A stretch of 64,000 nt of DNA from Candidatus Pyrohabitans jungbluthii (GCA_002010065.2 MTMD02000002.1:512001-576000); one strand, 5' to 3'; numbered from the stretch's first letter, positions 1 to 64,000 are shown. Translations and numbers: made by a program. Notes: generated from the letters alone by a model not told the origin.

Positions 1-1149
1 AAATGGCATGTCCTCCTGGGGCAGAATTAGGCCCATGACACCCTTCTGCCCGTGCCTCGAAGCGAATTTATCGCCCAGCTCAGGTATTCGCTGGTCGCGC
101 ACGCGTATCTTAACCAGGCGATTTCCATTGGTGTTCTCTGTGAGCATCACCATATCGACGACGCCATCCTCACCATGGCGCACTGTTATCGACGTCTCGC
201 GTCGCTTTTCGCGGATTAAGCCGTACTCGCTCACCTCCTCAAGGAAGCGTGGGGGCGAGGTCTTGCCTATGAGCACATGCCCCGAGCGTACCTCGCTCTC
301 GGGCTCGATTAAACCATCCTCACCCAGGTAGGCGTACGCCTCCTCGTCGCGGTAGCCGCGAATCTCGGGGTCTGGTATCTCAAACACATCCATCTGCCCG
401 CCTGGATAGCGCCGCTCCTCCGCCTCGTAGCTCCTGAAGAAGGTACTCCTAGCTAAGCCTCGCTCTATCGAGGCTTTGTTCATTATGAGCGCATCTTCCA
501 TGTTGTACCCGCAGTAAGAGAGCACAGCCACAACGAAATTCTGCCCTGCGGCACGGGCGTCGTAGCCAATTGCCTCCATTATATCCGTCTTAACCAGGGG
601 CGTCTGAGGGTAATGCAGAAGATGAGCTCGCGTATCTGTGCGGTACCTGAAGTTGGAGGCGTAGAACCCAAGAGCCTGCTTGCTCATACCAGCGCCCATG
701 GTATTTCTCGGAGAGGAGTTGTACTCTGGGAAAGGCAAAATCGAAGTGCAGACACCAAGCATGAGTAGCGGGTCGATTTCAAGGTGGGTGTGCTCCTCTG
801 TAACCTCCTCTGGGGTCATGGCTATGTAAGCGTTCTCCTCCTCCTCTGAGTCGAGGTACTCTATCTTGCCCTGCGCCACGAGGTCGTCGAAGGTGAGTTC
901 TCCCCTTCGAACAGCCTCTATATCCTCCTCTGTGACCAGGGGCTTGCCGTCTTCCACTACTATGAGAGGGCGCCTTGCTCTGCCCTCGTCGGTGTTTATG
1001 TATACCTCCTGAGTATCACTGTAAAAAGCTACATTTGTTTGAGGGGATATCTTACCTTCGCGCCTTGCGCGCTTTATCGCCTCAACCAGAGCAAGAGGGT
1101 CCTCGTGCTTGCCTATGAGGTTTCCATTAACGTAAACATTCGCTTCCAT
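1..1149 (-). CDS. rpoB1: DNA-directed RNA polymerase subunit B' (Rpo2C), N-terminal part, runs off window
   Basis: Not in ORF track. ATG at 1149 abuts the rpoB'' stop; reads [18 protein letters not shown]...[17 protein letters not shown]...[15 protein letters not shown]...[21 protein letters not shown], typical of RpoB'. Confidence 0.96.
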
Positions 1150-2634
1150 CTACAGCCCCTCCTTCTGTATTGGCTTTACCCCTAAATCATAGAGGAAGGG
1201 TATGAGCTCCTTTTCGGGGTAGCCTGTGGAGAACTCGCAGGCAAGGGCTAAGTTCTTCACCAGACCGCAGTTTGGTCCTTCTGGCGTCTCACTTGGGCAT
1301 ATCCTGCCAAACTGCGTTGGGTGCAGGTCTCGCGCCTCGAAGTGAGGCTGCGACCGCGAGAGCGGCGAAACAACGCGGCGAAGATGGGAGACAACGCTTA
1401 GATAATTTGTCCTGTCCAGAAGTTGGCTCACGCCGGCTCTGCCTCCCACCCAGTTTCCTGTAGCCAGAGCGTGGCGTATCCTCTCTGTTAGCACGTCCGC
1501 TCGCACTGCGGTGTGCACACTGGGCTCCTTCCCGCGCACGACTGCACGCTCTAACTGGTATTTTATGTCTCTGGTGAGGTTGTAAAATGCCACGCGGAAC
1601 AGGTCCTCCATTAAATCTCCCGCCAAGCGCAGGCGCTTGTTAGCGTAGTGGTCTTTATCGTCGGGGTCGCGCTTCCCCTGCGCCAGCTCAAGCACGCGCA
1701 GCACCATTCTTCCCAAGTAGTGCGCCTTTCTCAGTCTGTCCTCGGGCTCAACACCTATGTGCGGGAGCAGGTAGCGGTCTATTACCTGCTCCGCCCGCTT
1801 AAGGCGGTACTCCCTTGTTTGCCCGGCGGCGACCTTCTTGCCTATGTACTCCATTGCCATCTCCTTTGTTTTTATCTGGATGTGCTCCTCCAGGTTGAGC
1901 AGTATATCGTGAGTATACGCGGGGTCGTCAGAGATGGTCTCCATTATCTCCTTATCGGTTTCCACTCCCAGGGCGCGCATCAGTATCACCAGGGGGATAC
2001 TCCCAGGCACAGAGGGGAAATTCACCCCAATTAAGCCATCTCTGTCCCTCTCCACTGTCACAAGCGCCCTGAAGCCGCCCCGCCTCGAGAACACCTTCGC
2101 CACTTCTGTTATCTTGGAGTACTCCTCCCCCTTTTCCAGCATTATCTTGTTCGGGGCGAGGTCCTCTATTGTTACAAGCACCCTCTCGGAGCCGTTGACT
2201 ATGAAGTACCCACCAGGGTCGAGGGGGTCTTCGCCAAGAGCGATGAGCTCCTCGTCGCTCTTGCCATAGAGGTTGCATATCTTGGATTTTATCATCGTTG
2301 GAAGCATACCTATCTTAACCCTCTCAAACTCGCCCTCACGCTCCTCCTTGCGCAGCTTCATTTCCAGGTAAACGGGTGAGAAGTAGCTCAGGTTGCGCAG
2401 CCTCGCTTCCATAGGCGTGATCTTATTCCTGGAACCGTCTGCCTCGATAACCTCAGCGGTGTCTACAAAGATGTTACCCAGCTCCACCTCAACGCCCACG
2501 TCCGTCTCAATAATCTTAGTCTCATCCACTATCTCCTGCAGGCGGTTCTCTATGAAGTCGTTAAAGGAGTCTACGTGCTGCCTCACGAGTTCGCGCTTCA
2601 TCAAAAATGACTTTAAAACAGGCTTCCTGTCCAT
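1150..2634 (-). CDS. rpoB2: DNA-directed RNA polymerase subunit B'' (Rpo2N)
   Basis: Motifs DPGGYFIVNGSERV, DDKDHYANKRLRLAG, RDLHPTQFGRICPSETPEGPNCGLVKNLA. Confidence 0.97.
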   Translation of the reverse strand: MDRKPVLKSFLMKRELVRQHVDSFNDFIENRLQEIVDETKIIETDVGVEVELGNIFVDTAEVIEADGSRNKITPMEARLRNLSYFSPVYLEMKLRKEEREGEFERVKIGMLPTMIKSKICNLYGKSDEELIALGEDPLDPGGYFIVNGSERVLVTIEDLAPNKIMLEKGEEYSKITEVAKVFSRRGGFRALVTVERDRDGLIGVNFPSVPGSIPLVILMRALGVETDKEIMETISDDPAYTHDILLNLEEHIQIKTKEMAMEYIGKKVAAGQTREYRLKRAEQVIDRYLLPHIGVEPEDRLRKAHYLGRMVLRVLELAQGKRDPDDKDHYANKRLRLAGDLMEDLFRVAFYNLTRDIKYQLERAVVRGKEPSVHTAVRADVLTERIRHALATGNWVGGRAGVSQLLDRTNYLSVVSHLRRVVSPLSRSQPHFEARDLHPTQFGRICPSETPEGPNCGLVKNLALACEFSTGYPEKELIPFLYDLGVKPIQKEGL

Positions 2635-2646
2635 AACCTACGCCTC

Positions 2647-2886
2647 CTATTCATTAACAACCACGCGGTAGTAAACGCTTTCCCCGGCGGTCTTGCTCTT
2701 CCTGGTAATCTTAATTATGTCCCCTACCTTGGCTTTAATCTTCTGCACCATTGGATCATTCTTCAATATCTTCGGAAGCTGTCCCCTGCTTATGTTCAGC
2801 TCTTCCAAGAGCTTTTTCGCCTCCTCCTCACTCAACACCTCATGCTTTGGCACCAACTCATGCTTGGAAATATCTACCCTTCTCAC
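2647..2886 (-). CDS. rpoH: RNA polymerase subunit H (Rpo5)
   Basis: HELVPKHEVL...QLPKI...DP...GDIIKITRKSKTAGESVYYRVV; canonical position before rpoB''. Confidence 0.97.
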   Translation of the reverse strand: MRRVDISKHELVPKHEVLSEEEAKKLLEELNISRGQLPKILKNDPMVQKIKAKVGDIIKITRKSKTAGESVYYRVVVNE

Positions 2887-2925
2887 ACCACATCACCTTT
2901 TTTAGCAGTACCCCTCGACACCAGC

Positions 2926-3118
2926 CGTCACCCGCAGCAAAGCTGCGGACAACCATAGGTATACGGGCCCGACATGATTCAGAACGCAACCACAGTTGGT
3001 TGCATCCACATACTGCGGTATTTCCCTCCAGTCAATACCGCGATTATTCCCCTCGTGTTTACCCTCATATCCCCGTCGGGGGGGGGTATACCTAAGGGGA
3101 GGGGTATTCCCCTCTCCT
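2926..3118 (-). ncRNA. Putative structured RNA / leader between tRNA-Lys and rpoH
   Basis: Long-range stem 2956-2973 with 3075-3094 encloses hairpins 2986-3003 and 3015-3041; further hairpins at 2932-2948 and 3095-3118. Confidence 0.45.
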
Positions 3119-3125
3119 GGATATG

Positions 3126-3200
3126 CGGGCCCGACGGGATTTGAACCCGCGACTCTCGGCTTAAAAGGCCGATGCTCTAACCAGACTGAGCTACGGGCCC
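3126..3200 (-). tRNA. tRNA-Lys(UUU)
   Basis: Reverse complement GGGCCCGTAGCTCAGTCTGGTTAGAGCATCGGCCTTTTAAGCCGAGAGTCGCGGGTTCAAATCCCGTCGGGCCCG; cloverleaf, anticodon TTT. Confidence 0.96.
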
Positions 3201-3361
3201 TCTCAGCGTTACCCGGAAGCGGAGCTTCCAGTGTGACGTAGTTACCCGCAGCAAAGCTACGGGTGACTAAATTACCCGAAACATTACCAATAGAAAAATC
3301 GCTGTTCCGTGCAAATCTTCCCTCGCTCATTTCGTGCTACCTCATTTATGGAAAGGAAAAA

Positions 3362-3436
3362 CGCCCTGGTCGGGATTTGAACCCGAGTCACAGGAGTGAC
3401 AGTCCTGTATGATAGGCCGAGCTACACCACCAGGGC
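3362..3436 (-). tRNA. tRNA-Asp(GUC)
   Basis: Reverse complement GCCCTGGTGGTGTAGCTCGGCCTATCATACAGGACTGTCACTCCTGTGACTCGGGTTCAAATCCCGACCAGGGCG; anticodon GTC. Confidence 0.96.
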
Positions 3437-3494
3437 GTGGTGAGATTACATTCACTTTCACTCCTGCTGCTCTGTCAAAAGGGTGAGGATGAGT

Positions 3495-3619
3495 GGGCTG
3501 GCGGCGTCCCCGGCTTCCCGAGGGCTCTCGCACCTCAGTACCACCGGGATCGCTGGAGGACTTTACTTCCGTGTTCGGATGGGAACGGGTGTGGCCCCTC
3601 CGCTGTGGCCGCCATACCC
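3495..3619 (-). rRNA. rrf: 5S rRNA
   Basis: Reverse complement GGCGGCCACAGCGGAGGGGCCACACCCGTTCCCATCCGAACACGGAAGTAAAG...GTACTG...GGGAA...CGCCGCCA matches the archaeal 5S pattern; ends approximate. Confidence 0.95.
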
Positions 3620-3735
3620 TGTGCGATTGCTGTGCAATCGCCTCCGTGGTATTTAAATTTTGCGCTGACAAAATTTCCGATTATCCTTTACACGAGATAA
3701 CCTATGTAAATATTATGGTAATGCATTCGTGTGCA

Positions 3736-4284
3736 TCACAATATGAATACCGCTGCTGCTACCACGGTGGTCCACTTTCCGTCCTGAGCCACCACAGCGC
3801 TCTGGGTGACATTGAAGGTCTTGACAATCTTCCCGCTCATCATAAAGATATCCTTGCGTTCGTCGTAGTCCCTATCGGGGTCGAAGTCGATGCCCAGCGT
3901 CGTAGCCAGCATAGTCGCCGCCAAATCTTCGGCGTATTCGCCAGCCTCTTTCTCACTCTGCCCGAAGCTGTGGTGCTCGCTCAGGTAGCCGTACACGTTC
4001 CTGTCCTTTGGCACTGCGCATCCCACGGAGGCAGAGATCAAGCGGTGGGGTTCGTTGCTTGCATTCTCGCTCAGGACGCAGAAGACTATCTCACCTGGGC
4101 TCAACTCCTTTAACCCTTCTTCTCTGGGTACAATCTCGCAGTGAGGCGGGAGTATACTGGAGACGCGAACCAAATTGAACTTCTCTATGCCCGCGTCGCG
4201 AAGAGCCATCTCAAATGAAGAGAGCCTCTCCCTGTGTCTGCCCACGCCACTGGTGAAAAACACTTTACGAGGAATCATTCTCAT
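3736..4284 (-). CDS. pdaD: Pyruvoyl-dependent arginine decarboxylase
   Basis: [25 protein letters not shown] (SS self-cleavage site), [17 protein letters not shown]. Confidence 0.92.
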
Positions 4285-4353
4285 GCAGAGTCGCTTAGTT
4301 TTCTAACATGTGCAGAAATTTAAAATTGAAAAGTTTTTAAAATTGAAAAAGCG

Positions 4354-4782
4354 TTAAGGCACAGGATAGCCTGCGCGCTGCCAAGCTACTATTCCGCCTT
4401 TAAGGTAGTAAACGTTGGTGTAGCCGAGCTCATACAATGCTTTAATCGCCGGAAAGCTCATGGGGCCTGTTTTGCAGTACACCACTATCTTGGTTGACTT
4501 GTCCTTTGGCAGCCTATCTGCATAGCGCTTTATCTGGTTGTAGGGTATGAAGGCGTCTGTGCCCCGTATGTGGGTCTGCTCCGGTATGTGGACATCCAGC
4601 AGAAAGATATCCTCGCCGCTGTCCAGCATCGCCTTTAACTCCTGCGGGGTTATTCCCCGGTACTCTACCTTCACCACCTGGGGTGCCTGCGTCACCTGAA
4701 CTTGCGTGCTCGCCTCTTTCTGAGCGCAGCCCGCGAAGAGCAAAAGAGCCGCCAGCAGAATAATACCCACTATTCTGTTCAT
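4354..4782 (-). CDS. Rhodanese-domain lipoprotein
   Basis: Lipobox LFAGC; LLDV..PE..HI.G; active-site YCKTG; YLKGGIVAW. Confidence 0.85.
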   Translation of the reverse strand: MNRIVGIILLAALLLFAGCAQKEASTQVQVTQAPQVVKVEYRGITPQELKAMLDSGEDIFLLDVHIPEQTHIRGTDAFIPYNQIKRYADRLPKDKSTKIVVYCKTGPMSFPAIKALYELGYTNVYYLKGGIVAWQRAGYPVP

Positions 4783-4816
4783 ACCTGTGTATCACCTTTT
4801 AACATCATATGAATAT

Positions 4817-5488
4817 TTAGAAACCCCGCCTGTATATCTCCCTGCTCAGGTACATGAATGGCGTGTCGAGGGCGGCTATAGCTAGCTTGACCACATACTG
4901 CCCCAGAATCATACCAGAGATGGGAAAAACTCCGTAGAAGGCGATGGTTATGAAAAGCGAGGTGTCTATAAACTGCGACACCATTGTGGAGGCATTATTC
5001 CTGAGCCACAGGTACTTGCCACCTGTCTTCTGCTTCCAGAAGTGAAACGCAATGACGTCGAAGTGCTGCGAGACTAAATAGGCGAGCATTGAAGCTAAGA
5101 CTATCCGCGGCACAAGGGAGAAGAGCGTCTCGAAGGCTTCCTGATGCTGCCAGAAGGGCGCAGGAGGTAAGTGCACCGCAACAGCGATTACCGCCACTAG
5201 GATAACATTCGCATAGAAGCCTGCCCACACAGCGCGGTGCGCCTCGCGCTTTGAGTAGAACTCTGAGAGCATATCCGTCAGGAGGAAAGTTACGGAGTAG
5301 GCTACAACCGCCGCTGGTACAGCGAAGCCAGCGATGGTGGTTATCTTCACCGCAGTTATATTTGCGATAACCACAAGTGCCGCGAACGTCGCAACGAGAA
5401 AGTCGCTGCTCCTGGTGCGCTTGGCTATGTAGCTTGCCGCCACACAGAAAGAGAGGATGAGCAGAGCCCAGGCTGCGAAGACGAGCAT
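4817..5488 (-). CDS. Queuosine/archaeosine precursor (preQ0) transporter, YhhQ/VUT family
   Basis: ANITAVK, TFLLTDMLSEFY, RIVLASMLAYLVSQHFDV, LWLRNNASTMVSQFIDT. Confidence 0.88.
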   Translation of the reverse strand: MLVFAAWALLILSFCVAASYIAKRTRSSDFLVATFAALVVIANITAVKITTIAGFAVPAAVVAYSVTFLLTDMLSEFYSKREAHRAVWAGFYANVILVAVIAVAVHLPPAPFWQHQEAFETLFSLVPRIVLASMLAYLVSQHFDVIAFHFWKQKTGGKYLWLRNNASTMVSQFIDTSLFITIAFYGVFPISGMILGQYVVKLAIAALDTPFMYLSREIYRRGF

Positions 5489-5745
5489 GTGGAATATTCA
5501 ACGCTTGGAGGTTATATCTTTTACTGACGCTCCTGAGAAACAGGCTATGCACTATACAACGGCATAAATGCATCGCCTTCGAAAGAATCGTCAGCTTAAT
5601 TTCAGGGTTGTATGAAACTGCAGGAAAGCTGGAAAAATGGATAAAGAAGACATTAAAAGCTCCGAGAGGAGCTGAGCTCTCTCTGAGATAAAACGCTAGG
5701 CGTACTACTCTACGGCTCGGTGGCGAGGGGTGAATACTACTGACT

Positions 5746-6612
5746 TTATAGGGAGGAGAAGAGGAGGTAAGCTAAAAACACGCATGCCAAGTGGGCATTG
5801 CTGAGCCTGAACAGGCTAAGCTGTAGCGCGGGGGAATAGCTGCGATACGCTCGAAGGCACAGCCTGAGCAGTGGATAGGAGAGTAGCCCAAATATTGTAA
5901 GCGCAACAAGAGTTGCCTCGCTTGTGAGGAAGAGTAAAAGTGCATCGAAGAGGTAGAGGAGAGCGAAGAGAATTATGAGCTTGTGCACCCTCTGGCTCCT
6001 CTCCACCACCGGGAGCATGGGAACGCCAGCCCTGCGGTAGTCATTGCTGTAGAAAATCGCAAGACTCCATATGTGCACAGGAGTCCAGAAAATTATCAGC
6101 AGAGCAAGAAGTAAAGACTCAAGGGAGAGAAACTCACCTGTCATAGCTGAGTATGCCCCAAGCACCGGGGCAGCGCCTCCAGGCGAGGCGATGAGCACAT
6201 TCCATGGCGTCGCCCTCTTGAGCTTCCAGTTGTAGCTCAGTACCATTGCAGAGCCGAGCACGCCCCAGAAGGTGACGTATGGGTTTAGAAGGAAGGTTAT
6301 ACCCAAGCCAGAGAGAAGCAGCATAGCGCCAAAGTATAGAGCCTGCCTTTCACTCACCGTTCCGCGAGGTAAAGGTCTCTGCCTGGTACGCTTCATCACC
6401 CCGTCTATATCCCTGTCCAGATAGCAGGTTAGAGTGTTTGTTCCCGCGACAGTGAGGAGCACGCTGAGCAGGAGAATTAATAACGTTGAGAGCGAGGGCT
6501 GCTTGAGATGAAGGGCCAAGCCTTCAACAAGGGCTGTAAAAAAAAGCAAAAAGAGAAGCCTGGGCTTTGTTAGTTCAATGTAGCCCAGGAGCTTATTCGA
6601 GGTGGTGCCCAT
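5746..6612 (-). CDS. cyoE: Protoheme IX prenyltransferase (heme O synthase)
   Basis: LTKPR, DRDIDGVMKRTRQRPLP, FWTPVHIWSLA, DYRRAGVPMLPV; overlaps norB stop. Confidence 0.92.
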   Translation of the reverse strand: MGTTSNKLLGYIELTKPRLLFLLFFTALVEGLALHLKQPSLSTLLILLLSVLLTVAGTNTLTCYLDRDIDGVMKRTRQRPLPRGTVSERQALYFGAMLLLSGLGITFLLNPYVTFWGVLGSAMVLSYNWKLKRATPWNVLIASPGGAAPVLGAYSAMTGEFLSLESLLLALLIIFWTPVHIWSLAIFYSNDYRRAGVPMLPVVERSQRVHKLIILFALLYLFDALLLFLTSEATLVALTIFGLLSYPLLRLCLRAYRSYSPALQLSLFRLSNAHLACVFLAYLLFSSL

Positions 6613-8227
6613 ACTCTATGCCTCTTGCCAGCTTTCCTGCCATGAGCGTCGCTGTTATGGCTAAGCCTATGTATGCCACTGCAACCAGAGTGTAGGGTAT
6701 CCACAGCTTCTTGAACGTCAACACGCTCTCTGAGGAGAAGCTCCACAGCCCTGTGGTGCCAATGAGAGAGAGAAGCACTGATACAACGACGAGCGTCGAG
6801 AAGCCTTTGAAGGTGTTGAAGTAGCTCTTCTCTATCTTCGGCGGTGTGTATGGGTCCTCCGGTACTGGGAAGAGCAGGTGCCTGAACACGCTGGCTGCGA
6901 AGTATAGGTAGCCCACGAAGACTATCGCGCCGCCTATGATTATGCCCGGAACGAAGGGGAATCTTGCGGCAAGCACTGATTGCCAGGGTTCACCCAGTAT
7001 CCAATAGTGGTATATCTGCACAGTTCCTGCTAAGCCAAAGCTCGTAGCGAGGATCACCTGACCCACGAACATGAACCAGAAGGCTTTCTTGCCCCAGTCC
7101 ACGAAGGTCCTGTCTATGGGCTTGCCCACTAAGTCGGGAAGGGCGAAGTACAGCAGCGCTATGGCACCCATGGCGAATGCCATCATACACTCATGTCCGT
7201 GCGAAGGCGTAACCCAGGTGCCGTGCTCCCACCAGTTTGTCCACGGCCAGGTCTGCATCAAGCCAAGCAATGAGACGCCCACGAAGCCGAAGATGAGTAT
7301 GCCCACCATGAAGTACAGGCTTGGGATGTTGACAAAGGGTTGCTTGAGCTCCCTTGCTATCTTCAGCGACTCTATCGCCATTAACGCAAGAGGCACTATC
7401 TCCAGGACGCTGATTACACCGCCCAGCATTATCCAGAAAGTGGGCGTACCAATCCAGAAGTAGTGGTGTCCCTGACCTATTATGCCTGAGGTTGCAGCCA
7501 AGACAACGTCGTAGAAGATATACTTGTCCACTATCTTGCGCACCCTGGGATCTGGGATAATCAGCATCAGCACCAGGCCAATTGCTCCAGCGTAGGCTAT
7601 CTCCAGGCTTCCCTCAACCCAGTAGTGGACTGTCCACCACCTGAAGTACTCGCTGGTCGGGATGCTCTTGAAGAAGATATTCCCTGGAATGTACAGGAAG
7701 AAGGTTCCAGCGGCGCCTATCACCAGAGCCCACAGTGCCAAAGGCCACTTGCGCGGCGAGGGCAGCGTTTTCAGCACCACTAAAGCTACGATGAGGAAGC
7801 CCACGAAGACGAGCACGTCCCACAGTCTGCCCGCCTCAACGTACTCTTTACCCTCGTAGAGCAGCGGCTGATTAAAAGCCCAGATGTTGCTGCCGTTCTG
7901 CATTAAAGGCAGCGTGACGAATATGCCGATTACCACCAGCACCAGTACCGCGGCAAGGAACTTAACCAGGCCCTGACCCCAGAGTTCACGCTCACCCAGA
8001 ATTGGCGTTACATAGAACACCGCCGCGAAGGTGGCTGCGAAGAGCCAGAATATCAGCGCGTTGAGGTGGTAGGCTCTGATAAGGTTGAAGTTTGCTATGC
8101 CCGAGAGCACGTCCGGCGATATGTAGTACAGCGCCAGCAATCCGCCTGCGATGAGCTGCACCAGAAAGAGCACAAGCGCTACCGCCGCAAAGGGGAGGGC
8201 AAGCTTCTGACTCTGATATTTAACCAT
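6593..8227 (-). CDS. norB: Nitric oxide reductase large subunit (heme-copper oxidase superfamily, cNOR NorB-like)
   Basis: RAYHLN, GKEYVE, WWTVHYWVEGSLE, GHHYFWIG, SVLEIVP, HGH; NOR-type glutamates, no oxidase cross-link Tyr at H+4. Confidence 0.85.
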   Translation of the reverse strand: MVKYQSQKLALPFAAVALVLFLVQLIAGGLLALYYISPDVLSGIANFNLIRAYHLNALIFWLFAATFAAVFYVTPILGERELWGQGLVKFLAAVLVLVVIGIFVTLPLMQNGSNIWAFNQPLLYEGKEYVEAGRLWDVLVFVGFLIVALVVLKTLPSPRKWPLALWALVIGAAGTFFLYIPGNIFFKSIPTSEYFRWWTVHYWVEGSLEIAYAGAIGLVLMLIIPDPRVRKIVDKYIFYDVVLAATSGIIGQGHHYFWIGTPTFWIMLGGVISVLEIVPLALMAIESLKIARELKQPFVNIPSLYFMVGILIFGFVGVSLLGLMQTWPWTNWWEHGTWVTPSHGHECMMAFAMGAIALLYFALPDLVGKPIDRTFVDWGKKAFWFMFVGQVILATSFGLAGTVQIYHYWILGEPWQSVLAARFPFVPGIIIGGAIVFVGYLYFAASVFRHLLFPVPEDPYTPPKIEKSYFNTFKGFSTLVVVSVLLSLIGTTGLWSFSSESVLTFKKLWIPYTLVAVAYIGLAITATLMAGKLARGIEYGHHLE

Positions 8228-8232
8228 TCACA

Positions 8233-8898
8233 TCACCCCCTTGCATACCAGTACAGGAAGCTGTATACCAGGAAAACCGTGAAAACCATCGTAAGCACCC
8301 AGTACACTGCCCAGGCATCGAAGCTCTCGTACCAGCGCACAGTGTTCTTGTCGAAGCTGCTGGCAAAGCTGAAGTCGTTTGCCTTCATCGGGGGCCAGTT
8401 GTTGGTGTTGAGGTCGCGCAGGTACAGCATCCACGCTGTTAGCGCATCCTTCTGCCTGTCGCTGAGCTGGAATGGCATGAACTTCGTGCCCGTGTAGGCG
8501 TCTATGACACTCCTGATCTTATCTGCATCACCCGCCTTTCTGGCGCTGTAGACCAGCTCAGGGGCATAGTACGCTCCATTCCCTACGATAGTATGGCATC
8601 CCATGCAGTTGTAGTCTATGGCAACTCGCCACCCTTCGACGGCGTCAACGCCATTGTAGGTCACCTGCTCCGGCGAGGGATTGCGCTTGGCCTCTGTCAT
8701 GTCTATCGATAGTGGTGTTAAAATCACCACTATCGCTATGGAAAAAAGAACCATGAACTTCCCTAGCCGGGCGTAGGGTATCTCTTCCGCCTCTGCGCGC
8801 TTGGCTTTCCTTGCATAGTATGCATAGAGCGCAAGCGCCACTAAAATTCCTCCTATAAAGGAGGAGAAAAACAGTTTCTCATACATGAGGGCTGACAT
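8233..8898 (-). CDS. norC: Nitric oxide reductase cytochrome c subunit (NorC-like) with extra TM helices
   Basis: NCMGCHTIVGNGAYYAPEL, MP, NTNNWPP; probable ATG at 8898 after GGTGG. Confidence 0.85.
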   Translation of the reverse strand: MSALMYEKLFFSSFIGGILVALALYAYYARKAKRAEAEEIPYARLGKFMVLFSIAIVVILTPLSIDMTEAKRNPSPEQVTYNGVDAVEGWRVAIDYNCMGCHTIVGNGAYYAPELVYSARKAGDADKIRSVIDAYTGTKFMPFQLSDRQKDALTAWMLYLRDLNTNNWPPMKANDFSFASSFDKNTVRWYESFDAWAVYWVLTMVFTVFLVYSFLYWYARG

Positions 8899-9310
8899 TT
8901 TACCACCCAAGTCTTCATATAGAAGATAAACTTAAGTCTTTTATTGCGAACATGTTCAAAAATTAAATTTATTTATACAATATTATAAAATTAAATTGAA
9001 AAGTTAGAAATATACCTAACATTTTTCTATAATAATTTGCTAAGATATATAATACTGCCTTTTTCAAAAGTGTTGTAAATGTAAACGTGTGTCAGGCCAC
9101 ATCTTCTTTATCAAGGTGTCTAGCTGCGTCTCTTTCAGGCTATTAAATAAAATTAAATTATAAATAAATTCAACCACTTTTTATAACACTGAGATATAAG
9201 GCTTCTCACTTTGTTTGCGTGCGAAACCATTTTCTGCCTCTCAGGCTATATACTGTCTGGCAGTAGGAGATGCTATGCGCATCTAAGCAACAATCAACCC
9301 TTTACTAGGA

Positions 9311-10600
9311 ATGGAGAGCATGCAGGGGCTTAGGAGAGAGGTAAGCCTGGGAGAGGCTGTGGTGTATGGCGTCGGCATAATTATAGGCGCCGGGATATAC
9401 TCCCTCATAGGCGAAGCTGCGGCAACCACAGGAAATGCGTTGTGGCTTGCATTTCTCATAGCTGCTTTTATAAGCGCCTTCACTGCACTGAGCTACGCCG
9501 AGCTAAGCACCATGTTCCCCAGAAGTGGGGCGGAGTACTTCTATGTTAAAAACGCCTTCAGAAGCGAGGCTCTGGCTTTTATAACCGGCTGGCTCATAAT
9601 ACTCGTGGAGATAATCGCGGGTGCGACGGTGGCTCTGGGCTTTGGGGGTTACCTCCACGAGCTTACCGGCGTGGGGAGGGTGACCTCGGCTTTAATCCTC
9701 CTGGCGGCGCTTGCAGTGGTGAACTACGCCGGCATAAAGCAGAGCGTGCGCCTTAATGTGCTCATGACGTTGGCGGCGGTGCTGGGCTTGCTGATGGTTG
9801 TCTTTATAGGGCTGCCAAGGTTGGGAAGCGTCGATTACCTGGAAGCGAGCTTCGGGGGATGGGGCATACTCACCGCAGTAACTGTTATTTTCTTTGCCTA
9901 CCTGGGCTTTGAGGACCTGGCAAACCTCGCAGAAGAGGTTAAGCAACCCCAGCGTAACCTGCCCAGAGCGATTCTCCTTGCCCTTGCCATAACCACTGTG
10001 CTCTACGTGCTAGTTTCCCTCGTCGTCGTCTCCCTGGCGCCGTGGCAGGAGTTTGCAGCCAGCGAGGCTCCCCTCGCAGTGGTGGCGGCACACGCGGGCT
10101 TGCCCCAGGAGATAATAATCCTCATCGCCCTTTCTGCGACTGCGAGCACAGTGCTCATATTTCAGATAGCCAGCTCCAGAATGCTCTACGGCGTCGCCAG
10201 GGATGGGGCACTTCCCGGCGTTCTCGCGAGGGTGCATCCCAGGAGGTACACCCCCTATGTAGCTATAGCCTTTGCTACTCTCCTCAGCATAGCCTTTGTG
10301 CTACCTGGCGAGATTCGCTTGGTGGCGCTGCTCACCGACTTCTGCGCTTTTGTGATTTTTGCGCTGGTGAACCTCTCGGCGATTGCACTCAGGCTGCGTC
10401 ACCCCGAGCTTGAAAGACCCTTCAGAGCTCCTCTGAATGTGCGTAACATCCCTCTGGTTAGCGTGCTTGGCCTGCTCTCCTGCATGGCGATGCTTCTCAC
10501 CTTCGAGGCGGAGATAATCGCTACCTTTGTAGGCCTCACCTTAGCTGGCTTCGCGGCACATGCACTGCGCAGGCGAAGGGATTATAAGCTCCAAAGCTGA
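9311..10600 (+). CDS. APC-family amino acid permease
   Basis: GIIIGAGIYSL, SYAELSTMFPRSGAEYFYV, FFAYLGFE, AEEVKQPQRNLPRAI; about 12 TM. Confidence 0.92.
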   Translation: MESMQGLRREVSLGEAVVYGVGIIIGAGIYSLIGEAAATTGNALWLAFLIAAFISAFTALSYAELSTMFPRSGAEYFYVKNAFRSEALAFITGWLIILVEIIAGATVALGFGGYLHELTGVGRVTSALILLAALAVVNYAGIKQSVRLNVLMTLAAVLGLLMVVFIGLPRLGSVDYLEASFGGWGILTAVTVIFFAYLGFEDLANLAEEVKQPQRNLPRAILLALAITTVLYVLVSLVVVSLAPWQEFAASEAPLAVVAAHAGLPQEIIILIALSATASTVLIFQIASSRMLYGVARDGALPGVLARVHPRRYTPYVAIAFATLLSIAFVLPGEIRLVALLTDFCAFVIFALVNLSAIALRLRHPELERPFRAPLNVRNIPLVSVLGLLSCMAMLLTFEAEIIATFVGLTLAGFAAHALRRRRDYKLQS

Positions 10601-10618
10601 GTTTTACCTGGTGATGCC

Positions 10619-10945
10619 ATGTTAATCTCAACCACATGTGAAATCCCGGGGAAGAGGGTTGTAAAAACGCTGGGCGTGGCGATGGGGAATACGGTAAGGG
10701 CGAGGTTCATAGGCAGAGATATAATCGCAGGGATAAGGAACATTATCGGGGGCGAGCTGAAGGAGTACACAAAGATGATGGAAGATGCAAGGGAAGAGGC
10801 GATTAAGAGGATGCTGGAAAATGCGGAGCAGCTTGGTGCAAACGCCGTGGTGAATGTGCGCTTTGTTACGTCGCAGATTGCTCAGGGGGCAGCAGAACTC
10901 CTCGCCTACGGAACCGCTGTAGTGGTGGAAGACGTGGAGGAGTAG
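10619..10945 (+). CDS. YbjQ/UPF0145 family protein
   Basis: RDIIAGIRNIIGGELKEYT...GANAVVNVRF...ELLAYGTAV. Confidence 0.92.
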   Translation: MLISTTCEIPGKRVVKTLGVAMGNTVRARFIGRDIIAGIRNIIGGELKEYTKMMEDAREEAIKRMLENAEQLGANAVVNVRFVTSQIAQGAAELLAYGTAVVVEDVEE

Positions 10946-10976
10946 CTTTTCCATTGTTATTCTAACCAGAGAAGGC

Positions 10977-12233
10977 ATGCGCTTGCTTCTGGTGCACCCG
11001 CACTTCCCCTACCTGGGCAAGGACCTTTTTCCTCTGGGGCTTGGTTACCTCGCGGCGAGCGTTGAAGACATCACCGAGGTAAGGGTTATAGATGAAAGTG
11101 TGGAGAGGGTAACCCCTGAAAAGCTCAGGGAATTTAATCCGGAGTTTGTCGGTATAACCGCAACCACGCCGTCCTTTGCCAGAGCGAAGGAGATAATCTC
11201 GCTGGTCAGGCAGACTTTACCTAAGGCGACGGTTATTATGGGCGGCACCCATGCCACTTTCCGTCCGGAGGAGGCACTCGCAGCGGGGGCAAGCGTTGTG
11301 GTGCGAGGCGAAGGTGAGGAGACGCTTAAGGAAATTCTTCTGGGCAGAGACTGGGGAAAAATAAAGGGTATATCCTACCTCGAAGAGGGTAAGGTAGTTC
11401 ACAATCCGGAGCGGGAGCTGATTCGCGACCTTGATGCTTTGCCCTTCCCCGCGTGGCATTATTTTCCTCTGCACGCATACAGGATAATGAGCCTGGTCTC
11501 CGCGCGAGGTTGCGTCTATCGCTGCGCCTACTGCAGCGCCGCGCAGTTCTGGCACCGCCGGGTACGCTTCCGCTCTCCACGAAATGTCGTTGAAGAGGTG
11601 GAGAAGCTCTATTCGCTGGGCTTTAGAAGGCTGCGCTTTATGGACTCCACCTTCACCCTGGATAAAAAGCGCGCCCTGGAGATTTGCTCCCTCATAGAGG
11701 AGCTTGGTTACAGCGATTTAAGCTGGAGCTGCGAGACTAGGGCAGACCACTTAGACGAGGAGCTCTTAGAGGCGCTGAAGAGTGCGGGCTGCAACTTAAT
11801 CTGCCTGGGCGTGGACTCGGGCTCGCAGGAGGTGCTGGACGCGTGCAGGCGGAGCATAACTGTGGAGCAGGTTAAGCAGGCGATTATGGCTGCAAAGGAG
11901 AAGGGAATTAAAGTTAGAGCCTACGTCACCTTTGGCTTCCCGGGCGAAACCGCGCAGAGTGTGCACGCTACGGTTAAACTGCTGGAGGAGACGAAGCCGG
12001 AGCAGATCCTCCTAAGCCTTGCCACCGCTTACCCGGGCACTGAACTGGAAAAGGGACGGAGCATACAGGTGCATGAGAACTGGGTTAAAAAATTTCACGG
12101 GCATGGGCTGGGGGCAAAGCTGTACTTCCCGGAAACGCTTTCGCGAAAAGAGTACACAAAGCTTGGAGATTATATTTACCGTGAGATTCGCAGGATAAAC
12201 CGCGAGGTGAGGCGGAGCGCTGCGGTTTCGTGA
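10977..12233 (+). CDS. B12-binding radical SAM protein
   Basis: PLGLGYLAA, GGTHAT, RGEGE, RGCVYRCAYC (CxxxCxxC). Confidence 0.9.
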   Translation: MRLLLVHPHFPYLGKDLFPLGLGYLAASVEDITEVRVIDESVERVTPEKLREFNPEFVGITATTPSFARAKEIISLVRQTLPKATVIMGGTHATFRPEEALAAGASVVVRGEGEETLKEILLGRDWGKIKGISYLEEGKVVHNPERELIRDLDALPFPAWHYFPLHAYRIMSLVSARGCVYRCAYCSAAQFWHRRVRFRSPRNVVEEVEKLYSLGFRRLRFMDSTFTLDKKRALEICSLIEELGYSDLSWSCETRADHLDEELLEALKSAGCNLICLGVDSGSQEVLDACRRSITVEQVKQAIMAAKEKGIKVRAYVTFGFPGETAQSVHATVKLLEETKPEQILLSLATAYPGTELEKGRSIQVHENWVKKFHGHGLGAKLYFPETLSRKEYTKLGDYIYREIRRINREVRRSAAVS

Positions 12234-12276
12234 GTTTAAAATCCCCCCTGTGTCGTTAATCTGCCAGCTTAATTAT

Positions 12277-12474
12277 ATGCGAAGGCGGGACAAAGAGGTG
12301 CGCTGCCCTGCCTGTGGACACCCTCGCGAAGAGGCAAGCGTGGTGGGAAAGACCTCCACGATTAAGCGAGGGGTGAAGACGGTGTATGAGGTGCTCCGCT
12401 GCAGGTGTGGCAAGATATACCGCGGTGAGATAATTGAAAAGAGGGAGCTTCCAAAGCGGGTTACAGGCGGGTAA
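12277..12474 (+). CDS. Small zinc-ribbon protein
   Basis: CPACG ... CRCG; probable ATG at 12277. Confidence 0.55.
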   Translation: MRRRDKEVRCPACGHPREEASVVGKTSTIKRGVKTVYEVLRCRCGKIYRGEIIEKRELPKRVTGG

Positions 12475-12524
12475 GTGCACTATGCTAACCCTGCAGAAAG
12501 GCAGGAGGAGAAAGATACCAAGGG

Positions 12525-13970
12525 TTAGTTTGGGCTCTTTTTGGTTATAAACTCCACTACCCGCTTCGCAGCCTCTTTCGCTTGACGCACGCAGTCGTTT
12601 ATTCCAACGCCGCGATAGGCGTTGCCCGTGAGCACCACACCAGGAAAATCGCGCAGCCTTGCCTCAATGCGCTCAAGGCGAGCTGCGTGTCCTACCAGGT
12701 ACTGAGGAATTGCCCGCTGATGGCGGTATATCCGCACCATCTCAGGCTCGGCGTCTATGCCCATGGTATCGCGAAGGTCTCGCCTGCACGCCTCGATGAG
12801 TTCCTCGTCGCTGAGCAGCGCCTTCTCCTCGGCGCGAGCGCCGCCCACCATCATGCGCAACAGCGCCTTGCCCTCAGGCGCACGGTGGTCGAACATGCTG
12901 GAATCCCACAGACAACCGAGTATGGTCTTGCCCTCCTCGTGGGGCACAAGGAATCCAAAGCCATTGAGGTCGTGCTTAATCTCGCTGCGCTCGTAGCCAA
13001 AGGCCACGACGGCGAGCTTTGTGTATGGAATACCACGTAGCTCCTCCGCAACTTTTGCGTCCAGGCTCTCAAGCATGGATGCGGCGGCATAGGCTGGAGC
13101 TGCCACAACCACGGCATCGCATGCTACACTTCCCCTCTTAGCGAGGTGCACTACGTAGCCGTCTTCTGAGCGCTCTATGCTCGCTGCCTCCTTACCCAGG
13201 AGGAGCTTATCCTCCAAGCGAGAGGCGAGGGTCTGGGTCAAGTACTCTATGCCCTCAGGGAATGAGGTGAGCACACCTCCGGGACCAGCGGCGCTTCCTG
13301 GCTTGTAGACCCGCTTTCCCTGCTTCTCGAGCTCAGCCAGCTTCTTCTTCATCTCCTTTGCCTTCTTCATGCGCTTGAGTGCAGCGCGCATCAGGCTTCC
13401 GTTGCCCTCCTTCTCAAGCGCAGCCATCACAGGGAAGGCGCTCTTCAGGCTCATTTTATATGGGTCGCCAGCGAAGACGCCGCTCACCATCGGCGCAACC
13501 AGCTTGCGCAGCGCTTCCTCGCCCAGGTGGCGCCTGACAAAGCTTGCAATGGTCTCATCCTCCTCCTTCGCTGGCTTTGTAAAGGGCTCAAGCGCCATGC
13601 GGAGCTTCCCCTTCCAGGAAAGTATGTCGGAGAAGAGGAAGCCCACAGCGCTCGCTGGTAGCTCACGCAGCCTGCCATCAAGGTATATGAAGCGTCTGCG
13701 CGCAATATCCTTGCTGGGCATTAAGCGAGAGCTTATCCCCAGGTCATCGCACAGCTCCAGAGTCCAGGGCTTGTTGTCCAGAAAGCCGTTGCTCCCGGCT
13801 TCTATCACATACCCCTTATAATGCTCACTCCTTATCTTCCCACCAGTGCGATTGGAAGCCTCCAGAAGGGTTACATCAACCTCTTCCCCAGCCTCTTGAG
13901 CGAACTTCCTAACATAAAAGGCGGCAGTTAAGCCTGATATTCCTGCGCCTATTACTGCAACGCTTTTCAT
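12525..13970 (-). CDS. hemY: Protoporphyrinogen/coproporphyrinogen oxidase (HemY family)
   Basis: FAD motif VIGAGISGL, GGKIRS, GVFAGDP, GFGFLVP, AIPQYLVGH, YRGVGINDCV. Confidence 0.92.
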   Translation of the reverse strand: MKSVAVIGAGISGLTAAFYVRKFAQEAGEEVDVTLLEASNRTGGKIRSEHYKGYVIEAGSNGFLDNKPWTLELCDDLGISSRLMPSKDIARRRFIYLDGRLRELPASAVGFLFSDILSWKGKLRMALEPFTKPAKEEDETIASFVRRHLGEEALRKLVAPMVSGVFAGDPYKMSLKSAFPVMAALEKEGNGSLMRAALKRMKKAKEMKKKLAELEKQGKRVYKPGSAAGPGGVLTSFPEGIEYLTQTLASRLEDKLLLGKEAASIERSEDGYVVHLAKRGSVACDAVVVAAPAYAAASMLESLDAKVAEELRGIPYTKLAVVAFGYERSEIKHDLNGFGFLVPHEEGKTILGCLWDSSMFDHRAPEGKALLRMMVGGARAEEKALLSDEELIEACRRDLRDTMGIDAEPEMVRIYRHQRAIPQYLVGHAARLERIEARLRDFPGVVLTGNAYRGVGINDCVRQAKEAAKRVVEFITKKSPN

Positions 13971-14099
13971 AAACTCACCTACTTTATTTTTCTTTAACTA
14001 TTTAAAAAGTCTTACCATAAAGGTTGTTCGGCTTGGGGGTGAACAAAATCATAAATTTTTTCAAATCTTTATATTCAGATATGACAGCAGGGAGGTGAC

Positions 14100-14225
14100 A
14101 TGAAGAAGGCGGAGGAAACTCCTCAAGCCACAGGCGCACAGCCCAAGGAAGCATGCGGCCCAACTGCTCTGCTCCTGCTTGTGCTACTTCCCCTAATTCC
14201 CAGGCTCAGGAGGGTGGTAGGATGA
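14100..14225 (+). CDS. 41-aa mini-protein consisting almost only of a CGP-CTERM sorting signal
   Basis: Below the ORF-track cutoff. GGAGGTGA RBS, then MKKAEETPQATGAQPKEACGPTALLLLVLLPLIPRLRRVVG*. Confidence 0.6.
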   Translation: MKKAEETPQATGAQPKEACGPTALLLLVLLPLIPRLRRVVG

Positions 14226-14265
14226 AGTATGAAATAGGCCCGTAACCCCCAGCTGAGCTAGGGGA

Positions 14266-15204
14266 TTAATGTCTGGTCACCAGCTCAGCCAGCGCTTCTA
14301 TGAACTTTGGCGATGTGTTAAGGGACTCACTCCTTCTGAAGTGCTCTATCCCCAGCTTCCTCGCAAGGGCAGAGTACTGGAAGTCTATCTCATAAAGCGT
14401 CTCTATGTGGTCTGAGACGAAGCTCACGGGCACAATCAAAACGCTTTTTTTGCCCTCTTTTGCCAGCTGACGAAGTACCTCCTCTACGCTTGGGGAGAGC
14501 CACTTTCCGAAGCGAAGACCGCTCTGATACGCTAAGCGATAGCTCTCCAGCTTGGCTCGCTCAGCAACGCCCTCGCAGGTGGCCAGCACCTGCTCCTCAT
14601 ACGCATCTCGCTTGGCCATGCTCTCTGGCAGAGAGTGAGCCGAGAATATAACCTCCACCTCCTCGCCCCGCGGAAACCTTTCAATGGCTGCAGTCACCTT
14701 CTCCGCCAAGGCGTCGAGGTAGGGCGGAAAATCTCCCCATCTCTCAATATAGCTCACCTCAAGCTCTGCATTTAGCTCGGCGATGGCGCGCTCCATCTCT
14801 TTTATGCACGTGCCCGTCGTTGCGCCAGCGTAGTGGGGGTATAAGCTCAGCCCTACCACATCCCGTATCCCGGCTTTAAGCACATTCTCAATAGCTTCGC
14901 TGATGAAAGGCTTGGTATAGCGCATGCCCAGAAAAACCTCATAGCTTGAGCCAAGCCTTTTCTTGAGCGCTGAAGCCTGGGCTTGAGTAATCGCTGGCAG
15001 AGGTGAGCACCCGCCTATTAAAGCGTAGCGCTTTTTCACCTTCGGCGCGCGCAGGGTGGAGATTAACCAAGCAAGGGGCTTCTGGAGGGGCTTTGGGAAG
15101 GGCACAACCTCCGGGTCTGAGAAAAGGTTGTAGAGGAATGGCTTAACCGCCTCCAGCGAGTCGGGTCCACCCATGTAGAGAAGCACCACTGCCTTCTTGT
15201 ACAT
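14266..15204 (-). CDS. hemH: Ferrochelatase
   Basis: MGGP...FLYNLFSD, GMRYTKP, LYPHY, FSAHSLP, AYQS, FVSDHIETLYEID. Confidence 0.95.
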   Translation of the reverse strand: MYKKAVVLLYMGGPDSLEAVKPFLYNLFSDPEVVPFPKPLQKPLAWLISTLRAPKVKKRYALIGGCSPLPAITQAQASALKKRLGSSYEVFLGMRYTKPFISEAIENVLKAGIRDVVGLSLYPHYAGATTGTCIKEMERAIAELNAELEVSYIERWGDFPPYLDALAEKVTAAIERFPRGEEVEVIFSAHSLPESMAKRDAYEEQVLATCEGVAERAKLESYRLAYQSGLRFGKWLSPSVEEVLRQLAKEGKKSVLIVPVSFVSDHIETLYEIDFQYSALARKLGIEHFRRSESLNTSPKFIEALAELVTRH

Positions 15205-15234
15205 GGGTAAAACTCGCTCTACGGTAATAAAAAG

Positions 15235-15963
15235 TTACGGCAGGGGCGTAAGTATATACCCCTCGGCTACGCTACCAATTACAGCGCAGCTTCCGTGATG
15301 CCAGCAGTAACTCGCCACGTATGCGCAGGTTACGGCGTCGAGGAGATCCTCGTAGCGCTTAAGCGCTTTACCGCGCAACTTATCCACCTTTACCCCGAGA
15401 ATCTCCTCAGGTATATGCAGCGGCGGCTTGGCTTTGGCTAAAGAGCTGAGAAGCTCCTGATATCGCCTGAACTCGCGATAGCGCTGCTCGTAGCTTCTCC
15501 CTGGGCGAGCCTTGTACTTCAGGGTCTTATCCAAGCCAAAGATTGCCACCATCGCAGAGTGGGGAAAAACCTCGGCAAAAGCTCTCCCCACCAACGGCGC
15601 GGCAAGCTTGGGATTGTTCACGAAGCCAGCGTTTTCCAGAAGCTTTGCAAGCCTCTCACCACGAATCTCGCCGTAGCGCTCAAGCAGTCGACGATTGACA
15701 GGATAAACCCCTGCTTCGTAGCGCCTGAATAGCTTGGCTATGCGGCGATCGCATTCTCTGCTCCCGCTGGGGTTGGGCACCACCAGCGGAGCATCTATGG
15801 CGACAAAAACCGGAGCCTCGCCTACCGCAGAGAGGATGTAGGAGGTGATTTCCTCGACGCTGCGAAGCTCCTGCTCCCACCTCACAAGTTCACCGCCGCA
15901 GGCTATGGCCACCGCCGTAGTATTGCGGGGCGACCAAGCTAAATCAACGCCCACGAAGAACAT
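15235..15963 (-). CDS. DUF429 family protein (RNase H-like predicted nuclease)
   Basis: FVGVDLAWS, AIDAPL, EVFPH, EDLLDAVTCA. Confidence 0.8.
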   Translation of the reverse strand: MFFVGVDLAWSPRNTTAVAIACGGELVRWEQELRSVEEITSYILSAVGEAPVFVAIDAPLVVPNPSGSRECDRRIAKLFRRYEAGVYPVNRRLLERYGEIRGERLAKLLENAGFVNNPKLAAPLVGRAFAEVFPHSAMVAIFGLDKTLKYKARPGRSYEQRYREFRRYQELLSSLAKAKPPLHIPEEILGVKVDKLRGKALKRYEDLLDAVTCAYVASYCWHHGSCAVIGSVAEGYILTPLP

Positions 15964-15993
15964 GGGTATAAATAGCAGGGGAGCAAATATAAA

Positions 15994-16695
15994 GTGATGC
16001 GCACCGCTGAGGTTGAGGCGAAGCTTGCAACACTTGAGAAAACACTCAATGAAGCTGAGTTCTGGAGGCTGGTCTCCAGGGTAAAGCGCAGCAGACCTCT
16101 CGCAGAGAAATATGCAGAGCGCATCGCACGCATAGATGCTGATATATTCATGCGACGCGCCAAGCTCAGGGTAGGCATAGCTACAGGAAGCGCTGCAATG
16201 CTCCTCTTAGCTGCGATTGCTGCGCTTCTCCTACTTTTCGCCCCTTCTCTAGGAGCTAACCTCCATGGCTTAATCATACTCCTCGCCACATTCCTGCTTA
16301 TGACTGCACTTCACCCCCTTGCCCACCTCGCCGCTGGAAGAGCGCTGGGGATTCGCTTCCTATTCTACTTCCCTAACGGACCAGCGAAGATAGAGCCCAC
16401 GCTTAAGGTAGACTACGCAAGCTACCTCAGAGCATCGCCTCAAGCGAGGGCAGCCATGCACCTCGCCGGCATAGGTGCAAGCATCCTTGCTACGCTCGTG
16501 GGTTTCCTCGCCGCGTATAGCACGCAGGCGCCAAGCTTCGCTACCATCACCTTAGCGGCGCTGCTCCTCCTCAACACCCTCTTTGAATTTTCGCCATCGT
16601 TGCTCGTGAAGCTGGGCTTCAAGATATTCAGGAAATCCGACGCCTACCGCGCCTTTCGAGAGCTCAGGCTGAGAAAGGAGCAGAGCCGCGCATGA
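15994..16695 (+). CDS. Hypothetical membrane protein (M50-like HxxxH helix)
   Basis: Several TM segments; ALHPLAHLAAG (no catalytic Glu). Confidence 0.6.
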   Translation: MMRTAEVEAKLATLEKTLNEAEFWRLVSRVKRSRPLAEKYAERIARIDADIFMRRAKLRVGIATGSAAMLLLAAIAALLLLFAPSLGANLHGLIILLATFLLMTALHPLAHLAAGRALGIRFLFYFPNGPAKIEPTLKVDYASYLRASPQARAAMHLAGIGASILATLVGFLAAYSTQAPSFATITLAALLLLNTLFEFSPSLLVKLGFKIFRKSDAYRAFRELRLRKEQSRA

Positions 16696-16883
16696 TGCAC
16701 CCGATACCTGTAGCTACCCAGGCGATGAGAGGTTTTGGATTGGATGAAAATTTAAATAAATAAAAATATTTTCAAATAACATAATACAGTTAACATAGAT
16801 ATACACTAATACGCTATAACGAATTGAATAGAAGCACCTTTGCAAAAGGGCCGAGAAGATAGATATTGAAGAGGGATGAAATT

Positions 16884-18833
16884 ATGGATATAGGAGAGTC
16901 AAAAATTGCAGTTTGTGCAGCAATATTGCTCCTGCTCATGCCTCAAGTCTTTGCTGTGAGCTTTGATGAGATACGCAGCGCAGGCGAGAAGTACTCTAAG
17001 GGCGAGGCTATTATGGTGGACGGCCCCTTCTACGTTGAGGGCAAGCCCTACTACGTTGTTGAGTACATGTTTCAGCGGGAGAGGCGAGCGGCACTAGTTT
17101 ATGACCCCTCGACGGGGGACTTTGTAAAAGACCGCGAAACCATGCGGCGCGTCTTCGCCACCAAGGATTTAAAGTTATTAACGCTCATGGACCCGCTTTT
17201 TTACGCTATTGGAAACAGCTCAAAGATTCCACTTGCTGCCAAGTACGAAACCCAGAACGTGAGAAATTTTGCCTCCTTTTCAAGCATAACTCCCGAGGAG
17301 AGGGTGCTCCTTGAGAGGTTTCTCAGCGCCTATGAGCGTGTGATGGAGGACGTTAAGGAGGTCACAGAGCTTACAAATCAGATGCTTTACCCGGGCGATG
17401 CCTATCACTTCGAGTTCTCCCGCAGGGAGCCCAACATCGTGATTGAGGTTTACAACACCTCAGCGGAAGGCAACTACTCCTATGAGGGTTTCCAGAGGCT
17501 CATAGAAGCCTACGAAAGACTTTATGAAGACTACCTTGCCATGGCAGTGGCACTTAACCATTTTGCAGGCGGACTGGAAGACTACCCTCCAGGGGCGACG
17601 ATACGCGAAAAGTGGGGGGTAATTATTACAAGGGAGGATATAATTGAGGAAATCAGACTGATTAAGAAGAATGCGGATCACATACAGGCTGAAATTGAGC
17701 TGAGAAGGGGCATCCTTGAGTACGACTATGCAGACCTGATCTCCAAAGCATACGAGAGACTGGGCGTTGGCGAGAAAGAGGCTCCCAGAAAAGCTGTGTG
17801 TGGCCCCACTTTCATCTCCCTTTTACCTCTCCTTGCCCTAGCTCTTCGAAAGAGTAATGCAAGGCGCACTGCATTGGTTCTCCTCATTCTTCTGACGCTT
17901 ATCTCGGGCTATGCAGGTGCCTTTGAAGTTCCCTCTGCAGAGGAGCTCATATCCCAGAAGATTTCGCTGGAAGAAGTGAAGAATGTTTCGATCAAGATTG
18001 AGGCGCGCGGCATAACAGAAGCCGAAGCACGGGAGATTCTAGCAGGCTATCCGCTACTTCTCCGCGGGGAGAGCGTTGTGGTTAAAGGTCCCTTCTATGA
18101 AGGCGGCGTGCCCAACTATCTCTTCGAAATTTACCGCGGCGATGCTCCTACTGGCTACGCATTTATGGTTAACTGGGAAACAAAGCTTCTGGTAAGCAGC
18201 CAGCGCGACGCTTACCGTTTGCAGAAGGCGCATTTCCTTGCAGACCTGGTTAGGAGGCACCCTCTCTATGCGCAGGCAAACGCAGAAGCGATAGAAAGCG
18301 CTGCGCACAACGCAACTCTACCGCCTCTTGAGATTTTCCTCATGAATCTCTCTGAGAACATCAAGCTCGGAAAGAAGCTGGAAGAGGAGCTAATAAGGGA
18401 GCCGAGTTTTGACAAGGTGGTCAACCTTACTCAGGTCTACCTCCAGGGCTTCATTCTCATACACAACATAGAAGCCTTAACTTCGCCAGAAGAGGCATTA
18501 AACCTCACCTCAGGCTTCTCAGCAAATAAGCTTTACCTTGAAGCTTATGCGAGGGCTATGCGCGGTTTAAGCGCTGACGAGTACTTTGAGGCAAGGAGGG
18601 CGATGTACAGAGGGAGAACTCTAAACAGGATACCGCTGATGTATAAGCTTAGCGCCCTCGGCTTAAGGCCGTCGAAGGCGCAGGTGGTGCACGACCTTAC
18701 CAGCGACCTCATTTATGACAACATCTTTTTGTGGCGTCTTGGCAAAAAGGTAGACCCACGGCTATTTGCCAGACTTGCCTATAAAGAAGGCACTGCTTCA
18801 CTCCCCTCGGTGCTGGAGGAGGAGAGGGGGTGA
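16884..18833 (+). CDS. Secreted two-domain protein with an internal CGP-CTERM and second signal peptide
   Basis: N-terminal signal peptide; mid-protein VCGPTFISLLPLLALALRKS, then RRTALVLLILLTLISGYAGA; halves share a GE-x(4)-GPFY motif. Confidence 0.75.
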   Translation: MDIGESKIAVCAAILLLLMPQVFAVSFDEIRSAGEKYSKGEAIMVDGPFYVEGKPYYVVEYMFQRERRAALVYDPSTGDFVKDRETMRRVFATKDLKLLTLMDPLFYAIGNSSKIPLAAKYETQNVRNFASFSSITPEERVLLERFLSAYERVMEDVKEVTELTNQMLYPGDAYHFEFSRREPNIVIEVYNTSAEGNYSYEGFQRLIEAYERLYEDYLAMAVALNHFAGGLEDYPPGATIREKWGVIITREDIIEEIRLIKKNADHIQAEIELRRGILEYDYADLISKAYERLGVGEKEAPRKAVCGPTFISLLPLLALALRKSNARRTALVLLILLTLISGYAGAFEVPSAEELISQKISLEEVKNVSIKIEARGITEAEAREILAGYPLLLRGESVVVKGPFYEGGVPNYLFEIYRGDAPTGYAFMVNWETKLLVSSQRDAYRLQKAHFLADLVRRHPLYAQANAEAIESAAHNATLPPLEIFLMNLSENIKLGKKLEEELIREPSFDKVVNLTQVYLQGFILIHNIEALTSPEEALNLTSGFSANKLYLEAYARAMRGLSADEYFEARRAMYRGRTLNRIPLMYKLSALGLRPSKAQVVHDLTSDLIYDNIFLWRLGKKVDPRLFARLAYKEGTASLPSVLEEERG

Positions 18834-18837
18834 AACC

Positions 18838-21417
18838 TTGAATAAGCCCTATCTTTTCTCCCTGAGCTTTGCAGCGGGTGCATTGCTAATAGCCTCGGCA
18901 AGGAAGCTCTCCTTTGTATTGCCCTATGAGGATCTCTCTTTGGCTCTGCTTTTGTTCCTCACCGCCCTTGGCTTTTTGTGTGGCTACTACCCAGGCGGGA
19001 CGATTTCAAAAAGAGGCTTGGCGTTCCTTTTTTTTGCAGCCTCTGCAGCACCTCTGGCTCTTGCAAGTCTTCCCAGCTTTATCGCGGACGGTTACTTAGG
19101 CTTGCTTACGGTGCTCTTCTTCTCAGCCATAGTGGGAAAACTCTTCCGCTTGCATATCTTCTCTGGCTCAGATGCAGAGGCTGTGCTCTGGGGCATAGCC
19201 TTAGCCTTTCTTGCATCGCTCTTTCTTCTGCCAAAGCCGGGTTTGGATACTCTTCTCATATTCGCCTCCATCGCCCTTGCATCCTCAGGTGCGTACCTGC
19301 TGTACTCCGGCAGGTATGAGGATGTGAAATTTGAAAGAGCCAGTTTTTCAGCAGAGGCGATGTCTGCCTTCCTCGTTGCGATGCTTTTCTCAACCTTTGC
19401 ATTCTCTTATTCAAGGGCTGCGGCATGGCTCATCGGCTACACCGGCATTACCTTCTTAAGTGCAGGTGTGGCATTTTTTATTGCAATAGCCGCCGGATAT
19501 TTCCTCGCCGCAAGGAGGCTGGGTTCCCTATCCATAACTGTAGCCCTCTCCGTCCTTCCTGCGGCACTCTTCGTGAGCCTTTTAGCCTTGCCGTACTTAT
19601 CGTCTGCCTTCTCTGGAGGCTCGGTGCTTCGTCTTCTTCCCCTTTTCCTGCTATCCTCCCTCCCAGCCGGAGTGGCTTTCGGGATTCTGACGTGCTCAAT
19701 TCCGGAGAGAATCCCAGACTCGCGTTTTGTGGTTATCTCCCTTGCCCTTCCATTTGGTTTGCTTCTGGACCTGCTCTTAGCTTCGTTTTTGGGTACTAAA
19801 ACAGAATTCTTCTTTATTCCCCTTGCTGCTCTTTCTCTAGCCTTTTTCACCGCCTTTAAGCGAGCGGCGCTCGGCTCACGCAGCGTGGTCACCTTCCTTG
19901 CCCTGAGCCTCCTTGCCGGAGGGGGCGCAGGTATTGTAGCCAGCGACGCTTTTGCCCAGCCGCCCCAGTTAGCCTACCAGCACGAAAGCATGGGTGAGCT
20001 GCTCCAGGTTTTCAGGGAAGACGGAGTAACCAGCCTTAAGATAAATGGATATGAGGCTGCGAGTGATAGGGAGGCTCAGCGGGAAGCAGAAGCTTTCGCG
20101 GGATACGCTGCGATGTTTCTCCATGGTGGCGAGGCTGAGAAGGTGCTTATGCTTGGTATAGGCGGCGGCTTTGCTTTGCGGGCGGTGGAGTATTTTGATG
20201 TTGAAGAGATACATGCGGTAACCAGCGCCGCGCAGGCTGAGGCGGTGGCAGCTTTCTTCTCAGCAAAGAATGAGCTAGCCCTTGAGGATGAAAGGCTTTC
20301 CTTCAGAAAGGGAAGCGCCCTGAGATACCTCCTGCGCACTCCCGAAAGCTATGACGTAATCATCTCCCTGCCTCCCCCTCCTTGGAATTCTAACAACCCT
20401 GCCTACACCAGAGAGTTCTATCTCCTTGCAGCGCAGCATCTCAAGCAAGAGGGAGTCTTTGTCACGAGGCTTCGAAACCTTGAGTATGGGGAGGAGGAGT
20501 TCAAGGTTGCGATAAGAACCTTTATGGATATCTTTCCCCACTCCAGCATGTGGTATGCCGATGGTGATGTAATTCTCGTTGGAAGCGAGGCACCAATGAA
20601 TATAAACTACACGCACATTCGGAAGGTTATTGTTAACAGCCCAGCGAAGCCCGGTTACAGGACCCTATTTAAGGGTGCAACTTATACAGATTCAAACCTT
20701 GTGGATGAGTTCCTGAGCAATCTTTTAATGAGTGCCTCGGAGCTTTATGATTACTCCTATGAGGCGGAGGTAAATACCATATCATCGCCGGTACTTGAAT
20801 TTTCAACCGTGCGCAACCTTTATGTCAAGCCAAATAAAACGCTGGTGGGCAACGTACTCCTCTACAAACTTTCGAGGCAGGGAAATCCCCTTATCTACCC
20901 TGCCCTTGAGGGGCTCTACTCGCGGGATGGCTATAATATAAGGCTCCACTTCCTTAGCCTTGAGGCGAGCTTTGACGAGGACTGGAGTGAAGATTTTGTT
21001 GGCTACGTTTTCCGCTACCGGCCTTTAGCCACCCCTAAGGGTGTAAAGTACCTAAAGTCCTACACGAAGCGAGCCACTTTTGTGAGAGGCAATGAAAGCC
21101 TCAGATTCTACGCCTTCGAGTCCCGTGCATATTCCCTCAGCCGCGGTATGGCAACTCGGGAGGAGATACAGCAGGAGGTTAGGCAAATCCTTGAGGACAG
21201 ACTTTCCTTTCTGAACCAGAGGAAGACAAAGGAAAGTGTGGTTCTGGTTGGCGAGGAGGAGGGCATACTCATGCACGGCGCGCGGGAGGCTTCGCAGGAG
21301 AAGAGCATTCTTCTGGGGTGGTTCTGCAGAGAAAACAAGGAGATATACGTGGTGAGCTACGAGTATTCTGGGAAGGAAAAGCAGGTGATACCTGCAAGCA
21401 TTGCCTGCGTGCATTAA
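18838..21417 (+). CDS. Multi-TM protein fused to spermidine-synthase-like SAM-binding domain
   Basis: About 12 TM, then KVLMLGIGGG, YDVIIS, YTREFY; probable TTG start at 18838 after GGGGTGA. Confidence 0.75.
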   Translation: MNKPYLFSLSFAAGALLIASARKLSFVLPYEDLSLALLLFLTALGFLCGYYPGGTISKRGLAFLFFAASAAPLALASLPSFIADGYLGLLTVLFFSAIVGKLFRLHIFSGSDAEAVLWGIALAFLASLFLLPKPGLDTLLIFASIALASSGAYLLYSGRYEDVKFERASFSAEAMSAFLVAMLFSTFAFSYSRAAAWLIGYTGITFLSAGVAFFIAIAAGYFLAARRLGSLSITVALSVLPAALFVSLLALPYLSSAFSGGSVLRLLPLFLLSSLPAGVAFGILTCSIPERIPDSRFVVISLALPFGLLLDLLLASFLGTKTEFFFIPLAALSLAFFTAFKRAALGSRSVVTFLALSLLAGGGAGIVASDAFAQPPQLAYQHESMGELLQVFREDGVTSLKINGYEAASDREAQREAEAFAGYAAMFLHGGEAEKVLMLGIGGGFALRAVEYFDVEEIHAVTSAAQAEAVAAFFSAKNELALEDERLSFRKGSALRYLLRTPESYDVIISLPPPPWNSNNPAYTREFYLLAAQHLKQEGVFVTRLRNLEYGEEEFKVAIRTFMDIFPHSSMWYADGDVILVGSEAPMNINYTHIRKVIVNSPAKPGYRTLFKGATYTDSNLVDEFLSNLLMSASELYDYSYEAEVNTISSPVLEFSTVRNLYVKPNKTLVGNVLLYKLSRQGNPLIYPALEGLYSRDGYNIRLHFLSLEASFDEDWSEDFVGYVFRYRPLATPKGVKYLKSYTKRATFVRGNESLRFYAFESRAYSLSRGMATREEIQQEVRQILEDRLSFLNQRKTKESVVLVGEEEGILMHGAREASQEKSILLGWFCRENKEIYVVSYEYSGKEKQVIPASIACVH

Positions 21418-22806
21418 TTATTCTGCGAGGAGCTTGTCACCGAATAGTTTGCGGCTCTCCTCTCTTAGAAGCTTCCGGTGGCTTAGGTAAAGGAACTCTG
21501 CAGTATCGTCAGTTATAATCGGTGTGTCCTCCTCAACCTCAATGGGATAATGGGGTATGTAGAAGGGCTCGGGTGAGGCGTAAAGTATTGAGATGTCTTT
21601 TTGAGCAGGAAGCTGGGCATATACGTAGGGAAACACCTGCTTCAGAGTTTTGTAAACAGCCTTCGCCAGCTTTGCCCTGCGAGGATCTCCAGGAGTCACC
21701 ACCACAACCACGCCCTTTTCGCTTAGCTTGCCTTTCACATCCTCAAGGGCCTCTCTGCTTAAAAGATTAAAGGCGGGAGCAGAGAAGGTATCTATTACGA
21801 TAAGGTCGTACTTTTTCTGTGTACCCCTGATATAGCGTCTTCCGCTGTCTATGGTTACACTACCTGAGTAGCTGAAGTATTTTTTAGCGACCTCAGCTAA
21901 GCCTGCGTCAGCCTCAATCACATCAAGGGCTAAGCCTGCGTCTTGCAGGTTTCTCGCCAGGGTGCCACCCCCCAGGCCTATTAAAAGCCCTCGTTCCACA
22001 TCTGGAATCACATCCGTATATATTCTATTAGTATATTCAAAGCAGGAACCTCGGCTGGAGAGGTCCATGCAGGAGCGCACCTCCCCGTTGACCAGGAGGT
22101 AACGCTTTGCCTCCTGCTCAATCACCTTTATCTGTCCCACCGCACTTTCCTCCTCGTGGACTATCCGCGGGTCCTTCGCTGGCATTAAGTTGAAGGTGTA
22201 GTAGTTGTGGGCAACCAGAATAAAAAACAGGGCTACAGCAAGCTCAGCTTTTTTCATGGTAACATAACCAATAGCTGCAAGCACCATTAGCAAAATGGCA
22301 GAGAGTGTGAGTATGTGTGAAATATTTAGGGCAGGGAGGTAACCAATTACAATTGCAGCAGAGAGTGAGCCCACGCCAGCGATGCCCAAGAACCTTCCTG
22401 CAGCCTCACCCGCCTCTCCTTTGCTGAGCCTTATGCAGTAGGGCAAAACCATGGTGAGGAGGGTTATGGGCAGAGCGAAGAGGAGCAGAGAAGACATTAA
22501 AGCGCCTGCTCTAACTCCCAAAGGCGACGTCAGGAGAAGAACCTTTACCTTCACCAGAGGTATGAGCAGCACAAGTACGCCCGCCAGGAATACTATGAGG
22601 TAAAGCGCTCCCTCCCCGGGCAGGCGGCGGGCAAGCTTCCCTCCCACAAAGTAGCCTAGGGAGATTGAGGCCAGGGCTGCGTATAAAAAGGATGACCATA
22701 CATAAAGCGTAGCTCCATAGAAGGGTGCAAGTATGCGCATCCCCGCTATAGTGAGGGTTATTAGAACGGCGCCGGTGAAGAAGGCGGTAATGTAGAGTTT
22801 TTTCAT
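21418..22806 (-). CDS. Fused MFS-like/spermidine-synthase-like protein
   Basis: RILAPFYGATLYVWS, SLGYFVGG, LIGLGGGTL, YDLIVIDTF. Confidence 0.82.
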   Translation of the reverse strand: MKKLYITAFFTGAVLITLTIAGMRILAPFYGATLYVWSSFLYAALASISLGYFVGGKLARRLPGEGALYLIVFLAGVLVLLIPLVKVKVLLLTSPLGVRAGALMSSLLLFALPITLLTMVLPYCIRLSKGEAGEAAGRFLGIAGVGSLSAAIVIGYLPALNISHILTLSAILLMVLAAIGYVTMKKAELAVALFFILVAHNYYTFNLMPAKDPRIVHEEESAVGQIKVIEQEAKRYLLVNGEVRSCMDLSSRGSCFEYTNRIYTDVIPDVERGLLIGLGGGTLARNLQDAGLALDVIEADAGLAEVAKKYFSYSGSVTIDSGRRYIRGTQKKYDLIVIDTFSAPAFNLLSREALEDVKGKLSEKGVVVVVTPGDPRRAKLAKAVYKTLKQVFPYVYAQLPAQKDISILYASPEPFYIPHYPIEVEEDTPIITDDTAEFLYLSHRKLLREESRKLFGDKLLAE

Positions 22807-22859
22807 GACTTGGTTATTGCTATCGGAGTATTTAAAATTTCAAGTAAGCCACACGTTTT

Positions 22860-23218
22860 AACCGAATCTGAAGTTATAATGAGAGTCAACTCTGGGTCTT
22901 AGAGCAATGCTTAATGTTGCCTTTTGACACTACTAAGACTGTCGATGCTAAAGTACCTAATGGTGGCACGTACCTCCTACCAGCCGCCGCTCCTGAGCCA
23001 ATACTCGGGGTCCTGCATATACATTTCCGCTCTCCCACCCGTAATTGGTCCCATTATTATAGGGGGTGTAGTATTCAGAGAAACTCCAAGATTCGTTAAT
23101 ACCGGTCAGAAAGTCGTCTTGTAGCACCACAGTCTGCGCTTCGGCACTCACACACCCACCCAAAAACTGATAAAAACACAAGACATGCCAATGGAACTGG
23201 AATCAATGTGTTCCTCAT
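22860..23218 (-). pseudogene. Probable degraded gene for a secreted protein
   Basis: AGGAGGT RBS and ATG (MRNTLIPVPLACLVFLSV), frameshift into GCVSAEAQTVVLQDDFLTGINESWSF..., then further breaks. Confidence 0.35.
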
Positions 23219-23321
23219 ACTCAACCTCCTCCTTTTTCAATTTTTGTCATGACTAAAACCCAAGATTTTCCCTGAATCCCCATCTTTACCAACTCCAATT
23301 GTTAGTTAAAGTTTCTTTATA

Positions 23322-23343
23322 TTAAAGCTCGTTTAAAGCTCGT
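23322..23343. repeat. 11-bp perfect tandem repeat TTAAAGCTCGT x2 in the divergent promoter region
   Basis: Read directly at 23322-23332 and 23333-23343. Confidence 0.6.
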
Positions 23344-23539
23344 AAGGTGTATAAAAAGTTTACTACAGTTTGACAAAAATTTACATGGTAGAGAGGCGGT
23401 GCTACCTTAAAATAATTAGTAAATTTCTGGATCTTATAACGAGTCTTGAATATTCGTAAATTTTACTCGTCCAAGAAATCTATGGCTATGCCCTTAGAAA
23501 ATACCACTTAGCACCCAGTTAAATAATGGGGGGCTACAC

Positions 23540-23635
23540 CGAGAGAAAAACATTTAAAGGAGTTGGTACACACATACCACCACCCGGAGGTCGAGAAAAA
23601 TTTTAAGGCCGTGATAGAAAAGTTTATAAAAAAAA
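23540..23635 (+). promoter_or_regulatory. Several BRE/TATA-like elements upstream of the cytochrome locus
   Basis: GAGAAAAACATTTAAAGG, GAGAAAAATTTTAAGG, GAAAAGTTTATAAAA. Confidence 0.4.
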
Positions 23636-23691
23636 AGTTTAATAATATTTAATCATATTAGCAAAGTGTGTATAGGATAGGTGTGGGCCAC

Positions 23692-24693
23692 ATGTCGTTG
23701 TCATGGAATAAAGGCATTGTACTGATAGTGTTGCTTCTAAGCATCTCAGTGGTTTATGCAGCTGACCAGTTCTATTCGATTAAAGGTGGCCCCACTTACA
23801 ACGGCTCAAGCGATGGCTGGGTTATGGTTTGGGATGCAGGAGCAACTCAGGACAGCTACCTTAGAGTTGCCTTCTCTGTTAACCGCCCAGCCTACAAGCT
23901 TGGAAAGACTGTTTCGGTAATGATACGTACCGACGGCTATTACTCCAGAGACTCTGGCTGGTGGTATACAGAGGGTGGCGCAAGTGTTGATTATGTAAAG
24001 TTTTACTATCCGAACGGCACACTTATAAAGCAGCTCAGCGGTACCACTGGCAGCGACGGCGTGTGGAAGGACGACACCGCCTTAATGCTCACAAAAGACA
24101 TGCCCATGGGCACCTACAAGGTGGAGGCGAGCGTAACTAAAGGCACGACAACTGTGGGGGATGATGCTGGAGGCTACATGACCATCTACTTCGACGTCGG
24201 AGGAGAGCTTCACCTCACGGTTAATACAAATGCAAGCACAGATAGCAGAGGAAGGTTTGTAGCAGCAAACGGCTCGGTGGTTAGAATTTATGGGCAAATC
24301 CTTCAGCCCAATGGCGACGTGTTCAGCAGCACCACAGTACCTTCGGGAAGTGCTGTTACTGTAAGGCTTGGAATAGTTAAGCCCGACGAGAGCTATACAT
24401 ACATGACCCAAACAACAACCACTGGCGACTATTCCTTTGATGTTCTCCTTGACCAAGTGGGACATTACTTCTTTGTTGTTACCGCCAACTGCACAGTAGG
24501 CGGTCCGATTACTGGCATCAAGTACGTTGTATGTGAGGGAAGAAATCAGACAAATATTATTTCAACGGGAGAGTGGCCAGCGGCGGGGGGCTCCTTCGCA
24601 TCCTCTCCTCTCGCAATTAGCGTGGCGGTGATTCTTGCAATAATATCAGCTTACTACCCAGGGGGTATGCTGTATAGGCGGCTCAGGAAGTAA
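23692..24693 (+). CDS. Secreted Ig/MG2-like protein with C-terminal membrane anchor
   Basis: Signal peptide; RPAYKLGKTVSV...YPNG...GTTGSDG...GTYKVEA; C-terminal TM plus RRLRK. Confidence 0.75.
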   Translation: MSLSWNKGIVLIVLLLSISVVYAADQFYSIKGGPTYNGSSDGWVMVWDAGATQDSYLRVAFSVNRPAYKLGKTVSVMIRTDGYYSRDSGWWYTEGGASVDYVKFYYPNGTLIKQLSGTTGSDGVWKDDTALMLTKDMPMGTYKVEASVTKGTTTVGDDAGGYMTIYFDVGGELHLTVNTNASTDSRGRFVAANGSVVRIYGQILQPNGDVFSSTTVPSGSAVTVRLGIVKPDESYTYMTQTTTTGDYSFDVLLDQVGHYFFVVTANCTVGGPITGIKYVVCEGRNQTNIISTGEWPAAGGSFASSPLAISVAVILAIISAYYPGGMLYRRLRK

Positions 24694-24715
24694 TCACGGT
24701 AAGTGCAGAGGCAGC

Positions 24716-27700
24716 ATGAGAAGAGGGCTGGTGTTAGTCTTTACTTTAGCTGTGCTTTTCTCAGTTTCGCCTGTGCATGCCAAGGTTACAAACTGGAACG
24801 TCAACATAGAGTTCAGAGATACCGCCAACAATATAATAACAAGCATACAGCCCGGGCAGACCTTCTATGTGAACATAAGCGTCACCGCCTCCAGCGACAC
24901 CGGCGAAACCTATCCCATGGCGAAGCTGAGCATCCCCCCGGGCTTTACCATAATACCCAAAAAGATAAACGACGGCACCTACGACATTGAAGAACACAGC
25001 GTTCATTTTTACAGTCTTGAAGCAGATGGAGACTGGTATGTTACCGGCTCCAGCCTGGCAGATGGCACAAACTGGAACACAGGCTGGGTTGTTAAGGCTG
25101 ACGACTACTTAATTCCCGGGAAAAACTACACCTTCTTTATTGCGATGTATGACGAGGACACCACAGGCGGTACCAAAACGAGTTACTATGAAAACTTCCC
25201 TGCCTACTACCAAGGCTGGGGTAATAAGTTTTACAAGGATATTTACGTCCAGCCCACTATTTCCACCCTAACGGTAAGTGTGAACTCGACCACCTACGAC
25301 ATAGGTGGAGGCGTAACCGTAGAGGGCTTCAAGATAGGCGACACCGTGCTCATAAGCGGCACCACTGAACCTAACGCTAATGTAAACATTACTATTTGGA
25401 AGCCCCAGTACACCATTGGCGCAAAAATCACAACCACAGCGGATGGTAGTGGGAACTTCCAGGCAACCTACACCCTGACGGAAAACTGGGACAGGCGCGG
25501 TATATATACCGTTGAAGTGATAGCCTACAAGGCTCCCAACCTCATAGCAAGAACCAAAATAAACTTCTACGTTGGCGACAACATAGCTCAGAACGATAAA
25601 GCTTTCAGAAGCAAAAGGGTTTCCCCTCCTGACATAAGCTACTCCTGCGGCGATTGTCATACCGCCGTATTCTTCAACTACAGCGTTATGAGCCAGGCAG
25701 ACCAGATTAATCCTGGCAGTGAAGGGACACCTGATCCACATAAGGAGCATCCTTACCGCTCACCCCCAACAGAGAATTGCGACTGGATTCATTGGATTCA
25801 CGACCCTCTGCCGGAATTTAATGAAAGCAGACTGGCTTCCGGTGTGTTGTTAAAGCAGGATCGCGTTACTGCTGGAAGAAGCTACACACAGCCTGGAGAG
25901 ATTACCCACCTTGCCGAGTGGGAGAGGGATGATGACATACCTCCACCCTATGCGATTACCGAGTTTTATGCAGAGCCATTAAATTATCCTGACTCCGCTG
26001 GTGAGTGGACTGCTTGCAGTATGTGCCACCTGAATGTTCGTGGCTACTCTTACGTGAGGACTGACAACACTCTCACTTGCACACCAAAGGGCAACAACCG
26101 TCCGGGATGTCACGTTGTTGAGAGGGAGGGAACCCATAAATACACACCTTCCTGCCAGAACTGCCACGTTCCTTCGGGAAAGAGCTTGAAGGATGTTGAG
26201 CTTCCCAACTGCCTCAAGTGCCATGCTATTAAAAACTATTGGGAATATGGCGTAGGCACTTCCCACGCCACTGACAGTAGTGGCAGTGATATTACAGATG
26301 CTGTAATGGCAGATGATGAGAATGTTTTTAGATTGGATACTTCGGGGCAGTATGTTGAGGCAAATATCTCCGCTCCCTTCAGAGAGAAAGCCCTTCAGGT
26401 TATAAAAATCGGAGTGAACTGGAACGGCACAACCAGCGGAGGTGCGGGCAATCAGCAGATAGAGCTTCAGTACCTCGACGTAAATGGTATATGGCAGTCC
26501 GCAGGGTTATCTCCTGCTCGGACTACGCCTTTTGAAGCGACAGATTACTTCATTATTAAGAACACCTCAGACCCGAGCTTAACAAATCCCGCCGGGCTGA
26601 ATGAGCACGGTGAGATTGTGGTAAGGGTTGTATATCCAACCGATGGCAATTCTAAAGAATTTGCTGATATTGATTATATCTTCATGGACATTCTAGCGGA
26701 TGATTCAATTGCCCTCGAAGGTGCCCACGAGGGTGTGGAGTGCCTCAACTGCCACGGGCACAGCCACAACGCAACCAGGCAAATCTACTGTACCTCCTGC
26801 AAGGGTCAGAAGCTTGCCCCCGAGGGTGAGCACGTGTGGCAGAAGAAGAACGCCACCGGCGGGGATATAATAGAGGGGGTGAACACCTCCCTGTGGTGTA
26901 CAGAGTGCCACGGTGGATATGGGCACACCTCAATAACAAATACGCCTTCCTGCGCCAAGTGCCACAATCCGAGCGTTGCCAACAAGTCTTGGAAGCGGTA
27001 TTCTTATACCGAAATTCCGCCGTGGGGTCTGGACAACATCCATGGCAGAGCTAACCTCTTCTGCGAGGATTGTCACATTGATAATCACAACGTCACATTG
27101 CCCAGCTGCAACGCAGAGGGCTGCCATATCGCCAATATTTCTGATACTGTACCCAGCTCGGGCTACTACGCCACCTGGGACGACTCCACAAAGACTCACG
27201 ACCCGAGCCACAGCAGCGGTACAAACTATACCATAGAGATGCACGCATACAATGCCAGTGGTTGGTATGGCAAGAGTGACAAGAAATGGGGTGCCACCTG
27301 CGATGAGTGTCACAACAACCATACAAGTGAGGTTTACCTCAAGCTTGAGAACAAGTGGATAAATGCGAGCACCGATTCTATGGTACACTCCACCAACAGA
27401 AGTATAGCCGAGATGGTGCCCTACAATGAGAGTTATGCTTCCTACGATGCAAAGTGGTGTGTTGACTGCCATCAGGATAGAGGAAGCCACTATGGGTGGA
27501 GTTGTCTTGACTGCCACTATCGTGATGACGGCGACGACACGTTTAAGGAGCCTGCCTTCCACAGCGCTAAAATCGCAAAGTCTGGTGGGGGCGGCCCCAA
27601 CTGTATAGGTTGCCACGACATTGGAGGCAGCGCCACCCACATTATAAACGTCACCGCCTTAAATCTGAGCGTTCATGGCGGAATAGTTACCAATTCAAGT

Positions 27701-30700
27701 ACTTATTCCACGTATGGCTTGAATCAGAGCTGCTACGCGTGCCACACCAGTGATGGTCAGGCACCTGATGACATGGGCGACCGTTACAACAACCCGTGGA
27801 CATGTGTTGACTGCCATACCAGCGGAGGTGCAAAGGCTGGTGCCTATGGTGCGCCCATAGTTAGTGAGCACTATCGCAGTGGAGATAATATAACTGCTGT
27901 TGGTTATGCCAGCACCGACGTACTCAGCTGCCTTGCATGCCACCAGAATGCCACTGATGCCAGCCTGAGGGACTTCATGCTCATCCCTGCCAACGATCCA
28001 AATGAGGGTAGCTCCGTCTCAGATGTTGATGGAGATGGGATTAAGGGTGGCAACATAAGCTTCTACCACTATGGTAAGGATAACAGCTGGTTGAGAACAG
28101 GGCCTGGTGGCAGCACTTCCTGTCAGTTCTGCCATCAGAACAACAGCATCTTCACTGCAGTAATGAGCGATTCCACTCACAACAGCATGCAGAACCACAC
28201 TGACAATGCTGTTGTAGACTGTACTGACTGTCATGGTACTGGCTGGATACACAATGCATCGCTCACCAAGCCTGTGCTTACTGCGAGTGATGACAGCGTA
28301 TGTACAAGCTGTCATACAACCAAGAGCCGGCACAACAGCGCTGGCAACCGCGCCAATGCTGAGGAGGTAAAGTGTATTGCCTGCCACACTGGTGATGTAA
28401 ACACCTACCAGCCTAGAGACATCCACGGCATAAAGATTATTAACTCCTCGGGTGGTTATGAACAGTGGGGCACCTCTTCTCCAGCGACCTGTGTCACCTG
28501 CCACCAGAGCAACCTTGGTGGCAAATTTGCGAACGCTTCGCAGGTACCTTCACCGCTCAATCACAGCCAGGATCCCATTGCTGGGCAGAAGTGGAACAAG
28601 ACTTCGCAGGCTTACTGGACTCCTGGCGATGATCAGGAGGCGTGCAACTACTGCCATGGCGATTCCAGGCACGAGGCTAATGCACTGGGCAATGCCTCAG
28701 CTATAGAGGATTCGCTGAGCAGGAACGCCACTGACCTCAGCACCACCAGCTGGTGTGCTGGTTGCCACTACTCGGAGGCGAGCAACTACAACGGCACTGC
28801 CTTCTCGCCTCAGCCGCCCGAGATAATCACCTGGGGTGGCACAGCCAATGATGGCACAAGCTTCCAGAACCACAGCGGCTACCTCTCCAGTGGATACGAC
28901 GATAGTGTGTGCACCTCCTGCCACAGTGGTAGCACCTCTTCGACTGCGCTGTATCCGCACAACGTTTACGAGGGCGTCGCAGGCGGTCCCAACTGCATAA
29001 GCTGCCACGACATAGGTCAGAGTGGTGCTCCCAAGCACATCAACTTCACCGCTGTAAATTCAAGCGAGAATATTCACTTTAATCTGAACAATGCCACTCC
29101 TGTGAGTTATGATCCTGTTAACAGGATTTGCCTTGGCTGTCACAGCAGCGATGGAAGCGAGCCTGCGAGTGGACATCCCACAGGCTACAAGTCGCCTTAT
29201 ACCTGCGTAGACTGCCACGTTAACTCGCCACCTGCCCATGCAAGCAATGCTCCGCAGGTAAGGGAGCACTACCGCAATGGCAGCGAGGTGAAGGCGGTTA
29301 CGGACGCAGCCAGCGACGTGCTCAGCTGCATTGCGTGCCACCAGAACTCTACCACAGCAAATACAATGCTAATACCAGCCAACGATCCTGACTATGGCAG
29401 CTTTGATGCCGATGGAGACGGAGTTAGTGGCGGCAACATAAGCGCCTCTCACTATGGCAAGAAGCGCACTGATATTGTCAGTGGAGGCGTAACAAGCTGC
29501 GCCTACTGCCACCAGAACGCTGGAAGCGAGTTCGCTGGTGTGTTCAACAAGAGCGGTAATGCAGACATGCTTAACCATACTGACAACACCGTGGTAGACT
29601 GCACAGACAGTAACTGCCACTCCTCTGGCAGAATTCACGACTCTGCCTTAACCAAGCCGCCTACGATGTACAACAACACCTACTGTACCACATGCCACAC
29701 TGGCAAGGAGCTTCACGGCAGTAATACCATAACAGGAATAAGTCCACAGGGCAGCGGAGTCAACTGCTATGATTGCCATGCCGATGAAAACAAAGAGGTT
29801 GCTCCCATTCACGGCATAAGCTACATAAACACCACAGGCGGCTTCACAGTTTGGGATAACTCCAGTGCAGCCACCTGCAAGACCTGCCACCAGAGCAGCG
29901 TTGCTGATGCTGCTATAGGAGCAACTGCGCCCAAGATACGCTCACCGCTTCACCACAGCGATGATCCCATAGCCGGATGGAAGTGGAACGCCTCTGGGTA
30001 CTGGAATGACACCAACAGTGTTGAGTACGATGACTCCTGCTACTTCTGCCATGGCAGCGTGAAGCACAGCGCCAACGCCATGGGCTTAATAGTTACCAAC
30101 AACGTGACTGGGAGCAACTCCTACAACACCTCCAGCTTCGACACAAGCTACTGGTGCGCCAACTGCCACTACAGCAACAGCGCTGACAACTATGCAGGCG
30201 ACCTCTTCACGCCTAAAGTGGTTGAGATAACCTCCTGGCCAGTGAACTCAAGCGATGGGCAGCAGGAGTTTGTGAACCATACCAGTTACATCTCATCAGG
30301 TCATACTGATAGCGTTTGTAAGGGCTGCCACGGTGGCTTTGCACCTGAAACCACGGGCGACTTTGCCCACGACGTGGCTATAGGTGCAGCCGGCGGCCCC
30401 AACTGCATAAGCTGCCACGATATTGGCGCCAACCCAAGTGTAACCCACGTGATTAATGTCTCGGCCCTGCAGCAGGGTGTGCACGGCAATATTGATACCC
30501 CAGCGGATGACGCTACATATGGCTTGAATCAGAGCTGCTACGCGTGTCACACCAGTAATGGTCAGGCACCTCCAGAAGGAGATATGGGCGACCGGGCCTT
30601 TAACCCGTGGACATGTGTTGACTGCCATACCAGCGGAGGTGCAAAGGCTGGTGCCTATGGTGCGCCCATAGTTAGTGAGCACTATCGCAGTGGAGATAAT

Positions 30701-33700
30701 ATAACTGCTGTTGGTTATGCCAGCACCGACGTACTCAGCTGCCTTGCATGCCACCAGAATGCCACTGATGCCAGCCTGAGGGACTTCATGCTCATCCCTG
30801 CCAACGATCCAAATGAGGGTAGCTCCGTCTCAGATGTTGATGGAGATGGGATTAAGGGTGGCAACATAAGCTTCTACCACTATGGTAAGGATAACAGCTG
30901 GTTGAGAACAGGGCCTGGTGGCAGCACTTCCTGTCAGTTCTGCCATCAGAACAACAGCATCTTCACTGCAGTAATGAGCGATTCCACTCACAACAGCATG
31001 CAGAACCACACTGACAATGCTGTTGTAGACTGTACTGACTGTCATGGTACTGGCTGGATACACAATGCATCGCTCACCAAGCCTGTGCTTACTGCGAGTG
31101 ATGACAGCGTATGTACAAGCTGTCATACAACCAAGAGCCGGCACAACAGCGCTGGCAACCGCGCCAATGCTGAGGAGGTAAAGTGTATTGCCTGCCACAC
31201 TGGTGATGTAAACACCTACCAGCCTAGAGACATCCACGGCATAAAGATTATTAACTCCTCGGGTGGTTATGAACAGTGGGGCACCTCTTCTCCAGCGACC
31301 TGTGTCACCTGCCACCAGAGCAACCTTGGTGGCAAATTTGCGAACGCTTCGCAGGTACCTTCACCGCTCAATCACAGCCAGGATCCCATTGCTGGGCAGA
31401 AGTGGAACAAGACTTCGCAGGCTTACTGGACTCCTGGCGATGATCAGGAGGCGTGCAACTACTGCCATGGCGATTCCAGGCACGAGGCTAATGCACTGGG
31501 CAATGCCTCAGCTATAGAGGATTCGCTGAGCAGGAACGCCACTGACCTCAGCACCACCAGCTGGTGTGCTGGTTGCCACTACTCGGAGGCGAGCAACTAC
31601 AACGGCACTGCCTTCTCGCCTCAGCCGCCCGAGATAATCACCTGGGGTGGCACAGCCAATGATGGTACCACCTTCAAGAATCACAGTGAATTTGGCATTT
31701 CGCCGTCATCATATACTGACGATAAGTGCACCTCTTGCCACAGTGGTAGCACTTCTTCGACTGCGCTGTATCCGCACAACGTTTACGAGGGCGTCGCAGG
31801 CGGTCCCGAATGTACCACCTGTCACTATATAGGCAGCGCCAATCCCAACATCAACGTCACCGCCTTCTCTCTGGGTGTGCACGGCAAGATAGTTACCAAC
31901 TCCAGCACCTTCTCCACCTATGGCTACAACCAGAGCTGCTGGGCGTGCCATGCCACAGATGGTAGTGTAACTCCCAGTGGTCATCCTGATAGGCAGAAGA
32001 ACCCGTGGACCTGCGTTGACTGCCACACCTCTGGTGGAGCCAAGGCGGGTGCTTATGGCGCTCCAATAGTGAGCGAGCACTACCGCAATGGCAGCGAGGT
32101 GAAGGCGGTTACGGACGCAGCCAGTGACGTGCTCAGCTGCATTGCGTGCCACCAGAACTCTACCACAGCAAATACCATGATAATCCCGGCAAACGACCCG
32201 GATGAGGGCAGCGCTGACATGATTGATGTTGACGGCGACGGCACCAAGGGTGGTAACCTAAGCTTCTACCACTATGGTAAGAATCGTACTGATTTAATCA
32301 CAGGAGGAATAACCAGCTGTGAATACTGCCACGTGGGCGGTGGCAATGAGTTTGCCTCGCTCTTCAACAATACTCTAAATACCAACATAACCAACCACAC
32401 CGATAACAACAACCCCTACTGCACAGGCTGCCACGGCAGCGGAAGGATTCACGACGCAGCCATCTTCAAGACCAGCGTTACCAACAGCACCTTCTGCGTA
32501 AGCTGCCACGGCAGCGATGCTGTGCCAAAGCAAGCTCACGCAACAGACACCAGCGAGAACACTCTCGGTAGCGGTGTGCCCTGCGCCGACTGTCACACCT
32601 CAGTGCCCAGAGATATCCATGCAGCGAGGTACATCCTTGCAAATGGCAGCTACTCTGCGCCCTACGATAACTCTACCTATGCGGTTGCCAACTGCGTAGA
32701 TTGCCACCAGCCTGGTGGGGTGCCCTCAGCCAACTCCAAGTTCTCCAGTGCACCCATAATTTCCAAGCCCATGAACCACAGCGATAGCAACCTCTCTGGT
32801 CAGAAGTGGGGCAACTACTGGGCTCATGGCGATGATCAGAGCACGTGCAACTTCTGTCACGGTGACACCAGACACAACTCCTCTGGCCTGGGCAAGGCGA
32901 GAGTGGTTATGGGAAGCAACTCCCTCAACCAGAGCCTTGACGCTGGCATATGGTGTGCAAATTGCCACTACAAGGTTTCGTCCGAGTACAACGAAACTAA
33001 GCTCCTTAACACCTTTGGTGTGCTTCCGCCCGAAATTACCAACTACTCCACGGGTGAGATAAACTTCAGCGATGGTTCAACTTCGCAGAACCATTCTGAG
33101 CTCAACCTGGATAGCAACTATAAGGATTCTCAGTGCGACGGCTGCCACGGCTATAACAACCCGATCAAGACCTCTGGTAGCTTTGTGCACCAGGTTGCGG
33201 TTGGTAACGTGGGTGCCGAGCCCGGCGGTCCTGACTGCGTGAGCTGCCACAAGCCAGGTGGCTATGCAGAAACCTATAACCACTCCATAGATACTGATGT
33301 TATGGAGAGCAGCAGCTACATCCACCGCTACCTCAACAAGGACGCCACCGCAAGCACTTCGCTGAGCACAACCCTCAACAAAGCCTGCTGGGCATGTCAC
33401 GATCCCAAGGGTCAGGGCGTGGAGCCGGGTGCTAAGGAGCACTACAACACCACCACAACGGCGAAGCGCTGCACCGACTGCCACCTGAGCGGTGCCTTTG
33501 GCGCTCCCGTGGTGAGCGAGCACTTCTGGAATGCTCAGGAGATAAAGCTAAATAAGACAACTGCATGTGAGGACTGCCATGCAAGAGCTGAGATGGTGCT
33601 CAACCACACCGACCCCTCACCAAGTATAGCCGAGAATGCCACAATGAACGCTTCCCACTACGGCACGAAGCGCAACGATGTCAAGGCAAAGACAGGCAAC

Positions 33701-34600
33701 GGCTACTGTGGCTACTGTCACCAGCAGCAGCATAGCGACTCAACCGCAGCGTTTAACGACCTCTTCAACGATCCGGCGAAGCAGCGCATACCCAGGCACA
33801 GCAACGGCACGAGGCACAACTACGATACCTGCGTGAGGTGTCACAACGCTTACAACAGGAATCTACATGATATAACAGTTATAAAGAACAATATAAACAC
33901 CATAAATTGCTATCTGTGCCATTCTGTAACAGAGGGATGGGCTTATGTCCATGGCTTTGAAAAGAGTAAAACGTTAGACTGCCAGGATTGCCACGTGGGC
34001 GACACAGGTACAATCCATCCGATATCCTACATACGCAGCGACGGTACCTATAAGAACTACTCTGTAACCACGCCGAAGAAGGCTGATTGCGTGGACTGCC
34101 ACCTTGGTTCAAATTCCGCCATAGATACTGCGATGCAGACCTACTATGGTAAGGTTCCGCCAAGATTTGCAACCTTCAAGCACAACCTCTCCACCACCTA
34201 CTGGAGCACAACAAAGCAGGCATGTCTGTACTGCCACAACCCCGTGCACTGGGAGGCGGTTGGTGTTTCCCGCATTGCTGCAGCCAAGGCTGGAACGAAG
34301 TATCGGCAGATAAGGGATGACCACAAGCCTCTCAACAACACCCTCTGGAACACCACATGGTGTGCCTCTTGCCACTACAGCGGCGATAGTGATTACGACG
34401 ACGTACAATACGTCTTAACCAAATCCAGCCTCTACGGGCGCTCACCTCTGCCACCTGTCATAAGCACACCTTCAAGCCACTATGGCGCAGATATTACTGT
34501 AAACTACACCGACGCTAAGTGTGGCGAAAGTACCTGCCATGGTGGAAGCTACACCCCGAGCGACGGGCTTACCCCATTCATGCACAACATAACCAACTGA
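24716..34600 (+). CDS. Giant secreted multiheme c-type cytochrome (3294 aa)
   Basis: Signal peptide, N-terminal Ig-like region, about 69 CxxCH plus 3 CX4CH, 1 CX9CH and 1 CxxCK (hand count); five tandem 12-heme modules; many N-x-S/T sequons. Confidence 0.95.
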   Translation: MRRGLVLVFTLAVLFSVSPVHAKVTNWNVNIEFRDTANNIITSIQPGQTFYVNISVTASSDTGETYPMAKLSIPPGFTIIPKKINDGTYDIEEHSVHFYSLEADGDWYVTGSSLADGTNWNTGWVVKADDYLIPGKNYTFFIAMYDEDTTGGTKTSYYENFPAYYQGWGNKFYKDIYVQPTISTLTVSVNSTTYDIGGGVTVEGFKIGDTVLISGTTEPNANVNITIWKPQYTIGAKITTTADGSGNFQATYTLTENWDRRGIYTVEVIAYKAPNLIARTKINFYVGDNIAQNDKAFRSKRVSPPDISYSCGDCHTAVFFNYSVMSQADQINPGSEGTPDPHKEHPYRSPPTENCDWIHWIHDPLPEFNESRLASGVLLKQDRVTAGRSYTQPGEITHLAEWERDDDIPPPYAITEFYAEPLNYPDSAGEWTACSMCHLNVRGYSYVRTDNTLTCTPKGNNRPGCHVVEREGTHKYTPSCQNCHVPSGKSLKDVELPNCLKCHAIKNYWEYGVGTSHATDSSGSDITDAVMADDENVFRLDTSGQYVEANISAPFREKALQVIKIGVNWNGTTSGGAGNQQIELQYLDVNGIWQSAGLSPARTTPFEATDYFIIKNTSDPSLTNPAGLNEHGEIVVRVVYPTDGNSKEFADIDYIFMDILADDSIALEGAHEGVECLNCHGHSHNATRQIYCTSCKGQKLAPEGEHVWQKKNATGGDIIEGVNTSLWCTECHGGYGHTSITNTPSCAKCHNPSVANKSWKRYSYTEIPPWGLDNIHGRANLFCEDCHIDNHNVTLPSCNAEGCHIANISDTVPSSGYYATWDDSTKTHDPSHSSGTNYTIEMHAYNASGWYGKSDKKWGATCDECHNNHTSEVYLKLENKWINASTDSMVHSTNRSIAEMVPYNESYASYDAKWCVDCHQDRGSHYGWSCLDCHYRDDGDDTFKEPAFHSAKIAKSGGGGPNCIGCHDIGGSATHIINVTALNLSVHGGIVTNSSTYSTYGLNQSCYACHTSDGQAPDDMGDRYNNPWTCVDCHTSGGAKAGAYGAPIVSEHYRSGDNITAVGYASTDVLSCLACHQNATDASLRDFMLIPANDPNEGSSVSDVDGDGIKGGNISFYHYGKDNSWLRTGPGGSTSCQFCHQNNSIFTAVMSDSTHNSMQNHTDNAVVDCTDCHGTGWIHNASLTKPVLTASDDSVCTSCHTTKSRHNSAGNRANAEEVKCIACHTGDVNTYQPRDIHGIKIINSSGGYEQWGTSSPATCVTCHQSNLGGKFANASQVPSPLNHSQDPIAGQKWNKTSQAYWTPGDDQEACNYCHGDSRHEANALGNASAIEDSLSRNATDLSTTSWCAGCHYSEASNYNGTAFSPQPPEIITWGGTANDGTSFQNHSGYLSSGYDDSVCTSCHSGSTSSTALYPHNVYEGVAGGPNCISCHDIGQSGAPKHINFTAVNSSENIHFNLNNATPVSYDPVNRICLGCHSSDGSEPASGHPTGYKSPYTCVDCHVNSPPAHASNAPQVREHYRNGSEVKAVTDAASDVLSCIACHQNSTTANTMLIPANDPDYGSFDADGDGVSGGNISASHYGKKRTDIVSGGVTSCAYCHQNAGSEFAGVFNKSGNADMLNHTDNTVVDCTDSNCHSSGRIHDSALTKPPTMYNNTYCTTCHTGKELHGSNTITGISPQGSGVNCYDCHADENKEVAPIHGISYINTTGGFTVWDNSSAATCKTCHQSSVADAAIGATAPKIRSPLHHSDDPIAGWKWNASGYWNDTNSVEYDDSCYFCHGSVKHSANAMGLIVTNNVTGSNSYNTSSFDTSYWCANCHYSNSADNYAGDLFTPKVVEITSWPVNSSDGQQEFVNHTSYISSGHTDSVCKGCHGGFAPETTGDFAHDVAIGAAGGPNCISCHDIGANPSVTHVINVSALQQGVHGNIDTPADDATYGLNQSCYACHTSNGQAPPEGDMGDRAFNPWTCVDCHTSGGAKAGAYGAPIVSEHYRSGDNITAVGYASTDVLSCLACHQNATDASLRDFMLIPANDPNEGSSVSDVDGDGIKGGNISFYHYGKDNSWLRTGPGGSTSCQFCHQNNSIFTAVMSDSTHNSMQNHTDNAVVDCTDCHGTGWIHNASLTKPVLTASDDSVCTSCHTTKSRHNSAGNRANAEEVKCIACHTGDVNTYQPRDIHGIKIINSSGGYEQWGTSSPATCVTCHQSNLGGKFANASQVPSPLNHSQDPIAGQKWNKTSQAYWTPGDDQEACNYCHGDSRHEANALGNASAIEDSLSRNATDLSTTSWCAGCHYSEASNYNGTAFSPQPPEIITWGGTANDGTTFKNHSEFGISPSSYTDDKCTSCHSGSTSSTALYPHNVYEGVAGGPECTTCHYIGSANPNINVTAFSLGVHGKIVTNSSTFSTYGYNQSCWACHATDGSVTPSGHPDRQKNPWTCVDCHTSGGAKAGAYGAPIVSEHYRNGSEVKAVTDAASDVLSCIACHQNSTTANTMIIPANDPDEGSADMIDVDGDGTKGGNLSFYHYGKNRTDLITGGITSCEYCHVGGGNEFASLFNNTLNTNITNHTDNNNPYCTGCHGSGRIHDAAIFKTSVTNSTFCVSCHGSDAVPKQAHATDTSENTLGSGVPCADCHTSVPRDIHAARYILANGSYSAPYDNSTYAVANCVDCHQPGGVPSANSKFSSAPIISKPMNHSDSNLSGQKWGNYWAHGDDQSTCNFCHGDTRHNSSGLGKARVVMGSNSLNQSLDAGIWCANCHYKVSSEYNETKLLNTFGVLPPEITNYSTGEINFSDGSTSQNHSELNLDSNYKDSQCDGCHGYNNPIKTSGSFVHQVAVGNVGAEPGGPDCVSCHKPGGYAETYNHSIDTDVMESSSYIHRYLNKDATASTSLSTTLNKACWACHDPKGQGVEPGAKEHYNTTTTAKRCTDCHLSGAFGAPVVSEHFWNAQEIKLNKTTACEDCHARAEMVLNHTDPSPSIAENATMNASHYGTKRNDVKAKTGNGYCGYCHQQQHSDSTAAFNDLFNDPAKQRIPRHSNGTRHNYDTCVRCHNAYNRNLHDITVIKNNINTINCYLCHSVTEGWAYVHGFEKSKTLDCQDCHVGDTGTIHPISYIRSDGTYKNYSVTTPKKADCVDCHLGSNSAIDTAMQTYYGKVPPRFATFKHNLSTTYWSTTKQACLYCHNPVHWEAVGVSRIAAAKAGTKYRQIRDDHKPLNNTLWNTTWCASCHYSGDSDYDDVQYVLTKSSLYGRSPLPPVISTPSSHYGADITVNYTDAKCGESTCHGGSYTPSDGLTPFMHNITN
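27791..28854 (+). repeat. ~1064-bp direct repeat, copy 1
   Basis: Appears identical to 30602-31665 (offset 2811); alternative-frame ORFs 28019-28504 and 30830-31315 translate identically. Confidence 0.92.
30602..31665 (+). repeat. ~1064-bp direct repeat, copy 2
   Basis: See copy 1. Confidence 0.92.
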
Positions 34601-34666
34601 TGAGCAAAAAAGTTAAATATAAAAAAATCTAAAAAATGTTAAAAAACATTAAATATATAGGGTGAA

Positions 34667-35215
34667 GTGATGAGCGGCCTGCGTATGATGGTGCTGACGC
34701 TGGGATTGATGGCTTTGCTAACCTTAGTCATGCCCACAGCGATGGCTAAGTTCAGCGGCCAGCACCAGTTCGTGAATGGAAGTGAGGTGGATTGCGCAAA
34801 GTGCCATATTGATGTTTATGATGAGCTTACCGCTAACCCCGATGCGCCTCATGCAAACCGGAGCTGTAAGTTCTGCCATACGTGGGGTAATGAGAGTGCC
34901 CCCGGATTCTGGAAGGACCCATTGGGTTTGGATCTTAAATTTCATGCGGCTGCTACTATAGCTTGCGACAATGAATACTGCCATGGCAAGGCAGGAGCTA
35001 ACGTCACCGCTGAAATAACCAACACCTCCGCGGCGCATACGCCCTTCTACGAGAGCATGCACAACGAGCCATACCTCCAGGGCGGCAATGAAGCCTGCGT
35101 TGGCTGCCACACTCAGGTGAAGGTGAACGTCACCATATCTGAAGCCAAGGGCTTCAACATCACTGCAACGAGCAACGGTACCGACTGGAACATAACCTTC
35201 AGCATAGTACCTTAA
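34667..35215 (+). CDS. Secreted tetraheme cytochrome c, archaeal nanowire (ECN)-like subunit 1
   Basis: Signal ...MPTAMA|KFSGQHQF; CAKCH, CKFCH, CDNEYCH, NEACVGCHT; C-terminal beta-strands. Confidence 0.85.
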   Translation: MMSGLRMMVLTLGLMALLTLVMPTAMAKFSGQHQFVNGSEVDCAKCHIDVYDELTANPDAPHANRSCKFCHTWGNESAPGFWKDPLGLDLKFHAAATIACDNEYCHGKAGANVTAEITNTSAAHTPFYESMHNEPYLQGGNEACVGCHTQVKVNVTISEAKGFNITATSNGTDWNITFSIVP

Positions 35216-35284
35216 ATAAAATTTAAAGGTAATCGAAAAATATTTAAATAAGTATAAACAAAAACAAAATGGAGGTGAAAACAC

Positions 35285-35827
35285 ATGAGGAGAGTACTAC
35301 TCTTGGTGGGTGTGCTGGCACTGATGATGCTGGTGATGCCCACAGCGATGGCAAAATTCCAGAACCAGCACAGCTTCCTGAACGGCAGCAGCGTAGACTG
35401 TACCAAGTGCCACTCGGACGTCAACACGGAACTTCAGGGAAGTGACGTGAGTGTGCACAAAAATCTTGACTGCAAGGACTGCCACATAGCTCTGGGTCCG
35501 CAGGCAGCGGGCAAGGGATACCACGCTGCCGAGCTGGTGGAGTGTCTCTACTGCCACGATACCAACGCTGGTCAGAATACCACCTGGACTAATCGTCCGA
35601 TACCATCCAACAACGTTACCGCCGAGATAACCCAGACCACGGCAGCGCATAAGCCCTTCTATGAGGCGATGCTCACAGAGACCACGCTCCAGGGTGCCAA
35701 CGAAGCTTGTATAGGCTGCCACACCAATGTGCAGGTGGACGTTGCCATAACCGAACAGACCGGCTACAACATTAGCGCCACCTACGACGGTACCGGCTGG
35801 ACTGTGAGCCTGACAGGCACATTCTAA
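35285..35827 (+). CDS. Secreted tetraheme cytochrome c, ECN-like subunit 2
   Basis: GGAGGTGA RBS; ...MPTAMA|KFQNQHSF; CTKCH, CKDCH, CLYCH, NEACIGCHT; paralog of the upstream gene. Confidence 0.87.
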   Translation: MRRVLLLVGVLALMMLVMPTAMAKFQNQHSFLNGSSVDCTKCHSDVNTELQGSDVSVHKNLDCKDCHIALGPQAAGKGYHAAELVECLYCHDTNAGQNTTWTNRPIPSNNVTAEITQTTAAHKPFYEAMLTETTLQGANEACIGCHTNVQVDVAITEQTGYNISATYDGTGWTVSLTGTF

Positions 35828-35829
35828 GC

Positions 35830-35876
35830 AGGGTTAGCATAACTGCTGCTACCCTTCCCCTCTTTTTTTTATTTTC
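35830..35876 (+). terminator. Putative terminator after tetraheme gene 2
   Basis: Imperfect hairpin AGGGTTAGC...GCTACCCT followed by a T8 run. Confidence 0.55.
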
Positions 35877-35896
35877 GTTAAATTTTTGCGAGGGAA

Positions 35897-36631
35897 TTGA
35901 TGAATGCCCTTGATATAGTTGTGCTGTTTTACCTTTTGACAATGAGTTTCACCTTCCTAGTGTTCCTGCTCAGTGATAAGTTGTCCCTCCTATTCAAACG
36001 TCTTGTTACTTATGGAAAGCAGCGCAGCTTCCAGAGAAAGGTGGAGAAAAGGTATAGGGAGATGGTGGGTCTGGATAGAATACGCAAACCCACCTTTTCA
36101 GGTGCGATGCTGATAATAATCTTCTACCTCATCTTTGGCGTTTTTGCCATGAACAAGTACCTCTACTTCGCCGCCGTTGCGTCGTACAGCATGTACCCCA
36201 CCCTTGATAAGGGAGACCTTATACTTGTGCAGAGCTTTCACCTTGAGCCCGAAGTTGGAGACATTATCCTCTTCAGCGGTATAGAGGTTGGCGATGAGGA
36301 GAGGCGCGAATTCGTGAGCCACCGGGTTAAGAAAATAGAGGGTGAGAAAATATATACGGGCGGAGATGCTAGAGGTGGTCTTGACCCGTGGGTGGTGCAC
36401 CGGGAGCAGATAGTGGGCAAGGTGGTAACTCTCTTCGGTCAGCCTGTAAAAATCCCCAAGATTGGCGAGTATCTTATTATGGAAGAGGGCAAATCCATGA
36501 GAAACATCCTCCTGCTCCAGTACTTCCTCAATATGAGCAGAATTTACGGTTTTCTGATATTTATCACCGCAATGCTGCTCTACCTCTACCTCACTGCCCG
36601 TGAAGCGAGAAGGCGGGAGGTTAGTATATGA
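35897..36631 (+). CDS. Signal peptidase I (S26, ER/SipW-type Ser-His)
   Basis: VASYSMYPTLDKGDLILV, VGDIILF, VSHRV, TGGDA...DPW, IVGKV. Confidence 0.88.
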   Translation: MMNALDIVVLFYLLTMSFTFLVFLLSDKLSLLFKRLVTYGKQRSFQRKVEKRYREMVGLDRIRKPTFSGAMLIIIFYLIFGVFAMNKYLYFAAVASYSMYPTLDKGDLILVQSFHLEPEVGDIILFSGIEVGDEERREFVSHRVKKIEGEKIYTGGDARGGLDPWVVHREQIVGKVVTLFGQPVKIPKIGEYLIMEEGKSMRNILLLQYFLNMSRIYGFLIFITAMLLYLYLTAREARRREVSI

Positions 36632-37776
36632 AAACAAAGCACAAGGTCTTGCTTCTTGGTATCATCGCCATAGGCTACTACATGTTCACACTCTCCGTAG
36701 CAGAATTTAGAGGTCAGCACTCCTTCATAGCGGGTGTCCAGGTAAACTGCACCTCCTGCCATGAAAACGCTGCCTCCAACCTCTCCGCCTCTGCCTACCA
36801 CTCCAGCAAGAGCTGCACCTTCTGCCACAGCGTAACCTTTGTAAACAACTCAGCCCACGGTGCCACCACCACCATCGCCTGTACAGACTCGCTCTGCCAT
36901 GCCAACGTCACCGCTAACCTAACCTCCCCCTACGAGGCGCACAGAGACCTGTACCTTAAAGCGGAGGACTACTTCACCGGCACCTACACCTATGGTCCCA
37001 ACGAAGCGTGCATCTTCTGCCATACTAAGTATCGCAAAGAGATAACATTTTACCATCCAGAGTACATCAACTTTACCATTACAACCAACCACACATCCAA
37101 CTCCTCCTGCGACAGTGGCACCGTTAAGACCTTCAACATCACCCGCTTTGTGGTTGGACCACAGGCAACCAGACCACCCGAACTGTTTACCGACACCGGG
37201 AATCTCCACTACTTTATAAACGTTACTCAGATAAGCTGTTCCGCCAGCCCGTGCCATAAACCGATTCAAGACGCTTTAACTTATAGTATACAATATAGAG
37301 CTCACATAAGCGATGTGGAGGACGAAGGTACAGACGTGGGTCACGCTACTTCAAGCTACGACGACTCCTACTGCAAGGACTGCCACTACAACACAGCCTA
37401 TGCCTTTTTATACCCAGGCTTTGTGCACGCCGACGAGGTGCATGCTGCAGAGAAAATAAAATGCACCTCCTGCCACAGCGCTAATTTGAGTGCTCCTTTT
37501 CCCGCGTCGAATCAGGACAACAACGGCACCGAGCACGGGTGCTCCACTCTATACTATGACATAGAGAAGATTCCAATACACTACCAGGCAGATGTTTGTA
37601 TTGCCTGCCACTACCGGTATGTTCACCTGGATACAAATACTGACACATCAGCCTGCGATGCTTGCCATGTCAACAGCAACAATACCGCCTTTAACCTAAC
37701 AGTAGTTTACTATTCGGAATATTCATCAGACCCAGGTTATGTCACCATATCCGTGGTCAATCTGTCAGGCCTATAA
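36628..37776 (+). CDS. Secreted ~9-heme cytochrome with a tandem ECN-like domain pair
   Basis: A|EFRGQHSF N-terminus like the tetrahemes; 7 CxxCH and 2 CX4CH; NEACIFCHT; repeated H-(G/A)-A-x(3)-I-x-C. Confidence 0.85.
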   Translation: MKTKHKVLLLGIIAIGYYMFTLSVAEFRGQHSFIAGVQVNCTSCHENAASNLSASAYHSSKSCTFCHSVTFVNNSAHGATTTIACTDSLCHANVTANLTSPYEAHRDLYLKAEDYFTGTYTYGPNEACIFCHTKYRKEITFYHPEYINFTITTNHTSNSSCDSGTVKTFNITRFVVGPQATRPPELFTDTGNLHYFINVTQISCSASPCHKPIQDALTYSIQYRAHISDVEDEGTDVGHATSSYDDSYCKDCHYNTAYAFLYPGFVHADEVHAAEKIKCTSCHSANLSAPFPASNQDNNGTEHGCSTLYYDIEKIPIHYQADVCIACHYRYVHLDTNTDTSACDACHVNSNNTAFNLTVVYYSEYSSDPGYVTISVVNLSGL

Positions 37777-37853
37777 AAAGAGTAACTATTAAGCGGAATG
37801 TAACATTTATTAGACAGGTTAATTAATTAAAATTAATTAGAGGTGAAAAAAGA

Positions 37854-38696
37854 TTGTATGACATGGAAGTAAGGCTTGAGGAGAAGTTTGCCCTCAGTTT
37901 GTTATTTATCGCACCTTTGCTCATGGTTTATTTTCCACTCTATTTCTACTATCACGGCTTCAAACATGGGGACATGGATTTATCACATATAATACTCTCC
38001 GCCCTCCTGTTTTCTCTTGGATTTTATGCTCTTTCAGGCTCGTTCAGGATATATAGTAAAGTTAAAAAACATCTCCACCTTGAGGGAGCCTTTAAAACTC
38101 TAATATTACCTGCAGTGGAGCCCCTTCTCAGGCAGATAGCTCTTCAAACAGTGTCCATGCAGGAACTTGAGAATAAAATCTCGCAAGTCAACCGTTTTCT
38201 GGACAAAATTTCTCCAACTGATAAACCAGCCACATCCAGGGTGCAGTCAGCAGCTTTCCAGAGGAACTCCATAGCTCTCGGCATTTTAACCCTCGCCATT
38301 GCTACCTTCCTGCATCTTACCTCCAGCACCTTCCTCCAGGCTTACATAACCTTTCTACTCTTCTTCGGCTGGTGGCATCTAATAACCTCAGAATTCAACC
38401 TCCACTACTCCATCCGCTCCTACATCACCCTGGCGATTTTCGCCATAGGTGAACTCTTAATACTCTTCTTTCTCCCAACCAAAGGAGTATTCACCAACCT
38501 GTTCTACACCTACCTGAACCTTACCATTATTGTGTATGCCTACTATCGCCTGGCTTTCATAGACTCACCTCGGGTCATTATAGAAAGAAGTTTCATCGCC
38601 TACAGAACTGTTCGACACTTTCTCTCGTTACTTATCCGGGACTTCGTAGGTAGCCACTTTGAATATGGCAAAAAATTTTTAAATAATAAAAAATAA
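37854..38696 (+). CDS. Membrane protein with central coiled coil (paralog A)
   Basis: 2 TM, helical linker, 4 TM; FFGWWHLITSEF. Confidence 0.75.
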   Translation: MYDMEVRLEEKFALSLLFIAPLLMVYFPLYFYYHGFKHGDMDLSHIILSALLFSLGFYALSGSFRIYSKVKKHLHLEGAFKTLILPAVEPLLRQIALQTVSMQELENKISQVNRFLDKISPTDKPATSRVQSAAFQRNSIALGILTLAIATFLHLTSSTFLQAYITFLLFFGWWHLITSEFNLHYSIRSYITLAIFAIGELLILFFLPTKGVFTNLFYTYLNLTIIVYAYYRLAFIDSPRVIIERSFIAYRTVRHFLSLLIRDFVGSHFEYGKKFLNNKK

Positions 38697-38714
38697 TTTC
38701 ATAAAGGTGTCCTT

Positions 38715-39608
38715 ATGCGGGAGCGCATAGAACTCAACGAGAAGATTTCCCTTGCCATAGCGGGTTTTGTAGCAGTAGGTATGTTTTTACTATCCATATA
38801 TTCCCTCTTCAAGGATATCTTTATCTCCTTCTCTGCACCTGGGATTCTCTTGGACATAGCCTTTATATTCCTTTCTCTATATCTCGGAAGCGGTATACTG
38901 AAAACTTACAACAGAATTACATACTCTGCCGCTATAGACAGGGAATTCAGAGAGGCTCTTCTAAAGAGGCTTGAGCCTGCCCTCAAAGAGGTTGCAAAGA
39001 GTCATGTGTACCTCCAGGAGCTTGACAAAAAGGTGACACTTCTCTCAAAAAGGGTCTCTACTATAAGTGCCGCATACCCCGCCAGGCCTGCCCGAGCAGC
39101 GCCTGGAGAATTTTCCCCCTTCTTCCAGAGGGCGGTATTCATGAGCCTCCTCACCCTTGGGTCACTGATTTTTGTAAACCTTCGCATAAGCCAGACCGGT
39201 GCTTATGTGGTACTTGTTCTTTTCTTCCTGTGGTGGCTCATAATTACTGATGAATTTGGGCTTTTCGCAGATTTTGGTGCCTATATGTTCATAATAGGCC
39301 CTCTGCTTGTCGTTCCCATAGCTTCAATAATCCTCCTTGCCTATCTTGATGTATTTTACATGCTCATGATTCTTTATCTTGCTCTGGTAATATACGTCTT
39401 ACTTTATTACTCTGCGGCCAGCTATCAGGTTACTGGCAGAATACCCCTGCTTGAGAGAAGCAACTACAACATGTACAGAAATGGCGGTGCTAAGGGTGCA
39501 AACGCTCGCGAGAGGGATGGCGGCTCTCTAATTAACGATAACGGTAGAAAACCCTCCTTCACCAGACGTGTTGTGGAACTTTTGCTGGAAAGGTTAAAGC
39601 ATGGTTAG
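38715..39608 (+). CDS. Membrane protein with central coiled coil (paralog B)
   Basis: Same layout; LEPALKEVA...QELDKKV; FFLWWLIITDEF. Confidence 0.75.
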   Translation: MRERIELNEKISLAIAGFVAVGMFLLSIYSLFKDIFISFSAPGILLDIAFIFLSLYLGSGILKTYNRITYSAAIDREFREALLKRLEPALKEVAKSHVYLQELDKKVTLLSKRVSTISAAYPARPARAAPGEFSPFFQRAVFMSLLTLGSLIFVNLRISQTGAYVVLVLFFLWWLIITDEFGLFADFGAYMFIIGPLLVVPIASIILLAYLDVFYMLMILYLALVIYVLLYYSAASYQVTGRIPLLERSNYNMYRNGGAKGANARERDGGSLINDNGRKPSFTRRVVELLLERLKHG

Positions 39609-39656
39609 GGCAGAAAAATCACCAGTTTTAAAATTAAAAAGAGGAGCAGGCAGTGT

Positions 39657-40322
39657 ATGAAGGGCGTAATACTTACGGTGGTGATTATGTTAATGATACT
39701 GGCAGCATCTCTGTATGCTCAGGAGGTAGTGGAGATAAGGGAGGAGCAAGCGAAGCTGCTGAAGAGATACACCGCCTTCTCAACCCACTCCGGCTGGATA
39801 TGCAATAAGTGTCATCTTCAGATAATGGGAGAACAGAGGTTCAGGGAGGTGACAGGTGGGTGTTTGTGCCATCGCAGTCCCTATGGTAAACCCGCCAAAG
39901 TTACAATAGAGAATGTCCAGAAATATGCCCACGACGCAAACCACTGCATGCTGTGCCATGCGGGGACAAAGAATGTGAATACTGATGTCTATCACAAAAT
40001 TGTACACTACAACGTATCCTGCAGCAAATGTCACGATATAAGGAAAAAAAATGATGAGTTCGATATAATAAAGCCGAAAAGTACATATTGCAGAGGATGC
40101 CATTCAGAGGATGTGCATGTGGTGCATGGTCTTAGACTGGACAGGCTCTGCGAATACTGCCATGGAAAAGAATTTGCAAGAAAGTATGTGTCCGTGGGGC
40201 TTGAACCACCTGAGGTGAAGTTAGAGAAGAATCAAACCCTGGTAAAACCAAAGGAGGAAGAGAGAGGTGGTATACCATCCATCAGCGAACTCATATTCAA
40301 GATTTTGGACATTATTTTCTGA
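39657..40322 (+). CDS. Multiheme cytochrome c (5 CxxCH plus one CxCH)
   Basis: N-terminal hydrophobic segment; CNKCH, CLCH, CMLCH, CSKCH, CRGCH, CEYCH; amphipathic tail SISELIFKILDIIF. Confidence 0.85.
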   Translation: MKGVILTVVIMLMILAASLYAQEVVEIREEQAKLLKRYTAFSTHSGWICNKCHLQIMGEQRFREVTGGCLCHRSPYGKPAKVTIENVQKYAHDANHCMLCHAGTKNVNTDVYHKIVHYNVSCSKCHDIRKKNDEFDIIKPKSTYCRGCHSEDVHVVHGLRLDRLCEYCHGKEFARKYVSVGLEPPEVKLEKNQTLVKPKEEERGGIPSISELIFKILDIIF

Positions 40323-40764
40323 GGTAGCCGCTATTCTCGCGATAATTGCCTTGGTGGCAGGATGCACTCTACCGAAGCAGGAGGAGGTGATTGTGTATAA
40401 GGTTATCGCAGAGATAAATGAGAGTCATCAGATAACCAATGTAACCTGCTACCAGGAGAAACTACCGATAAACAAGGTAAAAATAACCACTGGTGAAGGG
40501 GAACCACCTATGGTTGGAATGAAGGTTTTTGTTGTGGACAATGTCAACAAGAAAATTCACGGCTCCAACTGGGCGCTTATTGCCTATGAAGGACCTGGCA
40601 AATATGAAGCTACATTGTATGTAGAAGACGGATACATTCCGAGTGAGGTAGATGTGGTAGGCTGTTATGTAAAATTGTTGGATAGGTATCTTAAGCCGGT
40701 TTCAATGAGTGGAGGGGAAGCAGAGATAGTATATCCAAGAGAGAAACTGGAGGAGAGCAAATGA
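40267..40764 (+). CDS. Putative lipoprotein
   Basis: Lipobox-like IIALVAGC; start uncertain. Confidence 0.6.
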   Translation: MVYHPSANSYSRFWTLFSEVAAILAIIALVAGCTLPKQEEVIVYKVIAEINESHQITNVTCYQEKLPINKVKITTGEGEPPMVGMKVFVVDNVNKKIHGSNWALIAYEGPGKYEATLYVEDGYIPSEVDVVGCYVKLLDRYLKPVSMSGGEAEIVYPREKLEESK

Positions 40765-42470
40765 GGTATGCTCTTGCTTTCGTGGTTTTCCTAATATTAA
40801 TCTCAGGTGTTGCTCATGCTCAGTCGGAAATAGTACTCGTTGACAGTGTCTTAGGCTTGGGAAATTATGAAGCAAGATCTACCAACATCTTCAAGCCGGG
40901 GGATACCGTAAAAGTCTACATGGAAGCGGACGACGTAAACCACCGCGGCCTTGTGGCGGTGAATTTTGTGGTGTTCCTGTACAACACCTATAGTGGTCAT
41001 TATGAGCTTTGGGATTTTCAGAGGCTCAGGGTGAGGTACCTCAACTACAGGGAAAAGGATACATATGCGGTTTACGAATTCAAAATACCTGAAGACTTCA
41101 ATCCCGGGGAATATACAATAAAGATTGCAGCCTACGACGTTGCAAATGAAGAGAATTTAAACGAGGTTTTCGCACAAATGCAAAACTTTTTTGAACCTGA
41201 TTTCTCAAAACCCAACACCTATGTGAATGCTCCGCAGGGTGAGGATGCAGCGGACGCGTACTATGGAAACCTGGGATTAATTAAATCAGAGGACTGGAGA
41301 ACGCTGAAGTTCATAAAAACTCTCAGCTTTAAGGTGGTTACTTCCCCGCGGGAGGTGGAGGAGCTTGCCAGCAAGGTCAATTTTACAAATAAGATAAACA
41401 TAACTGCCACCTATCTGGGGTTGTTAAACGGCTCCCATCAAAACGGCATTTTTAAACAGGGAGGAGAAATGGCAATAAATGTCACAGCCAGAGGGATAAA
41501 CCACCAGGGGCTTGTGGCACTTGACTTTATTTTTACAATAGTGGATAAAGACCTCTTGCCTTTGGCGAAGCCTGAGACTTACAGGGTACGCTTCAAGACA
41601 TATAAGGAAAGGGACTTCACCTTTACCTACAACTTCACAGATAAAAAACTTGAACCCGGTGAATACTACCTTGATATCAAAATTTATGACAGAGCAAATC
41701 CAGATTACATTGAAGATGTGCTGAATGCATTGAAGTTCACGTCTGATTTCGACACCTCAAAGATAACCACATACCTTAACATGCCCGAAGGGGTTAATGT
41801 GAATGACAACACCTACTCATCTATTGGCGCTCTAAAGGCGATGGACTACACCACCCTTGTATTTTCCTCTAAGATACCATTTAAAGTGATTAAAGAGGAA
41901 GAGGTTCCCATAGAAGTCCTGGAGGAGCTGAAGCCAGAGATTGAGGTGCTTGAGCTTGAGACAAGCAAATATCTGCTAAAGCCAAACGAACCCTTTAGGG
42001 TGATCCTTACTGTCAAGAATCACGGAGGCAGCGGGAGGGCTTCCATAACCGTTACTCTGTCAGGCGAGACTCGTGAATATCGCCTGCCAAAAGACTTTTT
42101 ATTTGAGGCGAATGAGACCAGAAAGGTATCTTTTGAGATAAATCTGCCCATGGAGGAAGGAGTCTGGCGAGTAGGCGTTGTGAACACCACAATCATTCGC
42201 CCTGTTTTCGTCTTTGCAGGTGAGCTGGGCAAGAAGGAGGAGGTGCCTGAGGAGGAACTGGAAGAGCGGCTCAAGCCGCAAAAGAGGGAGAGGAACCCCT
42301 ACCCAATGGCCATCCTTGCAGCAGTTCTGTTGCCTCTCTTAATTCTCAAGCTGGTTATTAAGGGCTTGAAGATACCGGTGAGTGAATGGACCGGATTGGG
42401 TCTAAACTTTACAATAGCTGTTGTTCTTATCCTCTTTGCCGCTTATGCCGTCTATTATTTCATTTTATGA
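40761..42470 (+). CDS. Secreted, C-terminally anchored protein with duplicated Ig-like domain
   Basis: Signal peptide; repeats IFKPGD..VNHRGLVAVNF..PGEY..YD / IFKQGG..INHQGLVALDF..PGEY..YD; CARDB-like domain; two C-terminal TM. Confidence 0.78.
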   Translation: MRYALAFVVFLILISGVAHAQSEIVLVDSVLGLGNYEARSTNIFKPGDTVKVYMEADDVNHRGLVAVNFVVFLYNTYSGHYELWDFQRLRVRYLNYREKDTYAVYEFKIPEDFNPGEYTIKIAAYDVANEENLNEVFAQMQNFFEPDFSKPNTYVNAPQGEDAADAYYGNLGLIKSEDWRTLKFIKTLSFKVVTSPREVEELASKVNFTNKINITATYLGLLNGSHQNGIFKQGGEMAINVTARGINHQGLVALDFIFTIVDKDLLPLAKPETYRVRFKTYKERDFTFTYNFTDKKLEPGEYYLDIKIYDRANPDYIEDVLNALKFTSDFDTSKITTYLNMPEGVNVNDNTYSSIGALKAMDYTTLVFSSKIPFKVIKEEEVPIEVLEELKPEIEVLELETSKYLLKPNEPFRVILTVKNHGGSGRASITVTLSGETREYRLPKDFLFEANETRKVSFEINLPMEEGVWRVGVVNTTIIRPVFVFAGELGKKEEVPEEELEERLKPQKRERNPYPMAILAAVLLPLLILKLVIKGLKIPVSEWTGLGLNFTIAVVLILFAAYAVYYFIL

Positions 42471-42483
42471 TAATGGGGTAAGG

Positions 42484-42939
42484 CGGTATTGGGACAAAAC
42501 TCCTCTAGGCTGGATTCTCACCCTCACCGTAAACAGGTTATGCAGCACAGCGATGACAAAGATAGCCATCTCCTGTCTATCTTCTCTTCTCTGCCTGAAA
42601 AACCAGCTTCACTCAGGTTGCGTTTGAAATACCTCTTCAGGTAGCTGAGAGGCGAGCATCTTCAGGATAATCCTGCTTAGAAATATTCTTCTTAGGGATA
42701 ACGTATACTGCCACTTCCTTTCCCAAAAGCTTAAGCACTTTCTCGAGCTATAGTATTTATCCAGTGAAATTGAATCAACCTTAGCCCCGAGTTTTTCAGC
42801 AATTTCATTGCCTTATGAAAAACCTCCATCTCAGATTTATTTGGAATAACCAGGTAGGAAACGGAGCTAAGAAGTTCCTGGTAAAAGAGCTCACGTGATA
42901 ATAGTGGATGAGTAACTATCCAATTTTGTCCCAAAGCCG
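42484..42939 (-). mobile_element. Internally deleted, frameshifted IS remnant with terminal inverted repeats (archaeal ISNCY-like transposase fragments)
   Basis: TIRs CGGTATTGGGACAAAA / CGGCTTTGGGACAAAA (14/16); flanks GGTAAGG / GATAAGG; fragments KSEMEVFHKAM, LDKYYSSRK, VYVIPKKN, YLKRYFKRNLSEAGFS, VLHNLF in shifting frames. Confidence 0.75.
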
Positions 42940-42963
42940 GATAAGGCACAAAAATTAGGAGAG

Positions 42964-45900
42964 CTATCCAAAAATTTTTACAAATCGCCGGTTAATGTAC
43001 AATAAGATTACAGCCAGTAAAAGGATGAAGTTTGGTCCACACAGATATTTCTTATTACCAGCTTCTAAATCCTCATGGGCTATATTTTCTTTTTTCATAA
43101 TAATTCTTCCTTTTCCTTTTTGTCGTGTTTTATCCACCATTTCCGCAACCGCGAATTCTGATTCATTGAATGTGGTTTCTTTAAAAGCTTTTTCTAGGTA
43201 TTTTGAGACGAATACATTTAATGGCTTTCTTTCCACATCAAACCAGCTTTTTACAACCAGTACAAGCTCATAACTCTTATTTGCAGTAGCGCTGGTGGGT
43301 ATTGTTAGGGTGATGAGGTGTTCGCTTATTCCTGGGAGGATATACCCCCTGAAGGATGGGCTGCTCCACCCATGGGGCAGATTTTCGAGATACACTTCTA
43401 CGCCAGGTTCAGCATAGTTGCTGCTCAATTTTACCCTGATGGGCACTGAATCTCCTGGGTAGATAGTCTTCGTGGGCAGAGCTACTTCGAGAATAGTAAT
43501 TCTGTGAGACATGCCATCTCCGTCTGAAACTTCATAGGAACTGCCTGTGTTACTCTGCTTGCCCATCACACCCCAAAGGGAGAGCCCACTAACCCTTGCC
43601 CAGACATAATGTGAGGATGTATCAACTCCAGAGTCAAAGAGAGTAACATTACCCAGAGGCGCTGGGCACGCGAGAACTTCGCAATCGGCCCTTATCCAGC
43701 CTTCCTTGGTGAACCTTGCAACTCTCAGGGATTCCTCTTTTATATCCTGAGGTATATCACTCTGGTTGTAGTATATTTTTAGGATGATGTACTCCATGTC
43801 AGAAAGCCAGGTTGAGTTATCTTCAGAAAAGTTGAGGAAGATGGGCAGGGTTAGATTTTCTTCTACGCTTTCTGGTAAGGAGGTGGAAATGTTTACGGTT
43901 ATATTACCACCAGTCGTTGTGTTGCCTGCTTTGAAAACCACCTCATAGCTGCCCAGCAGAGTGTTCACCACACCAGTGCTGTAGTTCTCACCCCCAGCGA
44001 GGTGAGGAATCGTATGGTGTTTTATGAGGGTTGTGATCACTGTAAGATTTCTCACACCTGTGGAAATAACATTCTGAGCAAGGTCGTTCACTACCAACTC
44101 CCAGGTGTGGTTTCCATCAGCAAGCTGCACTTTTTTCACGACCTGGCTACCATTGGTGAAGGTGCCAAAGTACTGCTGGGCGCCACCGTCTATGATCAGC
44201 CTGTATGCCAGAGTTTCATCCACGTCATCGCCTGCTTCAAACTTAAAGGATACCTCTGCTCTGGTGGAGATGTAATTGTTTACCGGTTCAACCCCTTGCA
44301 GGTATGGCGCCTGAGAGTCCACCCTAACCTCTATGGCTTCGCTTTCATTGCTGTTGCCAGCTTTGTCATACACTTCCACAGGGAGATAATATACTCCAGA
44401 CGTTATATTCCCCACAACAACTGAGTCGTTGATGTAAAAGCCGTTGTTCTCGCTGAGGAGCACTATACCCGCTCCGATTGTGGAGGCATTTACCACCACT
44501 CTGTCTACCTTTTCATCGAAGGCGGTGATGTTAAGTGTTATGACATCCCCGGGCTTTGCGACGCTCTTTCCACTTGGATATATGGTAGGGTTCACCGTAA
44601 CGCTGGGCGGGGTGTTGTCCACGATAATTGTAAAGCTCTGAGTACTGTTCTCATTTCCTACGCGGTCTTTGGCAGAAACATTAAAGGTGTAGGAACCCTC
44701 CGGGTATTCGATGGAAAACGAAGCCCCAAAAGCCCCCGGGCTGACCTCCACCATTGTGCTAATGGGGCTTCCATTTTCATTGAGTATTTTTATGGAACTG
44801 GTGTTAACACCTGAGAGAAGGTCAGCAATGGAAGCGTTTACCCATAGTGAAGCGCCTGTGGTGAGATACTCGCTGCTAATGCTGATGTTCTCTACTCGTG
44901 GAGGTGTCACATCCAGTGCGGCAAAGCTGTGTTTTATGCTCTCTGCGTTACCTGCCCTATCCACAGAATAGTATTCTATTGTGTGGTTTCCTTCAGTATC
45001 GATAAAAATCTGGTTCCCCTCCTGCCATGAGGAGTTGTCTATCCTGTAATATGTATAATTGCAGCCCGATAGGTTATCGGTGCAGCTCAGATTTACCGTA
45101 AACTCTGACCTCTGCCATTCTGAGGGTGCATCGTCGCTGGTTGAGGGAGCGCTAAGGTCTACGGTGAAGTTCCAGGATTCTGAGCTCTTTGAGTTTCCTG
45201 CGGAATCTGTACAGTTTGCATACCAGGTATAGACACCTTCAGAAAGCTCTATGTAAGTCTGATTTGAAGAGTTGCCGGGCAGGTTAGAGAAGTTAAGCCT
45301 CAGGTTTTTCTCCCCGTTTATGTAAACATCGCAGTAGGAAAAGTTGCTCAGATTCTCCTCTATGCTCAATCTGAAGAGTATGGAGCTTATATTGAAGATT
45401 TCCTCGCTCCTGGGAGTCTCTCTGTGCAGCGTGGGTGGTGTGTTGTCCACCACAATTGTGAGCTGCTGGCTACTATTTACATTCCCGGCCACATCTCTTG
45501 CTGAGAAGTTGTAGGTGTGGAGCCCTTCGAGATAATCCACTGTAATCTCTGCCATAAAGGAACTTTGGCTTATGTTGTGCATCTGTGCCAAGACTGTGCC
45601 GTTTTCATAGAGGATGAAAACTGAGCTGTTATCCACGCCAGAAGCTGCATCGTATACCTCGACAGTGACAGTGATAGTATCGCCCGTTCTTAAGTATGTT
45701 CTGCTTGCAATGGGATTCTCAAACTTAGGGGCCTGGTTATCCAGCCTGTCCGTTAGAGGGAGATAATCTATGTTTGTTCCGCCTGAGATGTTGTAGGGTT
45801 GTTCTCCTATCCCGTCCCCATCTGTATCCCAGCCTTCGTAGCCAGAGTAGAAGTTGCCTCCTGTAGAGGAGTTCCAGTAGTTGGTGCCGCTGTCGTAGAC

Positions 45901-48402
45901 GCTGCCGTATATAAAGTTACTGTAGATGAGGTTATTAAAACACGCCAGCACTTTTAATCCATAATCCTGGTTTCCTGTGATGTTGTTTGAGCTAATGGTA
46001 TTGCCGTGGCTTTTCTCCAGTGTTATGCCAAGGTAATTTTGCTCAACCTTTATATCCTGTATGCTCGAGCCGTTGGTGTTATACAGGTAGATTCCAGAGG
46101 CACCGCTTGCGTTTGCTCCCCTTATGGTGAACCCTGAGATATTTACAGCAGAGGTGTTGCTAATTAGCAGGGCATGCGCTGAGGGATCAGCGGCTACGAT
46201 AAATGTTGAAGTGTTCCCTCCGCCGATAAGGTTTATGCTCTTGTTCACGAATACGTTTTCAGTATAGGTGCCAGGGGCTACATACACCGTCTCTGCTGGT
46301 GTGGCATAATCTATGCCCGCCTGAATTGTAGGTACTTCCTCGGGCACTCTAATAACTGAGGCGTTTACCGTGAAGCTCACCGCTGAAGCATTTAGATTGC
46401 CCCAGCTGTCGTTGGCATACACAGTTAAGTTATGGAGACCATTGCTCAGGAAAGAGAGGTTAAGTAGCAGTGTGTTGCCAGCAAAGGGGGTGCTGTTATC
46501 TCCGTCGTCCACCGAGTACCATATAAAGGTGGTGCTCTCATCGGAGATACTAACGTTGAGTAGTGGTGTGTGGTCCCCCTGTACTGAGCCATTCGCTGGG
46601 GAATGTATTTGAATCTCTGGCGGAGCTATATCCACAGGATTTACCCTTACGGTGAAGTTCTCAAAGCTTGAGGTGTAGTTCTCGTTTCCTTCAAAGGTGG
46701 CATTGAAGTAAAAGACTCCGCTGGTGTTCATTTGTATGATAACCTCAAGGGGTGATGAGCCTGAAACCAGGACTTTGTCAACGCCATCGGAGTAGTTGGT
46801 AGTAACGGTGACATTTCCTGAGTCCGGCACCACCAAGACGGCTGTAAAGTTCAGGGTATCAAACTGGTTCACAACCGCATCGCTACGGGTACCATTTATG
46901 TAGAGGTGAACCGAGGAGTCAGCCTTTAAAACCTCAAGCGCTTGGGAAACACTTCCGCTGGTGTAGTTCTGTCCGCCTGAGGTGTTGAATACGTAAATGT
47001 AAACCCCCGCAGCTAAGGTTGAGATATCAGGGTTCGCCACTGGCGTGCCATTCCTGTATAAGGTGTATGTAACGTCCTCATCGCCTAAGTTGGTTTCCAT
47101 GCCGGTTATGTTCGTCTCGCTCCCGTAGGTAACGCTCCACCCTGGCGAAGCGGTTAGGTTGAGGGTAGGCGAGGCTTTGGAAACAGTGTAATAAAAGATG
47201 TCGGTGGCGTTGACCAGACCTTCGGTGTTGTTGGCATACATTCGCCACTGATAAACCCCTGCGGCAAGGGAGGGATAGGTGTAGGAGTAGGTTGACCCGG
47301 AGTAGCTGCTCACAGTGTAGTTGACCAAGCTTCCTGTGAAGTTGTGCTCTATTAACACGGTGTCAATTGCAGAATCCGGCTCGCTCCATGTTACATTGAA
47401 CTGGTAGGTTTGGGAAAAAGAGTAGCTAACAGGCGCTGGAGGCGAAGCTGAGGGGTTGCTCCAGAGGGGAGGAGTGGTGTCTGCAGGTGCTGCTATCTCA
47501 ATCGTCCTGGTCTCACTTACGTTGAGATTCCCTGCACTGTCATTAGCCCACACGCGATAGGTGTAATTCCCATTCGCCAGGTTGGTCTTGTTTATATACC
47601 AGTTCGTCCCGCTCCCGCTCATGCTCTCGTTGGTGCCGTTCCACTCTAACCAGGCTGTTCCAGGTTCGCTCAGAGTGACGTTTATGAAAGTGTATCTGCG
47701 GTCTGTTATTGTAGCTCCATCAGGGTCAGTTGGTGGGACGAAGGTTATAGTGGGGGGTGTATTGTCGGGCGGTTGCCACGGCCAGACCACTAGAGGGTAG
47801 GGGTCCTCGTTGTTGGAATCTATGATGTAGGAACTGTCGCAGATGTTGTCCCCGTCCGAGTCAGTGCAGTCAGTGTTCTTCTCCCACTTATTGCCCACAT
47901 TGTAGCCGTCGATGGTGGAGTACCAGGTGTTTGTAACTAAAAAAGTTAGAGAAATAGTTTCGTGATAATCTTCTTGGGTATTGTTGAGGTAGTTGTTGTA
48001 GTATGTAGCACCATTCCCGGTATTTTCAATACCATAGTAATTGGAGGATATATTATTTCCTGTTATCACAGCGCTGGACCCTACTTGAATTCCTCCCTCC
48101 CAGTCGGTTATGACGCAGTTTCTTACCGTAACATTGACCAAGTCGGTGGGTATAGAAATTCCTATACTATTAGAATTATCAGTCCCATCTATTCTGTAAC
48201 CCTGACAGTCAAGCACAACGTCACTTGCGGAGATAGTTATGCAGGTGGAAGCGTAAGAGTCGATTATGTCACCTATTAGATAGTAAACACCTGAAGTGTC
48301 AATGTTAACCCCACATGAACTAATCGTCGCAGCACTACCCTCTCCAACAAGGGCAACAAAAGCTACCACCAAGCACAGGAGGAGTTGTCTTATTTTTTCC
48401 AT
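42964..48402 (-). CDS. Large cell-surface protein (NosD/CASH beta-helix and Ig-like repeats, CGP-CTERM)
   Basis: Signal peptide; two parallel beta-helix regions with DxDGDxI motifs; many D-x-AGN Ig repeats; LCGPNFILLLAVILLYINRR. Confidence 0.85.
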   Translation of the reverse strand: MEKIRQLLLCLVVAFVALVGEGSAATISSCGVNIDTSGVYYLIGDIIDSYASTCITISASDVVLDCQGYRIDGTDNSNSIGISIPTDLVNVTVRNCVITDWEGGIQVGSSAVITGNNISSNYYGIENTGNGATYYNNYLNNTQEDYHETISLTFLVTNTWYSTIDGYNVGNKWEKNTDCTDSDGDNICDSSYIIDSNNEDPYPLVVWPWQPPDNTPPTITFVPPTDPDGATITDRRYTFINVTLSEPGTAWLEWNGTNESMSGSGTNWYINKTNLANGNYTYRVWANDSAGNLNVSETRTIEIAAPADTTPPLWSNPSASPPAPVSYSFSQTYQFNVTWSEPDSAIDTVLIEHNFTGSLVNYTVSSYSGSTYSYTYPSLAAGVYQWRMYANNTEGLVNATDIFYYTVSKASPTLNLTASPGWSVTYGSETNITGMETNLGDEDVTYTLYRNGTPVANPDISTLAAGVYIYVFNTSGGQNYTSGSVSQALEVLKADSSVHLYINGTRSDAVVNQFDTLNFTAVLVVPDSGNVTVTTNYSDGVDKVLVSGSSPLEVIIQMNTSGVFYFNATFEGNENYTSSFENFTVRVNPVDIAPPEIQIHSPANGSVQGDHTPLLNVSISDESTTFIWYSVDDGDNSTPFAGNTLLLNLSFLSNGLHNLTVYANDSWGNLNASAVSFTVNASVIRVPEEVPTIQAGIDYATPAETVYVAPGTYTENVFVNKSINLIGGGNTSTFIVAADPSAHALLISNTSAVNISGFTIRGANASGASGIYLYNTNGSSIQDIKVEQNYLGITLEKSHGNTISSNNITGNQDYGLKVLACFNNLIYSNFIYGSVYDSGTNYWNSSTGGNFYSGYEGWDTDGDGIGEQPYNISGGTNIDYLPLTDRLDNQAPKFENPIASRTYLRTGDTITVTVEVYDAASGVDNSSVFILYENGTVLAQMHNISQSSFMAEITVDYLEGLHTYNFSARDVAGNVNSSQQLTIVVDNTPPTLHRETPRSEEIFNISSILFRLSIEENLSNFSYCDVYINGEKNLRLNFSNLPGNSSNQTYIELSEGVYTWYANCTDSAGNSKSSESWNFTVDLSAPSTSDDAPSEWQRSEFTVNLSCTDNLSGCNYTYYRIDNSSWQEGNQIFIDTEGNHTIEYYSVDRAGNAESIKHSFAALDVTPPRVENISISSEYLTTGASLWVNASIADLLSGVNTSSIKILNENGSPISTMVEVSPGAFGASFSIEYPEGSYTFNVSAKDRVGNENSTQSFTIIVDNTPPSVTVNPTIYPSGKSVAKPGDVITLNITAFDEKVDRVVVNASTIGAGIVLLSENNGFYINDSVVVGNITSGVYYLPVEVYDKAGNSNESEAIEVRVDSQAPYLQGVEPVNNYISTRAEVSFKFEAGDDVDETLAYRLIIDGGAQQYFGTFTNGSQVVKKVQLADGNHTWELVVNDLAQNVISTGVRNLTVITTLIKHHTIPHLAGGENYSTGVVNTLLGSYEVVFKAGNTTTGGNITVNISTSLPESVEENLTLPIFLNFSEDNSTWLSDMEYIILKIYYNQSDIPQDIKEESLRVARFTKEGWIRADCEVLACPAPLGNVTLFDSGVDTSSHYVWARVSGLSLWGVMGKQSNTGSSYEVSDGDGMSHRITILEVALPTKTIYPGDSVPIRVKLSSNYAEPGVEVYLENLPHGWSSPSFRGYILPGISEHLITLTIPTSATANKSYELVLVVKSWFDVERKPLNVFVSKYLEKAFKETTFNESEFAVAEMVDKTRQKGKGRIIMKKENIAHEDLEAGNKKYLCGPNFILLLAVILLYINRRFVKIFG

Positions 48403-50978
48403 GGCACCCAAGCCTTAAACAGAGCTAATACTACTATAGAGATTAAAATAACCAGGTTAGGCCCGCAGATGCCCTTCTTCTCTGGTGATTCTCCTTCTTC
48501 AACGATTTCCTCTTTGACAACCTCCTCTTTTTTCTCAGGTGGTTGAGAATAATCTTTACCGGAAGAGGCGGCTTTCTTCTTTGCCTCTTTCACCTGCTTT
48601 TCGCTGAACATCATAATTCCAAACTCTTCAAATGGAACAATGCTTCGGGTTTCCTGTACACTGTAGCCAGAGTTAGGGCTGCCTGAGATTGCGAAGAAAC
48701 CAAACCTATCGGTTTTCACAATAAAGTAAACATATTCGTAATCCTCTGAATAGGGCATGGTTTCAAGCTCTATCCAGACATTATCTTCTTTTATGTAACC
48801 CTTGATAGTATTAACGCTTACATCATTATTTTCCAGCCATGACTTTGCTATTCTGAATTTTATCTCTGCACTTGCAACATATGCATCAGGTTTATCAAAG
48901 TGTATTTTATAGTACCCATATACCTTTCCAGAAGGTTCCTCAAAAATGAAAGCTGGTTTTTCTTTGTGGGTATCCACACAGATCTTCGTATAGTACATAT
49001 CCTGGGCTCCAATAATGCCTATTGAAGCCACATCCGGCACTGCTTCGGGATCGAAAATCGCAGTGCCAGTGCTCCCAGCAAGTATCTTGGGAATTTCCAT
49101 ACAGTTCTCCGCAAGCCCGCCACCTCCACCGCCGCCCGCCGCTGGTGGAGGCGTCTCGCCCGGAGGTAGAGAAATCTCAGTAACGTTAATTGTCACCTCA
49201 TCGCTCGCCACGTTCCCTGCTGTATCGCTGGCTTCCAGTTTGTAGCTCCTCAGCCCCACACTGGAGGTATCAACAGACCATTCTATTGTGCTGCCGGATG
49301 CATAGACCCCACTAACTAAGAGGGTTTCGTTTAGATATATTCTGAAGTCTTTCGGGTGCTCCTCGGTAATTGTCCAAGTGATTGTTGTGGCGGTTCCCTG
49401 TTCAACTTCTGTTCCCGGACTAACGCTTCTGGTTATCTCAGGAGCCTCCAGATCTATCTCTATTGTTCTGCTCTCGCTGCTCCCCCAGTTTCCTGCGAGG
49501 TCTCTGCCATAAACCCTGTAGGTGTGTGTGCCGTGGGTAATCCCAGACTTTGTCCCAGACCAGCTATCCCCAGAGCCGCTCATCGAGATATTTTCTACTC
49601 CATCCCACTCCAGCAACGCCTCGCTCAAATCTTCGGTGGCGGTTATGGCAACTGTAATACTGGTGTCAGAAGTTACTGCTCTGTCCTGAGGCGTGGGTGA
49701 AACAAAGCTTATACTTGGTGGAGAGGTGTCAGGAAGCTCAACAGTAAAACTCACAGAAGCCTCGGCGATGTTGTTCGCCAAGTCGACGGCTATAATTTTA
49801 ATAGTGTGGCTACCCTCTGAGGCGTTGATGGTAATGGGCGGGCTGAAGGGCAGGTAGGCACCCCCATCTAGGGAGTAGAACCACCTTGCCACACCCTCGT
49901 CGGCGCTTACGTCGAGAGAAACCTCTGTGGAGGGGTATGTTATACTCTGGGGCGAGTTAATTGTTATCTGAGGCGGAGCTAGGTCCTTAAGTTCCTCTGG
50001 CGATGAAGTGGAATAGAGGGGTAGATTGTCACTTCCCAGAAGGCGGGTATAGGCATTGTAAGCAGAGTCTCCTATTCCATCGTTGTTGTTGTCGGTGCCG
50101 GTGTAGTCCCACCAGTAGTTGCCACCTATGTACTGCCCGCCGATGATATTTTCCCCCGAAGTTTTTGCGGTATTCCAGGTATTTGATGTATCTTCGCTTG
50201 CGGTGTTGTCCACGTATACGAAATTGTTGTAGAATAAGTTGTTTGAGGAGGAGGTTATAAAGATACCAACGGCATTCTCAACAGAAGAGTAGATAACATT
50301 GCTTTTAACAGTATTGGAGTTTGAAGAACTCTCCAAGACTATGCCGCCATTTGATACCCCTCCCTTTATATCGTTGCCTTCTATTGTATTGGAAGAGGAG
50401 GAGCGCAGGTATATTCCCATGGATGAGCTTCCTATAATGCCGTTGTTTTTTACAATGTTTCCATCGGAATTCTTTATTCTTAGGGCCTCTCTGCTGTAGA
50501 TAATCAAATTGTTTTCAACCGTCACGCTTGAAGCGTCTTCTAGCAGAATTGGATATGGGACTCCTATAAAAGCTGAATTTTTAATTGAAAATCCCTGCCC
50601 TGAAACTTTTATTCCAAATTTGGCTCCCTGGAAGACAAAATTTGACACCTCTGCGTTGTCTGCGGTTACTGTAATCAGCGTGTCAGTTGTCCTGGGTAAA
50701 AGTATGGGGTTGTTTTTACCTAGAAGCTTTAGACTCTTGGATAGAAAAATCCCAGCCTCTTCCTCATATATACCATCGCACACCACAATCGCGTCATTGT
50801 TCGCAGCCTCGGCAACCGCCTTTCTAATAGGATTTGGGTACTCGGAGGATGAGTAATAGCTATCTCCGTTTTCACAGGGGGCGGTCCCCTGGTAAACTAC
50901 CAGAGTTGCTGCATTTACTAAAGAAAAACTCAGCATTACAACAGCAAGCACCCACAGTTTCTCTGAATATCTATTCAT
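48390..50978 (-). CDS. Cell-surface protein (NosD beta-helix, Ig-like, PGF-pre-PGF-like, CGP-CTERM)
   Basis: GGNYWWDYTGTDNNNDGIGD; Gly linker; TDRFGFFAISG; GICGPNLVILISIVVLALFK. Confidence 0.85.
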   Translation of the reverse strand: MNRYSEKLWVLAVVMLSFSLVNAATLVVYQGTAPCENGDSYYSSSEYPNPIRKAVAEAANNDAIVVCDGIYEEEAGIFLSKSLKLLGKNNPILLPRTTDTLITVTADNAEVSNFVFQGAKFGIKVSGQGFSIKNSAFIGVPYPILLEDASSVTVENNLIIYSREALRIKNSDGNIVKNNGIIGSSSMGIYLRSSSSNTIEGNDIKGGVSNGGIVLESSSNSNTVKSNVIYSSVENAVGIFITSSSNNLFYNNFVYVDNTASEDTSNTWNTAKTSGENIIGGQYIGGNYWWDYTGTDNNNDGIGDSAYNAYTRLLGSDNLPLYSTSSPEELKDLAPPQITINSPQSITYPSTEVSLDVSADEGVARWFYSLDGGAYLPFSPPITINASEGSHTIKIIAVDLANNIAEASVSFTVELPDTSPPSISFVSPTPQDRAVTSDTSITVAITATEDLSEALLEWDGVENISMSGSGDSWSGTKSGITHGTHTYRVYGRDLAGNWGSSESRTIEIDLEAPEITRSVSPGTEVEQGTATTITWTITEEHPKDFRIYLNETLLVSGVYASGSTIEWSVDTSSVGLRSYKLEASDTAGNVASDEVTINVTEISLPPGETPPPAAGGGGGGGLAENCMEIPKILAGSTGTAIFDPEAVPDVASIGIIGAQDMYYTKICVDTHKEKPAFIFEEPSGKVYGYYKIHFDKPDAYVASAEIKFRIAKSWLENNDVSVNTIKGYIKEDNVWIELETMPYSEDYEYVYFIVKTDRFGFFAISGSPNSGYSVQETRSIVPFEEFGIMMFSEKQVKEAKKKAASSGKDYSQPPEKKEEVVKEEIVEEGESPEKKGICGPNLVILISIVVLALFKAWVPWKK

Positions 50979-51101
50979 TCCACAGTCCCTCAAAACACTG
51001 GCACAACCTTTGAGACAAACCTAACCAGTTAAAACTTTATCTTAAAAATTTTCATCATGATTAAAATAATTTTTTATTTTGGCAGTTTGTCAATTTAACA
51101 T

Positions 51102-51716
51102 TTATCCCTTCTTTCCCAGGTTTTTCAATCGGTTAAATAACTTTTTCATCAATCTTACTTCATTTTTACCATTTGCAGCATATATATTTTGGTTTTCAGG
51201 TATTACATAATTAAAAACTTTAGCAAGGCAGTCATCACAGAAATATAGTGACTTTTTGTCTATTTCATAAACGCTGCTGGAGAACTTCATGTTGCAGTTC
51301 TCATTTGAGCAATGGTTTAATCCGAAGGTATGTCCCAGCTCATGAAGAGCCTCCTTCAGCAACCTTTCAAGGAAAATCTTAGAGTGGTATCCCCGGTAGT
51401 AACCCTCCATTAAGCGAACAGGTGAAATCACGGCGCACCTCCCTCCCAGGGAAGCTAATCCAAAAATATAGTCAAAGTTCGCAACTGTTATGTCCCTACT
51501 AATAACACCAAGCACTTTATCAGCTTTTGTGAATCGTATAGTGAGGTCGTCTAAAAGGATATCTGCAAGCACCTGCCCCCTTTCATTAAACCAAAGAGGC
51601 AGTTCTTCCGGCGGAGAAATCAAAACATTTTCAAAATACTCCTTCAACCTTAATTTCAGGTACTCAAGCCAGAACTTATTCACGTCACCAATTGGAAGAA
51701 TTTCAAGAGCTACCAC
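51102..51716 (-). CDS. amzA: Archaemetzincin zinc metalloprotease
   Basis: YIFGLA, KEALHELGHTFGLNHC..NCNMKFS...IDKK...FCDDC. Confidence 0.9.
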   Translation of the reverse strand: MVALEILPIGDVNKFWLEYLKLRLKEYFENVLISPPEELPLWFNERGQVLADILLDDLTIRFTKADKVLGVISRDITVANFDYIFGLASLGGRCAVISPVRLMEGYYRGYHSKIFLERLLKEALHELGHTFGLNHCSNENCNMKFSSSVYEIDKKSLYFCDDCLAKVFNYVIPENQNIYAANGKNEVRLMKKLFNRLKNLGKKG

Positions 51717-51818
51717 GCCTAAACCCTGTGAGAGTAACCCGTTAAAATTTTTTTATACTAATATAAAATCAGCCCAATATATGCCCTATTGCGCCGGTCA
51801 GAGGGTAAAAATTCTAGG

Positions 51819-53117
51819 CTAAGAGAAGCCCCACTTCCTCAGCTCTGCCTTCGCTTTCCTCCTTTTACCTTCTAATCTCGCTATCTTCTCCTCTGTCAGG
51901 GCGATGTAATCCTTAAGCTGCTTCTCAAGTTTTTCCACTTTCGCCAGCTCTATGCGTGACCTCTCATCGCTGCTCTCTCCAGAGAGTGAGTCTTTAAAAT
52001 CGTAATACTTCTCCAGGCACTTCTCCATTATTCTGCGCAGACTGAAGCCGCCTAGGAGAATCATGGCATCAACGCTCTTACTCTCGGGAGAGGTGATCAA
52101 GCTGGTGTACCTCAGAATCCCTCCTCGCCCGCCTGCCAGGTGCTTCACAGCCCACTCGCGGGAGATGTCCTCTAAATCTTCCTGGGTAATCTCACCCTTC
52201 AGCACCTTCTCTTCAGGGGCGATAACTATTATGTAGGCCATTGTGGCGGTGCCCTTGTCCAGGGGTACCATTGCGTTGTTGGAAGCGCTCTCTAGGATTG
52301 CGTCCAGGCTGAGCACATCTGGGTCATTCCCAAGGCTCAGGCAAGGGGTGAAATGGATTGTCCCTAAATTGCTGGGGAGCTGATAGTAGTCTGCGATATC
52401 TATCGTTGCCTTCGAGGCATAGGTGCTGGGCGCAATCAGCATGTGTATCGCCCTTATAATCTCCTCGTTTATCCTCTGGTAGCGCTCCTCCTTCTGCCCC
52501 CGCCCTAGGTCGAGAATATGCTCCACCTGTGAGTTGTCCACAAGGATTACCAACGCAGCGTTCTGCTCGCCGTTATAGCGCAACAACCTTGAGAGGCCAC
52601 AGATGGCGTTGAAATGCCTCTGCGGAGCCTCAAAGTCATAGGGAAAGATGCCCAGCGCTATGAAGTTGTTTATCCTCTCCATGCCGAAGCCAGGGTTCCT
52701 CCTAACTCTGTGGATGATGTAGGGTAGCGACCCGTTGCCTGTGCCTCCTCCCAGGGTAGCGATACCAAGGAGCACATCGCTGCTCCGAAGCCTTAAGCTT
52801 GCGATGTATCTTCGTATGTTCTCGTAATCCTCAATTGCTTCTCTTTCGCCAAGAACCCAGTTGTTACCCGCGCCGCTTGGAGCCCTGCCAAAAATGCAAA
52901 CCCGCTCGCGTTTTATCTTCTCGTACTTTTCCCTCAGCTCGGGGCTCTGCGCAAAGATGTGCTCCAGCGGCTTCTCGGGCTTAACGTCCGCCGGCGTTGT
53001 ATTGAGGAGAAGCACTCTATCGCCGATGCTCGGATTTTTATACTTCGCGTAGTAAAGAAAGGCTATGCGGTTTGCGCCCTGTCCGCTCGCTATTATACCC
53101 CATCTTGTAGCTTGCAT
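51819..53117 (-). CDS. Divergent tubulin/FtsZ-family GTPase B
   Basis: ASGQGANRI, LLNTT, GAGNN, TLGGGTGNG, ILVDN, T7-like IDIADY; C-terminal coiled coil. Confidence 0.88.
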   Translation of the reverse strand: MQATRWGIIASGQGANRIAFLYYAKYKNPSIGDRVLLLNTTPADVKPEKPLEHIFAQSPELREKYEKIKRERVCIFGRAPSGAGNNWVLGEREAIEDYENIRRYIASLRLRSSDVLLGIATLGGGTGNGSLPYIIHRVRRNPGFGMERINNFIALGIFPYDFEAPQRHFNAICGLSRLLRYNGEQNAALVILVDNSQVEHILDLGRGQKEERYQRINEEIIRAIHMLIAPSTYASKATIDIADYYQLPSNLGTIHFTPCLSLGNDPDVLSLDAILESASNNAMVPLDKGTATMAYIIVIAPEEKVLKGEITQEDLEDISREWAVKHLAGGRGGILRYTSLITSPESKSVDAMILLGGFSLRRIMEKCLEKYYDFKDSLSGESSDERSRIELAKVEKLEKQLKDYIALTEEKIARLEGKRRKAKAELRKWGFS

Positions 53118-53121
53118 GCTT

Positions 53122-54495
53122 TCAACCTTTGAGCTTTAATGTTTTCTTCTCAAATTTAACCTCTGGATGTGTTTCGCTATAGCGTTTGAGGAAATCCTCG
53201 GCATAGCGCACCTTGAGTTCCTCTGCACTCACCTCGCCATTCTCCCTGAGCTTCTGCTCTATAATCTTTTCTATCGCCGGGTAGTTTTTAGCTATCTTCA
53301 CAGTCTTATATCTGGTGTCAAATTCGCCAGATAGGGTCTTAAGCACATCAAGCGCTTCCTTTGAAAACTTGGAGAAATCCTTTCTGGGGTCAAGCTTTGA
53401 GACGTACCTCTCAACCCCCTTCCTTCTTACCCCAGCCACCTCCAGCTTTTTCAGCTCTTCTTCTAGGGCTACAATCTCCCTTGCGAGGGCTCTAGCAACC
53501 TCAAGCGTGAGCCTCTTTGCTTCTTCCCTGAGGGTGCTTAGTTCGCTGAGGTAGCCAGGGTCATCATAGCTCAGCACCTTCTCCCTAAGGCTTAAAACTG
53601 CGCGCTCCTCCTTTACAAAGTCCTCCTTGATAAACTTGAGAAGGCGCTCCAGGTAGCTAATTATCTCCTTCTTTTCCTGCAGGAAGGGCTTTGTAAGGTA
53701 GCTTGCAGCCTCGCTTCGCACCTTCTGAAGCTTGGGTATAACCTCTACGCTATGTCGGCGCTCCTTAACTATCTCAAGCTCCTTTCTCAGGTGAACAACC
53801 TCAGCAGAGATGCTTTCGGCTGTATCTAGGAGAAACTCCGCTTCGCTGATGCACTTCTGAATTATCTTCAGATATACCTCCTCGCTTCGTCTGCGCTTTT
53901 CAAGTAGCTCTCCCAGCGTAGCGGAGGGCATCTTCACTATTCGTCTCAGCTCTTCGTACTCCTCGCCCACAGAGAATCCGCTCTCAACCAAAGCTTTCGC
54001 GGCGCTGAGCAACTCTTCCATCCTCTTCGCTGCTGCTTCACCATAGCTCGCAGCAGCCAGCGACTCCAGGCTGCGAAGCTGCTGCTCAACTTTCCTGCTC
54101 TCCAGCTCAATCGCGGTGAGCGTCACCTTTTCAATTTTCTTCTCGTTTACCTCAAAGTCCTTCGTGAAGAATCCTTTTGATATAAGCTCCTTCCTTATCC
54201 TCTTCAAATCCCTCATAAAGGGCTCAATGTCGATAAACTCAGAGGCTTCTTTTATGTTATCTTCTATCTTATCCAGCGCACTCCTAATTTTGTTCAGAAT
54301 TTCAATTTTAAGAAGCATTACGGTCTTGTCGGTCTTGCTCTTCCACCAGGTGTAAATTAGGCTAGCAATGAGCACGGATACTATTACTCCAACCGCAAGG
54401 TAGGATACAAAGTTTATTCCAAATGTGAGGAGCAGGAACAAGCCTGCACCCAGCGTGGCAAGGACTACCAGGGCGGTTATCACATATTCGTTCAT
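53122..54495 (-). CDS. Membrane-anchored long coiled-coil protein
   Basis: Two N-terminal TM, then ~400 aa of E/K-rich heptad helix; possible small winged-helix-like end. Confidence 0.75.
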   Translation of the reverse strand: MNEYVITALVVLATLGAGLFLLLTFGINFVSYLAVGVIVSVLIASLIYTWWKSKTDKTVMLLKIEILNKIRSALDKIEDNIKEASEFIDIEPFMRDLKRIRKELISKGFFTKDFEVNEKKIEKVTLTAIELESRKVEQQLRSLESLAAASYGEAAAKRMEELLSAAKALVESGFSVGEEYEELRRIVKMPSATLGELLEKRRRSEEVYLKIIQKCISEAEFLLDTAESISAEVVHLRKELEIVKERRHSVEVIPKLQKVRSEAASYLTKPFLQEKKEIISYLERLLKFIKEDFVKEERAVLSLREKVLSYDDPGYLSELSTLREEAKRLTLEVARALAREIVALEEELKKLEVAGVRRKGVERYVSKLDPRKDFSKFSKEALDVLKTLSGEFDTRYKTVKIAKNYPAIEKIIEQKLRENGEVSAEELKVRYAEDFLKRYSETHPEVKFEKKTLKLKG

Positions 54496-54497
54496 TT

Positions 54498-55697
54498 TTA
54501 AGCCTCGCTCTCAAGGAAATCTTTCTCGTATTCCTCAAGTACGCGCAGGGAGATATCTTTGTACTGGCTTGCAAGCTGGCTCAACGTCTTCAGGCGAGAA
54601 ATCTGATTTGGGCGGTAGGTTAGCAACACAGTCGCCGTCGCTAGGTTGCGCTTTGTCAGGGCGACGCCGAAGTGGGTCTCTCCAAGGCGAGAGTGCTCCT
54701 CCATCACCTGCTTAGCCATGCTGGTGTTTATCCTGCCGCGCTTTGTCAGGTAAACAGGGGGGATGCGCAGCAGCACAAGGTTCTTCTCCGCGTGCTCTGG
54801 TCTAACGTCGGCGAGGGTGAGCTTCATGAAGCTCCTGTAGAGCAGGGAGATGACATCTATCTCCTTATACCCGCCGAAGGGGAAGATATAGTGCAGAAAG
54901 TTTCTCGTTCTCTCAGAAGCTCTGCCTAGGGCTGCGAAGCCAGGACGAGTGCGCTTTCCAAAGGAGAAGCTTGTCGCGGCTATCATGTCCTTGAGGTCAA
55001 TCACAGGAGCGTAGCCCTCGTACTGCGATGGGTCCACACGTTCTATCACAGTGCCTATGAGAATGTCCCGTATGCTCCTAGCAACGTACTCATTGTACCT
55101 CTGGAACAAGCTCTCGGCACTTTCTGCGTACGCAAGCTTCTGGTTGTCTACCAGAATCACAGAGTCCACGTGCTCTATGATCAGGTTTAAGCTTTCCACC
55201 GCATTTTTCGCTGTAAGACCGCCCTCATGCGTTGCTGGCAGCACAACTATGGCGATAACCGGAATTCTCATCTCCTTCAAAACGCTCGCAACCACAGGTC
55301 CAGCCCCACTCCCGGTGCCACCACCCAGAGCAAAGGCAACAAAAGCCACGGGCACGCCTATACCCGAGCCCTCCTCGCTCTCGATGCTTAACCTCTCCAC
55401 AATCGCCTCCTTCAGGTTGTCCCTGAAGCGCATGGCATCTTCCTCTGCCTTTGCGCGGTTCTTCCCGTAGCCCCCGCTCACAAAGTGCTCAAAGCCGTGG
55501 AGTGTGCCCGGGATGAACCCTCTATCCCTTGACATTCCAATCCAGTGCTCTCGCTTTATGTTTTTGAGTGTCTGCAGGTCTAGGGTAGCCGAGTTTATGG
55601 CTATGGGCACGGCTATTTTGAACATTATCTCATCATAAAAAGCAGCGTCTATTATTGCTCCGCCGCACTGTCCCACACCTATAAAAGCGTATGGCAT
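54498..55697 (-). CDS. Divergent tubulin/FtsZ-family GTPase A (CetZ-like)
   Basis: ATG at 55697 after GGTGA; FIGVGQCGG, AINSA..DL, GYGKN, ALGGGTGSG, ILVDNQ, IDLKDM. Confidence 0.9.
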   Translation of the reverse strand: MPYAFIGVGQCGGAIIDAAFYDEIMFKIAVPIAINSATLDLQTLKNIKREHWIGMSRDRGFIPGTLHGFEHFVSGGYGKNRAKAEEDAMRFRDNLKEAIVERLSIESEEGSGIGVPVAFVAFALGGGTGSGAGPVVASVLKEMRIPVIAIVVLPATHEGGLTAKNAVESLNLIIEHVDSVILVDNQKLAYAESAESLFQRYNEYVARSIRDILIGTVIERVDPSQYEGYAPVIDLKDMIAATSFSFGKRTRPGFAALGRASERTRNFLHYIFPFGGYKEIDVISLLYRSFMKLTLADVRPEHAEKNLVLLRIPPVYLTKRGRINTSMAKQVMEEHSRLGETHFGVALTKRNLATATVLLTYRPNQISRLKTLSQLASQYKDISLRVLEEYEKDFLESEA

Positions 55698-55777
55698 GAT
55701 TTCACCAGCTTGCTCTGAGGTAACCTCGCTGTTCGCTTTTATATTTATTTCAAAGGTCAAATATAAAATATTATTGC

Positions 55778-56728
55778 ATGGGCTCAAGGGTGCTTCTTCT
55801 CATTCTGTTCACGATTTCGTTGATTCCCAGTGTTCATTCTCTGGACTGTGGAGATGTCCTCGCGGAGCTTCGTGGCTTCACTTCGTCAGCCTTCGCTGCC
55901 TATCCAGAGCTTAGGCAGGTGAAGCAGGATACCTTGCTTCTGCTCTACTCCCAGCAACGCACAGCATGCGACATTCAGCTTTTGAACTTTGCCTCCTCTT
56001 CCATGGAGTATCTCAAAAGCATGGATGCCGCCTACCTTCTTGTAAGCAGCGCTGAGCTGGAGTCTCAGAGGGAGGGGGTGAAGAAGGCGATAGAGGCTGA
56101 GAGGTTTATCTCTGAGATGCGCTCAGATAGCACTGAGCTGGGAATCCTCGCTCAAGATGCGGTGCAAGAGGCTGAACAGGGGAGGGAGAACTTCCTACTT
56201 TCGCAGGCTCTGACCTTCGAGAGTAGGGCTGAGAAGGCTGAGAGCACAAGGGATAAGCTGGCAAACTTTGAGCTCGCCATAGCTTGCTACGAGGCGGCAG
56301 ACGCTCTTCAGGCGAATAGCTTGAAGGTCAGAAAGCAGAGCTTAGAGGAGAAGTACATAGCTGACATAGTGGCAGCGCAGGAGTACCTGAGCGAAGCAAT
56401 AGCTTTGCTCACGCGCGCAGAAAAGCTTGAGGTCGCCTTCCTCGGCTTTGTGGACGCGTACACCTTAGCAAGGGAAGCAAAGATGAGCCTTGTCAGGGCT
56501 AAAGAACTTTACCAGCTTCATCACGAGAAGGAGAAGCTGGCGGAGGTTGAGGAGGTCTCTATTAATGCTGAAGAAGTCTACTCCTCAACCAGAAAGAGGA
56601 TTCTGATGCTATTTGCCATTGTTTCTCTAACTCTCACCTCGCTTTCGGTGTACATCCACAGCATAATTCTAAGCTGGGAAAGGGATACCTATGACTGCTA
56701 TCTTGGTAACGAGCTTGTGGGGGCATAG
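55778..56728 (+). CDS. Secreted helical protein with C-terminal TM
   Basis: Signal peptide, TPR-like helices, TM, tail WERDTYDCYLGNELVGA. Confidence 0.7.
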   Translation: MGSRVLLLILFTISLIPSVHSLDCGDVLAELRGFTSSAFAAYPELRQVKQDTLLLLYSQQRTACDIQLLNFASSSMEYLKSMDAAYLLVSSAELESQREGVKKAIEAERFISEMRSDSTELGILAQDAVQEAEQGRENFLLSQALTFESRAEKAESTRDKLANFELAIACYEAADALQANSLKVRKQSLEEKYIADIVAAQEYLSEAIALLTRAEKLEVAFLGFVDAYTLAREAKMSLVRAKELYQLHHEKEKLAEVEEVSINAEEVYSSTRKRILMLFAIVSLTLTSLSVYIHSIILSWERDTYDCYLGNELVGA

Positions 56729-56729
56729 C

Positions 56730-58760
56730 ATGCGCTTCTTGAGTATTCTTCTTGTTACGCTCTTACTCTTCGCCTCACCTGTGAGCGCCCAGGTTACGGC
56801 AAGCTTTGACTATGATGAGGTGGACTTTTACTTCGACAAGCCCAAAAATGAGGTCTCCTATTTTGAGGAGAACTTAACCTTGGAGTTCTTCAATGCAGAC
56901 AATGAGAGCGCAGCGATACTCTCTGGTCTTGAGGCAACGCTCTCTGGCGAGGCGAAGGATAAGGGCATGAGTGTTGTCCTCGAGAAGAGCTATCTTCGGG
57001 TTGAACCCAACGATAAATCTTACCTCACCATTTCCTTCCGTGCACCCCCAAGCGTGCCTGAGGGCAGGTATGAAGCGAAGCTTGAGGTTAAGGGCAACTA
57101 CACTTACATTACCAAGCAGGGTGTCCACACCCTACTCCATGAATTCTACATCACAGTAAATGTTGACCACCCACCTGCGACGCTTGCGGCGAGCTGGGAC
57201 CTTGCGGAATGGGGAAAGCTCAGAGCAGGGCAGAGCTTTGAGCGCACCCTCACCGTGAGGGAGGTTTATGGGTACGCTGGGGCAAGCAACGTTACGCTCT
57301 ATCTCTCAAGAACAGGACCCGTGAACCTCACCTACACCTCGAGCTTAGGGGATATACCCGCAGGAGGGTCAAAGAGCATTAAGGTTAAGGTTCAGGTACC
57401 TGAGAGGTACCTTAGGCCGGGAGACTACAAAGTTGTTCCAAAGATTGTGAAAGATTACAAAACGCAGGTGTCAACGCTTGAGCAGGCTAACTATACCATC
57501 CCAAAGCCAGAGATGGCGATTTCCACCACTAAGTTAAATTTCGGCAGGCTCACCTTTGAGGTTGGCAAGGATACAGCGACAGCAAGCATAACTGTCAGCG
57601 AGGTTGGTGGCTACACTCCAATCGAGGGTTTGAGCATCTCTCTGGTTAAGGGGGAGGAGGGGTGGGTGGGCTACACCCAGGTTAACTACATTCCCCCAGG
57701 GAGGAATGCAACAGTAAACTTTACCCTTATCCTGCCCCCGGATGCAAGCCTCGGAAAAAAAAGCTGGATTTTTGAAATAACTACTGTGCATGCCGGGAGT
57801 GTGGAGATTCTTGGGGAGGCTATAGTGTATTTCCCAGGTTTGGATGAGGCGGAGCGTTCCCTCGCTGCCCTGCCCTCGCTGCCCTCTCATCCAGAGGTCA
57901 AAGAGGCGGTGCAGAACCTGCGGGAGATGATAGCAGCCTCTAGGGATGTAACCGAACTCAGGGAGATAGCAATGGTCATGTCGGTGTACAGCGGCGTTAG
58001 CTCTTTTGTGAATATCCTAGCAGGTGCTGAAGGTAAGCCCCTTGAGGAACGCGTTGAGAGCATTATACTTGCAAAGAGGAGTCTCAACAGAGCAAAGATA
58101 GGAAGCGAGAACCTGGAGGACAGGAACTTAAAGAAGTACGCTATACCCGCGGTTGAAGCCTTAGAGAACGTGTGGAAAAGGGAGGCAGGCTCAGCAGCAG
58201 AGGCTCTTGAGGCTGTGGTAAAGCAGAAGGAGGAAAGCGATTACCGTGGCGCAGCGCTGGACTACAAGAGGCTTAAGACGCTTTATTCGCTGCTCGGTGA
58301 AGCTGAGAGTGCGAAGGAGTACGCCTCAAAGCAGGAGGAGATGGAGCGTGCCTATTTCAACTCCCTATCTGAGGCGATGTCCCTCCTCAGGCTTGCGGAG
58401 GAAAATGTAAGCGCAGCTAGAAGGCTCACCTTCAATATAAAGGAAGCCTCCTTTGTTATCAACCCCTTCCATTACGAGGCGGTTATGGCTTACTACGATG
58501 ATGCTCTCTCCAGCGTTGAGAGGGCAAGGCTTCTTCTTGACAGGGCGGGCGAAGATGAGGAGGCGAAGCTGCTTCAGAGGAGGATGAAAGAGCTCAAAGA
58601 CAGGAAGCGCACCATTGAGAGAACCTTCAGGGTCTACCTTGCCTTCCTCACCCTCTTCTTCCTGTGGTTTGTGGCGAGGGTGACTCTGGGTCTGCTGCGC
58701 TGGATTCGTGACTCGGAGGCTCTTGCAGAGGGCGACGTGCTCCTTGGGGCCGAGGGTTAA
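56730..58760 (+). CDS. Secreted Ig-like and helical protein with C-terminal TM
   Basis: Signal peptide; three beta-sandwich repeats; helical region; tail WIRDSEALAEGDVLLGA. Confidence 0.72.
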   Translation: MRFLSILLVTLLLFASPVSAQVTASFDYDEVDFYFDKPKNEVSYFEENLTLEFFNADNESAAILSGLEATLSGEAKDKGMSVVLEKSYLRVEPNDKSYLTISFRAPPSVPEGRYEAKLEVKGNYTYITKQGVHTLLHEFYITVNVDHPPATLAASWDLAEWGKLRAGQSFERTLTVREVYGYAGASNVTLYLSRTGPVNLTYTSSLGDIPAGGSKSIKVKVQVPERYLRPGDYKVVPKIVKDYKTQVSTLEQANYTIPKPEMAISTTKLNFGRLTFEVGKDTATASITVSEVGGYTPIEGLSISLVKGEEGWVGYTQVNYIPPGRNATVNFTLILPPDASLGKKSWIFEITTVHAGSVEILGEAIVYFPGLDEAERSLAALPSLPSHPEVKEAVQNLREMIAASRDVTELREIAMVMSVYSGVSSFVNILAGAEGKPLEERVESIILAKRSLNRAKIGSENLEDRNLKKYAIPAVEALENVWKREAGSAAEALEAVVKQKEESDYRGAALDYKRLKTLYSLLGEAESAKEYASKQEEMERAYFNSLSEAMSLLRLAEENVSAARRLTFNIKEASFVINPFHYEAVMAYYDDALSSVERARLLLDRAGEDEEAKLLQRRMKELKDRKRTIERTFRVYLAFLTLFFLWFVARVTLGLLRWIRDSEALAEGDVLLGAEG

Positions 58761-61300
58761 ATTATGCTTGCTTTGAGCCTTGAGAGCACCTCATCGTTGC
58801 GAAGCATGTCCTCTATGCACAGGAGGAGGTAATGGGAAAGGGCGAAAAATGCCCGAGCTTCGAGGTGGCTCCTCCTCCCGCCCTTCTCAAAGAGCTTCCT
58901 TGAAATCTGCCAGAGGGAAGCAAGAGGATAGGTGGAAATCTCCTTTATTAGTGAGGTGATTTTCCTGTCCACTTCGAAAATCTCCCTCTCAAGCTCGTCC
59001 TTTGTCAGCTTTCCAAGAAGGAAGGCCACTGTTTCTTCTAAGGGTAGCGGAGGTGCACCGCAAGCTTCTGCTTTCTGCTTTGGCGAAGCTTGGTAGAGGG
59101 CGACATTCTTCCAGTCCTGCATGGCTTCGCAGAGCATTGGAACAGCCTTTTCTGCTGCACTTATAAGGGCATCCACGTGTGCCTTAGAATCACTAAATTC
59201 AGATGTCAGGGCAAGGACTTCGATGCCATCTATAATACCGTAGCCTATGCTTCTGAAGTAAGCTGGCAGGCATGGGTCGTGCTCGGCGACACGCTCATAG
59301 GCTTCGTCAAGGGAGCGGCGCAGCTCTTCAAGGCGCTCTTCTTCCTCCCTGCCAAGGCGAAGCGCAGGCTCAAGCTCCACCTCAAGCCTGTCTACTACGC
59401 TCTCTGGCGTGAATTTCTTGAATGCTGGTTTAAAGCCCTTCTTCTCCACAGAAATCGTCGTAGCTTCGGGCTTAATCCTGAGGGTGGCGAAGCCTTCTGC
59501 GTCGGTTGTAGCCTCAATGTTTCCGCTCTTTACCAGTGCTCCGGAGAGAGGCAGGCTGCTCTTTGAGCTTCTGACTCTTACCCGCAGGGTGCGAAGAGCC
59601 TCGCGAGGTTCTGTAACCTGTGCCTGAGGCTTAGCTGGCTTGCTCCTTTTAAGTAGGAAAAACAGTAGCGCAGCAAAAATTGCGAGGGCTGCAATCACAG
59701 CGGCTTTATTCCTGCTTGGCAGGCTTGTCCACCTCTCCTCGAAGAGAGGCACTGCCAAAATTTTTTCTCCAGATATTATGAAAATTCGGCTCGCGTCAGG
59801 GGAGATTGTGGCATACTTAACGCCCTTCTCAGGATAGTACCGCCATATAAGCCTGCCTTGTTCCGCGTCGTACAGTTCAACGCTCTCTTGAGAAGCTGCA
59901 AGCAGGTAACCCCTGGCTGAGTGGAGTGAACTCATGTTCTGCTCCAGGGTTATATTCCAGAGGTGCTCACCTTTAGCAAAGGCGTGGATCTCATCCTTGA
60001 GCAGAGCGAAGACCACATCCTCATCCATGGTGACAGCAAGAATTGTTTTTTCAAAGCTTGTATTCCACACCAAAGCGCCGTCGTAGGTGTATAGATAAAG
60101 GGTGTCGTTCCCTGCAATGGCTATGCTCTCATTGGATATCGCTAAGCTAGCTGGCTTGAACTCAAGCTGCTTTGTCCAGAGCAGCGCGCCCGCGGTGTTG
60201 AAGAGGTACAGAGTATTACCGGCAATCACGCTTGAGCCCCGAGGGGAAGCGGCGAGAAGCTCAGTATTCTTATCAATGCTCGCGTTCCACACCTTCTGAG
60301 TGCCCCTGTACATGGAGAGTAGGTTTTTCTCAGCCACTAAGGAGTACTCCTCCGAGGCTGCAATCATGGGTGAAGTTTTCAGTGTTATAGAGGCGAGCAT
60401 CTCTCCCGTGGGCTTGAGGATGTACACCTCATTTCCCGCGACGGCGATAAGGTTCTGCGAGGTGGCGTGAAGCTGGGCAGGTGAGCGTGGAAGCAGTATC
60501 TCATAGAACTCAAGCCCCGCCTGAGAGAGGTTTACAAGGCGAACCCTTCTCGAAGCCTTGAAGCTCTGATTTCCCAGCGATACCACAACCTCTATTGGAT
60601 ACTCACCAGGGGGCAAGCCCGAGGTGTTCCAGTTGTAGGGCAGAGTCTCCGCAGTCTGGGTGCCGTTGATAAGCACAGCCACTGTCGCATTCTCTGGCAC
60701 AATCGTGGCATTTATTGCAATGCTCTCGCCGGTGGTGAAAACCTCTCCAGGTTTGGGGGAAGTTATTTCCGCATAGAGCGCAGGTGTGGTGTTGAGTACC
60801 TTAACCTCTGCGAAGGCAAAGGCTACGGCACAGCGCCCAAGGGAGGAGCACTGCTGGGGTGAGCACAGGTTGCTCGCCTCGCTGTTTGAGGCAAAGCTGG
60901 TGTCGAAGGCAAACACAGCAGTGAGCCTGTAGCTTCCCGGCTTTCGTGGAGCAAAGAAGCTGAACTCCACTGAAACGCTCTGGTTGGGAAGGGCGCTACC
61001 TGAGTATAGCTTGGCTACCTCAGCTTTGCTCCAGTTTCCGAAGAGGTTGACCCTCGCTTCGCCGGTAGCGTAGTTTCCAAACTTCCATGAGAGAACACCC
61101 CTCACATGCTGCCCCGGAGCGACGCTTATGCTGCTCTGAACCCCCTTTGCATTAGGGTCAAGGTCAAAGGAGGAGAGGGTTATCACTTCGAGGTTTTTTC
61201 CAGGGGTGGCGTAGTAGACATCCTTGGGGCATAGAGAATAAGCCTGGGGAAGAGCAAAGGCTATGAGGATGAGAAGAACAACCTTCCTCAGCATGCACAT
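58757..61300 (-). CDS. Single-pass protein: extracellular Ig-like and PQQ/BamB-like beta-propeller, cytoplasmic transthyretin-like and helical domain
   Basis: Signal peptide; repeats G..LW/VW; TM AAVIAALAIFAALLFFLLKR; PLSGALV...TTDAEGFA...KKGF. Confidence 0.72.
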   Translation of the reverse strand: MCMLRKVVLLILIAFALPQAYSLCPKDVYYATPGKNLEVITLSSFDLDPNAKGVQSSISVAPGQHVRGVLSWKFGNYATGEARVNLFGNWSKAEVAKLYSGSALPNQSVSVEFSFFAPRKPGSYRLTAVFAFDTSFASNSEASNLCSPQQCSSLGRCAVAFAFAEVKVLNTTPALYAEITSPKPGEVFTTGESIAINATIVPENATVAVLINGTQTAETLPYNWNTSGLPPGEYPIEVVVSLGNQSFKASRRVRLVNLSQAGLEFYEILLPRSPAQLHATSQNLIAVAGNEVYILKPTGEMLASITLKTSPMIAASEEYSLVAEKNLLSMYRGTQKVWNASIDKNTELLAASPRGSSVIAGNTLYLFNTAGALLWTKQLEFKPASLAISNESIAIAGNDTLYLYTYDGALVWNTSFEKTILAVTMDEDVVFALLKDEIHAFAKGEHLWNITLEQNMSSLHSARGYLLAASQESVELYDAEQGRLIWRYYPEKGVKYATISPDASRIFIISGEKILAVPLFEERWTSLPSRNKAAVIAALAIFAALLFFLLKRSKPAKPQAQVTEPREALRTLRVRVRSSKSSLPLSGALVKSGNIEATTDAEGFATLRIKPEATTISVEKKGFKPAFKKFTPESVVDRLEVELEPALRLGREEEERLEELRRSLDEAYERVAEHDPCLPAYFRSIGYGIIDGIEVLALTSEFSDSKAHVDALISAAEKAVPMLCEAMQDWKNVALYQASPKQKAEACGAPPLPLEETVAFLLGKLTKDELEREIFEVDRKITSLIKEISTYPLASLWQISRKLFEKGGRRSHLEARAFFALSHYLLLCIEDMLRNDEVLSRLKASII

Positions 61301-61326
61301 ATCTTTTACCCCCTCATTTATGAATC

Positions 61327-62109
61327 TTAGCCAGCTATCGGTTCGGCTTCAGCAAAGCCCCTCTTCAGCGCCTTAATCTTCACCTTCAGCCTCTCTCCTT
61401 TGCTGGCACCTTTAACGAATACCTTAACTCCGGCGATATACGCTATACCCTCGCCACGCCTGCTCACGTCCTGAACCACAGCCTCGTAAACCTCGCCCTT
61501 CTTCACAGGGGAGAAGCCCTTCGCAACCAGGTATATCTCTGCACTCTCGCTGCGGCTCGCCTTTGGTTTTGAGAGCTTAACGAAGGAGAAGCTTCGTTTA
61601 ACCTTTTCAACAAACTCCTTAATGAGGTCACCCTGGAACACCTTGACCAGAAAGGCGCCCCCAGGGCTGAGATGCTCCTCTGCTATGCTCAGGGCTTCCT
61701 CGCAGAGCTCAACACTTCGAGCATGGTCGATGCTCCACACACCACTTATATCCGGCGAGGCGTCGCTTATTACAGCCTCGCAGCTTGCGATAATCTCCTT
61801 CAGCTTTTCTCTTACCTCTGGGGAGGTGAAGTCACCCTTTATAAACACCACATTATCGTAGGACAGGGGCTCTATCCTCTGCAGGTCTACACCAACCACG
61901 AAACCAGAGTCGCCTACAATTTCGCGGGCAGCCTGTGTCCAGCCCCCAGGCGCTGCACCAAGCTCCAGCACGCGATCGCCAGCTTTCAAAATTTTGAAGT
62001 GCCGATTGAGCTGGAGAAGCTTGTACGCCGCTCGGGAGCGGTACTTCTCAAGCTTTGCCTTCCTGTAGTAGTAGTCCCGTCTTTTCTCAACTAGCCAACG
62101 CTTTCCCAT
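61327..62109 (-). CDS. rlmE: 23S rRNA Um2552 methyltransferase with C-terminal TRAM domain
   Basis: YRSRAAYKL, LELGAAPGGW, VISDASP, FLVKVFQG, KPKASRSESAEIY; TRAM GEGIAY. Confidence 0.93.
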   Translation of the reverse strand: MGKRWLVEKRRDYYYRKAKLEKYRSRAAYKLLQLNRHFKILKAGDRVLELGAAPGGWTQAAREIVGDSGFVVGVDLQRIEPLSYDNVVFIKGDFTSPEVREKLKEIIASCEAVISDASPDISGVWSIDHARSVELCEEALSIAEEHLSPGGAFLVKVFQGDLIKEFVEKVKRSFSFVKLSKPKASRSESAEIYLVAKGFSPVKKGEVYEAVVQDVSRRGEGIAYIAGVKVFVKGASKGERLKVKIKALKRGFAEAEPIAG

Positions 62110-62155
62110 AAACTCTTTAATCAATGTTAATCATCGTGGGTATTATTGAAAGAAC

Positions 62156-62989
62156 ATGGAAAGGCTTCTCTACCTGGGATGCATGATTTACAACCGCTTT
62201 CCTGACTATGAGCTCTCAGCAAAAGCGGTGCTTTCAAAGCTTGGGGTCAAGCTCAGAGACTTTCACGAGTTTTCGTGCTGCTCCTCTACCTTCATACCTT
62301 CTGCAAGCGATGAGTGGATTTACCTCGCCGCTTACAACCTCGCCCTTGCGGAGAGACAGAACGCTGCGATAATCACCCTATGCGGAACCTGCACAAGCAC
62401 CTTCAAGCGGGCGAACCTTATGCTCCAGGACGAGAAGCTTCTGGAGAAGGTCAACTCTCGCCTGGGTGAGGTTGGACTCAGCTACTCTGGTAAGGTGAGT
62501 GTGAACCACCTGCTTGAGGTGCTGAAGGAGAAGGAGAATAAGATAAAGGTGCTTGTAAGACAACCTTTAAAGCTCAGGGTTGCGCTTCAGCACCCGTGCA
62601 ATGTCTTCCGCCCAAGCTACGTTGCTCGCTTCGACGACCCCGCGAAGCCACGAGCTATGAGGGAGATTGTCACCCTTACAGGAGCAGAGATTGTGGACTA
62701 CGCCGAGGAGTACGAATGCTGCGGCTCCACGCTGCTGCTGACCTCACAAGCCTTAGGGATTGGCGCGGGGGCAAGCAAGCTCGCCTCCGCTCAAAGGGCT
62801 GGGGCAGAGGCTATGGTGGTAGCCTGCGGCAACTGCGCCTATCTCTTTGACAGGCATAAGGAGGAGATAAAGAAGCGCAACCCAAGCGCAGAGCTTCCCA
62901 CCCTCTTTATCACGCAGCTTCTGGGGTTGGCTTTCGGGCTGAGCAGGGAGGAACTCGGCTTGGACATAAGGGGGGTTGAGCTTGGGTGA
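62156..62989 (+). CDS. hdrB: Heterodisulfide reductase subunit B-like (CCG domains)
   Basis: YLGC, SCCS, YNLALAE, CGTC, HPC, ECCG, ACGNC, TQLLGLAFG. Confidence 0.8.
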   Translation: MERLLYLGCMIYNRFPDYELSAKAVLSKLGVKLRDFHEFSCCSSTFIPSASDEWIYLAAYNLALAERQNAAIITLCGTCTSTFKRANLMLQDEKLLEKVNSRLGEVGLSYSGKVSVNHLLEVLKEKENKIKVLVRQPLKLRVALQHPCNVFRPSYVARFDDPAKPRAMREIVTLTGAEIVDYAEEYECCGSTLLLTSQALGIGAGASKLASAQRAGAEAMVVACGNCAYLFDRHKEEIKKRNPSAELPTLFITQLLGLAFGLSREELGLDIRGVELG

Positions 62990-63350
62990 GCAGAGCAAGG
63001 TCTGCACCCGCTGCTCCGCGTGTACGCGGGTGTGCATCGCCACAAGGCTGGGCGTTCCCACGGGTGCAAGCGTGCTTGAACGCGAAGATAAATTCACCTG
63101 TGCTGGCTGTTGGAAGTGCGCTGAGATTTGCCCTCAGGGCATAGACATCTACAAATTAATGATGGAGGCTCGTCGCAAGGGTGAGCTACCGGAAAGCTTC
63201 AGAATGGGCATAAGGAACATCCTGGAAACCGGATACGCCATGCCCATGCGGGGGGTAAATGCGATACGCGAGATGTATCGTCTGCCTCCAATTGAGAGGG
63301 TTAAACCAGAGGTGGTAAAAAAACTCCTGCGCGGAGTTAGCGTAGCCTGA
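62976..63350 (+). CDS. hdrC: Heterodisulfide reductase subunit C-like 2x[4Fe-4S] protein
   Basis: CTRCSACTRVC and CAGCWKCAEICPQGI. Confidence 0.75.
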   Translation: MSLGEQSKVCTRCSACTRVCIATRLGVPTGASVLEREDKFTCAGCWKCAEICPQGIDIYKLMMEARRKGELPESFRMGIRNILETGYAMPMRGVNAIREMYRLPPIERVKPEVVKKLLRGVSVA

Positions 63351-63351
63351 G

Positions 63352-63561
63352 CTAAGGCTGCTCCTCTATTAGCTTGATTGCCTCTTCAACCAGCTTTTTG
63401 TGGCGCTCCTCAGATTCTATAAGCTCTGAAATAAAATTTTTTAACTCCTCATCCTCAAGCTCATTAAAGAGTTCCCTGTACACCTCCCGTGCGTTCTTCT
63501 CTATGTCGGCGAGGTTTCGCAGGGTGCCTGGAATTACATCGCTAGAACTCATCCACATCAC
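63352..63561 (-). CDS. Small ferritin-like (two-helix) protein
   Basis: IEKNAREVY...ESEERHKKLVEE (ExxH). Confidence 0.65.
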   Translation of the reverse strand: MMWMSSSDVIPGTLRNLADIEKNAREVYRELFNELEDEELKNFISELIESEERHKKLVEEAIKLIEEQP

Positions 63562-63781
63562 GCCCCTTAATCTTCTCCATCATCTGAAGTATTGCTGTTT
63601 TGTGTCCTTCCGACTCCCTCCTAATTATCTCTGCTATCTCAAGGATACGTGCCTTTTTTTCCTCGGGTAGTTCACTCCTCTCAATAAATTTTATGAGAGA
63701 ATGGGTTATAAGTGCAACCCCCTCATCCTCCAACTTAGCGATGTTTTCAAGTTTCTTAAGCAGCCTGCTCTTTTGTATCAT
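63542..63781 (-). CDS. Small ferritin-like (two-helix) protein
   Basis: KLEDEG...RESEGHKTAI (ExxH). Confidence 0.6.
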   Translation of the reverse strand: MIQKSRLLKKLENIAKLEDEGVALITHSLIKFIERSELPEEKKARILEIAEIIRRESEGHKTAILQMMEKIKGRDVDEF

Positions 63782-63864
63782 GTCCTCTTCACCTAATTTA
63801 TAGTTTATAGAACCTTTAATATAACCAACCTTTATATAACCACGCCTTCCATACCATTAGCTTA

Positions 63865-64000
63865 ATGGTGGACACCGAGTTCATAAAGATGCTGTTGATC
63901 TCTGCGCTCGTTGGTGGACTTCTTGGCGTGGAGCGCGAGCTTAAGGTGCAGGTAATCGCAGGTACGCGCACCTTCATGCTGATTTCAATCACCGGAACCC
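63865..64000 (+). CDS. MgtC/SapB family membrane protein (partial)
   Basis: MVDTEFIKMLLISALVGGLLGVERE...AGTRTFMLISI; runs off window. Confidence 0.8.
   Translation, partial: MVDTEFIKMLLISALVGGLLGVERELKVQVIAGTRTFMLISITGT

Follow-up and report, generated by a model that had tools for sequence, protein, structure and literature searches.

The 64,000-nt stretch of DNA analysed here (the window) belongs to a genome of the Hydrothermarchaeota and carries a cluster of genes built around two tubulin-like proteins, A and B, which flank a third protein, CC. The coordinates are collected in Table 1. A preliminary description had proposed an operon in which these three genes lie 2-4 bp apart, and the gaps are indeed 2 nt (A stop to CC start) and 4 nt (CC stop to B start). 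A longer reading frame for A (54498..55787, minus strand) would give 429 aa with a TTG start; a GGTGA box lies 4 nt ahead of the ATG in Table 1, and the N-terminus MPY is found in 16/18 full-length Hydrothermarchaeota orthologues. The operon had also been taken as the extent of the system, which proved too narrow, as the conserved module comprises at least six genes. The spacer between A and up316 is probably a promoter region shared by the two genes, and the divergent layout, with up316 and up689 facing away from A, is retained wherever the contig extends far enough among the 20 related loci. Terminator-like sites, including the one that would end the operon behind B, are not above shuffled sequences in total count. 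Large surface-protein genes adjoin the cluster in the window. Conservation of these neighbouring giant surface proteins with the module was not seen beyond the genus in the 20 related loci.

Table 1 Features of the tubulin-like gene cluster, in positions of the window
Feature	Position	Strand	Description
p847	58757..61300	-	847 aa; convergent to up689
up689	56691..58760	+	689 aa; translation may actually begin at the ATG at 56730
up316	55778..56728	+	316 aa
Divergent spacer A/up316	55698..55777		80 bp, AT-rich, TATA-like boxes (sequence read)
Tubulin-like A	54498..55697	-	399 aa from the ATG at 55697; starts MPYAF
CC	53122..54495	-	457 aa; two-transmembrane, all-helical protein
Tubulin-like B	51819..53117	-	432 aa
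Terminator-like operon end	51807..51818	-	Five-T run from 8 nt past the B stop codon

Two tubulin-like proteins distinct from FtsZ and canonical CetZ

A scored 85.3 bits against Pfam PF00091 (cut-off 33), and its 79.6 bits against the FtsZ equivalog TIGR00065 fall below the cut-off of 295.2. The closest solved relative is CetZ1 of Haloferax volcanii (PDB 4b46; CetZ2 is 4b45), which aligns with A over residues 2-389 (E 1.6e-19). A shares with CetZ a T1 loop of the GQ-x-GG type, the lack of an FtsZ_C domain and an NxDFAD loop without its N. On sequence grounds, A is a CetZ-like family of its own. B scored 32.5 bits against PF00091 as a protein and 34.3 bits, above the cut-off, in a six-frame search of the genome; this domain is present in every full-length B relative among the matches listed. 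Its score against TIGR00065 (38 bits) is likewise below the cut-off. A protein of N. moolapensis that NCBI names 'FtsZ family protein, noncanonical' aligns with 85% of the length of B at 38% identity, which probably places B in the 'noncanonical' FtsZ-like family. B also matches TubZ weakly by sequence (4xcq, E 8.1e-5). Neither A nor B has a Pfam match to Tubulin_C.

The fold of A rests on its end-to-end sequence alignment with CetZ1 and that of B on an AlphaFold2 (AF2) model (pLDDT 91.1, pTM 0.92). Foldseek matched the B model with a probability of 1.00 to OdinTubulin (TMq 0.74), tubulins, FtsZ and CetZ1, the top rows being OdinTubulin and tubulins with FtsZ and CetZ1 close behind. The model superposes on CetZ1 with a TM-score by target of 0.85. 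The T3 loop of B is of the GAGNNW type, which we take to resemble that of tubulin.

The motifs named in the preliminary description were found in both proteins. GGGTGSG lies at A 125-131 and IDLKD at A 233-237, with G125-G131 and D234/D237 invariant in the family alignment of 30 rows; GGGTGNG lies at B 123-129 and IDIAD at B 239-243, with G123-G129 and D240/D243 invariant in 76 rows. The T7 aspartates are required for polymerisation-dependent GTP hydrolysis. As both proteins keep them, A and B most likely form filaments. Among the 20 loci, the orthologues of A are 67-95% identical, compared with 51-89% for B and 30-79% for CC; this far higher conservation of A fits a filament former. The tail of A carries the motif L-x-V-L-E-E-Y-E-K-D-F, kept within the taxonomic order. 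Two helices (391-417 and 422-428) close the B model, in agreement with the helical tail described for it, and a terminal [WF]GF motif is present in 19/20 B orthologues. These conserved C-terminal peptides recall the C-terminal peptide of FtsZ.

A and B had been described as strongly divergent from each other, and they are 25% identical across 208 aa by BLASTP (E 1e-6), or 24% over 271 columns in a profile-profile comparison (probability 98.5%, E 2.1e-15). A phylogenetic tree separates, without ordering them, the clades of A (support 100/99), B (100/100), CetZ (96/91) and FtsZ (100/100). A six-frame search found an FtsZ1/FtsZ2 pair and a CetZ trio elsewhere in the genome. The CetZ clade contains these three CetZ genes as well as a Halorussus CetZ1 orthologue (4.1e-212 to 4b46); one of the trio, L003, matches CetZ1 at 9.8e-110, compared with only 1.6e-19 for A. 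The B clade takes in the haloarchaeal cluster proteins (100/100). We reject the assignment of A or B to FtsZ, since both miss the TIGR00065 cut-off and fall outside the FtsZ clade, and to canonical CetZ, since both lie in clades of their own. A and B are genuine members of the tubulin/FtsZ superfamily, distinct from FtsZ and canonical CetZ.

A membrane partner and three envelope proteins

CC has hydrophobic segments at 5-23 and 29-47, directly behind which lies a positive patch, WWKSK. The predicted layout begins with a membrane hairpin of two helices at the N-terminus, continues with helical bundles in the cytoplasm and closes with a small C-terminal helix/strand domain (~400-457); the bulk of the AF2 model is all-helical (pLDDT 89.6, pTM 0.67). 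This agrees, at the level of prediction, with the membrane-anchored middle protein originally described. Most of the invariant residues, among them Y405, E409, I412, F435 and Y439, lie in the C-terminal domain. CC has no family in Pfam or NCBIfam and no Foldseek match in the PDB (best E 0.3), and a profile search of 1.84 billion proteins retrieved only 118 representatives. Alignment with the FtsZ partner EzrA (4uxv, VIA-align) gave a Z of 8.8 and an RMSD of 17.9 over 279 residues, which is within chance for helical proteins. The nearest Atlas models to the C-terminal domain include winged-helix domains, at TM-scores of no more than 0.36.

We modelled A and B together with residues 290-457 of CC, the score referring to the contact of the CC fragment and not to that between A and B. 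The complex reached an ipSAE of 0.48 (0.48, 0.50 and 0.47 in separate runs), as against 0.00 for the best of three controls and 0.00 when B was replaced; the partner pLDDT did not fall below 69, and the runs shared at least 94% of their contacts. The mark for this score is passed by 58/80 solved complexes and 2/110 mismatched pairs, and the range up to 0.60 holds 7/80 solved complexes and both of the mismatches that passed. The model weakly favours binding by the C-terminal part of CC, in a manner that may depend on B. The tether role first proposed for CC thus gains a predicted contact that needs B, at a weak grade.

The three further genes encode proteins with predicted membrane segments. 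up316 consists of a signal or anchor segment (5-23), a helical body, a C-terminal transmembrane segment (275-298) and an 18-aa tail. It is present in 14/20 loci, and in all six others the contig ends within ~400 bp of A. up689 has a signal peptide, an Ig-like/CARDB-type beta-sandwich region (NPCBM_assoc 28.4 bits, choice-of-anchor D 24.3 bits), a helical region, a C-terminal transmembrane segment (646-668) and a tail; it was found in 13/20 loci, is absent only at contig ends, and has relatives in haloarchaea. By predicted topology, both proteins end in a common cytoplasmic tail motif, aromatic-x-x-D-x6-G-[DNE]-hydrophobic, their sidedness being ambiguous because of basic residues ahead of the C-terminal transmembrane segment. 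The motif reads W-x-x-D-x6-G-N-E-L in 14/14 tails of up316 and [WFY]-x-x-D-x6-G-[DE]-hydrophobic in 12/12 complete tails of up689. Among haloarchaeal counterparts it occurs in three of the four tails read, including that of an up316 counterpart, and one tail is without the motif glycine. p847, which adjoins up689 conservedly in the Hydrothermarchaeota loci, has a signal peptide, an outside part with an Ig-like domain (Big_7, 25.1 bits) and a PQQ-type beta-propeller (PQQ_2, 41.8 bits), and a transmembrane segment (532-550) followed by KRSKPAKP. Its predicted cytoplasmic part of ~295 residues contains a CarboxypepD_reg beta-sandwich (25.4 bits) and a helical end.

Conservation and spread of the module

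The order A-CC-B is kept in 20/20 Hydrothermarchaeota loci, with A truncated by the contig end in two; A and B thus combine clades of their own with a conserved gene order, and this recurrence is far beyond chance. Among 40 relatives, B occurs in 23 and A in 22, the odd one having A cut at a contig end, and neither was found in the other 17. A and B are strictly co-inherited within the taxonomic order. Their trees agree, each joining Hydrothermarchaeota, Micrarchaeota and Altiarchaeota on one side and Halobacteria and Methanoperedens on the other.

The close packing of the A-CC-B operon is peculiar to Hydrothermarchaeota. In Micrarchaeota A lies near CC-B; in Methanoperedens and Halobacteria A and CC-B are accompanied by p847-like and up689-like genes. 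In the loci of all three groups, the C-terminal part of p847 is found downstream of B. Counterparts of the surface proteins are present in Halobacteria, among them on plasmid pHS2 of Halobacterium salinarum, which carries an annotated run of 11 genes and a PQQ-propeller gene. Haloarchaeal clusters also contain a third tubulin-like paralogue. With the queries used here, no A or CC was found within ~8 kb of B in ANME-2-type and Altiarchaeum loci; one of these loci (L079) has a distant A-like gene, and otherwise the A-like genes are found on separate contigs. The parts of the module are also linked by domain shuffling: a CarboxypepD_reg/PEGA-type beta-sandwich forms the fused end of A in Micrarchaeota and that of CC in Methanoperedens, and here it lies inside the cytoplasmic part of p847. 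Hydrothermarchaeota copies are on large chromosomal contigs (1.9 Mb, for example), several haloarchaeal copies are plasmid-borne, and B was found in only 14/151 sampled Halobacteria. Given this patchy spread, the plasmid copies and the absence from 17/40 relatives, the module is dispensable.

A candidate cytoskeleton coupled to the envelope

We favour a cytoskeleton of two tubulins that is tethered to the membrane and coupled to proteins of the envelope, with a probability of about 0.55, and hold with the same modest confidence that A, CC, B, up316, up689 and p847 form a conserved archaeal cytoskeleton-to-envelope set. In this scheme A and B would bind GTP and assemble into filaments along the cytoplasmic side of the membrane, either as a joint polymer or next to each other. 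CC would serve as a dedicated tether with its hairpin in the membrane, its helical bundles and small C-terminal domain reaching the filament, where the model suggests a contact with B. up316, up689 and p847 would be single-pass membrane proteins that expose large domains of the Ig-like or beta-propeller type on the outside, and the tails and the inner part of p847 would dock on the layer of filament and CC. By positioning, patterning or moving these surface proteins, the filament may shape the cell or its envelope. CetZ1 acts in cell shape, and treadmilling FtsZ guides envelope enzymes via membrane adaptors; the proposed module would parallel both.

Several known systems share parts of this design. 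With CetZ the module shares a likely membrane-associated role in organising cell shape or the envelope; the A clade is separate from that of CetZ. FtsZ is held to the membrane by dedicated partners (EzrA, SepF, ZipA, CdpC), as proposed here for CC. EzrA combines an N-terminal anchor with helical-bundle repeats, a layout that CC shares in general terms only. CC matches none of the four in sequence or, specifically, in fold, haloarchaeal CdpC is described as using an amphipathic helix and zinc fingers, and the present set differs further in having two different tubulins and three surface proteins. BtubA/BtubB/BtubC (5o09) likewise comprises two divergent tubulin-family paralogues encoded with a helical partner, and the B model gives a TM-score of 0.69-0.72 to BtubB. 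However, BtubA/B are soluble, close to eukaryotic tubulin and demonstrated to form a heterodimer, whereas for A and B a heterodimer is hypothetical; nor does the Btub system have a membrane hairpin partner or envelope proteins.

A and B may not co-polymerise at all: one of them, most likely A, would make the filament, and B would act as a nucleator, cap, regulator or second filament within the same membrane module. The low A/B identity, the conservation of A far above B, the third paralogue in haloarchaea and the dispersed genes in ANME-2 and Altiarchaeum fit this arrangement, and the need for B in the CC fragment score is compatible with an adaptor role. We nevertheless consider it unlikely, as all nucleotide-binding loops and both T7 aspartates are kept in A and B, which are strictly co-inherited with congruent trees. 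An accessory apparatus for cell division or envelope constriction beside FtsZ1/FtsZ2 is improbable. It would suit the predicted combination of tubulin-superfamily GTPases with a membrane tether and the EzrA-type layout of CC, but the genome already has a full FtsZ1/FtsZ2 pair, the module has the sparse distribution described above, and no known division genes were found in the cluster by Pfam, NCBIfam or the pHS2 annotation. We give just as little credence to filaments that drive the assembly or extrusion of a surface structure (an appendage, vesicle or adhesion patch) from the three envelope proteins instead of shaping the cell. The presence of three surface proteins dedicated to the module, which bear Ig-like and propeller domains, a patchy accessory distribution with some plasmid copies, and the adjoining surface-protein genes speak for such a structure; against it, the conserved set is without a secretion ATPase, pilin or sortase-type gene, and the adjoining giant genes are not kept with the module beyond the genus. 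A TubZ-like (type III partition) system for DNA or plasmid segregation, suggested by the plasmid copies, the weak match of B to TubZ and the winged-helix models near the CC end, is rejected as hardly credible, since the Hydrothermarchaeota module is chromosomal, its partner is a membrane protein, its conserved neighbours are surface proteins and no cluster protein has a DNA-binding family in Pfam or NCBIfam.

The system had been called undescribed. This holds for the bench, as we found no experimental study of the cluster in the literature, and not for the proteins as such, since NCBI has a name for a haloarchaeal relative of B and two phylogenetic surveys include proteins of this kind. One reports 'non-canonical TSF' proteins (Brown and Duggin 2023, PMC9856176). 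The other describes Halo.Tub/CetZ-like groups (Santana-Molina et al. 2023, PMC9871819), of which Halo.Tub has several quasi-tandem copies, coiled-coil neighbours and N-terminal blocks that resemble eukaryotic tubulin, and is known from Halobacteria, Methanosarcinia and Altiarchaeota. B probably corresponds to Halo.Tub, as the haloarchaeal form of the cluster fits the published description. Both surveys are phylogenetic, and their accessible text names no membrane partner, envelope proteins, tail motif or function. The CetZ neighbourhoods given in the accessible text of PMC9856176 are pili regulons and biosynthesis genes, with no hairpin-transmembrane partner beside a second tubulin.

A more far-reaching form of the cytoskeletal reading, which we regard as quite unlikely, is an obligate A-B heteropolymer, a tubulin-like filament of two subunits in a prokaryote outside the Btub and Asgard lineages, tethered by CC, whose GTP-driven dynamics carry or pattern the surface proteins hooked on by their tails. 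If true, it would amount to a tubulin-powered trans-envelope conveyor for archaeal adhesion, surface patterning or gliding, and B, with its tubulin-like T3 loop and with Odin and eukaryotic tubulins as best structural matches, would be an intermediate branch relevant to the origin of tubulin. More generally, the module may reveal how filaments in archaea are joined to the envelope of the cell.

Phylogeny and fold of the two tubulin-like GTPases

A and B, the two GTPases that flank the helical membrane protein CC, had been described at first as divergent members of the tubulin/FtsZ family, and the phylogeny puts each of them outside the FtsZ and canonical CetZ clades. The tree was calculated from the seven genes of the window's genome that match Pfam Tubulin (PF00091; two on contig 8, a tandem trio, A and B), all PF00091 genes of five other B carriers (Halorussus, Methanoperedens, a Micrarchaeote, Altiarchaeum and Methanogaster) and the genes of the cluster from a further haloarchaeon. 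A quick tree held 40 rows; the careful IQ-TREE run used 39 rows and 368 columns, leaving out Altiarch_L146 (branch length 3.79) and L131, a duplicate of the L124 region. Support in this run was 100/100 for FtsZ1+2, 96/91 for CetZ, 100/99 for A and 100/100 for B, and the order among the FtsZ, CetZ, A and B clades has support of just 50/35 and 58/77. The CetZ clade is so labeled because its Halorussus row (4.1e-212) and L003 of the window's genome (9.8e-110) match 4b46, titled CetZ1 of Haloferax volcanii in the Foldseek list. The four supported clades, taken together with the 4b46 matches, thus set A and B apart as families from canonical FtsZ and CetZ. A is a CetZ-like family of its own and B a second, more divergent family, with canonical FtsZ and CetZ present in the organism besides them.

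Several further tubulin-family genes were seen in these genomes. All three members of the tandem trio, L003, L004 and L006, lie in the CetZ clade; L003 is a close CetZ1 relative, and L004 and L006 sit on very long branches (1.8-1.9). Contig 60 of Altiarchaeum G044 has an 832-aa open frame (L124/L131) with two tandem FtsZ-type GTPase domains, seen as two PF00091 matches ~1.3 kb apart and followed by a third FtsZ gene. Methanogaster G045 (contig 149) encodes a 368-aa tubulin-family protein, L133, with a GQCGN-type T1 loop and a long branch outside all four clades. Three extra FtsZ-like paralogs of Methanoperedens G042 (L130, L135 and L140) form a tight clade (100/100) within the FtsZ group.

A scores 85.3 bits against PF00091 (cut-off 33), and B 32.5 bits against the same cut-off, or 34.3 bits in a six-frame search; both fall far below the FtsZ equivalog cut-off of 295.2 (A 79.6, B 38 bits). 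The closest solved relative of A is 4b46 (residues 2-389, E 1.6e-19). The top sequence match of B, M. jannaschii FtsZ, reaches only E 2.9e-8. A and B share 25% identity over 208 residues, and their family profiles match with 98.5% probability (E 2.1e-15). The G-box and the two T7 aspartates are kept without exception in the A family (30 rows) and the B family (76 rows). The B model, built from the 76-row alignment, has a pLDDT of 91.1 and a pTM of 0.92; Foldseek ranked OdinTubulin first (TMq 0.74), then eukaryotic tubulins (~0.70), while CetZ1 scored TMq 0.66 / TMt 0.85 and M. jannaschii FtsZ 0.60, each with a probability of 1.00. FtsZl/Tubulin_2 matched nothing but the H. salinarum A homolog, which at 21.7 bits stays below the cut-off of 27. 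The C-termini are characteristic: the A tail reads ...VLEEYEKDF within the order, with an acidic ...YE.E helix taking its place elsewhere, and B ends in [WF]GF in 19 of 20 orthologs and in WGL in one. We regard the family and the distinct clades of the two GTPases, the fold as modeled for B, and these conserved ends as established.

Gene order and distribution of the cluster

The three minus-strand genes A, CC and B span 51819-55697, with stop-to-start gaps of 2 and 4 nt and a purine-rich box before each gap. GGTGA stands 4 nt upstream of the A ATG, which an 80-bp AT-rich divergent spacer precedes, and five T follow the B stop codon.

Features of the cluster, its surroundings and its haloarchaeal counterparts; positions refer to the window (G000:C2:512001-576000, genome 1.99 Mb) unless a contig or locus is named
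Feature	Position	Strand	Remarks
A	54498-55697	minus	399 aa counted from ATG
CC	53122-54495	minus	457 aa
B	51819-53117	minus	432 aa
Archaemetzincin-family metalloprotease	51102-51716	minus	Directly downstream of B; NF033823 145.3 bits (cut-off 145)
Very large predicted surface protein	48390-50993	minus	867 aa; PGF-pre-PGF domain
Very large predicted surface protein	42964-48411	minus	1815 aa
Tandem tubulin-family trio	C2:456030-459544		~53 kb upstream of the window
Third tubulin-family gene opening haloarchaeal clusters	L100:123-1739; L150:2363-3985		~540 aa; PF00091 48-52 bits; N-terminal extension of ~95 residues; no window counterpart
Halorussus run, gene 1			Third tubulin paralog, PF00091 48.2 bits
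Halorussus run, gene 2			Unknown
Halorussus run, genes 3-6			A, unknown, long CC, B
Halorussus run, gene 7			935 aa with CarboxypepD_reg; matches p847 C-terminus (E 1.2e-5)
Halorussus run, genes 8-9			378-aa protein; 897-aa CARDB/Ig protein matching up689

Full-length B orthologs (51-89% identity) were found in 23 of 40 relatives, the other 17 giving FtsZ-level matches only (~1e-8) and no B ortholog. A orthologs (E 1e-40 or better) occur in 22 of the same 40; in the single discordant genome, A is cut by the contig end (L038). Gene order was examined at 20 of the 23 B loci. The three-gene neighborhood put forward in the preliminary description holds: the order A-CC-B is kept in 20/20 Hydrothermarchaeota loci, with A truncated by a contig end in two, at identities to the window proteins of 67-95% (A), 30-79% (CC) and 51-89% (B). 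The divergently transcribed surface protein genes up316 and up689 (316 and 689 aa) are present in 14/20 and 13/20 loci, and wherever either is missing the contig ends within ~400 bp of A. The gene for p847, an 847-aa propeller/TM protein, follows up689 in convergent orientation in loci with enough flank. Gene order and co-inheritance are likewise established.

Neither the two giant surface-protein genes (42964-50993) nor the archaemetzincin gene was counted in the module, since they are linked to the cluster within the genus only; the genes past 61300, apparently unrelated housekeeping genes by their translations, were left out too. The two giant genes overlap by 22 nt; both proteins carry NosD-type parallel beta-helix repeats and OmpL47-type barrel domains and, at the end, a C-G-P-N segment with a hydrophobic stretch after it. 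As regards a defense origin, none of the six module proteins matched a PADLOC family; as regards a phage origin, PHROGs gave one weak match, of B to phrog_17961 (E 1.7e-4, unknown function).

With one genome scanned for each species, relatives of B were encoded at 102 loci. We kept the top 80 for analysis with tblastn; they come from Hydrothermarchaeota, Micrarchaeota, Altiarchaeales, ANME-2/Methanosarcinales (including Methanoperedens and Methanogaster) and Halobacteria. Among them, the Micrarchaeota have an A homolog 1.5-4 kb off on the other strand (5/5 loci) and CC directly upstream of B (4/5), and Methanoperedens has A, CC and B in this order on a single strand. For 21 of 23 loci of the Halobacteria type, A was found 3.4-5 kb upstream of B, and the remaining two do not have flanks that long. 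With these queries, tblastn placed neither A nor CC next to B in ANME-2-type and Altiarchaeum loci, L079 alone having an A-like gene, a distant one; A-clade genes occur on separate contigs from B in these genomes. Of 151 Halobacteria sampled, 14 have B, and five haloarchaeal plasmids carry it. On pHS2 of Halobacterium salinarum R1 it belongs to an annotated run of eleven same-strand genes, two labeled 'cell division protein FtsZ' and all others 'hypothetical', with an opposite-strand PQQ beta-propeller gene.

Membrane and envelope partners

CC begins with two hydrophobic helices (residues 5-23 and 29-47) followed by WWKSK, and matches no Pfam or NCBIfam family. Its model (25-row alignment; pLDDT 89.6, pTM 0.67) is all-helical and ends in a small helix/strand domain holding five of the seven invariant residues. 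Foldseek against the PDB gave no solved relative (best E 0.3), and a wide VIA-align search returned generic three-helix bundles (best Z 10.4); EzrA came up at a level too low to be informative (Z 8.8, rmsd 17.9). Against the Atlas there was no usable feature match, the nearest models being hypothetical archaeal proteins (TM 0.48 or less). The CC profile found 118 representative proteins among 1.84 billion; by length they fall into two classes (~460 and ~700 residues).

We modeled A and B together with CC residues 290-457, treating CC as the partner. An ipSAE score of 0.48 was obtained (runs 0.48, 0.50 and 0.47), with 0.00 for the best of three controls, B-replacement among them; it is to be read against a mark reached by 58/80 solved complexes and 2/110 mismatched pairs, where passing scores of 0.60 or under came from 7 of the 80 solved complexes and from both passing mismatches. 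The partner had a pLDDT of 69 or more, and contact agreement between runs was at least 94%. The C-terminal part of CC is thus weakly predicted to bind in complex with A and B.

In up316, up689 and p847 alike, a signal-like segment stands at the N-terminus and a single TM follows further on, a predicted topology that we count as established. After its TM, p847 continues with KRSKPAKP and another 295 residues, which include a CarboxypepD_reg match; against the Atlas this cytoplasmic part found generic CarboxypepD_reg/PEGA clusters only, with scores under 0.9. A fused beta-sandwich of the CarboxypepD_reg type also terminates A in Micrarchaeota (PEGA 21.2 bits) and CC in Methanoperedens (PF13620 33 bits). 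Because it occurs fused to A, fused to CC and within p847, the three proteins are linked by domain shuffling, which we also regard as established.

BLASTP between up316 and up689 was not significant (E 0.70), and its top alignment consists of their two tails. Inspection by eye of the printed sequences revealed a pattern after the last TM, aromatic-x-x-D, six residues, then G-[DNE]-hydrophobic, in 14/14 up316 and 12/12 complete up689 tails. It is also present in the 378- and 897-aa counterparts from Halorussus. The 900-aa H. salinarum protein has it with E in place of D, and the 329-aa protein has W-x-x-D and lacks the glycine.

A candidate membrane-tethered cytoskeletal module

Some patchily distributed archaeal proteins are called 'non-canonical TSF' in the available text of Brown and Duggin 2023 (PMC9856176). 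Santana-Molina et al. 2023 (PMC9871819) name 'Halo.Tub' in Halobacterota and report CetZ-like groups in Altiarchaeota and Methanosarcina, coiled-coil neighbors and quasi-tandem copies; their passages on the Halo.Tub and CetZ-like groups draw no function. The FtsZ1 anchor CdpC, as presented in the accessible text of a 2026 preprint, is built differently from CC. Our literature search, including 'ftsZ5' with Halobacterium, returned no bench study of the cluster proteins.

What fits best is a cytoskeletal module of two tubulins that is tethered to the membrane and coupled to envelope proteins; we give this reading a probability of roughly 0.55. A and B would each polymerize and might co-assemble, CC would tether them to the membrane, the tails of the envelope proteins may serve for docking, and the whole could have a role in cell shape or surface organization. 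A tight complex common to all carriers is opposed by the dispersed genes in ANME-2 and Altiarchaeum, by the patchy, partly plasmid-borne distribution and by the weak complex verdict.

To our knowledge, little is known of how archaeal tubulin-like filaments are fixed to membranes or of what they target. The membrane-tethered module would provide candidates for a full set of parts: a pair of co-inherited tubulin paralogs, a membrane tether and three envelope proteins, conserved from Hydrothermarchaeota to Halobacteria. The candidate tether CC belongs to no known family, and the envelope proteins up316 and up689 have a docking-type tail motif in common. Halobacterium salinarum is a cultured, genetically tractable species, and since strain R1 has a copy on pHS2, the proposal is directly testable.
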